A program made the translations under genes and the position numbers. A stretch of 48,535 bases of DNA, counting the filler, from Jimgerdemannia flammicorona (Eukaryota): NCBI GenBank assembly GCA_003990765.1. It is 2 parts of 2 records of this genome, joined end to end, with 100 filler letters (N's around TTAATTAATTAA, not from the genome) between each part and the next. Parts side by side here need not be neighbours in the genome. Positions count along the whole stretch, not along the records: positions 1 to 24,221 come from RBNJ01001006.1; 1 more part is not named here. The stretch is one strand, 5' to 3'. The notes under the pieces were generated by a model. It was not told where the DNA came from. It did not search any database and saw only the letters and a program-made list of their open reading frames with translations. Each line of letters opens with the position of its first letter. Position 1 is the first letter of the stretch. This document shows, piece by piece, positions 1 to 48,535 of this stretch.

Positions 1-331
1 GGCAGATTCGGGTATAGAATGAGTTGGGATCTTCACTAAGTCCCTGGCAGATAGTATTGAGTTGATCCTTGAGAGCTTGCTTGATCTCTTCGGTATAATA
101 TGTTGTTCTGAGGAAGGTCTTCATGTTAGCAAGTTTGGCTACACCAGCATTAGCAATGGTGGCTGCATTGAACTTGTCTCTAGCAGGTCCTCTGAGGCTG
201 ACTGGTAGAAGGGCCAATTGAGCATCCACACCAAGGGCTCGTACAGCGGCAAATTGTTCAAAGTCTTCGATGAAGGTCAGGATTGACTCTTCAGTAGTAT
301 ATCCATAGAATATGGGGGGACACATTTCCAT
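1..331 (-). CDS. gag: Gag (capsid) N-terminal part of Gypsy element 1, truncated by the window edge
   Basis: Manual translation MEMCPPIFYGYTTEESILTFIEDFEQFAAV...SLRGPARDKF...LNTICQGLSEDPNSFYTRIC has the retrotransposon-gag pattern (P.F.G, L.G.A, Q...E....FY.R) and lies just downstream of the PBS. Confidence 0.8.
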   Translation of the reverse strand, partial: MEMCPPIFYGYTTEESILTFIEDFEQFAAVRALGVDAQLALLPVSLRGPARDKFNAATIANAGVAKLANMKTFLRTTYYTEEIKQALKDQLNTICQGLSEDPNSFYTRIC

Positions 332-438
332 CTTGTCTTGAATTCTTGCAGGGGTGACTCTTGTAGTCAGGGTAGTTGTTGTGGGGATTGTTCGTTTTTC
401 AGCTTGAAAGTGAGGGATTCATCTTGAATCACCAGCCA

Positions 439-448
439 ATGGGCACCA
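439..448 (-). promoter_or_regulatory. Primer-binding site of Gypsy element 1 (TGGTGCCCAT)
   Basis: TGG start 3 nt (ACT) after the LTR-terminal CA, the same spacing as in element 2. The tRNA identity is uncertain (possibly CpG-decayed TGGCGCCC, Lys-like). Confidence 0.7.
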
Positions 449-773
449 AGTTGTCATGTAGTGGTCGCTGAGTCCTTCAAATATGCCAGATTCTCTTCAA
501 GGTATATCTCTTAGACTAACTTAAGTTTGTTATAAGCAAGTTCTTATTGGAGTGCCTTCCCAAGGTCTTATAGTCCTCAAACTTCTTATCTTTAACTGTC
601 TTGTTATCTCTTAGATTGCTTGCAAGGAAGTGTGTATAAGTGAACTTGACTCGAACTTGACTGACTTTATTTCAGAGGAAATAAGAGGGGTATTTATACA
701 AAATATAATTCAATGGTTGCTAAGATATAAAGCTAAATATAAATTCCAATAACTAAAACTACTAAGTTCCAAG

Positions 774-905
774 GCTGGTATTATTTAGTGTCACATCAAA
801 ATGCTGGTGCTGGAACAAATTTGCGTCACCTCAGAATACCAGTGCTGGCATTATCTGGTGTTACATGAGAATACTAGTGCTGGCATTATTCAGTGTAACA
901 AAGAA
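774..905. repeat. 35-bp tandem repeat x4 in the LTR (enhancer-like)
   Basis: Units start at 774, 809, 844 and 879; consensus ~GCTGGCATTATYYRGTGTHACATSAGAATRCTRGT. Confidence 0.85.
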
Positions 906-906
906 C

Positions 907-1752
907 TTAGAGCAGAAAGTTCAGGACTATGGGGGCTTCATCATCATCATCATCACTGAAGGAGATGAGATCCGCGAATTCGTCATGCAGGTCATGCATC
1001 TTGCGTACTTCGTCATGCGGTTCGCGTGCTTCGGGTATGTCGATGTCGCGCAGGATGACATCATCGCCGATGACGTCATCACGTTCAGTGGGGAAATCGG
1101 GGACAAGATCTGGAGCTCTCCAGTCTATGAGGTTCTCTTCCACAAAATAGGGGACAAATGTGGGGTCTTGGGGGGATCTAACCCAGATGCTTGGGCCTTG
1201 GAATACTGAGATCAATCCTTGCAGGAATTGGTCTGGGTTGTCCTGAAGGATGGGGTGCCAGAAGTCTTCTACTTCTTCACTGTTGAGGGTGATAGTGGAC
1301 TGGGCTTCTGTAGCCACCCTGGCTTCTAGTGCATTGATGCAGTGAGATGACAGGTCTCTGAAATCTGAGACTCTAACATACTCCAAGTTGGGAATTGACC
1401 ATGGTGCATGCCTGAAGATCTGATGGATCTTCTTAGCTGTCCTCGTTTCACATATATCCATGGGAGTGGCATCTTGTAGTTCTTGGGTGCTGGCCTGTGG
1501 GAGCTCCCAGCAGAGGAGGTTTCCTATTTTGTACTCCTGCCACATTTGGAGGCATTCAGTGGCAATGGTGATCCTTGTTTCCATTTCATGGCGGTAGAGG
1601 ATAAAGTGATAGGGGTCTGCAGTACCCAGGTAGACACTAGGAGTTCTTCTTGAGTGGGTCTCCATGGCTCTTCTGATGTCTTGGAACATCCTTTCTTCAA
1701 CCGAGGTGCCTTGGTGGTTCCTTGACCTTGAGGTTTGGTAGGCGGCAGGCAT
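907..1752 (-). CDS. ORF-X: intact 281-aa accessory protein of unknown function with acidic C-terminal tail
   Basis: ATG-to-TAA open frame in otherwise stop-riddled DNA; collinear homology with 36464-37294 (AKKIHQIFRHAPWSIPNLEY vs AKKVHQIMHHAPFAIPNLNY); TATAAAA at 1839-1833 upstream. Confidence 0.85.
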   Translation of the reverse strand: MPAAYQTSRSRNHQGTSVEERMFQDIRRAMETHSRRTPSVYLGTADPYHFILYRHEMETRITIATECLQMWQEYKIGNLLCWELPQASTQELQDATPMDICETRTAKKIHQIFRHAPWSIPNLEYVRVSDFRDLSSHCINALEARVATEAQSTITLNSEEVEDFWHPILQDNPDQFLQGLISVFQGPSIWVRSPQDPTFVPYFVEENLIDWRAPDLVPDFPTERDDVIGDDVILRDIDIPEAREPHDEVRKMHDLHDEFADLISFSDDDDDEAPIVLNFLL

Positions 1753-3324
1753 TTCATTTGTGGTAAGTCTTTGAGCTATTTTGGGATTGGTGGTTCTTGT
1801 TGGTTGCTGCTACTGCGGTTCCTTGATCCTTCTTTTATATTCTTCAGGATGCTTATGCTGTGGTCACAATGACTCACAGTTGGTCATCATTGCTCATCTC
1901 ATATGCTATATGATCTTCTTGTGCTTCGATCTGGTGGCTTGCAAGGAAAGGCTGTCTCTTGTGCTGATGTCATCATTCTGGGGTCATCATTACAATATAA
2001 ATACATATATATATGTAAAAACATATATACAAATATACAAATATATATGTCAATAGATCAGTCTTCAACAGTTCATAGAACTGATGATGCTTCAAGTTAA
2101 ATATCCTTAATAGTTTCATACTTTCCATATAATCCTCACTCTGAAATCTGGTAATATTATGCTAAGACCAAAGATGATGTTATTTGTAATTATTATAGAT
2201 AAAAAATTAAAAAAAAAAAAGATACATTTATGATACAACTGATGCTTTTTTGTTTAATACACACATGATATTGTTTCTACCAACCCCTATATACTATATG
2301 CCCTAAAGTTCAAAATACTTAGTGGGTCAACTTCAAACATATATCAATATATATATAAAAGACAAACACTCTGACAAAATCAAAATGAAATAAAATTGAT
2401 ATCCAAGCTATAGTGGGTATATTTATCTAATTACCTCACTAATTCTATATCAACAACTCTATTTAATCAAAAATATTTAGCCATATTCTTCAGCAGAATT
2501 TCGAAATCAACTTATTTGCTAGATTGTATCTACAGACCAACCATTTACAACCATCAAGAGCAACTAGTTATATAGTATCTTTGACTCTCAAGAATGATTT
2601 ATATCTACCAAATACTAATACTGCTGGTAAAGATATTCTGGAGGCCTATAGGAAGGAGTATGATAATCTTCACCAGATACTTCAGATAAAATAAATAAAT
2701 AAGGGTAATACCATAACTGTTGCAAGCATAATTATATATACATATATATAAAGAGCTCCCCAATTTAATCTCACATTCTATAAACAGAATTCAGCAGACA
2801 GAATGTCATTTATGATCAATACATAGATATCTCCCAATCAATTTCATTTCTGAATATTACTGATCATTGAATTGACCTTGATTGACAACTTAAATCTCTT
2901 ACCATTGACTTCATCAAACTTGCTGATTCTCATTCAGGAGAAAACACCACAGATACTTTTATTAGTTATATCTAGAAGCTTGGAATTACAACTAAGATAA
3001 AAAAGGGGGGGGCTTGCAATCTGGTCAGTATTTTAAGAGAAGACTTAAAACAAAATAGATTTTAATAGTTATTTATTTTGCATAAATTTGCCAACAGAAA
3101 ATTTCAAGTACAGATTTTTGCCATTATAATAGACAATTCTACAAATAACTCAATATTTTTCTAAAATTTAGTAACTAATCTTAAATAAAAAAATGTGGCC
3201 TTCAGTATAGAAAACTATTATATATATTATCAGGCCCACATACTGAACCTCACTGTTCAGGATTATTTTATGCATATAGACAAAACATCTAGAAGTGAGG
3301 TAATCCCAAGTATTATTTTCAAAC

Positions 3325-4401
3325 GGGCCAGAGGGCGAGCGAGCTCAGGGGGCAGGAATGGGTGCCACTTATGCAGAGGTTGTGGGAAGTTCAGTACTCC
3401 CCACATGGTGGCTCCGGGGATTTGCTTGCAATGGTGGCCATGGAAGGGAGTAGGAAGATGCAGTTTACAGGCTTTTGGTGGGGGGTGGTAGATAGTGCTA
3501 AGAAGATTGGACTTCGGTGGTGAGGTGATGAAGTTGAGGAGGTTTGGGGACCGCAAATGTGGTGGTGGGACAGGCTTCTATTGGGTGGGGTCCTGGTGGA
3601 GGACTTTCAGCTTGGCGAAGGCCTGGAGTGTTTGCGTGATCTAGGTGGGGACCTGTGGCCAGAAGCCTGGCAGAGGGTTGGAATTGGGGAGGAGTAGGAT
3701 TGGAATGGACTCTGGCTTTGGAGCAAACAGGTGCACCAGTGGCTGCCCCCCAAGTTCTGAGTGGTGTGGTGGTGGGTCCTATGGCAGAATGTGATACTGA
3801 ACTATTGGTCTGGACATTTGGTGGATGGTGGGGTATTCGAGTGTGAGGATTGTTTCAATGTTGGTCAGGAGGGAGGAGTGATACAAATTGCCTGAACATT
3901 GGCTTGGTGAATGCGAGGTTTTGGGGGAGTTTTGGAGCGGTATTATGGATAGGGTAGGGCTGGGTGCAAGGAAGGGGGAGGAGGGGGGGAGATGGGGAGA
4001 GCTCCGTCAGCGACTGGTAGAAGGAGTGGGGGACGAATAGCTGACTCTTAGTTGGGCTTTGGCTATGTGGGTTGGACTGGCTGGGCATTGGGTTTATGTA
4101 TTTGAGGTAGGGTGCTGGGTTGGGGTTGGTGATAAGATGGCCCGATGGGAATAGTTGATGTTGGACACTTTGAATAGCTGGTGGCAGGGTTGGGGGTGGG
4201 GTGGGGGGTACCGCAGGGGCCTGGTGCAGTGTATTGCCCAGAAGAGTGGTGGGAGGGTTCAGGTAGTGGGTAATTGGGTGGTGCTCGGGCAGGGAGAGGA
4301 TGAGGGGAGGGGTTTGGGCCCCCAGGGCATTGGTTGAGGATAAGGGTGATATTGTATTGTTTACATTATAGACTTCGGTAATAAAGGGCAGTCCAAGAGA
4401 C

Positions 4402-4439
<38 letters not shown>
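3325..4439 (+). mobile_element. 5'-truncated L1/Tx1-like LINE (family A), end of ORF2 plus poly(A)
   Basis: Homologous to the 3' end of the LINE at 18361-24221; AATAAA and GTCCAAGAGACTAT followed by poly(A); 15-bp TSD GTATT(A/G)TTTTCAAAC at 3310-3324 and 4440-4454. Confidence 0.9.
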
Positions 4440-4442
<3 letters not shown>

Positions 4443-5203
4443 TTGTTTTCAAACTGTACAAACTGATTGTATTGGTCTGATCATCTCTATAATGATAGAA
4501 CAAATTCACTGCACAGTACAGAGCAATTAGTTTAGTTCTGAAAGAGCTGATATTGGATATCTATTTGCATTGAAACTCAAAATTTACAATGATCCAGCAT
4601 ATGCTGGAGTTTGTTGTAGTATGTACTCTTTTTTTGATTGGCTGAAGCAAATTGATTCAGAAGACTGAGAATTGTTAATTAATTAATTTCAAACTAGGGG
4701 GGGTTTTTTTTTTAAAAAAAAAAAAGGCTGATAGATTCTACAGTTACTGCTGATAAGGAAATATGGGGTAAGACTATAGATGAAAGTGAGTGGGATGTAC
4801 TAAGGAATGTTATCAGAGTTTTGGAAGTAAGTGATGATTGCTTTGACTCCACATTTATTTTGTCTACCTCTATACAGTAATGTAATAATACACTATTCTT
4901 AACTACTAGTGTTTTGATGATTGTATGAAGGATATTTTCAAACAAACCACCTCAATAATAAGCTCTGCAATACTGGTATATAATCTTTTGATTGACTGAC
5001 TAGAGGACAAGCTCGAGAAAAAGCTAGAGAGTAGTAGTGATTTCCAGTTTAGCCCAGATCAGAGAGATGCTATAGTAGTTGCTCTAAGCAAGCTCAGAAA
5101 ATACTACTCCAAAAAAGATGATCCAATATCAGGTATATTAGTGTAGCAGTTGTCTCTTTCCAAAAAAAAAAAGAGAAACTCTTTCAAAACTCACCCTCTT
5201 CTC

Positions 5204-8200
5204 TTTTTTTTTATTTTTTTTATTTTTTTTATTTTTTATAGTCACTCAGACTTCCCTTTATTACCTCAATCTATAAATAATAATACAATTTCACCCCCAC
5301 CCCTCACCCAATACCCCTTGTATCCCCTTCTCTACTCTCTATGTATCTCTCCCCATTAGAGGACAACCTAGCCACCTGTCACCTGAACCCTCCCACCACT
5401 TTTCCAGCAAATACACTTCACTAAACTCTGTTGGTCCCCCCCACTGGGTCCCCATCCTCACCATCAGCTATTCAAAATGTCAAGTAATAACCATTCTCAT
5501 CATACTACCTTAGCCCCAATCTCAATCTGCTGGCTCTTCTTAAATACATGCAACCAATGCCTAGCCAACCCAATCCAAATTACTGGAACCCAGCCCAAGG
5601 TCAACCATTCATCCCTAACCCCACTCACTAGCCTTCAGTGGAGGTCCCCCCATCTCCCCCCTTCCCCCCCCACCAGTGCCTGTAGTCCTAACTGATTCAC
5701 AATATAGAGCCAAAACTCCCCCAGGACTTCACACTTACCAAGCCAATGTTCAAGCATTTGTACCACTCCCCCCTCCTGGCCAACATCTATATATTCCTCA
5801 CACTCAAATATGCCATCCACCACCAAGTGCCCAGACTGATAGTTCAGTATCACATTCTGCCTCAGAAACCTCCACCATACCACCCAGAACTTGGGGGAAA
5901 GCCACTGCATCACCTGCTTACTCCAAGACCAAAGACTATTCCAGTCCCACTCCTTGCCAATCCCCCCCTCTGCCATGCTAAGGGCCATAGGTCCCCCCCT
6001 AGGCCCTGCATACAATCCATTCCATCGCCAAGCTGGAAATCCTCCACCAATGTACCTCCCAGCAATAGCCTGTCTCATTTCCACATCTATGGACCCCAGT
6101 CCTCCTTCCCCTCATCACCCTGCCACTGAAGTTCAATTCTTCTTACATCATCTACCACTCTCTACCAAAAGCCTTTATACTGCATCCTCTTGCTCCCATC
6201 CAGGACCACCATTGCAAGCAGGTCACCAGTAACTCCATGAGGGGAATACCAAACTTCCCACACTCTCTGCATGAGTGGTACCCACTCCTGGCCCCTCAAC
6301 TCACTCACTCTCTTCAGCCACCATGCTCTCAGACAGTAAAGGTATTTGGTAAAGTCCACCAAGCCTAGTCTGCCTCTGTCAATAGGTAGAGTAAGAACCT
6401 CCCATCCAATCTGACTTCACTTCCCAGCCCAGATCCATGATCTTGCCATCTTCAGAAGTTATCTGACCACTCATGCTGGAAAGTCCAGATGATACCTTAC
6501 ATACTACAGCTTTGTCAGCCAGTATACATTCAGCACCATCACCCTTTCTGCCAAGGATATATGCTGACCACCCCACTTCAAGAGCACATTTCCCTATACT
6601 AGAAGCTGATGTTCCCACTATACATGAGGTAGGAGAGATCTATATACTGAAAAGTAGATTCCCAAATACTGAACTGGTTCTCCTACTGATACTACTGTCT
6701 CAATCACATTGTCTCCTACTATTCTGCTGCCTAGTATCAGAGTCTCACATTTGTGCCAGTTGAGTTTGGTACCTAAGCCCCTCTCATACTATTCTACAGA
6801 CCTCCTTAACTCCTCCACATCCTCAAATAAACCCAGTCCAACCACCATATCATCTACAAAAGCCTCCACTTTCCAGTTAATTTCCAAAATGTCCAAACCC
6901 CCAATCTGACACCTGATCCTATCCAATAGGGCTCTAAGGAAAGGGTATATAAGATAGGTGACAAAGGATCTCCTTGTGGCACCCCACAACTTAGAGGAAA
7001 AGTCACACCTCTGTACCCATTCATCATCAATGCTGCTTGACTGTCCTCCAATAGACTGATCAATGACCTCCTGATCCCCAGGGGAACTCCTACTTGTTTC
7101 AGTACCCCTTTCAGCCAGACCCTCCTCACCCTGTCATATGTCTTCTCCTGATCCAGAAATACTAACCAGCCATCAACCCCAGCTGCCTGAGCTCCTTCAA
7201 TCACCCCATAGACCCAGACAGTTTCATCCCAGATCAACTATCCACCAACAAATCCCCTCTGTTCCACTCCCAGTACCTGCTGAGCAATTCCCTACAGTCT
7301 AGCCACTAAGATCTTTGTCACCAGCTTGTAGTCTATGTCAAGGAGCATGATCAGTTGCCAGTTCTTCCAATCTTCTCTTTACCTCTTATTCTTATATAGC
7401 AAAGAGACCAGCCCTAGAAGCTGGCCCCCAATCCACAATCCAGATCAAAGGACCTCATCACTCATCACTATCATCTCCTCCAATATCACTTCTACCCTAG
7501 CCATCTTCTTCCAAAAATCTCAGAGAAGCCCATCCTCTCCTGGAGCAGTCGTTTTGCTCATCAAAGCCAAGATCTTGCATACTTCCTCCCCCATCACTGG
7601 ATCTCCCAGTGTCCCCAGGCCCAGAGCTGGGTCTGGATGCCAATCCTCCAACTGCTGTTCAATGTTCAGGGCATCCTCCCCCCCTTCCTCCTCACTCCAT
7701 AAATTTCCCCAGTAAGTTCTCAGCATTTCCAGAATCTTAGGAGTCTCAGCCACCATCACTCCATCCTCATCCAAAATCCCTTCCCACTACTGTCACATTC
7801 TCCAAGCCTAAAGCAACCATGAAAGGACTCTGGTGGGCCTCTCTCCCTCCTCCAACCCCTGCCACTGCAACCTTGCCACTATTCCCTTCAACTGAACCTC
7901 TTCCTCCATTCATAGCACTTTCTTTAACTTATCAACTTCCTTTCATATCTTCTGAATCCTCAAATCTGCTGCCCCCCAATTCTCCAGTAACCCTGCCTAT
8001 CTCCACAGAAGTACCACCAATCTCTGTGAAGCCCATTGCACTTACTGCTGCCTCTGAGCACTCCTTCCTTTCCCCGCCTCCCTCCAGTACCTCTGAGCAC
8101 TTGATATCAGCCTCCACCAGTGATTCCTAATCACTAATCCCTGCTCTTGCCATCTACTAATCTTCACAATAACTTCCACCTCCCAGTCTATCTATAAGGA

Positions 8201-10997
8201 ACCATCCTCCAGCAAAGAAGAATTCAGCTACCAATGTCCTGGCCTATCCCCACTTCTCCCAAATCTCTCACCCCCAATTAGACCCCAGTGATCTGACCAT
8301 GGACACCAAACCACCTCTAGCCCATCTCAGACATCTACTCCTCAGTACTCTGCCATCAACATCCAGTCAATCTTAGAGCCCAGCCCTGCCACCCAGTGGG
8401 TATAAATTCAGTGATCCACTCAGAACTGTCACTCTGAGTCTACCAATGAGCTCAACATCTCAATCTCTATTCAATCATCAAACCCACCACTTTTGCCTCA
8501 TATACCTCTCCCACTATCAGTTTTGTCTATCCCTTTATCTTATATCATGTTGAACCCCCCCCCAGGCAATCAATCCCAGCTTCACCCATGACACCAGCCT
8601 CCCTCAGGCCCCTGATCCAATCCACTCATTCCCCCCTCTCAGCTGGGCAATAACATGACCCAACAGTCAAAGGGTTCCATCCCAGTCTCCTCAATATACT
8701 CTACACCAACCTACTCCCCCAATGTCCAATGTCCCCAATGTCTCCCATCCTCTTTCAAACCAGAATACCCACCTGCCCAGTCCACACAGCTGCCCCACCC
8801 CATTCTCAAGTCCAGTCCAGTAAGTCCATGTCTACCTCATACTGTATATTCTGTAGTAAGAAGAGATCTACATCCAGTCCCCTCAGCTAGCTAAAGACAT
8901 TCCTTCATTATACTGCTCCCCTCAACCCATTCACGTTCAAAGAAAAGATTCTAGTTGTACTGTTTATATTGAAAAAATGTTTGATAATTGAGAGCTCTGT
9001 CTAGAATTCCATGCTAATTCCATCCCCAGCCAGATCCAAATACCACTCTGCCTCCAAATCAGCCTCTGCTACCACCTGAGCATCCAGTGCTTCCAAGAAT
9101 TCCTGACACTCCATCCCATCTACAGCCTCTATTTCTGCCTGATAATCTGTATACACCACTCTCCACTTCTCCAACCCCTTCCTTGAGCCCTACAAGTATG
9201 CTGCCTGGTCATTCACTATCTCTCGAAGGGTCTCCACTCTCTGATCATCAACTTGATATTCCTCTGACTCCAATAGTACTACCAGGATTTCATTTCTAAT
9301 TTTCCTTGACACTTCCTCTTCATGAAGAAATTCCTCCCAGTACTGATACTTAGCACTCAGAAGTCCTCTCCCCCAAGCTCCTCAGCTGCTACCCTCTAGA
9401 GTCTTCTACAGTCACTTCTCTTCATCTACTGCCTCAGCAACATCCTGGGCAACTCTCTCGACTCCCACCACAGGGTCCACTAGTGCACTCCTCCTTCCTG
9501 ACTCATCCCACTCCTCCTCCAGTATGTTCAGCAATTCCTCCTCCCCCTCTGCCCCACTCAGGACACTATGCTGAGATCGAGCCTCCTTCACCATTTCAGC
9601 ATTCTCCACTACACTGCCTAGACCCTCCTCATTCAATCCATCAGGGGCCACCACTGGAGCCACCCTGTGCTCCCCAGTCCAGGCACTCTCCCTCAGTCCA
9701 GTACCACCTTCCCCAGCCCTGCCATCTGCCACACTCTCTCCTATCTTTGTCAGTAACTCCTTCTGGATTTGCCTCCACTGCATCTTCTCCCAGGTCCCCT
9801 TGTCCATCCTGATTCTTTTCCATCAACAATCTCCACCACTTTTATGGCCTCATACTCCTTCCAAGCCAGTCTCCTCTTCTCAACTACTCCTGCCAGGTCC
9901 TCCAGAGCCTCCAGCAAGTCCTTCTCTTCCTCAAGTGTCCCTTTCACCCTCGAGACCTTACACTCCACTGGTCCCAACTTAAGGGTCACTGGCTAGTCCC
10001 TTGTCTTCTCCATGTTCTCCTTTCCAGCCAGCCTCACCTGGATGTCAATGTTACTAGTCCAGAGTGCAGTACTCTCCCAGACTCTGAACTCAATGTCCAT
10101 AATCTCCCCATACTCCTTGACTGCCTCTACAATCAACTTCCTGGCCCTCTCTCTTGACACCATCAGAAAATCCAATACTGTCAACTGTACCACTTAAGGG
10201 TACCAGTACATTCACCTGGCCATAGAAACCACTACTCTGCCCACCATCACCCCCTTCTCAATGGCCTCCAACAATGATGCCTCTTTCTTGAACCCAACCT
10301 TGACCCCTTCTTTCCCCTTCAAGAACTTTACCAAAGCCACCCCCTTCACCTCCTGCACCACCAGCCTCAAGATCATCCTAGTAGTTACTGTCAAACCCCA
10401 GAAACACAATGTGACAGTGAATTCCAATCTTGATTTCTTAAGTAACAGTGCTGACACCATGCCTGTCATACCATATGTCAGGTTCCTGGGCCTCATGCCC
10501 ACCCTCTGTCCTGAACTACCAACTATTGTCACATCTGGATTTTTCTCCAGATCTACAGTCATAGCTCCATCAGCAGTCACATCTCCAACCCCTACTCCCC
10601 CCCCTCCCCTACTGCCCAACCCTCCATGGGGGCCCCTCTCTATCCCACAACAGTAGCCATCAATACCTTCCCTAGGCCCAGCCAACTATCCAGACCAGAT
10701 GTCATTCTTCCCATCTTGACCTTGTCTGTAAAGGTCGTTCTCTCTCCACCATATTGCCTCAATCCACCTCTTCTACCCACAAGCACTATAGCCCACCATA
10801 GAAGGCCCTGGTATTCCCAAACCATCACTTCTCCTCCCCCTACATGCTGTCAGTTGAAGGCACTACTGCTCCCCTAGCTGACATGCTCATCAGTATGGTC
10901 ATTGTTGTCTATGTTGCTAGTTACCTTTCACAAAAAATGTTGTAGAAAGTGTTGTCTGAGTCTTGTGTCACTCAAATATTACTGGTGAAAAGTGATG
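5204..10997 (-). mobile_element. Full-length decayed L1/Tx1-like LINE (family A), ~5.8 kb
   Basis: Poly(T) from 5204; 16-bp TSD AACTCACCCTCTTCTC at 5188-5203 and 10998-11013; ORF1 ~10912-9001; ORF2 from ~8967 with APE (FSLNVNGL), RT (LDQEKTYDRV, GVPQGDPLSP, FVDD) and C-terminal C..C..EHWL..C. Confidence 0.92.
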
Positions 10998-11971
10998 AAC
11001 TCACCCTCTTCTCTCAAAACTCACTCTCTTCTCTCAAACTCACTCTTTCTCTCAAAACAGCATTAGATCTATACTTAAAGCTACAATACCACAAAGATCA
11101 GAGCTGGGAGCAGCACAATGTTGAAGAAGCCAAGTAAGTCATAATCAAAACTTACTGAAAAAACTATATACTACTACAAGGTTCTAGCTAAAGTTCAGAC
11201 AAATATGCCAAATGATCTCTTCTGTCACATATTTACTTCAACAAAAAGAGGAAGAGAGAGCCATTAGTGGAAGAACTGCCATCAATAGATGAACTCACCA
11301 TTTACCTCACTAGTGACCATATGTTCAGCTGGAGGATATAGAGGTGCTCAACTGGTGGAAGGTGGGTTGTCTTCTTACAGATGGTTGGTAAAATTTGGTC
11401 AATTTTACCTACTATTCTAACCACCATTCTAACTACCATTCTGACCCCCAGGGTGTGCAGCTACAGATATGTCAAACAGACTTCCCCAGCCTGTGTGGTA
11501 TGGCTCAGGACTACCTGGTCATTTCTGCCACCAGCAATCTAGTCAAGTGGGTGTTCTCTAGCAGAATAGATCTCATTTTCCCTAAGAGGTGTGTACTGAA
11601 TGCTGAGGAAATCCAGGGCTGTGTGTGCCTAAAGTCTTGGTGGGGTACAGATTGCTAAAATTGAGTAAGTCTTATAACTTTAAGTAAATAAGTATCAGAA
11701 ATAAATTATTTTTTGTAAATTAATTAATAAAATAAAAAAAAAAGAGAAGTTCAGCTTGAGAGTATGCCAAGTATTTGTGGCCCTTGCCATTCCAAGTAGG
11801 GTGGAGGTCGGCAGAGTTGGTGGGGGATCAGCAGGATTGGTGGGGGGTTGGTGGGATTGGTGGGGGATCAGTGGGGTTAGGGGGGTCAGCAGAAGGAATA
11901 TGCAAAATTTGGGGCCCTCTGCTGGCAGCAAGAGGCAACCCTAAGCTACAAGTTAGTGTAGAAAGTCTGGG

Positions 11972-14210
11972 TCAGAGAAAGCATGCAGAATTTGTGACCC
12001 ACTGATCCACTATGAGAAGCAACTTCAAGTAGTCAGACTTTAGCATAGATTGGACTCTGGTATAGATTGGATTCTGGTACAGATTAGACTCTAGCACAGA
12101 TTCAGACCCCATAGACACTCTGGCCCTATACTGTGGTGCCATACTAGCAGCACTACATAGCAGAGCCAAGGGACCAGTAGAGCCCAGCAAAAAGCTAAAA
12201 GCTAAAAACTAGTACTAAAAATAAAAAGAGGTACCTGGCCACCTAACTCTCACAAAATGCTGTCTAGCCTATACAAAAGGCCACCTAACCTATACAAAAG
12301 ACCACCTAATCTATACAAAAGACCACTTATTTACAAAAATTCTCCATCTGCCAGTCCTAGGCCTTGATGAGCCTATTATCTATTGTGAGTACAATAACTG
12401 TAGTATATATCTGAGCTCTCAAAAGCAACAGTGATATAGAGGTCATGTGGTTGGAATAGGATGGCCATGTTGACCACAAATAGGATCCCAAAACTATAGG
12501 TGAGGTTATATCAGATACCACTACTATCCTCCCAAGTTGGGCCCTTTCTTTTCAGAATATAAAACATTATCAGAGTGATATTATTATCTATATGTAAGGG
12601 TAGAGAAATATTGTGCCCAATGTACCCTGATGTGATACAAGTATATGGGTGAGTGAATCCTTGGCCCAGGACCTCATATTACCAGACAGTGGCAGAGAAT
12701 GTCTGTCCTTCATCCAGCCCTGAGAGCCCTGGCTTGGAAATCTGCTGAAACAGATAGCATCTGGTTAAATTCTTCCTTCTTGTATGCAGAGACAGAAACC
12801 CTTGGACTGTACCAAAAAAAGTCAAGCCCCTCACCTCATATGACATGCTAAGTTGTGCTAAGAATATATACACAGCAGTATCAAGAGCACTACTAAGCTG
12901 GTCTGCTGTTTGGTCTAGCAATCAGCTCAAAGATTTCTAGATCATAGCTGCTGTTACCAAACAGACCATGTCTTACTCATATGTAGCTTATTCTTCAACA
13001 GTACTTCTAAAGTTCTGATAAGAGTACAGAATTCTGTATATCTCTGAAAATTTAACAAGAATAGGTTATTAAAAGAAAATCATAAAAGAATGAAAGATGA
13101 ATGCAGAAAAAACTCTAGGAAATCCACTCTTTATCAATGTTACAGTATACTCAATTCCCATACAAACTCCCCCTCCCTGCTTTTTATGCCTCTTCTTTTG
13201 CTACCTAGTATTTGATATAATTCTTATAAATCTTGTTAATATAGTGATAAAGGTCATCACTATAGAGATTCCTTACCACTACTATAACAACCTCTCTATA
13301 TTTATTAGTAATAATGTAGTTCTCTTCATCATTGAATACTCCAGCAGGCCAATGGGCTCCTTAATCAAGAACAATTGAATCTGATTTAAATATAGATCCC
13401 CAATCTTAATGGTAGTACTGGTATTGCTCATGCTGAATAACTTGCCCTTGAACTTCTCTATTTGATCAGATGCTAGATATGGTCAAACTTGGGTAACTTT
13501 GAAATCTCCTCTGTAGTAGAACTGAGCCTTAATCTGAGTAGTGAGCTAAGTTAAGTATACAGACAGATTATATACAAGTATCATATATATAGGAGTTTTT
13601 AGGGGAGAATAAATAAAAATAAAGTTAAATAAAATAAAAGAGTGAGTATTCAGAAAAAATAGTGTAAGAATGAGTTGCTTGCAAATGAGTTGCATATAGA
13701 TGAGTTATGCAAGATTACTCATAAAGGCTTGCTTCTGATCCTTTTGAGATCTCTACCTTGTAATATATTGACTCAACAGCTCAGCCATCTAAAGTATACC
13801 TCACAACATTCTTCAGCCTTTTTTCATCTTGACCAGATATTGTGAATAAAGTCAGCAGATCTCGCTATAGAGCTATAGTCTCTGAGAAAAAGAGAAACAG
13901 TATGAAATTAACTTAGTTGTACTGTGGGAATTTAAATGTAGTGGTAAAAAGGCAACCAACATCTACTATTAGCTGCTCTAAAAAGACTGCCATATATATA
14001 GCTGTAAAGTCTGTGAATTCTGAGATCTGAAGGATCACTGTGAGTTGTTGTCAGAATTCTCCCTCATCCTTATCACTATTGTCATTATCATTGTCATTGC
14101 TACTTTGACTCTTGATGAGCAGCTTGTATGCTGCCCATATGAGAAAGAATTTAAGATTGTCAGCAGAGAGTGTATTCCTATCTCAAATGTTCTCTCTTTT
14201 GATAATCATT
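11972..14210 (-). pseudogene. Decayed multi-exon gene, TET/JBP-like 2OG-Fe(II) dioxygenase fold (tentative)
   Basis: Reading through stops at 12380-12680 gives TSGYIGHNISLPLHIDNN-ITLIMFY...SSGI*YNLTYSFGILF..AILFQPHDLYITV....DIYYSYC: HxD plus positions where H and R are one C>T/G>A step away. Intron-like AT-rich gaps with GT/AG ends. Boundaries are approximate. Confidence 0.5.
12035..12330. repeat. Two short tandem arrays: 18-bp (AGATTGGACTCTGGTAT-like) at ~12035-12115 and ~21-bp (CCACCTAACCTATACAAAAG) at ~12238-12330
   Basis: Directly visible periodic sequence. Confidence 0.75.
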
Positions 14211-15118
14211 AGATAAAAAAAATAAGTAGACCAACTTATAATTAAGGACTGCTTTTTATTTGTTTATAATATAGCAGGAGAAACAAAAAAGAGTATCAGA
14301 GCATCAGAGAGAACAAAGAAAGGGAGAACAAAGAGAGGATGATGTCACTAAAGATAAAGAAAGAGTGATATCACCAAAGAATTTAAGTGATCTAGATCAA
14401 TCCAGATCAATCTGAATAAGATCATAGGACCAATCTGAGTTGATTCAAATCCATCATATGATGAATCTGAATTAAATCTCATCCAGATAAATTGCATCTG
14501 TTCAGAGCACTACTCCTCAGCCATCAGCACCCCTTTTGATTGATAGTCATATTAAGTATAATTTGAGAAGATTCTTGACAAATATATATATTATAATCAC
14601 ACTAAGTATCTTGTCAAATGAGTAGGCTATTCTGAGTATAATAGTACTTAGAAACTTATTGAAAATCTCAAAAATACTTAATAAGCTCTTCATGAATACA
14701 AATATTAAGAATAATATTCTCTTTCAAGTAGAGGAGAATGTAATAATTCTCTATATTTCATTTTCTTTCTATAGAATTATTATCTTTTCTTTATTATGTT
14801 ACTCAATAAAACATTTCAGAATAGCTTAGAATAATATAGAATTACTTATTTATTTACCAAGAACCTGTTTTCTAAATAGTTCTACTAAGATTCCATTAAT
14901 TACTAATTAATACTTAGTTATTCTCTATAATATTCTATCAAGTTTCATTAGCAGGACTCATTACTTAGTATCTAGCTTAGTAATGTTCTATCTATTTCTT
15001 TTTCTTTCTATTTCTCTTATATAAATATTCTCTTTGAATATTTCAATAAAACTCAGTCTAGTTAGTTATTATATATTTACTTGAATCTTCTGAAGATAAT
15101 CAAACTTCTCAAATTCTA

Positions 15119-15138
15119 TTTTTTTTTTTTTTTTTTTT

Positions 15139-15188
<50 letters not shown>

Positions 15189-17290
15189 TTTTTTTATTTT
15201 TTTATTTTTTTATTTTTATTTTTATAGTTATATAGACTTCTACTTTATTACCAAACCATCTATGGTGTACTACTAACACAAATGTGCTCCTTACTCAATC
15301 TCACTCAGAAAATCTCTCTCTCTCTTACTATTGCCCCAAAACTCTGCTAACCTCTCTGCTACCCAAATCCTCCCCCACTCTTTCTACAGGTTGTCTCTAC
15401 TAAATACTATCAATATCCCCCCCCAGTACCCCTACCCCTCTACCATCCATTCAACATATCTATCATCAGTCACTCCTATCTAATCACCTTCACTCCCAAA
15501 GTCAACTGTTGACCCTCTTTAAATAGAGAAAGCCAATGTCTTGCCAGTCTGATCCAGATCACTAGCATCTATTCTAATGTCAGCCACAATCTTCTAACCC
15601 CCCCACCAGCCTCCTCCAGAGGTCACCCCACCTCTCTCCAGCCACTAACCCTATTGAGTGTACCCTTAGCTATACTTCAATCTCTCTTCAAAAGTCTCCC
15701 ATTATCTTATACTCTCTCAGCCAATATTTGGGAGTCTGTACTACCTGTCCCTCCTACCTGATATTAAGACACTCCTTGCACTCCTGGGTACTCCCTTCTA
15801 CCAAATGGCCCATCTGGCAGTTCAATATAACATTATGTCATAAAACTCACCCCCATACTATCCAGAATTTAGGTAGAATCTATCTTGCTATCTACTTGCC
15901 CTACTGCCAAATACTATTTCAGTCCCACTCTCCACCAATCTCCACCCCCTACCATGCCTCAGGCCATAGATCTTTCCCATATTTCCAAAGGTACTCTATG
16001 CCATCCTCTAAGCAGAAATCATTCACTAGTGCCCCATCTAACAAAAGGCAGTCCCACCTCTACATCTGAGGTCCCCATTCCTCCTCTCCCTCATCACTCT
16101 ATTGGAGACCAATATGATGTACCCCATCAGTCACTCTCTACTAGAATTCCCTATACCATATCCTCTGACTTCTCTTCAATGATATTAGAGAAAGAAGATT
16201 CCCAGTTATACCCTGGGGAGAGAATCAGACTTCCCACACCCTCTGTATGAGAGAAACCCACTCTCTGTCCCTCAACTTGCTTGCTCATTTAAGCCACCAT
16301 ATCCTCAAGCAGTAAAGATGCTTGGAAAAATCCACCAGACCCAGGCCACCTCAGTCCACTGGCCAGATCAATATCTCTCACTCAATCTGACTCTGCCATC
16401 CTACCTATATCCAGGTCCTGGCCATCTTCAGCAGTCATTTGACTACTCACACCAAAAAGTCCAAGTAGTATTCTAGATATCACAGCTTAGGCACCCAGTA
16501 GATATTTATCACTGTTATCCTTCCTGCCAGAGAAATATAGTGACCACTCCATCCCAAGAGAGTGCTTTCCTACTCAGCTGACCTCTGCTCCCACCACTCA
16601 TGTGGTAGCAAGAAGTCATATTCTAAAAAGTAAATCCCCAGGTAGTGAACAGCCTCTCCCACTGGGACAATTGTTCCAATCAAATCCCCACCTACTTTCT
16701 CTCCTCCTAGCACCAAAGTTTCACACTTATACCAGTTGAGCTTAGCACCTGAGTACCCCTCATATCACTCTACTGCATCTTTCAGTACTACAATATCTGC
16801 AACTGACCTCAGCCTGACTACTATATCATCAGCAAAGGCCCCCACCTTCTAATTAACCCCTAGAATATCCAACCCTCCCACCTTCCACTATATCTTATCC
16901 AAAAGCAGTTCCAGAGACAGTGTATATAGAATCAGTTACAGTGGATCCCCTTACAGCACTCCTCTGCCCAGAGGAAAAGAAACCTCTCTATACTCAATTA
17001 CCATAATTGCTGCCTGACTCCCTTCCAGCAGACTGATCAAGGCCCTCCAGACCCCCAGGGGGACTCCAATACACATTAGCACTCTCTTCAACCACACTCA
17101 TCAGACCCTATCATAGGTCTTCTCCTGGTCCAAAAAAACTAGTTATCTATCTACTCCAGCAGTATAAGTACTCTCAATGACACCATGTATTCAGGCTGTC
17201 TTATCTCTGATCAGATGTCCTTCTATGAACCCTTGCTGCTTGGTCTCCCTACAGCCTAGCCACCAGTATCTTTGTGACTAGTTTGTGATC

Positions 17291-17294
<4 letters not shown>
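15119..17294 (-). mobile_element. LINE family A-related copy (RT to 3' end), interrupted at 17295 by another LINE
   Basis: ~105-nt poly(T) tract at 15119-15223; decayed RT motifs (DQEKTYDR, GDP, FADD) on the minus strand. Confidence 0.88.
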
Positions 17295-17327
<33 letters not shown>

Positions 17328-18360
17328 GTCACTTGGACTCTACTATTTATTACCAATCTATTAATAATTTTACAATACCACCTCCCACTACCCAATTGCC
17401 ATTGGAGAGTCTCTCTCTATATCATCACAAATAAAGACTTCCTTCTCACCCACTACTCCCACTCTTCTCTCACTTTACCTACAGATCTTCTCTACCAAGT
17501 GATGCCTTCAACCACCCTGCAACCCCCACCCTAACCACCAGCCTGTCAAGGTGTCTTCCATAAGTCTATGCTACCACAGCAACTGTTCCCCAAGCCTAGT
17601 CTCCTCCCATCCTCAAAAACAAATAGCCGGTGACTGGCTAAACCCACCCACATTGCCAAGACTCAGTCTAAGATAATCCACTCCTTCCCTACCCCCCCCA
17701 CCAGTCAATCCCTCAAATCCTCCCACTGACCCTGCATGCCATCTCCCCTACACACTACCCCCAGATGATCCCCAACAGCTCACCAGAAGTCACTAAGTAC
17801 CTCATACTCTCCTAGCCAATGTTCAGGCATCTGCACATATCCCCCTTCCTGCCCTATATTATGGCAATCCTCACACTCAAAGCAGCCCCCCTTGATAAGG
17901 TGACCTGAGCAGAAATTGAGTATGATATTCCTCCTCAGCATATGCCACCAGACCACCTAGTACTTTGGCAGCATCCACCTCTGTACCTTGGCACTCCAGG
18001 CCCATATACCATGCCAGTTCCAATCTTCTCCAATACCCACTTCCTGCTAACCACTAGGCTACAGATCCTGGCCCAGTCTCCTTTGGCAATCCACCCTATT
18101 ACCAATGTCAAACTCCATTAAGGGCACACCTCCTAGCAGCACTTGATCCCATCTCTACATTGCCAGATCCCAAGCCACCTCTTCCTCATTACCCTACCAA
18201 TGAATCTCAATATGGTGTGCCCCCTCAGTGACTCCCCACTAGAAGTCTTTATACTGCAGTTGTGCAGTGTTCCAAAGTCCAACCAGCAATAGGAGATCCC
18301 CTGTTGAGCCCCTTGGAGAGGACCTCATTTCCCAGACCTTCTGCAATAGGGGAACTCAAC
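17295..18360 (-). mobile_element. LINE family A 3' fragment inserted in the preceding LINE
   Basis: Poly(T) at 17295-17324 followed by ATAGTCACTTGGACT; inverted homolog of ~23180-24221. Confidence 0.88.
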
Positions 18361-18442
18361 CATCTTTCTCTGGTAACATTCAGGTTACACAACCGTTTGG
18401 CAACACTTCTGATGCAGTTTCTGGAGACAAGCTACTAGTTTC

Positions 18443-20473
18443 ATGGTAACCAACGACCATCCTAAGGTACGTACTGGGCAGTGAGGCCCTGGAGCATTCG
18501 AATGGCAGCAAGTGGGGAGAGGCCCTGGCTTGGGGAGAAGTATGAGGGGCCTGCTGGTGGGAGGATGTGGTGGAGGAGGGGGTGGAGCTGGAGGTCAAGG
18601 GTCTGGCAGAGTGAGCTTTGTGGAGAAGGTGAAGGGAGATCAGCAGGGGGCCAGACTGGAGAGCTGGCTGAGGGGGGGGAGGGTGCCAGTGAGGGCTTCA
18701 AGACAGCAACCTCATGGGGGTGCCTCTCTGGAGGGCCATAGGGGTGGAGCTGGGGGGGTAGCGGCTGAGGCAGGGACTGCTGATGGAGGTGTGATGGGCA
18801 ATCTGGAAAAAAATCTAGATGGGACTGCTGATGGTGAGCCGAGCAGTGGGAAGGGCATGAGGCCCAGGGACCTGGCGGATGGTGTAATGGGACTGGCAGT
18901 GGCACCATTACTCAAGAAGTTGATCTCATAATTTGCAGTCACGATGTGTTTCTGGGACTTGGCGGTGATGGTGAAAATGGTGCTGGGACTCATCGCTAAG
19001 CAGGTGGCAGGAGCTGTATCTGTGAAGTTTTTGAAGAGACTGGAGGGAGTGGAAGTGGGTTTTGAGGAGGTGGCGCCACTGGAGGAGGCGCTGAAGGTTG
19101 GATTAGTGGTCGGGAAGGTGTGTGTTCTGATGGTACGTTGCCTGAGGTGGGATCCCAGGGTGGTCCAACTGCTGGTGAAAGGAGTGCTGATGGTGATAGC
19201 AATGGAGACGAGAAAGCAAGTTGAGGACTTCATGGCAGAGTATGGAGAGGTGGTGGATATCGGATTCAGGATCTGGGAAGGGACCTCACTCAGGACTGGC
19301 GATGTGGATGTGAGGATTCGGCTGGCTGGGAAGGAAGCTACTGAGAAGGCGAGAGACTGGCCTTCAGCAATGGTCTGGGGAGCAATCTTGTGCAAGGTGA
19401 CAAGGGTGAAGGGTAGTGAGGAGAAGGAGGAGGATCTATTGGAAGTGCTAGAAGAGCTGGGTGGTACAGTAGAGCGGTGAGTAAAGGCTTGGGAGGCCTT
19501 TGTGGAGGCGATGCATTTGGAGGTAGTGGATGGAAAGCGGATTCGAGTGACCAAGGAGCAGTGGGAAAGGGCTCAGGGGCATAAGAGACAGAAGGAGCTG
19601 CTGGCCAGGCTGGGTAATGGGCCACTGGGGGATGCGAGCAAGGAGAAGAGTGCAGGGGGAGCTGAAGCGAGTGTCTGGGCTGGTGAGGGGGAGGGGAAGG
19701 CTGAGAAGGAGGCAGGGGAGGATAAGGTGAAGCATAGTAAGGACCTGTTTGCTGATGGTATGCTGGAGGTTTGGGAGGAGGAATGGGAGGGCTCCCCTAC
19801 CCCCACCCCTCTTGTCAGGCATGGCCCGGCTTCCCAAAACAGGGTGGTCAAAGATGTGCCAATGCAAGGGGCCCAGAGAGTGCAATTCAGAGTTCTGGAG
19901 GTGGCATATGGGGGACAGGTGGTGGTGGCTGGTGAGGAGGAACTGGTGGATGTCCCGGAGGTATGGGATGAGTCTGCAAGTGCTGGAGCTGACACCACAA
20001 TGTTGGATGGAGAGAGGCCGGCAACTCCAGGGGGGAAAGAGGTGGGGAACTTGCTTTGGATGTGCCGGATGATGAATAACATGGCAGTGGAAGAGTTGGG
20101 GGAGGTGGACTTGTGAGTGATGAGTGATGATCATTGGGCAGAGATACTGCAGGGGGATGGAGTAGTGAAGGCATTGAAGGTGGAAATTCTTGGGGTGTAC
20201 CTGGAGGAGGAAGGATATGAGGTGGATAAGGAGAGGGAGGCAGAGTTAGCAGTTATTGCTGGAGAGAGGGCTGAATACTGCTGGAATAAGCATCATAGAC
20301 TGCAGCTCTGGCAGGAGGCATGTATCGAATACCAAGAGGAGTTTGAAGAGAAGGCAGATGGAGAGATGAATGAACTGCTGGTTGGATTGGAGGCTCAGAG
20401 GGCAGAAGAGGAGGAGGTGGCTGCAGAACATAATCTGGACATGGCACAGGAGGAGATGAGCATGGAGCAGTAG
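18443..20473 (+). pseudogene. LINE ORF1 (RRM-like core, acidic coiled-coil C-terminus), with premature stops
   Basis: ORF-track pieces 18512, 18944, 19502 and 20117 share one frame with the ATG at 18443; core YGEVVDIGFRIWEGTSLRTGDVDVRIRL..WPSAM is conserved in the other copies. Confidence 0.85.
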
Positions 20474-20503
20474 AGATTGATTGACAACATAACATCTTCC
20501 ATT

Positions 20504-23500
20504 ATGAACAGTACAACCAATATTTTTTCTTTGAACATGAATGGGTTATGGGGCACGACTCGATATAGGAACATTTTTACTTAGATGAAGGGATTGGAGG
20601 CCGATCTCTTCCTCTTGCAGGATGTCCAGTGTGAAGATGATTCTGATAGGATGGAATGGACAAAGGAATGGGGAGGTATGGTGATTTGGAAGGGCAAGGT
20701 TGGGATTTTGGTTCAGAAAGGCAGAGGGGAGATTCAGGAGGTGAGGAGCTGGAGGGAGAGGCTGGTCTGGAGTGAGTGGATTCAGGCAGGCTGGGAGCCA
20801 GTTACAGTTGGCTCCTGCTACTGCCCTGCAGTATGGGGTGAGAGAGTAGATTGGATGAAAGGCTTATGGGAGAGTGGGTTACTTGCAGAGGCTGGAGTGG
20901 ATATGCTTGGGGGTGATTTCAATATGGTTCGGGATATACTGTTGGATAGAACAGATGGAGGACGAGGTGCTGAGAGCAGGAGTGGAGGACTGGTGGCATG
21001 GGAGGAAGTAGAAAGGCTAAGTGTGCTAGTCGATGCTGGTAGGGAGTACTGGGGGAATAGGAGGGTTTATACACATTGGGCAGGAGGTCTGGGGACAAGA
21101 ATCAACTGGATTTTGATGGCCAGCTGCTGGGGCCTAGATGTTTGGAAATCACTGGAGGTAGAATGGTGTCCATGGTCGGACCACTGGGGGCTTTTGGGAG
21201 AAGGGTGCTTTGGGGGAAGTGGGGATGGGCCTGGAAATTGGCACCTCAATTCCTCTTTGTTAGATGACAAGACCCAGTGAGATGAGTGGGCTAAAGACAT
21301 TCAGCTGAGAGTGGAGAACTGGTGGCAGGAAGGGACCTCGGTTGGGACTCGGTGGATGCGGATGAAGGAGATGGCTAAGATTTACTGGAGTGAGGCTGGC
21401 AAGGAGGCAGGGAAGCAGCAAAGGCGTAAAGTGCAGTGTGCCTCTACTAGATTGACAAGGCTTCTGGAGGAGTGGGCAAGGCTGAAGATGGTAGAGGAAG
21501 AAGAAGATTGGAGGTCAACAAGAGTGAAAATGGAGGTTGGGGAACTACAACAGGTGCTGCGGGAAGAGGAAGAGGCGAGGGTACAGAGCTTGGTGGCACG
21601 GCTTTGCTGGCAGGATCTGGAGGAAGGAGAGAGGCCTTCCAAGTTTCTTACAAGAACCCTTAGGGTGAGGCAGGTACAGCAAAGGTGGGAAGGGGTGTTG
21701 GACTCAGAGGGTAGGCTGGTGCATGGTGTACAGGACATTCTTGGATTGCTGAAGGAGAGATGGAGTGGATTGTGGAGTGAGAAGGAGGGTGGGGCAGAAG
21801 CTGCTGCCATGGAACATACATTGGAGGATTGGCACCTACTACAAATTGAGGGGCTAGGTGACCTGGTGATGCCTGTACAGGAGGATGAGATCCACCAGGT
21901 TCTTGCCACGACAATGCCAGGTACAGCTCCAGAGGAGAATGGTCTGCCCTGGGACTTTTGGAAGCGAATGGTTGGCATCCCAGGGGTGATGGGAGAGATG
22001 ACAGAATTGTGCAACCTGATTCTACAGACAGGGAGGTGGGTGGGGAAGCAGGACCTTAGGCTGGTGATGCTGCTGTATAAAAACAAAGGAAGGCAGGAGG
22101 ATTGGAAGAACTGGCAGCTGATAATGTTGCTAGATATGGACAGAAAGTTGGTGACTAAGGTGGTGGTGGCGAGACTACAGAAGGTGGTCCAGCAAGTTGT
22201 GGGGATTGAGCAGAGGGGATTTGTGGGTGATTGGCTCATCAGGGATGGTACTGCCTGGGTACATGGAGTTATCGAAGGGGCAAGGGCCTGTGGACTGGAT
22301 GGGCATCTAGTCTTCTTGGACCAGGAGAAGGCATACGACTGGGTGTGAAGAGTCTGGCTGGTGAAAGTTTTGGATAGGATGGGGGTTCCATGCCGATTCT
22401 GGTCAGCAATGGTCAGCCTACTGGAAGGGAGTAGGGCTGCACTCACGTGTAATAGACATAGAGGGATAGCATTCCCCTTGGGTAGGGGGGTGCCCCAGGG
22501 GGACCCACTGTCCCCATTTTGTATGCTCTTTCCCTGGAACCCCTTATGGACAGAATTTGGAGGAGGATAGCCAGGCTCTCTGTCTTTGGCATAGGATGGA
22601 AAGTTGGGGCCTTTGCAGATGACATGGTGGTGGGTTTGGGATTGATTGCTGATGTTGAAGAGCTCAAGAAGACTGTGGAGTGGTATGAGGAGAACTCTGG
22701 AGCTAAGCTGAATTGGCATAAGTGTGAAACAATGGTACTGGGTAATGGTCTGGTGGGAGGGGAAGTTATAGGAACAATCATCCCCACCAGTGAAGCAGTG
22801 CAGTACTTGGGCATCTATTTGTCAGTCTATGGGTCAGTTCTGCCCAGGCTTTGTTGGGAGCAGAGGATTGGAATCTGGGAGGAGGCCCTGCAGAGTTGGG
22901 GGGAAAGAGGATTTTCTCTGGCAGGGCAGGTCTCGATTTTGAATGTCTACTGGCTGCCAAAGTTGTGGTACCTGGCATATCATCTGGACTTCCCAGCCTG
23001 GGTGGTGAAGAGATTGTTGAAGTCAGTGAAAAGATTGGGCTGGCAGGTGGAGTCAGATTGGTTGAGAGACCTTGTCCCTACCAGTGGCAAGAGGTGGTCT
23101 TGGGCTGGTTGACTTTCCTAAATGGTTACACTGCTTGAGAGCATGGTGGCTAAGGAGGGCAGTGGAATTGGGAGGAGGTGGTTGGGTTCCTCTGCTACAG
23201 AAGATCTGGGAGAGGTGGTCATCACAAAGGGGTTCAACCGGCGATCTCCTCTCATTGGTTGGACTTCAGAACACTGCACAATTGCAATATAGAGGATTTT
23301 GGTGGGGGATTGCAGAAGGGGTGCACCGCATTGGTATTTGTTGGCAGGAGAATGAAGGAGAGGAGGACTGGGACCCGGCTATATGGAGATGGGATCATAT
23401 ACTGCTGGGTGGCACTTCTTTAATTGAGTTCGACATTGGGGATGGAATGGAATGCCAGAGGAGACTGGGCCAGGATCTGTGGCCTAGCAGTTGGCAAGGA

Positions 23501-24154
23501 GTTGGAATTGGCGAAGAGTGAGATTGATATGGTGTTTGGACCTGGAGTGCTGTAGTGAGAAAGTGGATGCTGCCAAAGTACTGGGTAGTCTGGTGGTGCA
23601 TGCTGTGGAGGAATGTTATGCTCAATTTTCACTCGGGGCACCTTGTCATAGGGGGTTGCTTCGACTGTGAGGAGTGCCATAATGTAGGGCAGGAGGGAGG
23701 GTATGTACAGATGCCTGAACATTGGCTCAGAGAGTGTGAGGTGTTGGGGGAATTTTGGCGGACAATTGGGGAACATTTGGGGGTACAGCGCAGGGGAGAT
23801 GACATATGAGGGAGGTGGGAGGACTTGAGGGATAGATTGGTAGGGGGGATTGGGAAGGAGTGGCTTACTTTGGGTTGGGCTTTGGCTATTTGGGTGGGGC
23901 TGGCCAGTCATTGGCTATTTGTTTTTGAGGATGTGAGGAGACAGGGCTTGGGAGACCGGTTGCTGTGGTGGCATAGGCTTATGGAAGACACCTTAACAGG
24001 CTGGTGGCTTGGATGAGGGCTGCAGGGTGGTCGGAGGTGCCGCTTAGTGGAGAAAATTTGTGGGCAGAGTGGGGGAAGAGTTGGAGTAGTTGGGGAAAGG
24101 GTGATTTTTATTCGTGAGGAGGTAGGGAGGGGCCCCCCTATGGGGATTGGGTAG
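20504..24154 (+). pseudogene. LINE ORF2: APE endonuclease, reverse transcriptase and C-terminal Cys/His motif; stops and ~2 frameshifts
   Basis: IFSLNMNGL, LLQD, GGDFN, WSDH (APE); LDQEKAYDWV, GVPQGDPLSP, AFADDM (RT); CEEC...EHWLREC. Confidence 0.95.
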
Positions 24155-24221
24155 TGGGTGGTGATGATGTATACTTATTCATAGACTGGTAATAAATAGC
24201 GGAGTCCAAGTGACTATAAAA

Positions 24222-24321
24222 NNNNNNNNNNNNNNNNNNNNNNNNNNNNNNNNNNNNNNNNNNNNTTAATTAATTAANNNNNNNNNNNNNNNNNNNNNNN
24301 NNNNNNNNNNNNNNNNNNNNN
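24222..24321. other. Assembly gap with artificial six-frame-stop linker (N44-TTAATTAATTAA-N44)
   Basis: Exactly 100 bp with TTAATTAATTAA centred at 24266-24277. Contiguity across it is not guaranteed. Confidence 0.95.
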
Positions 24322-24390
24322 CCTATATAGTCTAGGTTTCCTTCTAAAAAAAATCCGCGGGACATGAGTTCATTAAAAAAAAAAAAAAAA
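24322..24390 (+). mobile_element. 3' end and poly(A) of a different retroposon (family C) inserted at the ORF2 start of a family B LINE
   Basis: CTATATAGTCTAGGTTTCCTTCTA...CCGCGGGACATG recurs at 48491-48535; it is followed by A15 and then LINE-B sequence homologous to ~43645. Confidence 0.6.
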
Positions 24391-25921
24391 GATAAGATAT
24401 GTAAACTGTTCATCATCATCAAAGAAATGTTTAAAAGCTCAGCTGGGACTACCACCACTTTCTCAGCCCTTCCTCTAATGATCTCTCACTGATCCTTACA
24501 AATCACCCTCTAGATTCAATCACCATTTGTACTGCTGCTGAAAAGGTCTACTCTTTCTGCTGCCACCTTTCTGATGTCTGCCATCCTACTCTCATCAACA
24601 TCATATTCTTCATCATCCAGAAGAGCTGCAACCATTGCCATCACCAGCTTAGGCCCCTGCATTGCAATATTGAAAAATTCTTCCCATACCTCCTGAGATC
24701 TATGAAATACATCCACTTCCTTGATGTCTTCCTCAGTAAGTTTCTCAAGTACTGCCTGATACCAGCTCTCTGCTGTCATCACCAGGGGCCCAGAAGTTGA
24801 TGGTCTGGGGGTCCTGCTCAGCTCCTGCAGTTGCTCCCTATCTGCTAATACATCTGAAGCCACATCCACCAGCTCACCAGTCTCAGGGCAATCCCAATGA
24901 ATATTTGCCACCCCAGCCATATGGGTGTTCTCAACCTGCATCTCTAGTACCACTCCAATATCAGCCTCAAAGCCTCCATCTCCCACCTCCTCCTTATCTG
25001 CCCACTTTCCTCTCACTGGTACATATGCTGAGCTCTCCATACCATCTAGCTGGGAGAAAGACACCTCTGCCACTTCCACACCCTCCATCTGATTTTTAGC
25101 CACCTCTACTCTCACCTTCTCTTCCACTATTGCCCCTTGAAGAGCCACCTGCAGACACTCCCAATTTTCTTTCCTCCATCTCTTCTACTTACTATCTGCC
25201 TGAATCCAGATCCAATCCTTGGCAAACTCTTCCCACTTCCTCTTTCACAACTTCTTTGCAGCCTCTCTCTTCTCTGGAGCAATTACCAACTCTTCCTCCT
25301 CTTGTTCCACCTCCTTCCTCCTCTATATCTTGCACTCTTGCCCTCCAATCCGAATCCCCTCAGGCCAATCATGTCCCAGACCAGTTGCCTCTTTGCCTTC
25401 CAGTTGCAGCATCACCTTGCAGTTACCATTCCTCAATTTGGTGCCCTCCCAGAATATGAACCCAAAATCCACCATCTCACCATCACCACCCAATGCCTCC
25501 ATCACTATCTCCTTGGTCTCCTGTCTGCCCAGAGTTGGCAAACCCTCTACTACCAGGCAAACAGCTCATGGGTCCCATCTCAAACACCTTGCCATCCCAT
25601 TCCAGATACCCTTGATCATCATCTCTTTCTCCAGTACCTTCACCATTGCCTCCTCCTCCACAAATCCAATCTCCACAGCCTCTGCTGAAGGGATGAACTT
25701 CAAGGATTCTGCCTCAGCCACTTCCTCCCCCACCAGCCCCAGAACCTCCCTAGCTGACATTGCCAATCCCAAGAAATTTACTGAGACTGCCCACATTGAT
25801 ACTGATTTGTAAAAAAAGGACCTCACCACCAACTTGCCTATCCTGGCTGCCAGAGTCACCTTCTCCTTAGTCCCAGAGACACCAGCAGTCACCTCACCAG
25901 TTGCAGCTGCACCACCAGCAG

Positions 25922-28506
25922 TTTTTTTTTTTTATTTTTTTTTATTTTTTTTTTATAGTCTCTTGGACTCCTTTATTATGAACTATCTAATATAATAACA
26001 AAGAACCACAAACCACTACTAATATCATAAAATATACAGAAGTAGAATCCTTCAGCCAACTTTTTCCTTCCATCCTACCCCACTATTATCTAACACCAAG
26101 TATCTTCAACTCCGCTGTACAATATCCTACACCTTCTTTAAGGCCCCTGGCTGAAGTTGCCTCCTCTAATCCCACCACCCCTGAACCAACTCCTTGATAA
26201 GCCACCTCTTACACTCTACCATCTCTCCAATCCCCATCCATGGGTCCTGTTCAAAAATCTACTGCCAATGTACTGCCATTAAGACCCAGACCCCCAAAAC
26301 TCGACCTAGGCTCCCCCATATATCACCAATTTCCCCTACCAGCCAGTACTTGACCACCAGACTGGTTGGATCCTCTGCCCTTCATCTCTCCAGGCCCCAG
26401 TAATCTTCGAAACTCTACCAAAACTCTTTCATGCCTGGGCAGGCCCCCAGAACATATTCTGGTGTCTGAACCACTCCTCTATCTACCTCATTACACTACT
26501 CACAGTCTCGATAGCCATCTACCTCCATCTAGCCTATCTGATAGCTCAGCATCACATTATGTCTCAAGAATTACTACCAAATCACCCAGTATTTAGGGGG
26601 CACCATCTTGCATACTGAGGCTCTCTAATTCCAAATTTGAGCCCACTCCCAGTCCTCACCAATACCAGCTCTCTGCCAACCAGGTGGCCATCTCTCCAGA
26701 GGGCCAGACCTGATCCACTCTATTGTCTCAATCAGAGAGTACTCCTTCAGACTGTGGTCACCAACATGCAGGTCTCCCAGTCACCACTATCTCTGCTCAG
26801 GGTTCTCACCCACCTCTATCTCTGGGCCTGCCAACCTCATGACCAGCCAGGCCTCTATAATATCCCACCAGAACCCCTTAAACTGCAGTCTACCTACACT
26901 TCCCACCTGAAGCAAGCCCCGCATAACCTTCCAGACCTCACTACAAGGGCAGAACTGAACCTCCCAATTGTCCATGGCCAGCCTGCCCCAATCTTCCTCA
27001 CCAAGTTCTATCATTTGGTGCTCCCACCAACCCCGAAGTACCTTCAGCTGGTGCCTGAAATCCACTAGCCCCAGGCCTCCATCAGAAGTCCTCATCACCA
27101 AAGTCTTCCATCCAATCTGCAGATACCTCCCATGTCATATCCACCCTTCTACAATCTTCTTCAGCCACTGCACCACCCACCCTGGAAAATCCAGATAATA
27201 ATCCAGATACCACAGTTTGGGCAGCCAATATATATTCAAGACCACTATCCTGCCAACCAAGGAGAAGCTCCTCCCTGACCAACCCATCAATGCACCTTCC
27301 AGCTTCTGAATCAATCCACACCACCACTCCCTTGGCAGAACTGTCCCATACACTGAGAACCAGATATCCAGTTACTGAACAGCACTCCCTGTAGCTACCA
27401 ATTATCCGAATTGTCCATGTCCCTACAGGCCGGCACCAAGTTCCATTGTCTCACACTTGCCCCAATTCAACTTTGCCCCTGCCAGCCTCTCATACTGTCC
27501 AACTCCTTCTTGTAGGACTACTACATTCTCCTGACTATCCAACCCTACCACCATGTCATCCACAAAGATACCCAACTATCAGACCACATCTTCCATCTGC
27601 AGTCCAGAGAGCTGTTCCTTCAGCCACACTAGCAAAGGCTCTAGAGAAAGTACATAAAGAAGGGGGGAGATAGGATCCCCCTGTTGTACCCCTTGCCCCA
27701 AGGCAAACTCTGGTCCACACCATCCATTCATCATCACTGCTGCTCAGCATCCCCATACTAAGCCCATCAGTCACCCTACCTCTACTATACTGAACCCTGC
27801 CCTCCTCAGAATAGCCTCCAGATAGTTCTACTGCAATCTATCATAGGCCTTCTCTTGATCCAGAAAGACCATCTGGCTATCTACCTGCTGGCTCCTACAG
27901 CTCTCCAAGACATTCTGCACCCAAGCAGTACTATCTCTGATCTGCCTCCCCTTGACAAAGCCTCACTGCTCTTCTCCAACTAGTGCACTAATATGTATAC
28001 TGCTGCATCCTCTCTGCTAGAATCTTTGACACCAACTTTCTATCCACATTTAGCAGCATGATAGGTCACCAATTATGCCACACTCATCGATCTCCCTTTT
28101 CCTTGTATAGAAGAGAAACTAGCCCCAAGGAACTATTGCCAATCCAGCTACCCTCCTTCAGAACAGTATTGGCCATCTCCACCAATCAGTTACCAAACTC
28201 AGTCTTGAACTTCTTCCAGAATTCCCAGGGCAACCCATCCTCCCCTGGAGACAAACCAGTCTACGTCTTCTTCAGTACTTCCAATACTTCATCTAGAGAT
28301 ATCTCCCCCATGACTACCTCCCCTATCTTGGGTATCGCTGTCACTGGCCAATTAGTCACCATATTGTCATTATCCTCCCCAAGCCCAGTATCCTCAGCAT
28401 GCTCCCTACCATCCTGCCAAAGAGCTTGCCATTGACCAGATACCTCCTCTAACATGTCAGCAATTCCAGAGACCTCCACTCCATCTTTGTACAATACTGA
28501 GGCCCA
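25922..28506 (-). mobile_element. 5'-truncated LINE (family B ORF2: RT to 3' end) nested in ORF1 of another LINE
   Basis: Poly(T) followed by ATAGTCTCTTGGACT; 14-bp TSD TGCACCACCAGCAG at 25908-25921 and 28507-28520; RT motifs. Confidence 0.92.
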
Positions 28507-28954
28507 TGCACCACCAGCAGTTCTCTCCCCAGCCACCAGCCTAGCCACAGAAGAACCAATCTCTAGTGATATACCATCAGACCCCTGATTCCTGCCAGCC
28601 ACTGGCCCAGCCACAGAAGAACCAGTCTCTAGTGATATACCATCAGACCCCTGACCCCTGCTAGCTACCTGACCTGTCATCTGACCTATCACCTGACCTC
28701 TCCCCCTATCAATACTATGCCCCCCCTACCCCACCCCCAGGGGCCTAGCTGCAGCCCTCTTGCTTTCAACCACAGTATACCAGGTCTCAATTCCACCAGT
28801 CCTCCCCTGACCACTAGCCCCTCCTGCAGCCATACCAGCTCCTACAATAGCTGCAAAGCTCCTAGAAATACCCAGACCAGGTCTCCTCCTCTCCAGATAC
28901 TCAGAGCTAAAGAAACCTTGACTAGCCATATCACTAAAACTTGACAGATGTTGC

Positions 28955-29745
28955 TGTAATAGAATGAATGAACAAGTAAACAGATGGGATGTAATGAATG
29001 ATGAGCAATCATGTGACCCGGTGATGACGTCATCATATGATCGAGCATGGCATATGAATAACAAGTAATGAACAAACAAATGATGTGAAATGACACAGAA
29101 AACGATATCCAGCTTATCCCCAATAATTGGTGCCACAGCAACAGTTGCTACAGCTGCTGATCATTGCCTAGTAATTGAGGTCCTGATCACAAAGATATTC
29201 TTTACTAAAAACCACCTGACAAAGGTCATGATCACAAACCTCATTATAGTTACCAAATTAGTCACTCATACTTAGTCAGAAATCACAGACCAACTTGTAT
29301 AAATACCCCCCAGTTTCCATCCGAAATAAAGTAGTTTTAGTTCAGTCCTTAATACAAGAATCAAGTTCCCCCCACACACACACATTCCCCTGAGTCTTAG
29401 TAATGACATCTAAGTGACTCTAGTGTTTCTGACTAAACTCCAGAAGCCTAGCTAACTTCTGCCAGAACTGAGACTGATATATAAATCCCCAAAGACTTAA
29501 GTAAACCCATTGAACCTGAATTCCAAGGCGAATTCAGTCTGTGCATAGCAAAGAACAAGACCCTCGAAATAGGGCACAAGAGAAAGACCTTTGAAAGATA
29601 AGGCACTGCCGCTACAACTACTTAAAGTGAGCGCTTCCTCAACTGAAGGCTTCTTGGTACACATTGTGTACTAAGTCCCTAAGTAATAGTCTACTTCCCT
29701 AATTATCCAAAGAATAAGAGAGGGATAGAAGTGAGAGTTATTACA
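28955..29745 (+). repeat. 5' LTR (791 bp) of Gypsy element 2
   Basis: Direct repeat of 37306-38095; TATAAATA at 29298, AATAAA at 29325. Confidence 0.97.
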
Positions 29746-29748
29746 ACT

Positions 29749-29758
29749 TGGTAGCAGC
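29749..29758 (+). promoter_or_regulatory. Primer-binding site TGGTAGCAGC (initiator tRNA-Met-like)
   Basis: 3 nt after the LTR end; TGGTAGC is complementary to the GCUACCA 3' end typical of eukaryotic tRNA-iMet. Confidence 0.8.
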
Positions 29759-30636
29759 AGATTACCAGCCAAGAAGGCACCAAAGAACACACTCCTGAAA
29801 GTTGGAACAAGACCAATCTTGGACAGGAGTAACCCCCAGAACCAACTGTGGATCCTCAAACCAGAGCCAGAGAAGCCCTTGCCATTAGGACTAGGTGGTA
29901 CCAGGAAACCACAGACACAGAGACCCGCTAGCTTGTAATTGACCAGACTTACAGGGATCTATACCAGGCCTTTAGGACATACCACCCAGGACTTAGGAAT
30001 ATTGTTAGCTGCTATAGGTTCTACAAACTCCTCCGAGGACACATTGGAACCACTAGGACCCCAGAATCTACTGCTGCAGCCACCCAGGATTTTCTAGATT
30101 ATATTACACCCCCTGCTGCAAAAGAAGCAGCTGCTGAGTGGATTGCCTCTGACAGATATCATCATACCTCTACCAAGACCTTCCTCTACTACAGGCTAGT
30201 TGTATACTATGCCTCTGCCATAACTAGGTATGAGAACGAACAAGCAGGCCAACCATCCCCTACTGCTGAACAAGGAGCAGGCCCATCTACCCAGCCAGAA
30301 ACTGATATCCTCTTTGAAGGACCTAGTCAGTATGAGGATGCACTATCTCATCAGGGAAGGGAGTCAGACAAAGATTCTACAGATTACCAGTCTGATGATA
30401 GCCAACAAGGAACAGCAGGCCTAGGAATTTACCAAGGGACTACAGGTCAAGAAGACCAGACCCCAGAACCAACCCAGCCACCTATACAGAGGTTTGGTTT
30501 ACCCTCTCTCACAGGACTCTTTGACTTAATATCTGGGAACCAAGTAACTCCAAGTTATACAGCACCACAACCCCACCAAGCAGAACAATCTTCAGGAGAA
30601 TCTATCCCAACAGGCCCACCACTAATAGTCAACACA

Positions 30637-33600
30637 ATGGTAGATGCCAAAATTACAGCACTGACTACCCAGCTAGCAGCACTAGCAGGGATAGTAGGAC
30701 AGATTGCTGAACAGAACAAACCAATCAAGACCTTGCGAATCCCAATATTCAGTGGAAAAAACAGTGACATTGAAAACTTCATCAATGCAGTTGATACAGG
30801 CTACCGAGCAAACCAATGAAATGACAACTGAGTACCTACAGGAATGCTCACCAACAACCAGATCAATATCCTCCAACAACTATTTGCCACATCAGCAGCA
30901 CAAGTGGAAACAGTAGTCACATTCTTCACTGGAACAGTAGCTGAATTCTGGCGAACCTTGGAACAATACCCAGTAACCTGGGAAGCTCACCCCCAAGTCA
31001 TTAGACAAGTACCCACCAACAATAGACCAGGTTGGAATGACTACGAAGCAGGCCCAGAACTCAAGGCCTTGCTACTGACCAAATTCTGAAATGTGGCCTA
31101 CATACAAGAAACTTGGAACAAACTATCCCAGATGAAGTTCCACAAGAATGGCGAAGAAGATCTAGAGATCTTTGCCACCAGAATGGATGCCTATCTCAAA
31201 ACTGTTAAACTTACCTACCAGGAGAACAATTTGGCCATCAATGGTACCAGAGCCAACCATCTCTTTGCAGCCCTACCAGACTGGCTCACCCAGAAGATCA
31301 AGGAACAAGGTCTTCCCCAAGGATGTCCCCACTACTCATGGTATTTTGCCCAGGTACAAAGAAGAGTCCACGAAATCCTTGCTGCACAAGCTCCACGAAA
31401 TTAAGAACACAAGAAGGATAACCAAGATAGGAGAAATCCTACCAGGAGAAATGACCAAAGATATGATCAAAGATATGATCAAAGGAACCAACGAAATCCC
31501 AAAGGACCCAGACCTCCTACCAAGGATGAAAAGAGGCAGCTCCATGAAAAGAGATTGTGCTTTATCTGCAAAAAGGCAGGACACATCTCAGTCAAATGTC
31601 CCGAGAAGAGAAACAGATCAGGCGAATCCAGTAACCAGAACATTACTGTCATCGGAGAAGGTCCAGGAAAGAAGAACCTTGAGAATGTAATCAAAGTATA
31701 GAAGATATGGTACAAGGCTACCATCTCCACTAAGGTCCACCCAACTGATGCTGGATATAACCTCTACAGCAGCCAAGACCTCACCATCCCACCAAGCACC
31801 AATGCTACAGTGCAAACCGGAATTGCAATACAAGCTCCCAGAGATACATATATCCACCTTGCTGAGCGAAGTAGCCTAGCCAAAGAGTTCAACATTGGAC
31901 TAGGAGGAGGAGTAGTTGACCAAGGATTTACTGGTGAAATCCATGTCATCTTGCGAAATTTTGGAGACACATCATTTGAAGTCAAAGCAGGCCAAAGAAT
32001 TGCCCAAGCAATCATTGAAGAAATCCGTCAAGATCTCACCATTGAAGAAGTCCCCGAACTCTCCCAGACAGACTATGGCAAGAAAGGGTTTGGATCTACC
32101 AACAAACCTCTCAGTCAAAAGGTCACTACCATGAAGGAAGATGATGAAAGCTGGTACAAGAGAATTGCAGATGGTTATGTACCATATGGATGATGTCCTC
32201 ATTCTATTTGAATGTACTGTATGGAATATGTTGGTGAATGCCATGCATGCCTCTCCAAAGTTTTCAAAATTCAATCTGAGAAACACTAAGCCCCACAGAC
32301 TGAGGAACCCAAACAAGACAACCCTCCTTGTGAAGGATGGAGAGAAACTGACTTCAAGGAGACTGACAGCAATTGGGACAACAATGAGGATGAAGAACTC
32401 AATACCATCAAGAAGGAGGACAGTTGCATCAAGTTCACAGGCCAAGTCCACAGACAGAATGTCAATGTCTTGCTTGATAGTGGTGCTACTGGAAACTACA
32501 TCAGCACCAAGACCACCAAGAGGATTGGAGCCCGAAGCAGACCAACTACTGAGAAAAGAAGTGTTACCTTCGGTGATGGAAAGACTGCACCATTGACCAA
32601 GATCTGTGAAGATCTCTTGCTCAAAATTGGCAAATATCAAGAGAAATTGAACTTCAGCATTGTAGACCTCTCAGGACAAGATATTATCTTAGGAAAAACC
32701 TGGTTAACCCAGCATAACCCAGATATCAACTGGAGAACCAACGAGGTTAACCTGACCCATGAAGGCAGAAAGATCACCCTGACACCCCAAGAAGGTACCA
32801 ACTACTAAGAAATCGAAATCATCTCTGCCATTCAAATGAAGAGACTCTCTCAAAAAAAGGGAAACACCTACTTCATCTGTACAGTACAAGAAGTCACTGA
32901 AGCTACAAGCAGCCCAATTCCAACAGAAGCTTAAGAACTGTTTGAAGAATTCCAAGATATATTCCAAGATCCTCAAGGACTTCCACCCAAGCGCCAAATT
33001 CAACATGGAATTGATCTTATTCCAGGATCTGAATCCCCATACAAGAGTATCTACCAACTGGCCCAACCTGAGCTCAAGACTCTCAAGGATGAACTGACCA
33101 AACTACTGGCTCAAGGATACATTGAACCCAGCTGCTCCCCATTTGGAGCCTCCAATTTATTTGTCAAGAAGAAGGATGGCTCTCTGCGAATGTGTATTGA
33201 CTATAGAGCTCTCAACAAGATCACCATCAAGAACTGGTATGCCTTGCCCAGGATTGATAAGTTGCTATACCAAATATTCAAGGCCAAGACCTTCTCTCTA
33301 TTGGATTTGCAAAATAGTTACCACCAGATTCTCATTGATGAGAAGGACATTGAGAAGACAGCTTTCCAAACACGGTTTGGACACTACCAGTTCCGAGTCA
33401 TGCCTTTTGGATTGACCAATACACCAGCAACATTCCAGTATCTAATAAATGACATCTTTGGACCACTCCTCAACATCTGTGTCCTTGTATATATTGATGA
33501 TATACTAATCTACAGCGAGACAGTAGAGCTACATTACACTCACCTCAGACAAGTACTGACCCTCCTGCGAGAACACCAGCTCTATGCCAAGATGAGCAAA

Positions 33601-35811
33601 TGCAAGTTCTACCAAGACCAGATTGAATACCTGGGACACATCATCTCTGCTGAAGGTATCAACATGGACCCCCGAAAAGTATCAGCCCTCAAGGATATCC
33701 CTATCCCTACTACCCTCAAGCTACTCCAGCACTTTCTGGGTATTGCTGATTATTACTGAAGGTTTATCCAAGGATGCTCTGCTATTGCAGTCCCACTGAC
33801 CAGCCTGGCCCACAAAGGAGTGAACATCAAAGATGAATGGACCCCCGAATGCACCCTGGCCATGGACCATCTCAAGAGACTTCTTACCGAGGCCCTAGTG
33901 CTAATTGCACCTGACCCTACCAGGCCATTCACTCTGACCACAGATGCCTCTGACATTGCTATTGGAGCAGTGCTCAGTCAAGAAGACTGCCCAGTGGCCT
34001 ATCTTTCCCAGAAGCTCAAGCTAGCTGAGACCCAGTATACTACCCATGAGAAGGAACTCCTGGCTATTGTCACTGCACTCCAGGAATGGCGCCACTTCCT
34101 CCTAGGACAGCCATTTGTGGCCTACACTGACCACCATGCACTGTGGTATATTCACACACAGCCTATACTGACCCACAGACAAGCCCGCTGGATGGAAATC
34201 ATTGCCAACTTTGATATGGAAATCAAGTATATCCCAGGCAAAACCAACTGTGTGGCTGATGGTTTCTCTAGGTACATGGAAGATGAACTTGTCTTCATGG
34301 TCGAAGTAATTGGCGACCTCATCCAGATGATCAAGGATGGCTACCAGCAAGACAGCCCCCTGATGAATTTCCTTCAATTCTGCCAAGACCCAGAGGCCAA
34401 GGTTCCAGAATCCATGAGGCAAATGGCCAAGAGATTCACTTACCATGATAGACTTATCTACAGGGACCATGACAGAGTGGTTGTACCCAACAATGATACT
34501 CTGCGACTCAAGATCATGCAGGAACTCTATGATACCTCTGCAGCAGGACACTTTGGTTTTGAAAAGACCTACAACCTTCTCTCAAGAGAGTTCTATTGGC
34601 CAAAGATGACCAAGGATATCAAAGACTTCATGGCCTCATGCGAGATGTGTCAAAGGTTCAAAAGTGGTAACAAGCTACCAGCAGGACTCCTGCAACCCTT
34701 GCCTATCCTGAGTCACAACTGGGACCAGATTGCAATGGACTTCATTGTCCAACTCCCCAAGACTAAGGCAGAATGAGATGCCATAGTGGTATTTGTGGAC
34801 CGCCTAAGTAAACAAGCCCATTTTGCACCCACCAAGACCACTGCTACAGTACCAGAGATTGCTGAGATCTTTCTCAACCAAGTATTTAGGCTACACAGCA
34901 TATCTAGCACTATTGTATCTGACCGAGATGCCAAGTTCACAAGCAACTTCTGGAAGGCATTTTTCTCCCTCCATGGAACCAAGCTGAAGTTCTCTACTGC
35001 CTACCACCCTCAGACTGATGGTCAAACCAAGCAAACCAACAGGACTCTCAAACAGATGCTTAGCATCTTCTGCTGTTACAAACAAAATGATTGGAATAAG
35101 TACCTAGCCTATGCTGAGTTTGCCTACAATAACAGTCAGCAAACCTCCACAAAGAAGACTCCATTCTTCCTGAACCATGGTCAACACCCAAGGACCCCAA
35201 GTACTATTGCGAAATCAGCAGTCCCAGCAGCCCAAGATCTGGCCGAGACCATTTCTGACCTTACATGAATGACAAGAGATGCTCTTATAGAAGCACAAGA
35301 CTACCAGACCAAGTATGCAAACTTGAAGTGAAGAGAAACCTCCTACAATATTGGTGACATGGTTATGCTTAGAACAGACCACCTCCACCCTGACACCCTG
35401 GTACAACAACCGGCCAAGAAACTCTGTGCTAGAAGAATTGGACCATACAAGATCATGGAAAAAATCAGCGAAGTCAACTACAAGTTGCAACTTCCCCACA
35501 ATATCCGAGTACACCCAGTATTCCATATCAGCCAATTGGTGGACTACCATGAGAACCCATTCTCCAAGCATACAGTTCTAGCACCACCCCCAATTAGGAT
35601 CAATGATCATGAGGAATTTGAAATTGAGGAAGTACTTGACCACAAGGTCTGCAAATATCCCAAAACAGTCAAGCAGTTTTTCCTGATCAAGTGGAAGGGT
35701 TACCCCACCCATGATGCCACCTGGGAAAAAGAAGAAGCCCTGAAGCATGCACATGAAGCCCTCCAGGACTACATGGAAACACTCACTCCCCAGCAAAGGA
35801 AGAAACTATAG
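30637..35811 (+). pseudogene. gag-pol: Single-frame gag-dUTPase-protease-RT-RNaseH-integrase-chromodomain polyprotein with premature stops
   Basis: All pieces are in one frame: CFICKKAGHISVKC knuckle (31558), LLDSGA (~32470), CIDYRALN, MPFGLTN, YIDD (33490), TDAS, H..CEMC, IAMDF, IVSDRD, GPY, and chromodomain FEIEEVLDH..FLIKWKGY..DATWE (~35611-35770). Confidence 0.95.
31687..32103 (+). pseudogene. dut: Trimeric dUTPase domain between the Gag zinc knuckle and the protease
   Basis: All five motifs in order: DAGYNL, ERSSLA, GVVDQGFTGEI, GQRIAQ, TDYGKKGFGST. Confidence 0.95.
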
Positions 35812-36463
35812 CTCTAAGTATAGAAACATACAGCAAGCAAGAAGGATACTACATATTTTTATCTGGAAACATATAATACCAAACATTGTGAGAAAAAAGA
35901 ACACTATGGATAACCAACAAGAAGATACCCAAGCAAAAGAACAATCTAGTACAGTACAGCAAAATGCATTTGAACAACCCCTTTCACACCATCTGTATCA
36001 TCTCCGCTGGATGATGACAGACACTTCATGTGAAACTTAGGAAAGTCGACAATGTCGAAACCAGTCTAAGTCCATCCACGTGACAGATATTGTTACTAGG
36101 AATTGCCTCGGATTACAAGAAAAGTCTATTTCCGAGAGGTTCGAACCCCCAGCTATGACAATGGGAGCCCTTACCCTAGACAAAGATGTCCAGTCCTCGC
36201 AAATGCACCAACCAGATAAAAAAAAAAGTGGACCAAGACCTGTTAACTCTGTGTAACCACAACTGCGAGTGATGAGATCTTTGAAATCGGAATTTTCTCA
36301 TATGACTAGCACATACTCTGCTTACAGCACAGGTCATGTATTTTGCCAGAAAGCATGACCAAAGGAAGGTCACATCAGATGGGTGAATAAGTATAAATAC
36401 CCAAGACAAGAATACCCTACAACTCTCATCCCCCTTTCCTCACAAAGAAAAGACAAGACAAGA

Positions 36464-37294
36464 ATACCTGCCACCTGCCACCAAACTGCCCACCATAGCC
36501 AGCCCCTCTCAAGCCAGGTTGACCGCCTCTTTGGACACATCCAGGTCGCTATCCAAGGAAGGAACTGCCACTCAGAGGCCCTTAACCTCTCCAGCCCAGA
36601 CCTAGGACAGTATGTTCTTGACCGCCGTGAACTTATCGAAAGGGCCTACCTTGCTACCAGCTACCTAGAAATCTGGTATGAATATGAAATCAGTCACCAG
36701 CTTCTCCAATGGGCAAAGGACCTACCCATGGACCAAGTCTCTGATTGGACCCACCTAGACAGGCATGAGCAAAGACTTGCCAAGAAGGTCCATCAAATTA
36801 TGCACCATGCACCCTTTGCGATCCCCAACCTCAACTACATACAACTAAAGAACTTCCAGAACCTCTCTTTCCCTGAGGTCGATGCTCTTGAAGTCAAGGT
36901 CACCCAAGAAGCTAACTCCTGGATTACCCTCAAGTCTACTGACTGCAAACCCTACTGGAGCCCCCTCCTGAATGACAACCCTGACCAATAGCTCCAAGGC
37001 CTCTCTGACCTCTTTGAAGGACCACCTATCTGAATGGATATTCCCAGGCATGAAGATCAAGAGCCCTATTTAAATGGCCCCAACCACATCAGATGGAGAA
37101 CCCCTACACCAGCACCTATTCCAATGCAAGAACCATTTGCAGACCTCATTGACTTCTCCATCCTGGACAGTGAGCCATCAGCAACTACCACCCCCCCTGC
37201 CCCTGAAGAAGATGATAACAACTCTGAGGAAGATTCCCCACCTTTCTCTCCCCTGGTTCTCAATTTCTCAATCAACAAGGACATTGATTTCTAA
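36464..37294 (+). pseudogene. ORF-X homolog (~276 codons) between pol and the PPT; ATG decayed to ATA, two premature stops
   Basis: ORF-track pieces 36383 and 37034 share a frame; (M)PAT.. aligns with MPAA.. of 907-1752; the stops at 36989 and 37031 align with aromatic residues of the intact copy; GTATAAATACCC at 36391. Confidence 0.85.
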
Positions 37295-37305
37295 GGAGAG
37301 AAGGA
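37293..37305 (+). promoter_or_regulatory. Polypurine tract AAGGAGAGAAGGA
   Basis: Immediately precedes the TG of the 3' LTR and overlaps the ORF-X stop codon. Confidence 0.9.
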
Positions 37306-38095
37306 TGTAATAGAACGAATGAATGAGCGAACAGATGGGACATGACGAATGACGAGCAATCACGTGACCCGGTGATAATGTCATCATACGATCGAGCATG
37401 GCATATGAATAATAAGTAATGAATGAACGAACGATGTGAAACGACACGGAAAATGATATCCAGCTTATCTCCAATAATCAGTGCCACAGCAACAGTTGCC
37501 ACAGCTGCTGATTATTGCCTAGTAATTGAGGTCCTGATCACAAAGATATTCTTTACCAAAAACCACCTGACAAAGGTCGCAATCACAAACCTCATTATAG
37601 TTACCAAATTAGTCACTCATACTTAGTCAGAAATTGTTTACCAACTTGTATAAATATCCCCCAGTTTCCATCCAAAATAAAGCAGTTTTAGTTCAGTCCT
37701 TGATATAAAAATCAAGTCCCCCCCATATACACACATTCCCCTGAGTCTTAGTAATGACATCTAAGTGACTCTAGTGTTTCTGACTAAACTCCAGAAGCCT
37801 AGCTAACTTCTGCCAGAACTGAGACCGGTATATAAATCCCCAAAGACTTAAGTAAACCCATTGAACCTAAATTCCAAGGCAAATTCAGTCTGTGCACAGC
37901 AAAGAACAAGACCCTCGAAATAGGGCACAAGAGAAAGACCTTTGAAAGATAAGGCACTGCTGCTACAACTACTTAAAGTGAGCACTTCCTCAATGAAGGC
38001 TTCTTGGTACACATTGTATACTAAGTCCCTAAGTAATAGTCTACTTCCCTAATTATCCAAAGGATAAGAGAGGGATAGAAGTGAGAGTTATTACA
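37306..38095 (+). repeat. 3' LTR (790 bp) of Gypsy element 2
   Basis: Direct repeat of 28955-29745, with a 1-nt indel and mostly transition differences. Confidence 0.97.
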
Positions 38096-38222
38096 GTTGC
38101 TGATACTTATTGTGCCTTGTAGATAGACTCCTACTACACAATATACACTAGTATGCTTAAAATAAAAACTTGAAAATGTATTGTCTTTCACTGAAAGATG
38201 TTGGTGTGGCTTAGCTCACTCC

Positions 38223-38478
38223 AGGTAGTTTCCCTATGATACACCTCTCCCTAAGGCAAACTCTGGGCTGCTCTACCCATTCATCAGTACAGCTGCTTGG
38301 CTACCTTGCATCAGGCCCATCAATCTCCCTGCTTCCACTGTGCTGAACCCTGCTTTCTGTAGTACTGCTTCTAGATAATTCTACTATACTCTGTCATATA
38401 CCTTCTCTTGATCCAAAAAGACCATTCATCCATTCACCTGCTAGCTCCTACAGCCCTCCAAGACATTCTGCACCCAGC
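38223..38478 (-). mobile_element. Short LINE family B RT fragment
   Basis: Homologous to 27670-27925 and 41715-41915 (WVQNVLEG, FLDQEKVYDR). Confidence 0.8.
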
Positions 38479-38613
38479 TTATGCAAATCTCACTTACAAA
38501 TCTTGCTACAAATCTTGCTGCAAATCTCACTCAAATGTATCACAAACCTTACTCAAATGTTGTTACAAACCTCACTCAATCAGGGCTTACACAGAACCCA
38601 CTGAATCATATAG

Positions 38614-38828
38614 AGAGGAGTAGAATACAGTGAGGAAAGCTCCAGATTGCAAGCATAAGCATAAGTGTAAGTATATATAAGCTTTGCTCTGCTCAGTCTG
38701 ACAAGCTGATAATAAGCTAATATTACATGATATCAGCTATCAGCTGAGTGGAGCAAAGCTTGCACTTATACTTATACTTATACTTACACTTGCAATCTGG
38801 AGCTTTCCTCACTGTGTTCTACTCCTCT
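38614..38828. repeat. Long inverted repeat (~84-bp arms, 47-bp loop)
   Basis: AGAGGAGTAGAATACAGTGAGGAAAGCTCCAGATTGCAAG... (38614-38696) is mirrored at 38744-38828. Confidence 0.9.
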
Positions 38829-39167
38829 TACATTCCACTTCTCTTGCATTCTACTCCTCTTGCACAACTCTCATATATTCCTCCACCTCCCTCACCCTCA
38901 TTCCTCAGATTGCAAACAACATACAATTTAGAAATGGGTTTTGAAAGAGATTTCGAAGAGATTCTGAAAGAGATTTCATAGAGATTTGGAAAGAGCTTCT
39001 GAAAGAGATTTTGGAGAGATTCTGAAAGAGCTTCTGAAAGATATTATAGCTTTTGAACATTTAAGATATTGAAAGCTTACTTTCATCTCTTGTTCTTTTT
39101 GCCTCATCCTTTGCTTCACCTTGTCCTTTGCTTCACCTCACTTAATTCACTACTATGTTGAGAAAAT

Positions 39168-40484
39168 GTGAATATGACCACCTGGCCAATAAGTATTTAC
39201 TTGGCCCCCCCCAAGCTCAATGTGCTTCAGCTTGCCATTCCAAAGCTCAGTACCCTAAAGATGCCTAGCTTGCTGACACCCAACCTGCCAAGCTTGCCAA
39301 TACCCAGCCTGCTGAGCTTGCCAACACCCAGCCTGCTGAGCTTGCTGACACCCAGCCTACTGAGCTTGCCAACACCCAGGTTGTCAAGCTCACCAACTTC
39401 CAGCTCACTGACCCTCAGCTCCCTGATCTCCAGCTTGACCGCCAGCTCACCACTGGTCTGCAAGTACAAGGTCCCCCACCAGATCCTAATAACGCAGCTT
39501 GAAAAAGTTAGTTTTTTTATTTTTTTTCTTTTTAAATTAATGTCCAAATTTTTTTCCTAATAACATTCGAAATATACATATCCTCCAGCTTCTAAGTCTG
39601 GGCCGGAGCACAAATCTTGCTACAATTGCCATTTTTGCCATCAAGTTTGCCCAAACACCATCTGAAAGTATTGCCAAACCAATTTCCTAGATGCCCCAAA
39701 TCTCACAGAGAAAAGGCCTTACAAATCGGACATTAGGCATGCTTTTGTTGTAGCTAACAAATGTATTAAGAAAGTATATGATGACCAACTGAGGCAAGAA
39801 GTCATAAGAGCAATAGAAAACTGTGTGAAAATTGTGAAATGTTCATCATACCACACTGGCTTCAAGGTAAATGCTAAAGCATAGAACAAGTGTGGTTGTC
39901 TAGATGGAATTATCATCATTGATGAATATGAAAAACTGCTGGCCATATTTGAATGAGTACTGGTGAAGAATGACAAAATGCTTTATATATGACTGATAGA
40001 TAGCAGGCTTGTGCATTTTGTTGAGGGGGGTAGTAGTAGAGGAGATGGAGAGGTGAGAGAGGTTGGTGTGGGAGAGGTCGGCACAGGAGAGATTGGTATG
40101 GAGGAACATAGAGAGGTCAGCACAGGGGAGGTTGGTGTGGAGGAATATGGAGAGGTTGGCATAGGGGAGGTCAGTGCAGAGGAACACAGGGAGGTTAGTG
40201 CAGAGGAACATGGAGAGGTCAGCGTAGAGGAATATGGGGAGGTCAGCACAGAGGAATATGGAGAGGTCAGTGTAGAGGAACATGGGGAGGTCAGTGTGGA
40301 GGAAGAAATGGAGATTGGTATGGTGGAGGTCAGCACAGAAGAGGATATAGAGGAGGAGGATATAGAGGAAAGTGGTTCAGAATATATAGAGAAAGATGGT
40401 TCAGAATATGAGAAGGAGAAGAATCAGTTGGTTTATAGCAATGAAGAGGAGGAGGATCAGTTGGTTTATAGTGATAAAGAGTAA
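39168..40484 (+). pseudogene. Decayed two-exon gene of unknown function: Pro/Ser 7-aa repeats, Cys cluster, acidic 8-aa repeats
   Basis: Intron-like GTTAGT (~39507) to CTCCAG (~39588); exon 2 reads SCYNCHFCHQVCPNTI*KYCQTNF... in frame, through a few stops, into (EVSxEE[HY]G)n. Confidence 0.55.
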
Positions 40485-40649
40485 GATCTTTTTACACCAG
40501 TAAGTTCTTTATTTTCCTGATTTACTTCCTATTTATTTCTGATTTCATTTTGATTTCTAATTCCTAATTATGTTTCTGTTTGTTTATTCTAAATATATAT
40601 CTTAAATGTACAATATATTTTTTTTGGTACCTTGTAGCTTAAAGGTGGA

Positions 40650-41016
40650 TTAAAGATGGATCTGTGTCAGGTTAAATATGGGTCAGGGTCAGGTTATATA
40701 TATTTCTCGGGTCAGGTCACATATATTTCTCAGATCGGGTTATATATATTTCTCAGGTTGGGTTAAAGACAGGTTATGTATAATTCTGGGTCAGGTTAAA
40801 GATAGGTGACATATGTTTCTAGGTCAGATTAAAGATGGGTAACATATAATTCTGGGTCAGGTTAAAGATGGGTGACATATTATTCCAGGTTGGGTTAAAG
40901 ATGAGTGATATATTATTCCAGGTTAGGTTAAAGACAGGTGATGTATAATTCTGGATTGGGTTAAAGATAGATGACATATAATTCCAGGTCAGGTTAAATA
41001 TGGACATGGGTCAGCT
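40650..41016. repeat. 33-bp tandem array (~7 full copies, GGTTAAAGATGGGTGACATATAATTCTGGGTCA) plus shorter related units
   Basis: Directly visible; accounts for the 11-aa-periodic ORF 40819-41007. Confidence 0.9.
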
Positions 41017-41033
41017 TGAGTTGCAATACACTA

Positions 41034-41445
41034 ATCAACAGTCACTTCTCCAACCATAGCTCCTCCAGTACATATGCTCATATCCCCTACCTGAGTACTA
41101 CTCTACCTCCCAATGCTTGTCTTGCCCTTCACCTCAGCAGCACCTGCTCTAGTTCCAGCCAGCCATCCACTCATCTTCACCTTGTCTGCAAAGCTAGAGG
41201 GGTCAGGCCTTCCCCTAGTTCCACCTGATACTAGTCCTTCTCCAGAACCTTCTCCATCTTTCAACCCTCCAAAGACCCCCATCTCCAGTCTATAATCCCT
41301 CTCCACCTTCTGCCAGCTGAATGCTCTGGGTCCACCTGACCCAGTATGTCTGTTAGAACTCTTGCTCAATGACATATTCATAGTACCTTTTCTCTAAGTT
41401 ATGTCAAAAACTGTTGCTTGAAGTTGGTATAATATAAATTGTACT
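41034..41445 (-). mobile_element. 5' end (UTR and ORF1 N-terminus) of a family A-like LINE
   Basis: GPRAFSWQKV and SFADKVK match GPGAFEWQQV and SFVEKVK of ORF1 at 18443. Confidence 0.7.
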
Positions 41446-44400
41446 AAACCAGTGCCTAACTCAATTGTCTCACACTTGCTCTAGTTCAGTTTCACTCCTA
41501 CCAGTCCCTCATATTGTCCAACCCCTTTCTGCAGGATTTTAACATCTGTCAAGCAGCCTAACTCAACCACTATATTATCTGCAAAAGCCCCCAGCTTTCA
41601 CACTATATCTCCCATCTTCAATCCAGTGAGCCACCCCTTCAGCCAAGCCAACAAGGGCTCCAAAGAGAGAATATAAAGAAGGGGAGAGAGAGGGTCACTC
41701 TGGACCACTCCACCCATTCATCAGGACAGCTGCTTGGCTGCTCTGCACCAGACTCATCAATCTCCCTGCATCTGCAGCACTGAACTCTGCCTTCTGTAGT
41801 ACTGCTTCCAGATAATTCTACTGCACCCTATCATATATCTTCTCTTGATCTAGGAAGACCATCTGTCCATCCACTTGCTGGCTCCTGCAGCCCTCCAAGA
41901 CATTCTGCACCCAGACAGTGCTGTCTCTAATCTGCCTCCCCTTAATATAGCCATACTGGTCCTTGTCTACTAGTTGGCTGATCTACCACTATAACCTCTC
42001 AGTCAGAATCTTGGACACCAATTTTCTATCCACATTCAGCAACATAATTAGCCACCAATTCTTTCACATATGCCAATTCCCCTTCTCCTTATATAATAGA
42101 AAGACTAGTCCTAATGAGTTATTGTCAATCCAGCCACCATCTTTTAGAACAAAGTTTGCCATTTCTACAAGTCAGTCACTAAACTCAGTCTGGAACTTCT
42201 TCCAGAATTCCCAAGGCAGCCCATCCTCCCTAGGTGAAGATCCTGCCTGCACTTTCTGCAAGACCTCTAGTATCTCTTCTAGTGACACTATACCCATTAC
42301 TACCCTACCCATCTCTGGTTGTACTACTACTGACTAACTGCCCACCAAATTATCATCATCCTCTGGCAATACCTCATCTTCCCCAAGCTCTCCTTTATTC
42401 TGCCAGAGAGCCTGCCATTGTCCAGAGATCTCTCCCAGCATTTCTATAACTCCAGTAACCTCAGTACCATCCTCTTGCAACACTGAAGTCCAGCTGTGAT
42501 ACACCCTTCTGGCCTTCAAAACCCCTGATAGATACTTTATAGGCCTCTCTCCCTCTTCCAACTATCTAGCCCTCAGTCTTGCTAGCAAGCTATCAACCCT
42601 CCTATCCTTAGCTGCCCTGAGATCTAGCTGCAAGTCAGCTACCTCTGCTGCCAAACAAGAGCACTTTTCTACTGATAAGATCCCCCCTTCCATCAATCTC
42701 AATCACCATGGTAGCCCTTGCTCTACTCTCCTCTTTTTATCCTTCTGCTCCTTTTCTGCAACCTCTCCAACATCACACCAATAGGTACTAGATAAGTGTT
42801 TAAATCTACCCCACTACTGTCCAATCAGCTGACCTTCATTCTTCTACTGTGATACCTCCTGCTGTACAATCTCCACAAATTGATCCCACTCTACCCACCT
42901 TTGAAGTAGGGCCACATTGAGTTACCAGTGACCCATTCCCCCACTGATAACCTGAAATCTGCCACATACCTCAACTCTCCAGTGATCAGATCAAAGACAC
43001 TACTATACCTCTACAATGTTCAGTATATTTCCCCAATCTTCTGCTACTAGAATCCAGTCAATCCTTATTCCAATCAGACCTTTATCAACAGAATGCTAAT
43101 GAGTAAAGAGCCCTGGCTTTTCCCCACATCACTGTTAGACCCTATCAATCAATCTCATATCTCTCTCAACCTGGAGCTATTGAGAGAGCCCAGCAGAGCC
43201 TACAACCCCAACCCCACCATCAGATCTATCTAATGTCCTATTATAAACCATATTAAAGTTCCCCAGCAAAATGTTCAGCCAAACTTCTGCCCAGTCTTCT
43301 CATGCCAGCCAGCCCTCCATCCATTGGTTTTGCTCTCTGCCAACTGCTGAAAGGTAGACAAAGCCCACCACCAACCTATCTCCAGCTCCTCCTTTCAATC
43401 TACTCTATATCAGTCGATCACTATAAGATTCTACCTCCACTAGTTCACCTCTTCCAGAGCTAACTAAAATGCCCACCTGTTTATTCCAACCAGTACTACT
43501 ATATCATTACTTACTCCACTCCTCATAATCCTGCTCACCATAGGCTTGAACATCCTATAGAAGTACTAAATCATACTTCCTGATCTTCAATCAATGAAAC
43601 AAATACTGTCTTTTAATGCCATCATACAGACTATTGATATTTAGTGATAATATATGCATACTGTTCATCATCATGGATAAAAAATATTTAGAGCTCCACT
43701 AGGATTGCCACTACCTTCTCTGCTTTGCCCCAGATTATTTCTTTTTGTTCCTCACAGATAGCCCTCCAGATATGTGCCCTATTCATACTGTCACAGAATA
43801 CCTCTACTCACTCAGATGCTACCTTCCTGATATCAGCCATCCTATTCTCATCAATATTGTACCTCTCAGCATCTAGAAGAGCTGTCACCATTACTGTCAC
43901 CAACTTTAGTTCTTGCATAGTAATATTGAGGAATCCTCCCCATGCTTCCTGAGATCTATGAAATACATCCACTTCCTTGATATCTTCCTCTGCAAGTTCT
44001 TCAAGCACTGTCTGATACTAGGCATCTGTTGTCATCACCAAAGACCAGGGAGTGGCTGGCCTAGGGGTCCTACTCAGCTCCTGCAACAGCTCCCTATCAA
44101 CTGAGATATTAGATGCTATATCCACCAAGTCATCCTTCTCTGAAATCTTCTCCAGCCTCACTACCTCATGTGCCTCTGGACACTCCCAGTGAATATTCAC
44201 CACCCTGGCCATCTGAATATCCTCCAATTGAGTCTCTGGTACTATCTCAGTAATATCCTCAAAACCCACCTCTCCCACCTTCTCCTTATCTGCTCACTTC
44301 TCTGTTACTGATATATGAACAGAGCTCTCCACCCCCCCTAGCTGTGAGAAGGAAACCTCTGCCATCTCTACCTCTTTTATCTGATTTTTGGCTGCCTTCA

Positions 44401-45182
44401 TTCTCACCATCTCCTCTACTTTCGAACCCTGGAGGACTGTCTGCAGGTACTCCCAGTTCTCTTTCTACCACCTCTTTCTCCTTCCATCCATTGGAATCCA
44501 GATCCAGTCCTTGGTGAACTCCTCCCATCTCCTCTTTTGCAGATCCTTAATGGCCTCTCTCTCCTCCAGCATGAGCAACAACTTCTCCTCCTCTTATTTG
44601 GATCCCTTCCTTCTCCACACCTTATACTCTTGACCACTAATATAAATCACCTCAGGCCAGTCCCTCTCTAGCCCTGTGGCCTCCTTGCCTGCCAGCCTAA
44701 CCATCACTTCACAGTTACTATTTTGAAGCTTAGTCCTCTTCCAGAACATGAATCCAAAATCAACCATCTCACCAAAGCCCCCTAGCACCTCTATCATTAT
44801 CCCCTTAGTCTCCTGTCTCCCCAGAGTTAGCAACTCTTCAACCACCAGATGTACAGCATACAGATTCCATCTCAGATATCTTGCCATCTCAACCTTGATG
44901 TTCTTGACCACTAATTCTTTCTCCAGGGCCTTCATCATCTTCTCCTCCTCTACAAAGCCAATCTCCACTACCTCTACTGATGGAATAAACTTCAGAGACT
45001 CTACTCCAGTGATCTCCTCATCCACTAGTCTCAAAATCTCTCTGGCTGATATGCCTAACTTTAAGAAGTTTACCAAAATTATTCATATTGATATCAATTT
45101 GTGAAAGAACAGGTGCACCATCAGTTTCCCAGAGTCTACTGCCATCACCATCTTCTCCTTACTTTCTGAGACTCCTGCTGTC

Positions 45183-45236
<54 letters not shown>

Positions 45237-45822
45237 GTCACTTGGACTTCCTCCTGCTGTCACTCCTCCAGCCCCATCAAGTCCACCAATTGATCCTCCC
45301 CCATCCACTGGCCCAGCTACTGGTCCAGCCCCAGGAATACCAATCCCAACCATCATACCACCAGACCCCTGTCCCCTGGTAGTCACTTGACCTACCACTG
45401 GACCAGTCACCTGACCCCTCCTCTCTGTCAACACTATGCCTCCCCTGCCCTACCACCAGGGGCCTAGCTTCAGCCCTCCTACCCTCAACTATCATGTACC
45501 AACCTTTAGCAACAGAAGGTCTCCCCAGACCTCCTAACTCTTCCACTATACTATCCACTCTAGTCACCATTATATAGCTCTTGAAGAGGCCCAAGCCAGG
45601 CCTCCTCCTCTCTAGATATTCAGAGTCTGATGAACTTTAGCTCACCATTTACTCAAGAGTAATCAGAAATTAATGAAACTTACTGTGTCTTATAGCTTGA
45701 CCTCTGCTGCATCTGGTATATCTGAGTATGTAATGTGAAAACTTGAAACATATTGCTTTTCATATCAGAATGCTTGTGTGGCTTAGCTCAGTCTGTGTGG
45801 TTTGAGCAAAAGAAGTTCTCTC
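41446..45822 (-). mobile_element. LINE family B copy (5' UTR, ORF1, APE, RT; 3' end missing)
   Basis: ORF1 homologous to 46014-47351; APE remnants (LGNFN, SDHW); RT (FLDQEKIYDR, QSDPLSP, AFADN). Confidence 0.9.
45185..45250 (-). mobile_element. Ultra-truncated LINE insertion: 17 nt of 3' end plus A49
   Basis: Perfect 13-bp TSD CTCCTGCTGTCAC at 45172-45184 and 45251-45263. Confidence 0.92.
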
Positions 45823-45840
45823 AACTATCATCACTATGAG

Positions 45841-47351
45841 GAGGGGACTTCTTTTGCTTGAACCAATCAGACTGAGCTAAGCCACACAAGTATCCTGATG
45901 TGAAAAGCAATATTTTTCAATTTTTCACATTGCATACTCAGGTGTACCAGGTGCAACAGAGGTTAAGCTACAAGACACAGTAAGTTTCATCAATTCTGAT
46001 TACTTTTGAGTGAATGGCAAGCCAAAGTTCATCTGGCTCTGAATGTCTGGAGAGGAGGAGGCCAGGCCTGGGTCTCTCCAAGAGCTATACAATAGTAACT
46101 GGAGCAGGTAGTACAGTAGGAGGATTGGGAGATATGGAGAGATTTGCTGCTGCTGAAGATTGGTATATAGTAGTTGGGGGTAGGAGGGCTAGAGCTAGGC
46201 CCATGGTAGTAGGGTAGAGGAGACATAGTGTTGACAAGAGGGGGGATCAGGTGGCTGGTCAGGTGGCAGGTCAGGTGATGTCCAGGGGACAGGGGTCTGG
46301 TGGCATGACAGTTGGGACTAGTATTCCTGAAGCTGGACTAGTGACTGGGTTGGTGGCTGGGGGAGGGCCTGCAGGTAGACTTGCTGGAGCTGGAGGGGTA
46401 ACTACAGGAGTCTTAGAAAGTATGGAGAAGACAATGATGGTAGCAGGCTCTGGAGAACTAGTGGTGTACTCATTCTTTCACAAATCAGTATTAATGTGGA
46501 CAATTTTGGCAAACTTCCTGGGGCTGGGTATGTCTGCTAGAGAGGTTTTGAGACTGGTGGGTGAGGAGGTTACTGGAGTAGAGTCTCTAAAGTTTATCCC
46601 ATCAGTAGAGGCAGTTGAGATCAGCTTTGTAGAGGAGGAGGAGATGATGAAGGCCTCAGAGAAAGGATTGGTAGTCAAGAATATCAAGATTGGAATGGTG
46701 AGGTATCTGAGGTGGGATCTGTATACCATACATCTGGTGGTTGAAGGGTTGCTGACCCTGGAGAGACAGGAGACTAAGGGGATAGTAGCAGAGGTACTGG
46801 GGGGCTTTGGTGAGATGGTTGATTTTGGATTCATGTTCTGGGAGGGGACTAAGCTGTGGAATGGTAACTGTGAGGTGATGATTAGACTAGAGGGCAAGGA
46901 GGCCACAGAGCTAGAGAGAGACTGGCCAGAAGTGATTTGTATTGGTGATCAAGAGTGCAAGGTGTGGAGAAGGAAGAGATCTGAGCAAGAGGAGGAGGAG
47001 TTGTTACTTATACTAGAGGAGAGAGAGACTGCCAAGGATCTATGAAAGAGGAGATGGGAGGAGTTTGCCAAGGACTGGATCTGGATTCTAATAGAGGGGA
47101 GGAGAAAGAGGTAGTAGAAAGAGAACTGAGAGCATCTGCAGACAGTCCTCCAGGATTCAAAAGTAGAGGAGATGATGAGAATAGAGGCAGCTAAGAATCA
47201 TATAGAAGAGGTAGAGATGGTCAAGATTTCCTTCTTGCAGCTGGGGGGGGTGGAGAGCTCTGCTCATATGCTGGTAATAGGGAAGTGGGCAGACAAGGAG
47301 GAGGTAGGAGAGGGGGGTTTTGAGGATGTTACTGAGATAGTACTGGAGATG
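45841..47351 (+). mobile_element. LINE family B copy (5' UTR and ORF1 from ATG 46014), head-to-head with the preceding copy
   Basis: Inverted homolog of ~44232-45822. Confidence 0.9.
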
Positions 47352-48535
47352 AGCAACTTTTCTCCACTATCTTACCAGTCACAAGGTTTGGTAGGCAACC
47401 TTTCAAGTCCCCTTTCCCCTATTATTCTCCCTCTACCTCAGGTTGGTTTGCTGTGCCTATATGGGCATAGTGGGAGGAGGGCAATGGTGATGAGTTGCCC
47501 CTTTATCAGTGTCAGATCAGTGTTTTCTTCACTTTTTCATGGTTTCTGGTGTCTTCAGCTGCATCTGGAGTATATCCATTTTGGTGCAGCACCTTCTTCC
47601 TTTTGCCATCACTAATAAGGTGCTATCTCAGTGTATCTCAGGCTATATAGGGAGTTGGCTGACCTTGGTCATCAAGTGCTCAGTATAGGTTACCTGCAGA
47701 TCCTCAGTACTTATAGTGGGGCCCTCTGGCTTTGGCAAGCTTCCTGGTGAGTACAGTTCTGATATAGATGACTGTTTTTTGGGTGTTGTCAGGATGGGAG
47801 GGGAGATGGCCATCACAGATAAGAGGATGGATGATAATAGTGAACCAGTGGGATGCCAGGCTGGGGGTGGTCATTGGGGCTGGGGCAGACAATATTTTGG
47901 TGGGGCCTTTCGATTGACTGGTAGAGGGTGGGGTGGTACAGGGGCCGGTGTCCTGGCTGTACCCAACTGGAACCAGGAGCTGATACAGCAATGTAATTGA
48001 GGCCTGCAGGCTTGGGGAGTGGGGCCTTCCTCATTTGGCAGTACCTGACTGGAACCAGGAGCTAATATGGTAATACATATGATTAAGGCCCACAGGCTTG
48101 GGGAGTGGGAGTGGGGTCTTTTCTGGCCCTAGCTCATGTGTAAGTCCTTTGTGGAAGGTTCTGTATATAAGTCTTTTACTCACCTACTTTGAATCTACTT
48201 TGCTCTAAATTGGTTGGTTGGGGGGTTTTTTCTTTGCCTCGGGCTTTCTTTTGGAGTTTGGGGGGCTATTCTTTATTCAGTCCTGGTGCTGCTAGATCTG
48301 ATGCATAGGTGTGCTCTCACATTTAAACAATGATCCAGCCCTAGTGAGTAGACAAGTCTGGTCTATATTGTGGGGGTCAATATAGCTGGTATTTGATAGA
48401 TATAGCTGGAGCAGTGGGACTGCTGGACAATTTAGTAGCCTAGATTAATAGGGGGATATTTTTCAGTGAGTAGTGGGGGAGGGTTTTGGTCTATATAGTC
48501 TAGGTTCCCTTCTAATAAAAATCTGCAGGACTATG
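47352..48535 (+). mobile_element. Probable 3' part of retroposon family C (decayed coding end and long G/T-rich 3' UTR with a ~65-bp duplication)
   Basis: Abruptly replaces LINE-B ORF1; ends in the same motif that precedes poly(A) at 24322-24390; duplicated unit at ~47959-48024 and ~48041-48110. Confidence 0.5.

Follow-up and report, generated by a model that had tools for sequence, protein, structure and literature searches.

The window analysed here, a stretch of 48,535 nucleotides of Jimgerdemannia flammicorona DNA, contains two copies of an open reading frame, termed ORF-X, each flanked by features of an LTR element (carrier 1 for copy A, carrier 2 for copy B):

907 to 1752, minus strand: ORF-X copy A, an intact 281-aa ORF from its ATG, with the stop at 907-909; family group A.
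36464 to 37294, plus strand: ORF-X copy B, a decayed frame; family group B.

Both frames stand as originally predicted, copy A being open from ATG and copy B carrying two in-frame stops (36989-36991 and 37031-37033) and starting IPAT... in place of MPA..., with ATA replacing ATG. The two had been said to align almost without gaps, and BLASTP with the stops of copy B read as X gives 79/218 identical residues (36%), 124/218 positives and 0 gaps over 218 residues (145 bits, E 1e-46). The agreement includes the quoted 20-mer pair, in which 14 of 20 residues are identical, and the tails, which have the motifs FADLISFS (A) or FADLIDFS (B) and PIVLNF (A) or PLVLNF (B); the tail of copy B is detected on its own by the family profile (37034-37291, E 6e-6). 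A third copy was not found in the window by tblastn or by a six-frame profile scan.

The element of copy B, carrier 2, is delimited on both sides and has the following features:

28950-28954 and 38096-38100: TSD GTTGC (5 bp).
28955 to 29745, plus strand: 5' LTR, TGTAAT...ATTACA.
29932 to 35811, plus strand: decayed gag-pol comprising gag, dUTPase, PR, RT, RNase H, integrase, SH3 and chromodomain; its N-terminal part is open over 295 codons.
31810-32190, plus strand: dUTPase.
35359-35808, plus strand: SH3 and chromodomain.
37293 to 37305, plus strand: polypurine tract AAGGAGAGAAGGA, directly 3' of the copy B stop.
37306 to 38095, plus strand: 3' LTR, its identity with the 5' LTR being 93.0% over 791 nt.

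The Pfam matches follow the order RVP_2, RVT_1 (E 2e-34), RT_RNaseH, Integrase_H2C2, rve (E 1e-4, below its gathering score), SH3_Tf2-1 and Chromo (E 2e-13), and carrier 2 is a complete Ty3/Gypsy chromovirus insertion. In its LTR pair 52 of the 54 substitutions are transitions, and the CpG o/e of the window is 0.10; the host is TE-rich and strongly CpG-depleted. Scans of the window for tRNA and Rfam matches returned none.

Carrier 1, the element of copy A, is only partly contained in the window:

2 to 331, minus strand: presumed gag start, 110 aa, running off the window; identified from its position only.
432 to 449, minus strand: primer-binding site TTGGTGCCCATTGGCTGG, 2 nt beyond the end of the LTR.
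452 to 906, minus strand: LTR core, with two copies of ATAATGCCAGCAC..GTATTCT and the end ...ACA at 454-452.
671-666, minus strand: AATAAA within the LTR core.
698-691, minus strand: TATAAATA within the LTR core.
1753 to 1994, minus strand: putative 5' end of the LTR, with TGTAAT at 1994-1989, extending to the ORF-X ATG.
1995 to 2048: (AT)n microsatellite in the flanking DNA, directly adjoining the putative end of the element.

Because its pol lies off the window, we infer the Gypsy label of carrier 1. The presumed gag of 110 aa has no Pfam match, and neither relatives nor longer relatives of it were found. Parts of positions 1-2300 of the window occur in 20 sequencing runs, mostly soil metagenomes, with a best word share of 0.41 and no RNA run listed.

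Regarding the relationship of the two carriers, the original prediction held that they are dissimilar Gypsy elements with unlike Gag N-termini and different primer-binding sites. The Gag N-termini are indeed dissimilar, the first 110 residues of carrier 1 giving nothing better than E 1.0 against carrier 2 (tblastn), and the primer-binding sites diverge after TTGGT, although TTGGT itself is common to both. The carriers are nevertheless not unrelated: their LTRs have in common the TGTAAT start, the ...ACA/AC/TTGGT junction and a 54-nt TATA/poly(A) core (701-648 of carrier 1 and 29295-29347 of carrier 2, 76% identity, E 2e-5). Vertical descent within a single element clade is therefore enough to account for both carrying ORF-X, without exchange between lineages, which had been proposed as an alternative to selection.

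Investigation of relatives beyond the window revealed that ORF-X is an orphan family with three well-separated groups, comprising copy A (group A), copy B together with the locus L002 (group B) and the locus L001, whose protein is only 54% identical (group C). Of 1.84 billion representatives only 5 clusters matched, each of them from metagenome contigs, and no cellular relative was detected in this set. Both window subtypes have intact relatives, and intact full-length relatives are present in all three groups. As anticipated, no match to a described family was found: copy A hits 0 Pfam families at E <= 1, the best PDB profile match of ORF-X has E 0.24, Foldseek of the ORF-X model (pLDDT only 57) against PDB and BFVD gives 0 matches at E <= 0.001, and the best VIA-align score of the same low-confidence model is Z 4.9 among 48,161 chains. 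Neither sequence nor fold linked ORF-X to a transcription factor in the PDB, BFVD and VIA-align searches. Atlas searches stayed below 0.9 throughout and yielded no relative, nor did a scan of viral contigs; longer or fused forms were not found either, which is weak evidence, and full-text word searches of the literature, which are blind to sequence, found no description of the protein. A 19-residue match, the only one given besides L001 and L002 by each of the scans of metagenome and genome contigs (L003 and L004, the same place on a bacterial contig), was rejected because it lies in no ORF and is without extended similarity, and is taken as a by-product of the search pattern.

DNA for comparison is available for only four loci, copy A, copy B, L001 and L002. 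Codon differences follow the order position 3 > 1 > 2 in all six pairs (chi-square p < 0.003), and NG86 dN/dS is 0.26 (A-L001), 0.22 (B-L002) and 0.25 (A-B), values that are rough because dS is saturated (>1) in every pair. This pattern indicates that ORF-X is protein-coding and under purifying selection, in line with the selection half of the original proposal, with dN/dS at 0.2-0.3 and not near 1. Linkage to LTR elements, which had been set as a check, was seen throughout, LTR features flanking ORF-X in 4/4 loci with DNA. ORF-X is thus very probably an element-borne gene under selection. A captured host gene or a chance ORF that does nothing for the element would be consistent with so small a family of no known function; it is most improbable given the LTR features at all four loci and the lack of a cellular relative among the 1.84 billion representatives, and a chance ORF is excluded by the codon-position pattern together with ungapped conservation at 36% identity.

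Regarding the position of ORF-X within its elements, copy B lies between pol and the polypurine tract of carrier 2, and L002 has the same order (ORF-X, stop, polypurine tract, TGTAAT LTR). Copy A had been assumed to lie downstream of pol, which is not the case because it is upstream of the LTR promoter core, the primer-binding site and gag; the positions differ between the carriers. Neither copy A nor L001 has a polypurine tract after the ORF-X stop, and in both an LTR-type TGTATAAATACCCC promoter and AATAAA are found about 180-210 nt 3' of it. Two ORF-X layouts are present, one between pol and polypurine tract (group B) and one without a following polypurine tract (groups A and C).

Copy A probably lies within the U3 of an LTR of about 1.54 kb (1994 to 452), one LTR of carrier 1 being visible in the window. 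TGTAAT, the start of both B-type LTRs, occurs in carrier 1 exactly at the border of the (AT)n microsatellite, and bases 1932-1822 align to nt 6-121 of the carrier 2 5' LTR (z 4.1, 0/300 dinucleotide shuffles), while the same stretch of about 110 nt compared with the 3' LTR gives z 3.0 (1/300 shuffles). The U3 comparisons of the carrier 1 upstream region with the L002 LTR (z 0.5) and of its downstream region with the carrier 2 U3 (z -1.3) were not significant. Possibly, though this appears rather doubtful, copy A instead belongs to a tandem element lying upstream, of which just a truncated 3' end is present, with a 448-bp LTR (899-452) shared with the next element: tandem arrays of LTR elements exist, the 899-452 stretch begins with TG and holds all core LTR signals, and the U3 alignment is moderate and not repeated with L002. 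However, position 899 is not preceded by a polypurine tract, and the same is true of L001 in spite of only 54% protein identity; the upstream break falls exactly at the TGTAAT terminus beside the microsatellite, and no pol, or remnant of it, is seen upstream of copy A within the window. If copy A does lie inside the LTR, each full element would have two copies and a solo LTR would be a complete gene.

Regarding expression, candidate promoter boxes precede both window copies:

1833 to 1839, minus strand: TATAAAA box of copy A, 87 nt upstream of the ATG, followed by the conserved leader AAAGACTTACCACAAA.
36392 to 36399, plus strand: TATAAATA box of copy B, 72 nt start to start before the first codon (62 nt in the alignment tally).

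As sequence matches, TATA boxes occur 62-87 nt upstream of ORF-X in all four loci, and the leader AAAGACT(T/C)AC(C/T)ACAAA is common to three of them, which suggests that ORF-X is fairly likely to have its own promoter. Transcription from it would proceed to the poly(A) signal of the downstream LTR and produce a subgenomic mRNA of about 1.2 kb. The idea that this promoter arose by duplication of the one in the LTR was supported only in L002 (an element of about 35 nt, GTCAGGCGGAAC..., z 3.7, 0/200 shuffles) and fails in carrier 2 (z 0.5) and carrier 1 (z 1.0). AGGTCA was rejected as a shared cis-motif, as it is not enriched (44 found, 41 expected).

The ORF-X product is soluble and very acidic; its short basic N-terminus is followed by a helical core and then by an acidic tail that is disordered. 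The whole protein has a net charge of -18 to -36, the tails one of -13 to -27. In the proteins tested the 19-residue Kyte-Doolittle mean peaks at 0.58-0.97, below 1.0 in 5/5, so that no transmembrane segment is present and the protein is, as originally stated, not env-like. Near-invariant motifs mark the core (HQ(I/V)FRHAPW..IPNL.Y and W.P(I/L)L.DNPDQ), and the tail contains the hydrophobic motifs F.(D/N)LI.F and P.(V/T)LNF, both conserved. An AlphaFold2 model (pLDDT 57) predicts the helical core at roughly residues 55-160 (pLDDT 70-90) and a disordered tail; repeating the prediction for residues 1-215 with 17 sequences brought no improvement (pLDDT 58.6). Residues 163-189, the most conserved stretch, have low model confidence. 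Acidic activation domains follow a composition rule of acidic charge combined with W/F/Y/L. A scan of 11 family proteins gave a best 39-aa tile with a net charge of -9 to -16 in 10, and nine fit the rule in composition, combining a net charge of -9 to -12 with 7-10 W/F/Y/L; the exceptions are copy B, whose best tile is in the core (net -6, 13 W/F/Y/L), and the outlier P0012 (net -16, 2 W/F/Y/L). Kinship of the ORF-X tail with the N-terminal Gag stretch of carrier 2 (29932-30816), in which LFEGPS, LFDLISG and PPLIVNT appear in the same order, was rejected because tblastn gives E 0.22 and the family profile gives no detection.

The tail was originally likened to an Atg8-interacting motif and a clathrin box, and at the level of regular expressions part of this persists: an F..LI.F-type pattern occurs in 8/11 scanned proteins, behind acidic residues where present, and some relatives read LISFE or LIIFE, which by pattern matching fits L-phi-x-phi-[DE]. 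The strict clathrin-box pattern, by contrast, is flagged in only 2/11, and neither window copy has it (LISFS, LIDFS). An adaptor for trafficking or autophagy, with a tail acting as Atg8-interacting motif (F-x-x-L after acidic residues) and clathrin box, is very unlikely, since disordered tails rich in acidic residues often contain patterns this short and the protein has no membrane anchor.

The tas/bel1 gene of foamy viruses encodes a protein of about 300 aa, lies 3' of the structural genes where it adjoins or overlaps the 3' LTR, and has an internal promoter and an acidic activating C-terminus. ORF-X is similar in size, in its 3' gene position (copy B and L002), in the candidate promoter upstream and in its acidic C-terminus, but no likeness in sequence or fold was detected, and it differs in having a non-vertebrate host and a Metaviridae-type carrier without env; the Tas parallel may indicate how ORF-X works, not membership. 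Our best guess, a tentative one, is that ORF-X encodes a trans-activator or adaptor of the element. As a trans-acting regulator in the manner of Tas, it would be brought to element promoters or a host factor by its folded core, and its acidic-hydrophobic tail would recruit transcription machinery. Acidity over the whole protein fits direct DNA binding poorly and counts against a trans-activator. The fuller proposal, of a transcriptional activator and Tas analogue outside retroviruses which moved into the LTR in one lineage and left solo LTRs as self-contained genes, appears improbable; were it true, solo LTRs, with promoter, ORF and poly(A) signal, could go on providing every related copy in the genome with activator.

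The net charge of -18 to -36 with long acidic tails would suit a chaperone or chromatin-targeting helper of the chromodomain integrase, acting on basic proteins of the element (nucleocapsid, integrase) or on histones and not as a transcription factor. The chromodomain integrase of the carrier and the lack of likeness to a DNA-binding fold speak for such a cofactor; a promoter of its own is not obviously needed by a protein made in fixed proportion to Gag-Pol, and we regard this role, too, as unlikely. ORF-X might also block the RNAi or DNA-methylation defence of the host against repeats. The CpG o/e and the excess of transitions between the carrier 2 LTRs point to heavy methylation or deamination of repeats, and a separately transcribed trans-acting product would fit; yet ORF-X has no likeness to known suppressors in the Pfam, PDB, BFVD and fold searches, and carrier 2 has decayed although it carries ORF-X, which leaves counter-silencing a distinctly unlikely function. 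The preferred, if tentative, reading is still that of an element-encoded trans-activator or adaptor.

Accessory ORFs inside or overlapping a retroviral U3 are represented by sag of MMTV and nef of HIV/SIV; the product of the former is a type II membrane glycoprotein, that of the latter a myristoylated protein. If its layout is right, copy A is likewise an accessory gene within U3, hence duplicated in both LTRs, but ORF-X is unlike Sag and Nef in having no hydrophobic segment, no N-terminal glycine and no homology to them. Regarding Ty3/Gypsy elements, env-like third ORFs are described in errantiviruses and Athila (PMC13524379; PMC2864245), with which copy B and L002 share the position after pol and before the 3' LTR, whereas ORF-X has no signal peptide, transmembrane segment or fusion-protein features and is acidic and partly disordered. 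Plant Ty3/Gypsy elements rarely gain extra domains, such as the m6A demethylase domain in orchids (PMC9289625); there, too, a Gypsy clade has fixed additional coding capacity restricted to its lineage, but in the form of a recognisable cellular domain, while ORF-X has no detectable cellular ancestor. A further comparison is with the additional ORF ('add. ORF') that Novikova et al. 2010 (PMC2864245) show in certain fungal chromoviruses and which, like ORF-X, is an extra ORF without an assigned function in chromodomain Gypsy elements. The portion of the text available gives no sequence, position or family for it, and the two, which may or may not be the same protein, are compared by description. 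That portion makes no mention of an own promoter or an LTR-embedded layout, and reports dUTPase-bearing Gypsy elements, which carrier 2 resembles, in Postia, Phanerochaete and Tuber (PMC2864245).

On balance, we lean towards ORF-X being a genuine third gene carried by a small clade of chromodomain Ty3/Gypsy elements, with the promoter, layouts and regulator role proposed here. Non-retroviral LTR retrotransposons are usually regarded as gag-pol machines, and most of the few additional ORFs that they carry are env-like or unexplained. ORF-X is an orphan protein that remains recognisable (36%, ungapped) between lineages with non-matching Gag N-termini and, with its own promoter signal and two positions relative to the LTR boundary, is a compact example of an accessory gene. 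If the LTR-embedded layout and the regulatory function are true, accessory-gene organisation of the retroviral kind, with an internal promoter and a gene carried in U3, would have an independent origin in Metaviridae-type elements, a solo LTR could be a gene that codes for a protein, and ORF-X would offer a handle on how elements persist in hosts with heavy repeat methylation.

Two frames encoding the accessory protein ORF-X are present in the window:

907-1752, minus strand: copy A, an intact ORF of 281 aa
36464-37294, plus strand: copy B, with ATA in place of ATG and in-frame stops at 36989-36991 and 37031-37033

When X replaces the in-frame stops of copy B, the alignment of the two proteins spans 218 residues, with 79 identities, 124 positives and 0 gaps (145 bits, E 1e-46), which confirms the pairing described in the original prediction, whose quoted motifs are also present. 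The tail of copy B was matched alone by the ORF-X family profile (37034-37291, E 6e-6), while no third copy was found in the window with this profile over 912 six-frame segments, in agreement with tblastn. The CpG observed/expected ratio is 0.40 in copy A, 0.15 in copy B and 0.10 in the whole window; measured against the window, copy A looks young, and copy B is decayed.

Comparison of the DNA of four copies (A, B and those of the metagenome contigs L001 and L002) revealed that, in all six pairs, codon position 3 differs most often and position 2 least often (chi-square p 6e-6 to 0.003), for instance 90, 64 and 131 differences at positions 1, 2 and 3 between copy B and L002. Nei-Gojobori dN/dS was 0.26 for A-L001, 0.22 for B-L002 and 0.25 for A-B, with 0.18-0.31 for the core, below the 0.39-0.61 of the tail, all of these values being rough because dS exceeds 1 everywhere; both measures support purifying selection, as had been proposed. 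In the tree of family proteins (P numbers) three groups were resolved, each including intact full-length proteins starting MPA or MPP, with P0012 as a long-branch outlier:

Group A: window copy A, P0002/13 and P0003-5
Group B: window copy B, L002/P0009 and P0011 (support 97/91)
Group C: P0015/17/18/21 (= L001)

Regarding the genomic setting of copy B, its carrier (carrier 2) occupies 28955-38095 as a complete and old insertion, with ends TGTAAT...ATTACA, a GTTGC duplication on both flanks and the primer-binding site (PBS) TTGGTAGCAGCAG located 2 nt past the 5' LTR. Its LTRs (28955-29745 and 37306-38095) are 93.0% identical over 791 nt and differ by 54 substitutions (52 transitions; 19 in CpG context), which, together with the extreme CpG depletion across the window (ratio 0.10), suggests that methylation drives heavy decay of repeats in this host. 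The internal order is dUTPase, aspartic protease, RT, RNase H, integrase zinc finger and core, SH3 and chromodomain, and carrier 2 is therefore a chromovirus. Copy B sits after pol, with a stop codon that shares bases with the polypurine tract AAGGAGAGAAGGA; this tract runs directly up to the 3' LTR. The same order of ORF, stop, AAGGAGGGAGGA and TGTAAT... is found in L002, whose ORF-X is 57% identical to that of copy B. The dUTPase domain (31810-32190, plus strand, Pfam E 3e-20), encoded between gag and protease, is a second non-standard coding gain of carrier 2; dUTPase-bearing Gypsy elements are reported from the basidiomycetes Postia and Phanerochaete and from Tuber (PMC2864245).

An open stretch of 295 codons (29932-30816, plus strand), with no Pfam match and no early ATG, lies between the carrier 2 PBS and the gag core; such an extension is absent from carrier 1, the element bearing copy A. 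It holds LFEGPS, LFDLISG and PPLIVNT, in an order matching FEGPP, FADLI.F and P.VLNF of ORF-X, but kinship is not supported (tblastn E 0.22; undetected by the family profile). Carrier 2 is closely followed by tandem arrays of 24-nt and 33-nt period (39238-39405 and 40721-41036), which translate, in several frames, to proline/leucine-rich or glutamate-rich repeats. The window appears to consist almost entirely of repeats, and tRNA and Rfam scans of it gave no match. Several decayed non-LTR (LINE-like) elements, which keep pieces of endonuclease and RT, are found at 20585-23109 (plus), 6857-7237 (minus) and about 7100-8400, with related copies elsewhere in the window; two N runs (24221-24265 and 24277-24321, 88 bases in total) fall within a repeat region. 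A large inverted repeat occupies 44239-47343, where 44239-45177 and 47343-46405 match at 84% and the stretch 45251-46410 is self-complementary (81%).

Carrier 1, which runs off the window end, has a different layout that calls for a change in the original picture, given here as read along the minus strand:

2048-1995, minus: (AT)n microsatellite bordering the TGTAAT of carrier 1
1994-1989, minus: TGTAAT of carrier 1, about 150 nt before the TATA box
1839-1833, minus: TATAAAA of copy A (sequence match)
1752-907, minus: copy A, without a polypurine tract after its stop
between the copy A stop and TGTATAAATACCCC, minus: two copies of ATAATGCCAGCAC..GTATTCT
700-687, minus: TGTATAAATACCCC, in the LTR core
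671-666, minus: AATAAA, in the LTR core
454-452, minus: ...ACA, followed by AC and then TTGGTGCCCATTGG, the LTR end and PBS
331, minus: ATG of the gag-position ORF

The LTR core, PBS and gag thus all follow copy A, and the window shows no pol upstream of it. The LTR core (701-648) is homologous to 29295-29347 of carrier 2 (76%, E 2e-5), and the ACA|AC|TTGGT junction is identical in both carriers. Positions 1932-1822 align to nt 6-121 of the carrier 2 5' LTR (z 4.1, 0/300 dinucleotide shuffles) and, with z 3.0 and 1/300 shuffles, to its 3' LTR; the remaining U3 comparisons fell short of significance (z 0.5 against the L002 LTR; z -1.3 for the downstream part). In L001, whose protein is 54% identical to that of copy A, a polypurine tract is likewise missing after the stop, and the same LTR-type promoter follows 177 nt downstream. 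From these alignments and feature orders, we consider it rather likely that in groups A and C a long LTR (1994-452, 1543 bp) holds ORF-X within its U3; alternatively, copy A could belong to a tandem element that is truncated and shares a 448-bp LTR. ORF-X occurs in two arrangements with respect to the LTR, one of which probably places it inside. Genes borne in U3 are a retroviral feature, exemplified by MMTV sag and HIV nef, as is the internal promoter of foamy viruses (Tas); ORF-X is not a member of any of these families.

The first 110 residues of carrier 1 Gag gave nothing better than E 1.0 against carrier 2, and the reported dissimilarity of the Gag N-termini stands. The same residues have no Pfam match and no relatives were found for them, for which reason the Gypsy identity of carrier 1 is one that we infer. 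The common LTR termini, promoter core and PBS junction argue for placing both carriers in one clade, where an ancestor already bearing ORF-X would be enough to explain the sharing; of the earlier proposal of selection or exchange between lineages, selection holds and exchange is unneeded.

A TATA box, identified by sequence match, precedes the first codon in all four ORF-X loci:

Copy A: TATAAAA, 87 nt upstream
L001: 65 nt upstream
L002: 81 nt upstream
Copy B: TATAAATA, 62 nt upstream

Three of the four loci also have the leader AAAGACT(T/C)AC(C/T)ACAAA just 5' of the ATG. ORF-X thus has a putative promoter signal of its own and, from the TATA box and the downstream LTR AATAAA, a subgenomic ORF-X mRNA of about 1.2 kb is predicted. 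L002 contains an element of about 35 nt (GTCAGGCGGAAC...TCAGAACA.AAG) twice: the first occurrence (172-205) precedes the TATA box of ORF-X by about 120 nt, and the second (1478-1512) lies about 215 nt inside the LTR (local alignment z 3.7, 0/200 shuffles). It may be a common upstream element of the two promoters; neither window carrier shows it.

Regarding the protein, 19-residue Kyte-Doolittle maxima of 0.58-0.97 reveal no hydrophobic segment, in line with the original view that ORF-X lacks an env-like membrane segment. Total net charge is -18 to -36, the first ~35 residues being basic and the tail of 59-126 residues strongly acidic (net -13 to -27), while invariant and near-invariant residues cluster in HQ(I/V)FRHAPW..IPNL.Y and W.P(I/L)L.DNPDQ..(Q/R)GL...F(Q/E)GP. 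Two hydrophobic motifs are conserved in the tail, F.(D/N)LI.F and P.(V/T)LNF; of 11 scanned family proteins, nine have the latter at or near the C-terminus. For the best 39-residue tile, net charge is -9 to -12 with 7-10 W/F/Y/L in 9/11 proteins, the exceptions being copy B (tile in the core, net -6, 13 W/F/Y/L) and P0012 (net -16, 2 W/F/Y/L). Acidic activation domains have this make-up, net acidic with W/F/Y/L, and the foamy-virus Tas with its internal promoter offers a candidate analogy for a regulator with its own promoter signal. The favoured, though tentative, reading is that ORF-X may be a trans-acting regulatory protein, which would most likely activate the element's own promoters. That the acidic protein serves instead as a chaperone or chromatin-targeting cofactor is unlikely, and a counter-silencing role, which would suit a host that clearly mutates CpGs in repeats, seems somewhat less probable still. 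The trafficking or autophagy adaptor first suggested is the most doubtful of these. Both window copies lack the strict clathrin-box pattern, which was flagged in only two of the 11 proteins.

The ORF-X family is tiny: a word-indexed search of 5.8 billion proteins gave six matches among 391 candidates, and a profile search through all 1.84 billion representatives gave five clusters, whose 16 listed members all lie on metagenome contigs (JGI/IMG or ENA) no longer than 4.8 kb, with no NCBI or UniRef entry among them. An exact occurrence of the peptide KIHQIFRHAPWS in one frame of a contig from a bacterial MAG (L003 / L004, 10001-10057) falls outside any long ORF and was rejected as a by-product of the pattern scan. 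Copy A has no Pfam match at E <=1, and the best E of the family profile against PDB sequences was only 0.24. An AlphaFold2 model from 12 sequences was middling (mean pLDDT 57, pTM 0.52), with a helical core at pLDDT 70-90 (about residues 55-160), a small hairpin (200-212) and a disordered tail, and a second model (residues 1-215, 17 sequences) brought no improvement; because the model is weak, novelty of the fold cannot be claimed. Foldseek with the model gave no match in PDB or BFVD at E <=0.001, VIA-align against 48,161 chains reached a best Z of 4.9, well under chance level for helical models, and two Atlas look-ups were both below 0.9. The family is an orphan.

A word search of the literature found no description of the ORF-X protein. 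Extra ORFs in such elements have precedent: env-like ORFs are described for Athila and errantiviruses (PMC13524379, PMC2864245), and the Figure 3 legend of the latter paper includes, for fungal chromoviruses, an "add. ORF" whose function is unknown, which resembles ORF-X, by the wording of that legend, in being an extra ORF (PMC2864245). ORF-X is a genuine accessory gene, orphan and under selection, of a clade of chromoviruses.

Follow-up and report, generated by a model that had tools for sequence, protein, structure and literature searches.

A decayed fungal-type dioxygenase gene, probably of TET/JBP affinity, tail-to-tail with a hAT transposase remnant in Jimgerdemannia flammicorona

TET/JBP-like dioxygenases are carried on DNA transposons of fungi, where their supposed role is to counteract silencing by methylation. 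The types known so far, as described in the portions of a recent catalogue drawn on here (Kojima 2025, PMC12730594), are PU, AG and PE; the same portions document TET-like genes inside hAT elements and many other fungal DNA transposons. PE-type genes sit on DNA transposons of Pezizomycetes and Agaricales and have as their hallmark HxE replacing HxD, and the portions consulted report none of them on hAT elements (PMC12730594). A PU-type gene lies beside the transposase of Puccinia hAT7, an element described there with a 7-bp target duplication.

The locus presented here lies in a window of 48,535 nucleotides, filler included, from J. flammicorona (GCA_003990765.1), the window being the whole stretch of DNA that was analysed. 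A pseudogene spans positions 13357-12330 on the minus strand. It is probably the remains of a fungal-type gene for a double-stranded beta-helix (DSBH) Fe(II)/2-oxoglutarate (2OG) dioxygenase of the HxD...H kind, most like the PE type and lying tail-to-tail with a hAT transposase. Its core, the beta-rich C-terminal domain at 12403-12732, was recovered by phmmer, a family HMM and tblastn, and contains the HxD motif, a GG..Y..YG block and a mutated distal His. Upstream, an N-terminal conserved block (13199-13357; family HMM and tblastn) does not share the frame of the core. Downstream, the C-terminal tail at 12330-12404, found by tblastn to the intact protein P0003, continues in a shifted frame as TTVIVLTIDNRLIKA*DWQMENFCK, and its closing TAA aligns with the end of P0003. 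Between core and tail lies a frameshift in a TA run (GATATATAC, 12405-12412), at which the relatives remain collinear and the window switches frame.

The locus had been picked out by a sequence-only reading, which traced a minus-strand frame beyond an ORF at 12679-12921. That ORF is present, and the frame at 12380-12921 does continue it past two stops; the quoted strings were recovered exactly, along with the two in-frame stops. Of two further strings proposed as an upstream exon, NYIITNKYREVVIVVVRNL falls inside the 13357-13199 block, while PYLASDQIEKFKGKLF (13482-13435) has no statistical support. The last string of the core, SDIYYSYC, proved to be an out-of-frame reading: beyond about 12404 homology continues in the adjacent frame, that of the tail.

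The locus has intact homologues. Among 1,835,955,588 representative proteins, a phmmer search with the 180-residue read-through gave four matches at E<=0.001, the best being P0003, an intact protein of 136 residues with 68% identity (E 3.5e-44). By tblastn, P0003 matches the core at 68% identity over 107 codons, and its residues 111-135 match the tail frame at 64% identity (E 1e-6). When the window was searched in six frames with a family HMM, only the dioxygenase-like locus matched, with i-E values of 9.4e-37 at 12732-12403, 0.0025 at 13357-13199 (HMM positions 89-142) and 0.93 at 12422-12327; tblastn also aligns the N-terminal block with residues 92-124 of P0006, a full-length relative (E 0.009). 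The idea that there is no gene here, and that an HxD...H-like string arose by chance in AT-rich junk, is refuted by the E value to an intact protein, by the HMM score and by the collinear N-terminal and tail matches. The many stops and the lack of a Pfam match are all that speak for such an accident after testing, and its probability is negligible.

The relatives are few. Full-length members are P0006 (374 residues) and the metagenome loci L001 and L002, both with introns; the latter two are 99% identical copies, one of them with stops. Homologue searches with P0006 and with the relatives' alignment (A2) added one protein, P0007. No relative of the dioxygenase-like family was found in prokaryote genome contigs, and tblastn of P0006 against phages returned chance matches only (E>=7). 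Judged by these sequence comparisons, the locus appears to be the pseudogene of a fungal-type family that is small and sparsely sampled, and the proteins of which have about 370 residues.

The lesions are numerous and point in one direction. Three in-frame stops interrupt the minus-strand gene: a TAA at 12679-12681 where P0003 has Gln (CAA>TAA), a TGA at 12511-12513 in place of a Trp found in P0003 and P0004, the two closest relatives (TGG>TGA), and a TAG at 12357-12359 where the same two relatives again have Trp (TGG>TAG). Of the 132 codons that align with P0003, 89 agree with it and 43 differ; 31 of the differences are single C>T/G>A steps, as against 4 single steps in reverse and 8 of other kinds, and all three stops and the His>Tyr change belong to the 31. 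The suggestion that the gene was itself inactivated by cytosine mutation is thus well borne out in its direction. So is the accompanying claim of CpG depletion, with no CpG in the 1171 bases of 12330-13500 and two in the 4104 bases of 11015-15118, far beyond chance. Purely CpG deamination is ruled out: the TpG/CpA signature is seen in 5 of the 31 inferred transitions, and 17 of the 31 end as TpA. Methylation-linked or RIP-like deamination of repeats would be expected to give lesions of the C>T/G>A type, as nearly all of those here are. The copy cannot work: stops interrupt it three times, its frame shifts at least once, and the distal iron-binding His has become Tyr.

Intact relatives share the pattern HxD...GG.(F/W)Y..YG...HG(T/S), and with it the HxD/E...H facial triad for Fe(II). 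The window copy keeps the first part of the triad, CAT ATA GAT at 12586-12594 on the minus strand (H-I-D; HTD or HVD in relatives), and has Tyr (TAT, 12436-12438, minus strand) at the distal position. The corresponding residue, H335, is invariant among the five intact relatives of alignment A2, in which 19 columns are invariant, H283, H335 and G336 among them. The Asp of HxD is present in four of these five; P0005 has Asn, and L001, its near-identical genomic copy, has Asp. By reversing the decay on paper, the sequence-only reading had restored a distal His at 12438-12436, and the intact relatives confirm it; its other back-mutations agree with them too, HID going back to HTD, the stops to Gln or Trp codons and DLYIT to DLHGT. 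The Arg that it restored for 2OG binding is wrong, because the frame shifts in the TA run near 12405-12412: the proposed site is out of frame, and the relatives lack Arg at the corresponding true-frame residues. A basic residue that binds the 2OG C5 carboxylate would be expected 10-20 residues beyond the distal His, but the relatives' alignment shows neither Arg nor Lys conserved at that spacing. An Arg about 21 residues after the His is shared by P0003, P0004 and the window in a D(D/E/N)RL motif (AGG at 12374-12372); P0005 has no Arg aligned to it.

The assignment to an enzyme family is indirect. Pfam, Tet_JBP and 2OG-FeII_Oxy_6 included, gave no match to the window read-through, nor to P0003-P0006 or the L001 exons, at a requested E<=10, a limit at which HMMER filters discard most matches above about 0.1; in all six frames of 11000-15120, likewise, no Tet_JBP, 2OG or KDZ/Plavaka domain was found. 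Neither profile A2 nor P0006 found a PDB sequence at E<=10. AlphaFold2 models from 5-row and 7-row alignments were poor (mean pLDDT 34.1 and 41.7), with nine strands predicted, and Foldseek of the pLDDT-41.7 model found no PDB match at E<=0.001 (best 0.13). The cupin and hydroxylase rows of that search were treated as meaningless. For the ESM Atlas model of P0003 (pLDDT 0.69), eight of ten structural neighbour rows are 2OG-Fe(II) oxygenases by name or family (TM 0.54-0.63), one of them a cluster from Basidiomycota in which 28% of members carry Tet_JBP. All rows bear the flag "under the bar: name no family". In feature space, P0003 lies near a "Tet-like 2OG-Fe(II) oxygenase" cluster with PF20515 on 72% of members (0.91, 178 shared features), and the top cluster for P0006 (0.96, 209 shared features) has PF20515 on 15%.

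These structure rows fit generic 2OG oxygenases (prolyl hydroxylase-like, 2OG-FeII_Oxy_3, _5) as well as they fit TET, and clusters of prolyl-4-hydroxylase, HIF prolyl hydroxylase and 2OG-FeII_Oxy_3/_5 stand in the TM range of the Tet_JBP-bearing cluster. Together with the failure of the Tet_JBP and PF20515 profiles to match, this leaves some room for a decayed 2OG-Fe(II) dioxygenase of another functional class, one that hydroxylated proteins or oxygenated small molecules, for example, and did not oxidise DNA bases. We consider that unlikely: the named feature-space neighbours of P0006 and P0003 are Tet-like (PF20515) and Tet_JBP clusters, the setting is one of transposons, and the order of N-terminal blocks, beyond the generic jelly-roll core, matches the published PE-type sequences by eye in the material available from that source. 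It is from the ESM Atlas feature and structure neighbours and this by-eye match that we infer, indirectly, an affinity of the family with TET/JBP.

The likeness to the PE type, as represented in Table S1 of PMC12730594 and compared by eye and unscored, extends in the same block order along the whole protein. The blocks run from NYI..D..T.EIV..V.RN in the N-terminal part through SAG, an R a few residues before Hx(E/D), GG.F....YG(I/V) and N..V.(W/F)....HGT to GLS..T..RL in the C-terminal part. The two groups, so far as the catalogue portions go, are also alike in their similar size, in having no recognisable match to standard TET/JBP profiles and in residing in transposon-rich fungal DNA. They differ at the metal site, which is HxE in the PE type and HVD or HTD in the window's family. 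The PU type on Puccinia hAT7 offers a parallel in arrangement, a TET-like 2OG dioxygenase gene with HxD beside a hAT transposase, whereas its N-terminal GG.MWA.GWRK... blocks and R.GFS.Q tail, as given in that source, were not seen here by eye. Clusters of PF20515 (2OG-FeII_Oxy_6) and AG-type/CcTET proteins of Agaricomycetes are the nearest named ESM feature clusters, at 0.91-0.96 and from Basidiomycota, but PF20515 gives no HMM match to the family at the requested E<=10, and the AG-type pattern in the sequences available from the catalogue, HRD...H...R.C.S.Y, is clearly another one locally. Tet_JBP (PF12851; TET1-3, JBP1/2 and phage TETs) shares the HxD...H triad, set here in a putative jelly-roll domain; the window's family differs in lacking a match to its profile, a conserved Arg after the distal His and a Cys-rich or CXXC region. 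The proposal of a TET/JBP 5-methylcytosine oxidase is supported only indirectly. Intact relatives do carry HxD...H in a beta-rich C-terminal domain, with Tet-like ESM Atlas neighbours and a PE-type likeness by eye; no Pfam profile, Tet_JBP and 2OG-FeII_Oxy_6 included, matched them at the requested E<=10.

In the favoured reading, the C-terminal domain of the family would be a DSBH dioxygenase of the Fe(II)/2-oxoglutarate kind, its metal triad being HxD...H. Purely by analogy, its intact members are predicted to oxidise 5-methylcytosine or another modified DNA base as their substrate, and so could counter methylation-based silencing.

The nearby transposase signal is a single one, a hAT C-terminal dimerisation domain on the plus strand at 11392-11658 (Pfam Dimer_Tnp_hAT, PF05699; E 4.5e-6; 26.8 bits, the cut-off being 21.4). 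It faces the dioxygenase-like gene tail-to-tail, with about 670 bp between the 3' ends. A KDZ or Plavaka transposase, which the sequence-only reading had proposed to look for, was found by Pfam neither in 14500-15118 nor in the rest of 11000-15120. A putative upstream part of the hAT transposase at 2886-3324 (plus strand) was recognised by eye from ..SHSGEN.., ..IIDNSTNN.. and ..AHILNL.. in one frame, blocks that we take to be typical of hAT. A putative middle part at 4455-5204 (plus strand), also placed by eye, lies between two LINE insertions and is collinear with the hAT pieces on account of the LINEs' target-site duplications. Pfam searches of the three plus-strand frames of 1-11700 gave the dimerisation domain alone, with no match to an RNase-H-like DDE core, and a homologue search with the putative segment 2886-3299 returned nothing.

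The larger of these insertions, a minus-strand LINE at 5205-10997, splits the hAT sequence; its poly(A) tail appears as a T run from 5205. It has a 17/17-base target-site duplication (5188-5204 = 10998-11014) and is homologous to the 18.5-24.2 kb LINE, which carries Exo_endo_phos and RVT_1. The other is a 5'-truncated plus-strand LINE at 3325-4439, with poly(A) at 4405-4439 and a target-site duplication of 14/15 bases (3310-3324 / 4440-4454). A further nested LINE, for which no target-site duplication was found, has its poly(A) tail at 15119-15230 (minus strand) and bounds the AT-rich tract upstream of the dioxygenase-like gene. Composition sets the older sequence apart: the hAT pieces and the gene have GC of 0.28-0.44, CpG o/e of 0-0.05 and TpA/ApT of 0.9-1.3, against TpA/ApT of 0.58-0.76 in the LINEs and a gypsy element. 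The gene and the hAT C-terminus lie on one old, AT-enriched, CpG-free tract, later broken by two LINE insertions. The order recorded in this transposon nest is hAT and dioxygenase DNA first, heavy C>T decay next and the LINE insertions last.

Whether the neighbouring hAT carried the gene has to be weighed against a second possibility, that an enzyme of the same family, once a host gene or part of some other, unrecognisable element, came to abut the hAT 3' end in a transposon graveyard. A hAT unit would end in short TIRs and be flanked by a TSD of 7-8 bp. A transition-tolerant scan of 1500-2900 against 13500-15125 found no TIR/TSD pair enclosing both genes: six candidate pairs emerged, none convincing, with at most 11 of 16 bases matching and an exact TSD in none. 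In the spacer between the convergent genes (11817-12326) lie three short tandem arrays (11817-11875, 12035-12107 and 12237-12326), typical of transposon subterminal regions, and because of them the hAT could end there, between its own stop and the gene. Among the relatives, those on L001 and L002 have no transposase nearby, to a distance of 3.7 kb, and the clusters in the protein collection are single-member and single-contig. Independence from the hAT is a serious contender, at less than even probability. Against it, gene and hAT pieces are decayed to one and the same extreme degree, unlike the inserted LINEs, and the two genes are only about 670 bp apart; L001 and L002, 99% identical with stops in one, look as copies of a repeated element would; and TET-like genes in hAT and many other fungal DNA transposons are documented in the consulted portions of PMC12730594. 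The dioxygenase-like gene may have been cargo of the neighbouring hAT, the right end of which may lie beyond the nested LINEs.

Taken by itself, the locus is genuine, but as a genomic fossil it is fairly ordinary and of a kind already known, and, the window copy being dead, practical value lies in its intact relatives. The catalogue of PU, AG and PE types is nonetheless incomplete, and the locus and its few intact relatives point, by their sequences, to a further lineage missed by standard profiles; surveys based on Pfam Tet_JBP would therefore undercount such genes. A more specific proposal, which we put forward tentatively and at less than even confidence, is that the window copy, P0003-P0007 and L001/L002 form an undescribed HxD-bearing sister clade of the PE type, missed by Pfam Tet_JBP and 2OG-FeII_Oxy_6 and captured here by a hAT. 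Should that be true, the clade would occupy at least two very different fungal-type backgrounds, one CpG-free and rich in LINE and gypsy elements, the other rich in AT but normal in CpG, and containing introns. It would also mean that a DNA transposon had once more, independently, taken up a demethylase-like gene, and would offer a clear case of a gene destroyed by the very process of cytosine mutation that it supposedly counters.

The minus-strand frame at 12921-12380 reads exactly as the strings quoted in the sequence-only reading, with two in-frame stops (TAA at 12681-12679 and TGA at 12513-12511), and not one CpG occurs in the 1171 bases of 12330-13500. When a read-through of this frame, with X at the stops, was compared by phmmer with 1,835,955,588 representative proteins, four matched at E<=0.001: P0003 (136 aa, 68% identity, E 3.5e-44), P0004 (134 aa, 43%, E 1e-16), P0005 (128 aa, 29%, E 2.3e-6) and P0006 (374 aa, matched at residues 239-339, 26%, E 4.1e-5). 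A further protein, P0007 (259 aa), shares 46% identity with P0006, and two metagenome contigs, L001 and L002, each encode a full-length relative with two introns. A family HMM was built from P0006, P0007, the spliced L001 product, P0003 and P0004 (P0005 and L002, near-duplicates of L001, were omitted). In a six-frame scan of the whole window it matched at this locus only, on the minus strand: at 12732-12403 (i-E 9.4e-37), at 13357-13199 (i-E 0.0025) and at 12422-12327 (i-E 0.93); the last stretch, in an adjacent frame, resembles P0003 residues 111-135 (tblastn, E 1e-6). Of the strings earlier offered as an upstream exon, NYIITNKYREVVIVVVRNL is real, because the family HMM and P0006 (residues 92-124) both match there; PYLASDQIEKFKGKLF is without statistical support. 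The locus thus holds a real, though completely inactivated, member of a dioxygenase family for which few sequences are available.

Alignment of the five intact relatives yields 19 invariant columns, including the two metal-binding histidines, H283 and H335, and the glycine G336, within the pattern P.H.D..(T)...R.G...GG.(F/W)Y(N/D)..YG......N....F.....HG(T/S). The window retains the metal motif as H-I-D (CAT ATA GAT, 12594-12586, minus; HTD in P0003 and P0004) and carries TAT (Tyr) at 12438-12436 (minus), where every aligned relative has His. Its stops likewise correspond to CAA (Gln, now TAA) and twice to TGG (Trp, now TGA and TAG). Since the relatives carry His, Gln and Trp at these places, the distal His and the stop reversals that had been reconstructed are confirmed. 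The proposed 2OG-binding Arg did not survive comparison: the reading frame changes at an indel within the TA run GATATATAC (about 12405-12412), so that "SDIYYSYC" is out of frame, and the homologous continuation past the run is TTVIVLTIDNRLIKA*DWQMENFCK. The family alignment lacks a conserved Arg at the classical position past the distal His; in P0003, P0004 and the window an Arg lies about 21 residues past that His, in D(D/E/N)RL.

Family assignment draws on weaker signals. Pfam returned no family for the window read-through, four intact relatives or the L001 exons at a nominal E<=10, HMMER's filters dropping most matches above about 0.1, and a PDB sequence search with the family sequences gave no match. 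AlphaFold2 models from shallow alignments of 5 and 7 rows (pLDDT 34.1 and 41.7) both show nine strands followed by a helix, and a Foldseek search of PDB with a low-pLDDT family model was uninformative. P0003 has its own ESM Atlas model (pLDDT 0.69); 8 of its 10 structural-neighbour rows are 2OG-Fe(II) oxygenase clusters (TM 0.54-0.63), and the neighbours include a Basidiomycota cluster with Tet_JBP in 28% of members, all rows being flagged below the naming bar. By shared features, P0003 lies closest, among named clusters, to "Tet-like 2OG-Fe(II) oxygenase" (PF20515 in 72% of members; 178 shared features, score 0.91); the top cluster for P0006 scores 0.96 (209 shared features, PF20515 in 15%), and a viral Tet_JBP cluster is also a neighbor (0.91).

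Among the classes of fungal transposon TET/JBP-like dioxygenases described by Kojima 2025 (PMC12730594), the PE type was itself recognized as TET-like solely by weak-E HHpred matches and structure, and such poor detectability accounts for the absence of Pfam matches here. By eye and unscored, PE-type sequences available from Table S1 of that paper show the same succession of blocks as the family along the entire protein, including an N-terminal block, …NYI…E(V/I)V…V.RN…, also kept in the window copy; the succession was not seen, again by eye, in the AG- and PU-type sequences available there. The PE-type hallmark is described as HxE (PMC12730594), whereas the family has HxD, and the label is therefore PE-like rather than PE. 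Most likely, the decayed gene belongs to a TET/JBP-like family, PE-like with HxD; the gist of the original call of a TET-like fossil was right.

Aligned with P0003 over 132 codons, the window copy is identical at 89 and differs at 43. Starting from a codon that encodes the P0003 amino acid, a single C>T or G>A change suffices for 31 of the 43 differences and a single reverse change for 4; the other 8 require something else. The predominance bears out the proposed inactivation by cytosine mutation, and C>T/G>A transitions account for most of what destroyed the copy. Simple CpG deamination is ruled out as the whole account, since only 5 of the 31 inferred transitions leave a TpG/CpA signature; 17 end in TpA and 9 are other. 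From the hAT pieces through 15118, GC is 0.28-0.44 and TpA/ApT 0.9-1.3; for the LINEs and the gypsy element, TpA/ApT is 0.58-0.76. The tract fits long exposure to cytosine mutation, either methylation-linked or RIP-like. The window as a whole is transposon-rich and fungal-type, with a CpG o/e of 0.10 overall and about 0.01 at 12-18 kb.

L001 and L002 are 99.0% identical across 2717 bases (L001 1-2716, L002 156-2870); 15 of 23 L001-to-L002 substitutions are C>T or G>A, and L002 has in-frame stops, which suggests repeat-directed cytosine mutation in a very different host. These copies have GC 0.34 and CpG o/e 1.2, and contain introns, the gene being intact in L001. Some database relatives may themselves be decayed copies, because P0005 has HVN where near-identical L001:1570-1956 has HVD (a G>A step).

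The neighboring ORF at 11392-11658 (plus) encodes a hAT C-terminal dimerisation domain (Pfam, E 4.5e-6; 26.8 bits, cut-off 21.4). This ORF and the dioxygenase-like gene are convergent, their 3' ends lying about 670 bp apart. The KDZ or Plavaka transposase expected at 14500-15118 was not found; that block and the rest of 11000-15120 yielded no transposase beyond this domain. Upstream of the ORF, the hAT strand is broken by two LINE insertions, at 5205-10997 (minus; target-site duplication 17/17 bases, 5188-5204 = 10998-11014) and 3325-4439 (14/15 bases, 3310-3324/4440-4454). Their excision in silico joins 2886-3324, 4455-5204 and 11015-11658 into a single plus-strand tract, which, judged by eye against typical hAT motifs, resembles a decayed hAT transposase; tool searches of the tract gave no support beyond the dimerisation domain.

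LINE copies lie at 5205-10997 (minus), 15231-18365 (minus), 18500-24200 (plus), 25000-29000 and 41000-48000, with Exo_endo_phos and RVT_1 (Pfam, on the 18.5-24.2 kb copy) and terminal poly(A) runs. Their strand asymmetry is extreme (sense GC skew about +0.5, G about 37%, C about 14%), with no matching A/T skew. Two 44-base N runs (24222-24265 and 24278-24321), 3' of the large LINE, are both inside the filler. A Ty3/gypsy chromovirus at 29932-35811 (plus) encodes dUTPase (E 2e-30), then RT, RNase H, integrase, an SH3-like domain and a chromodomain (Pfam); it is fairly well preserved and, given its CpG o/e of 0.15, less decayed than the hAT tract. A 300-codon open frame at 907-1809 (minus), with no Pfam match, lies in the least CpG-depleted region of the window (o/e 0.33) and may be a host gene.

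A search for terminal repeats or a target duplication enclosing both genes found none. Three short tandem arrays (12237-12326, 12035-12107 and 11817-11875; units of 21, 17 and 20 bases) separate the hAT stop from the dioxygenase-like gene end, and could be transposon subterminal repeats. Further nested LINEs interrupt the tract at 15119. PMC12730594 reports hAT elements with TET genes in rusts. Carriage of the dioxygenase-like gene as putative hAT cargo is plausible; the gene lies in an old hAT-associated tract that was later invaded by LINEs.
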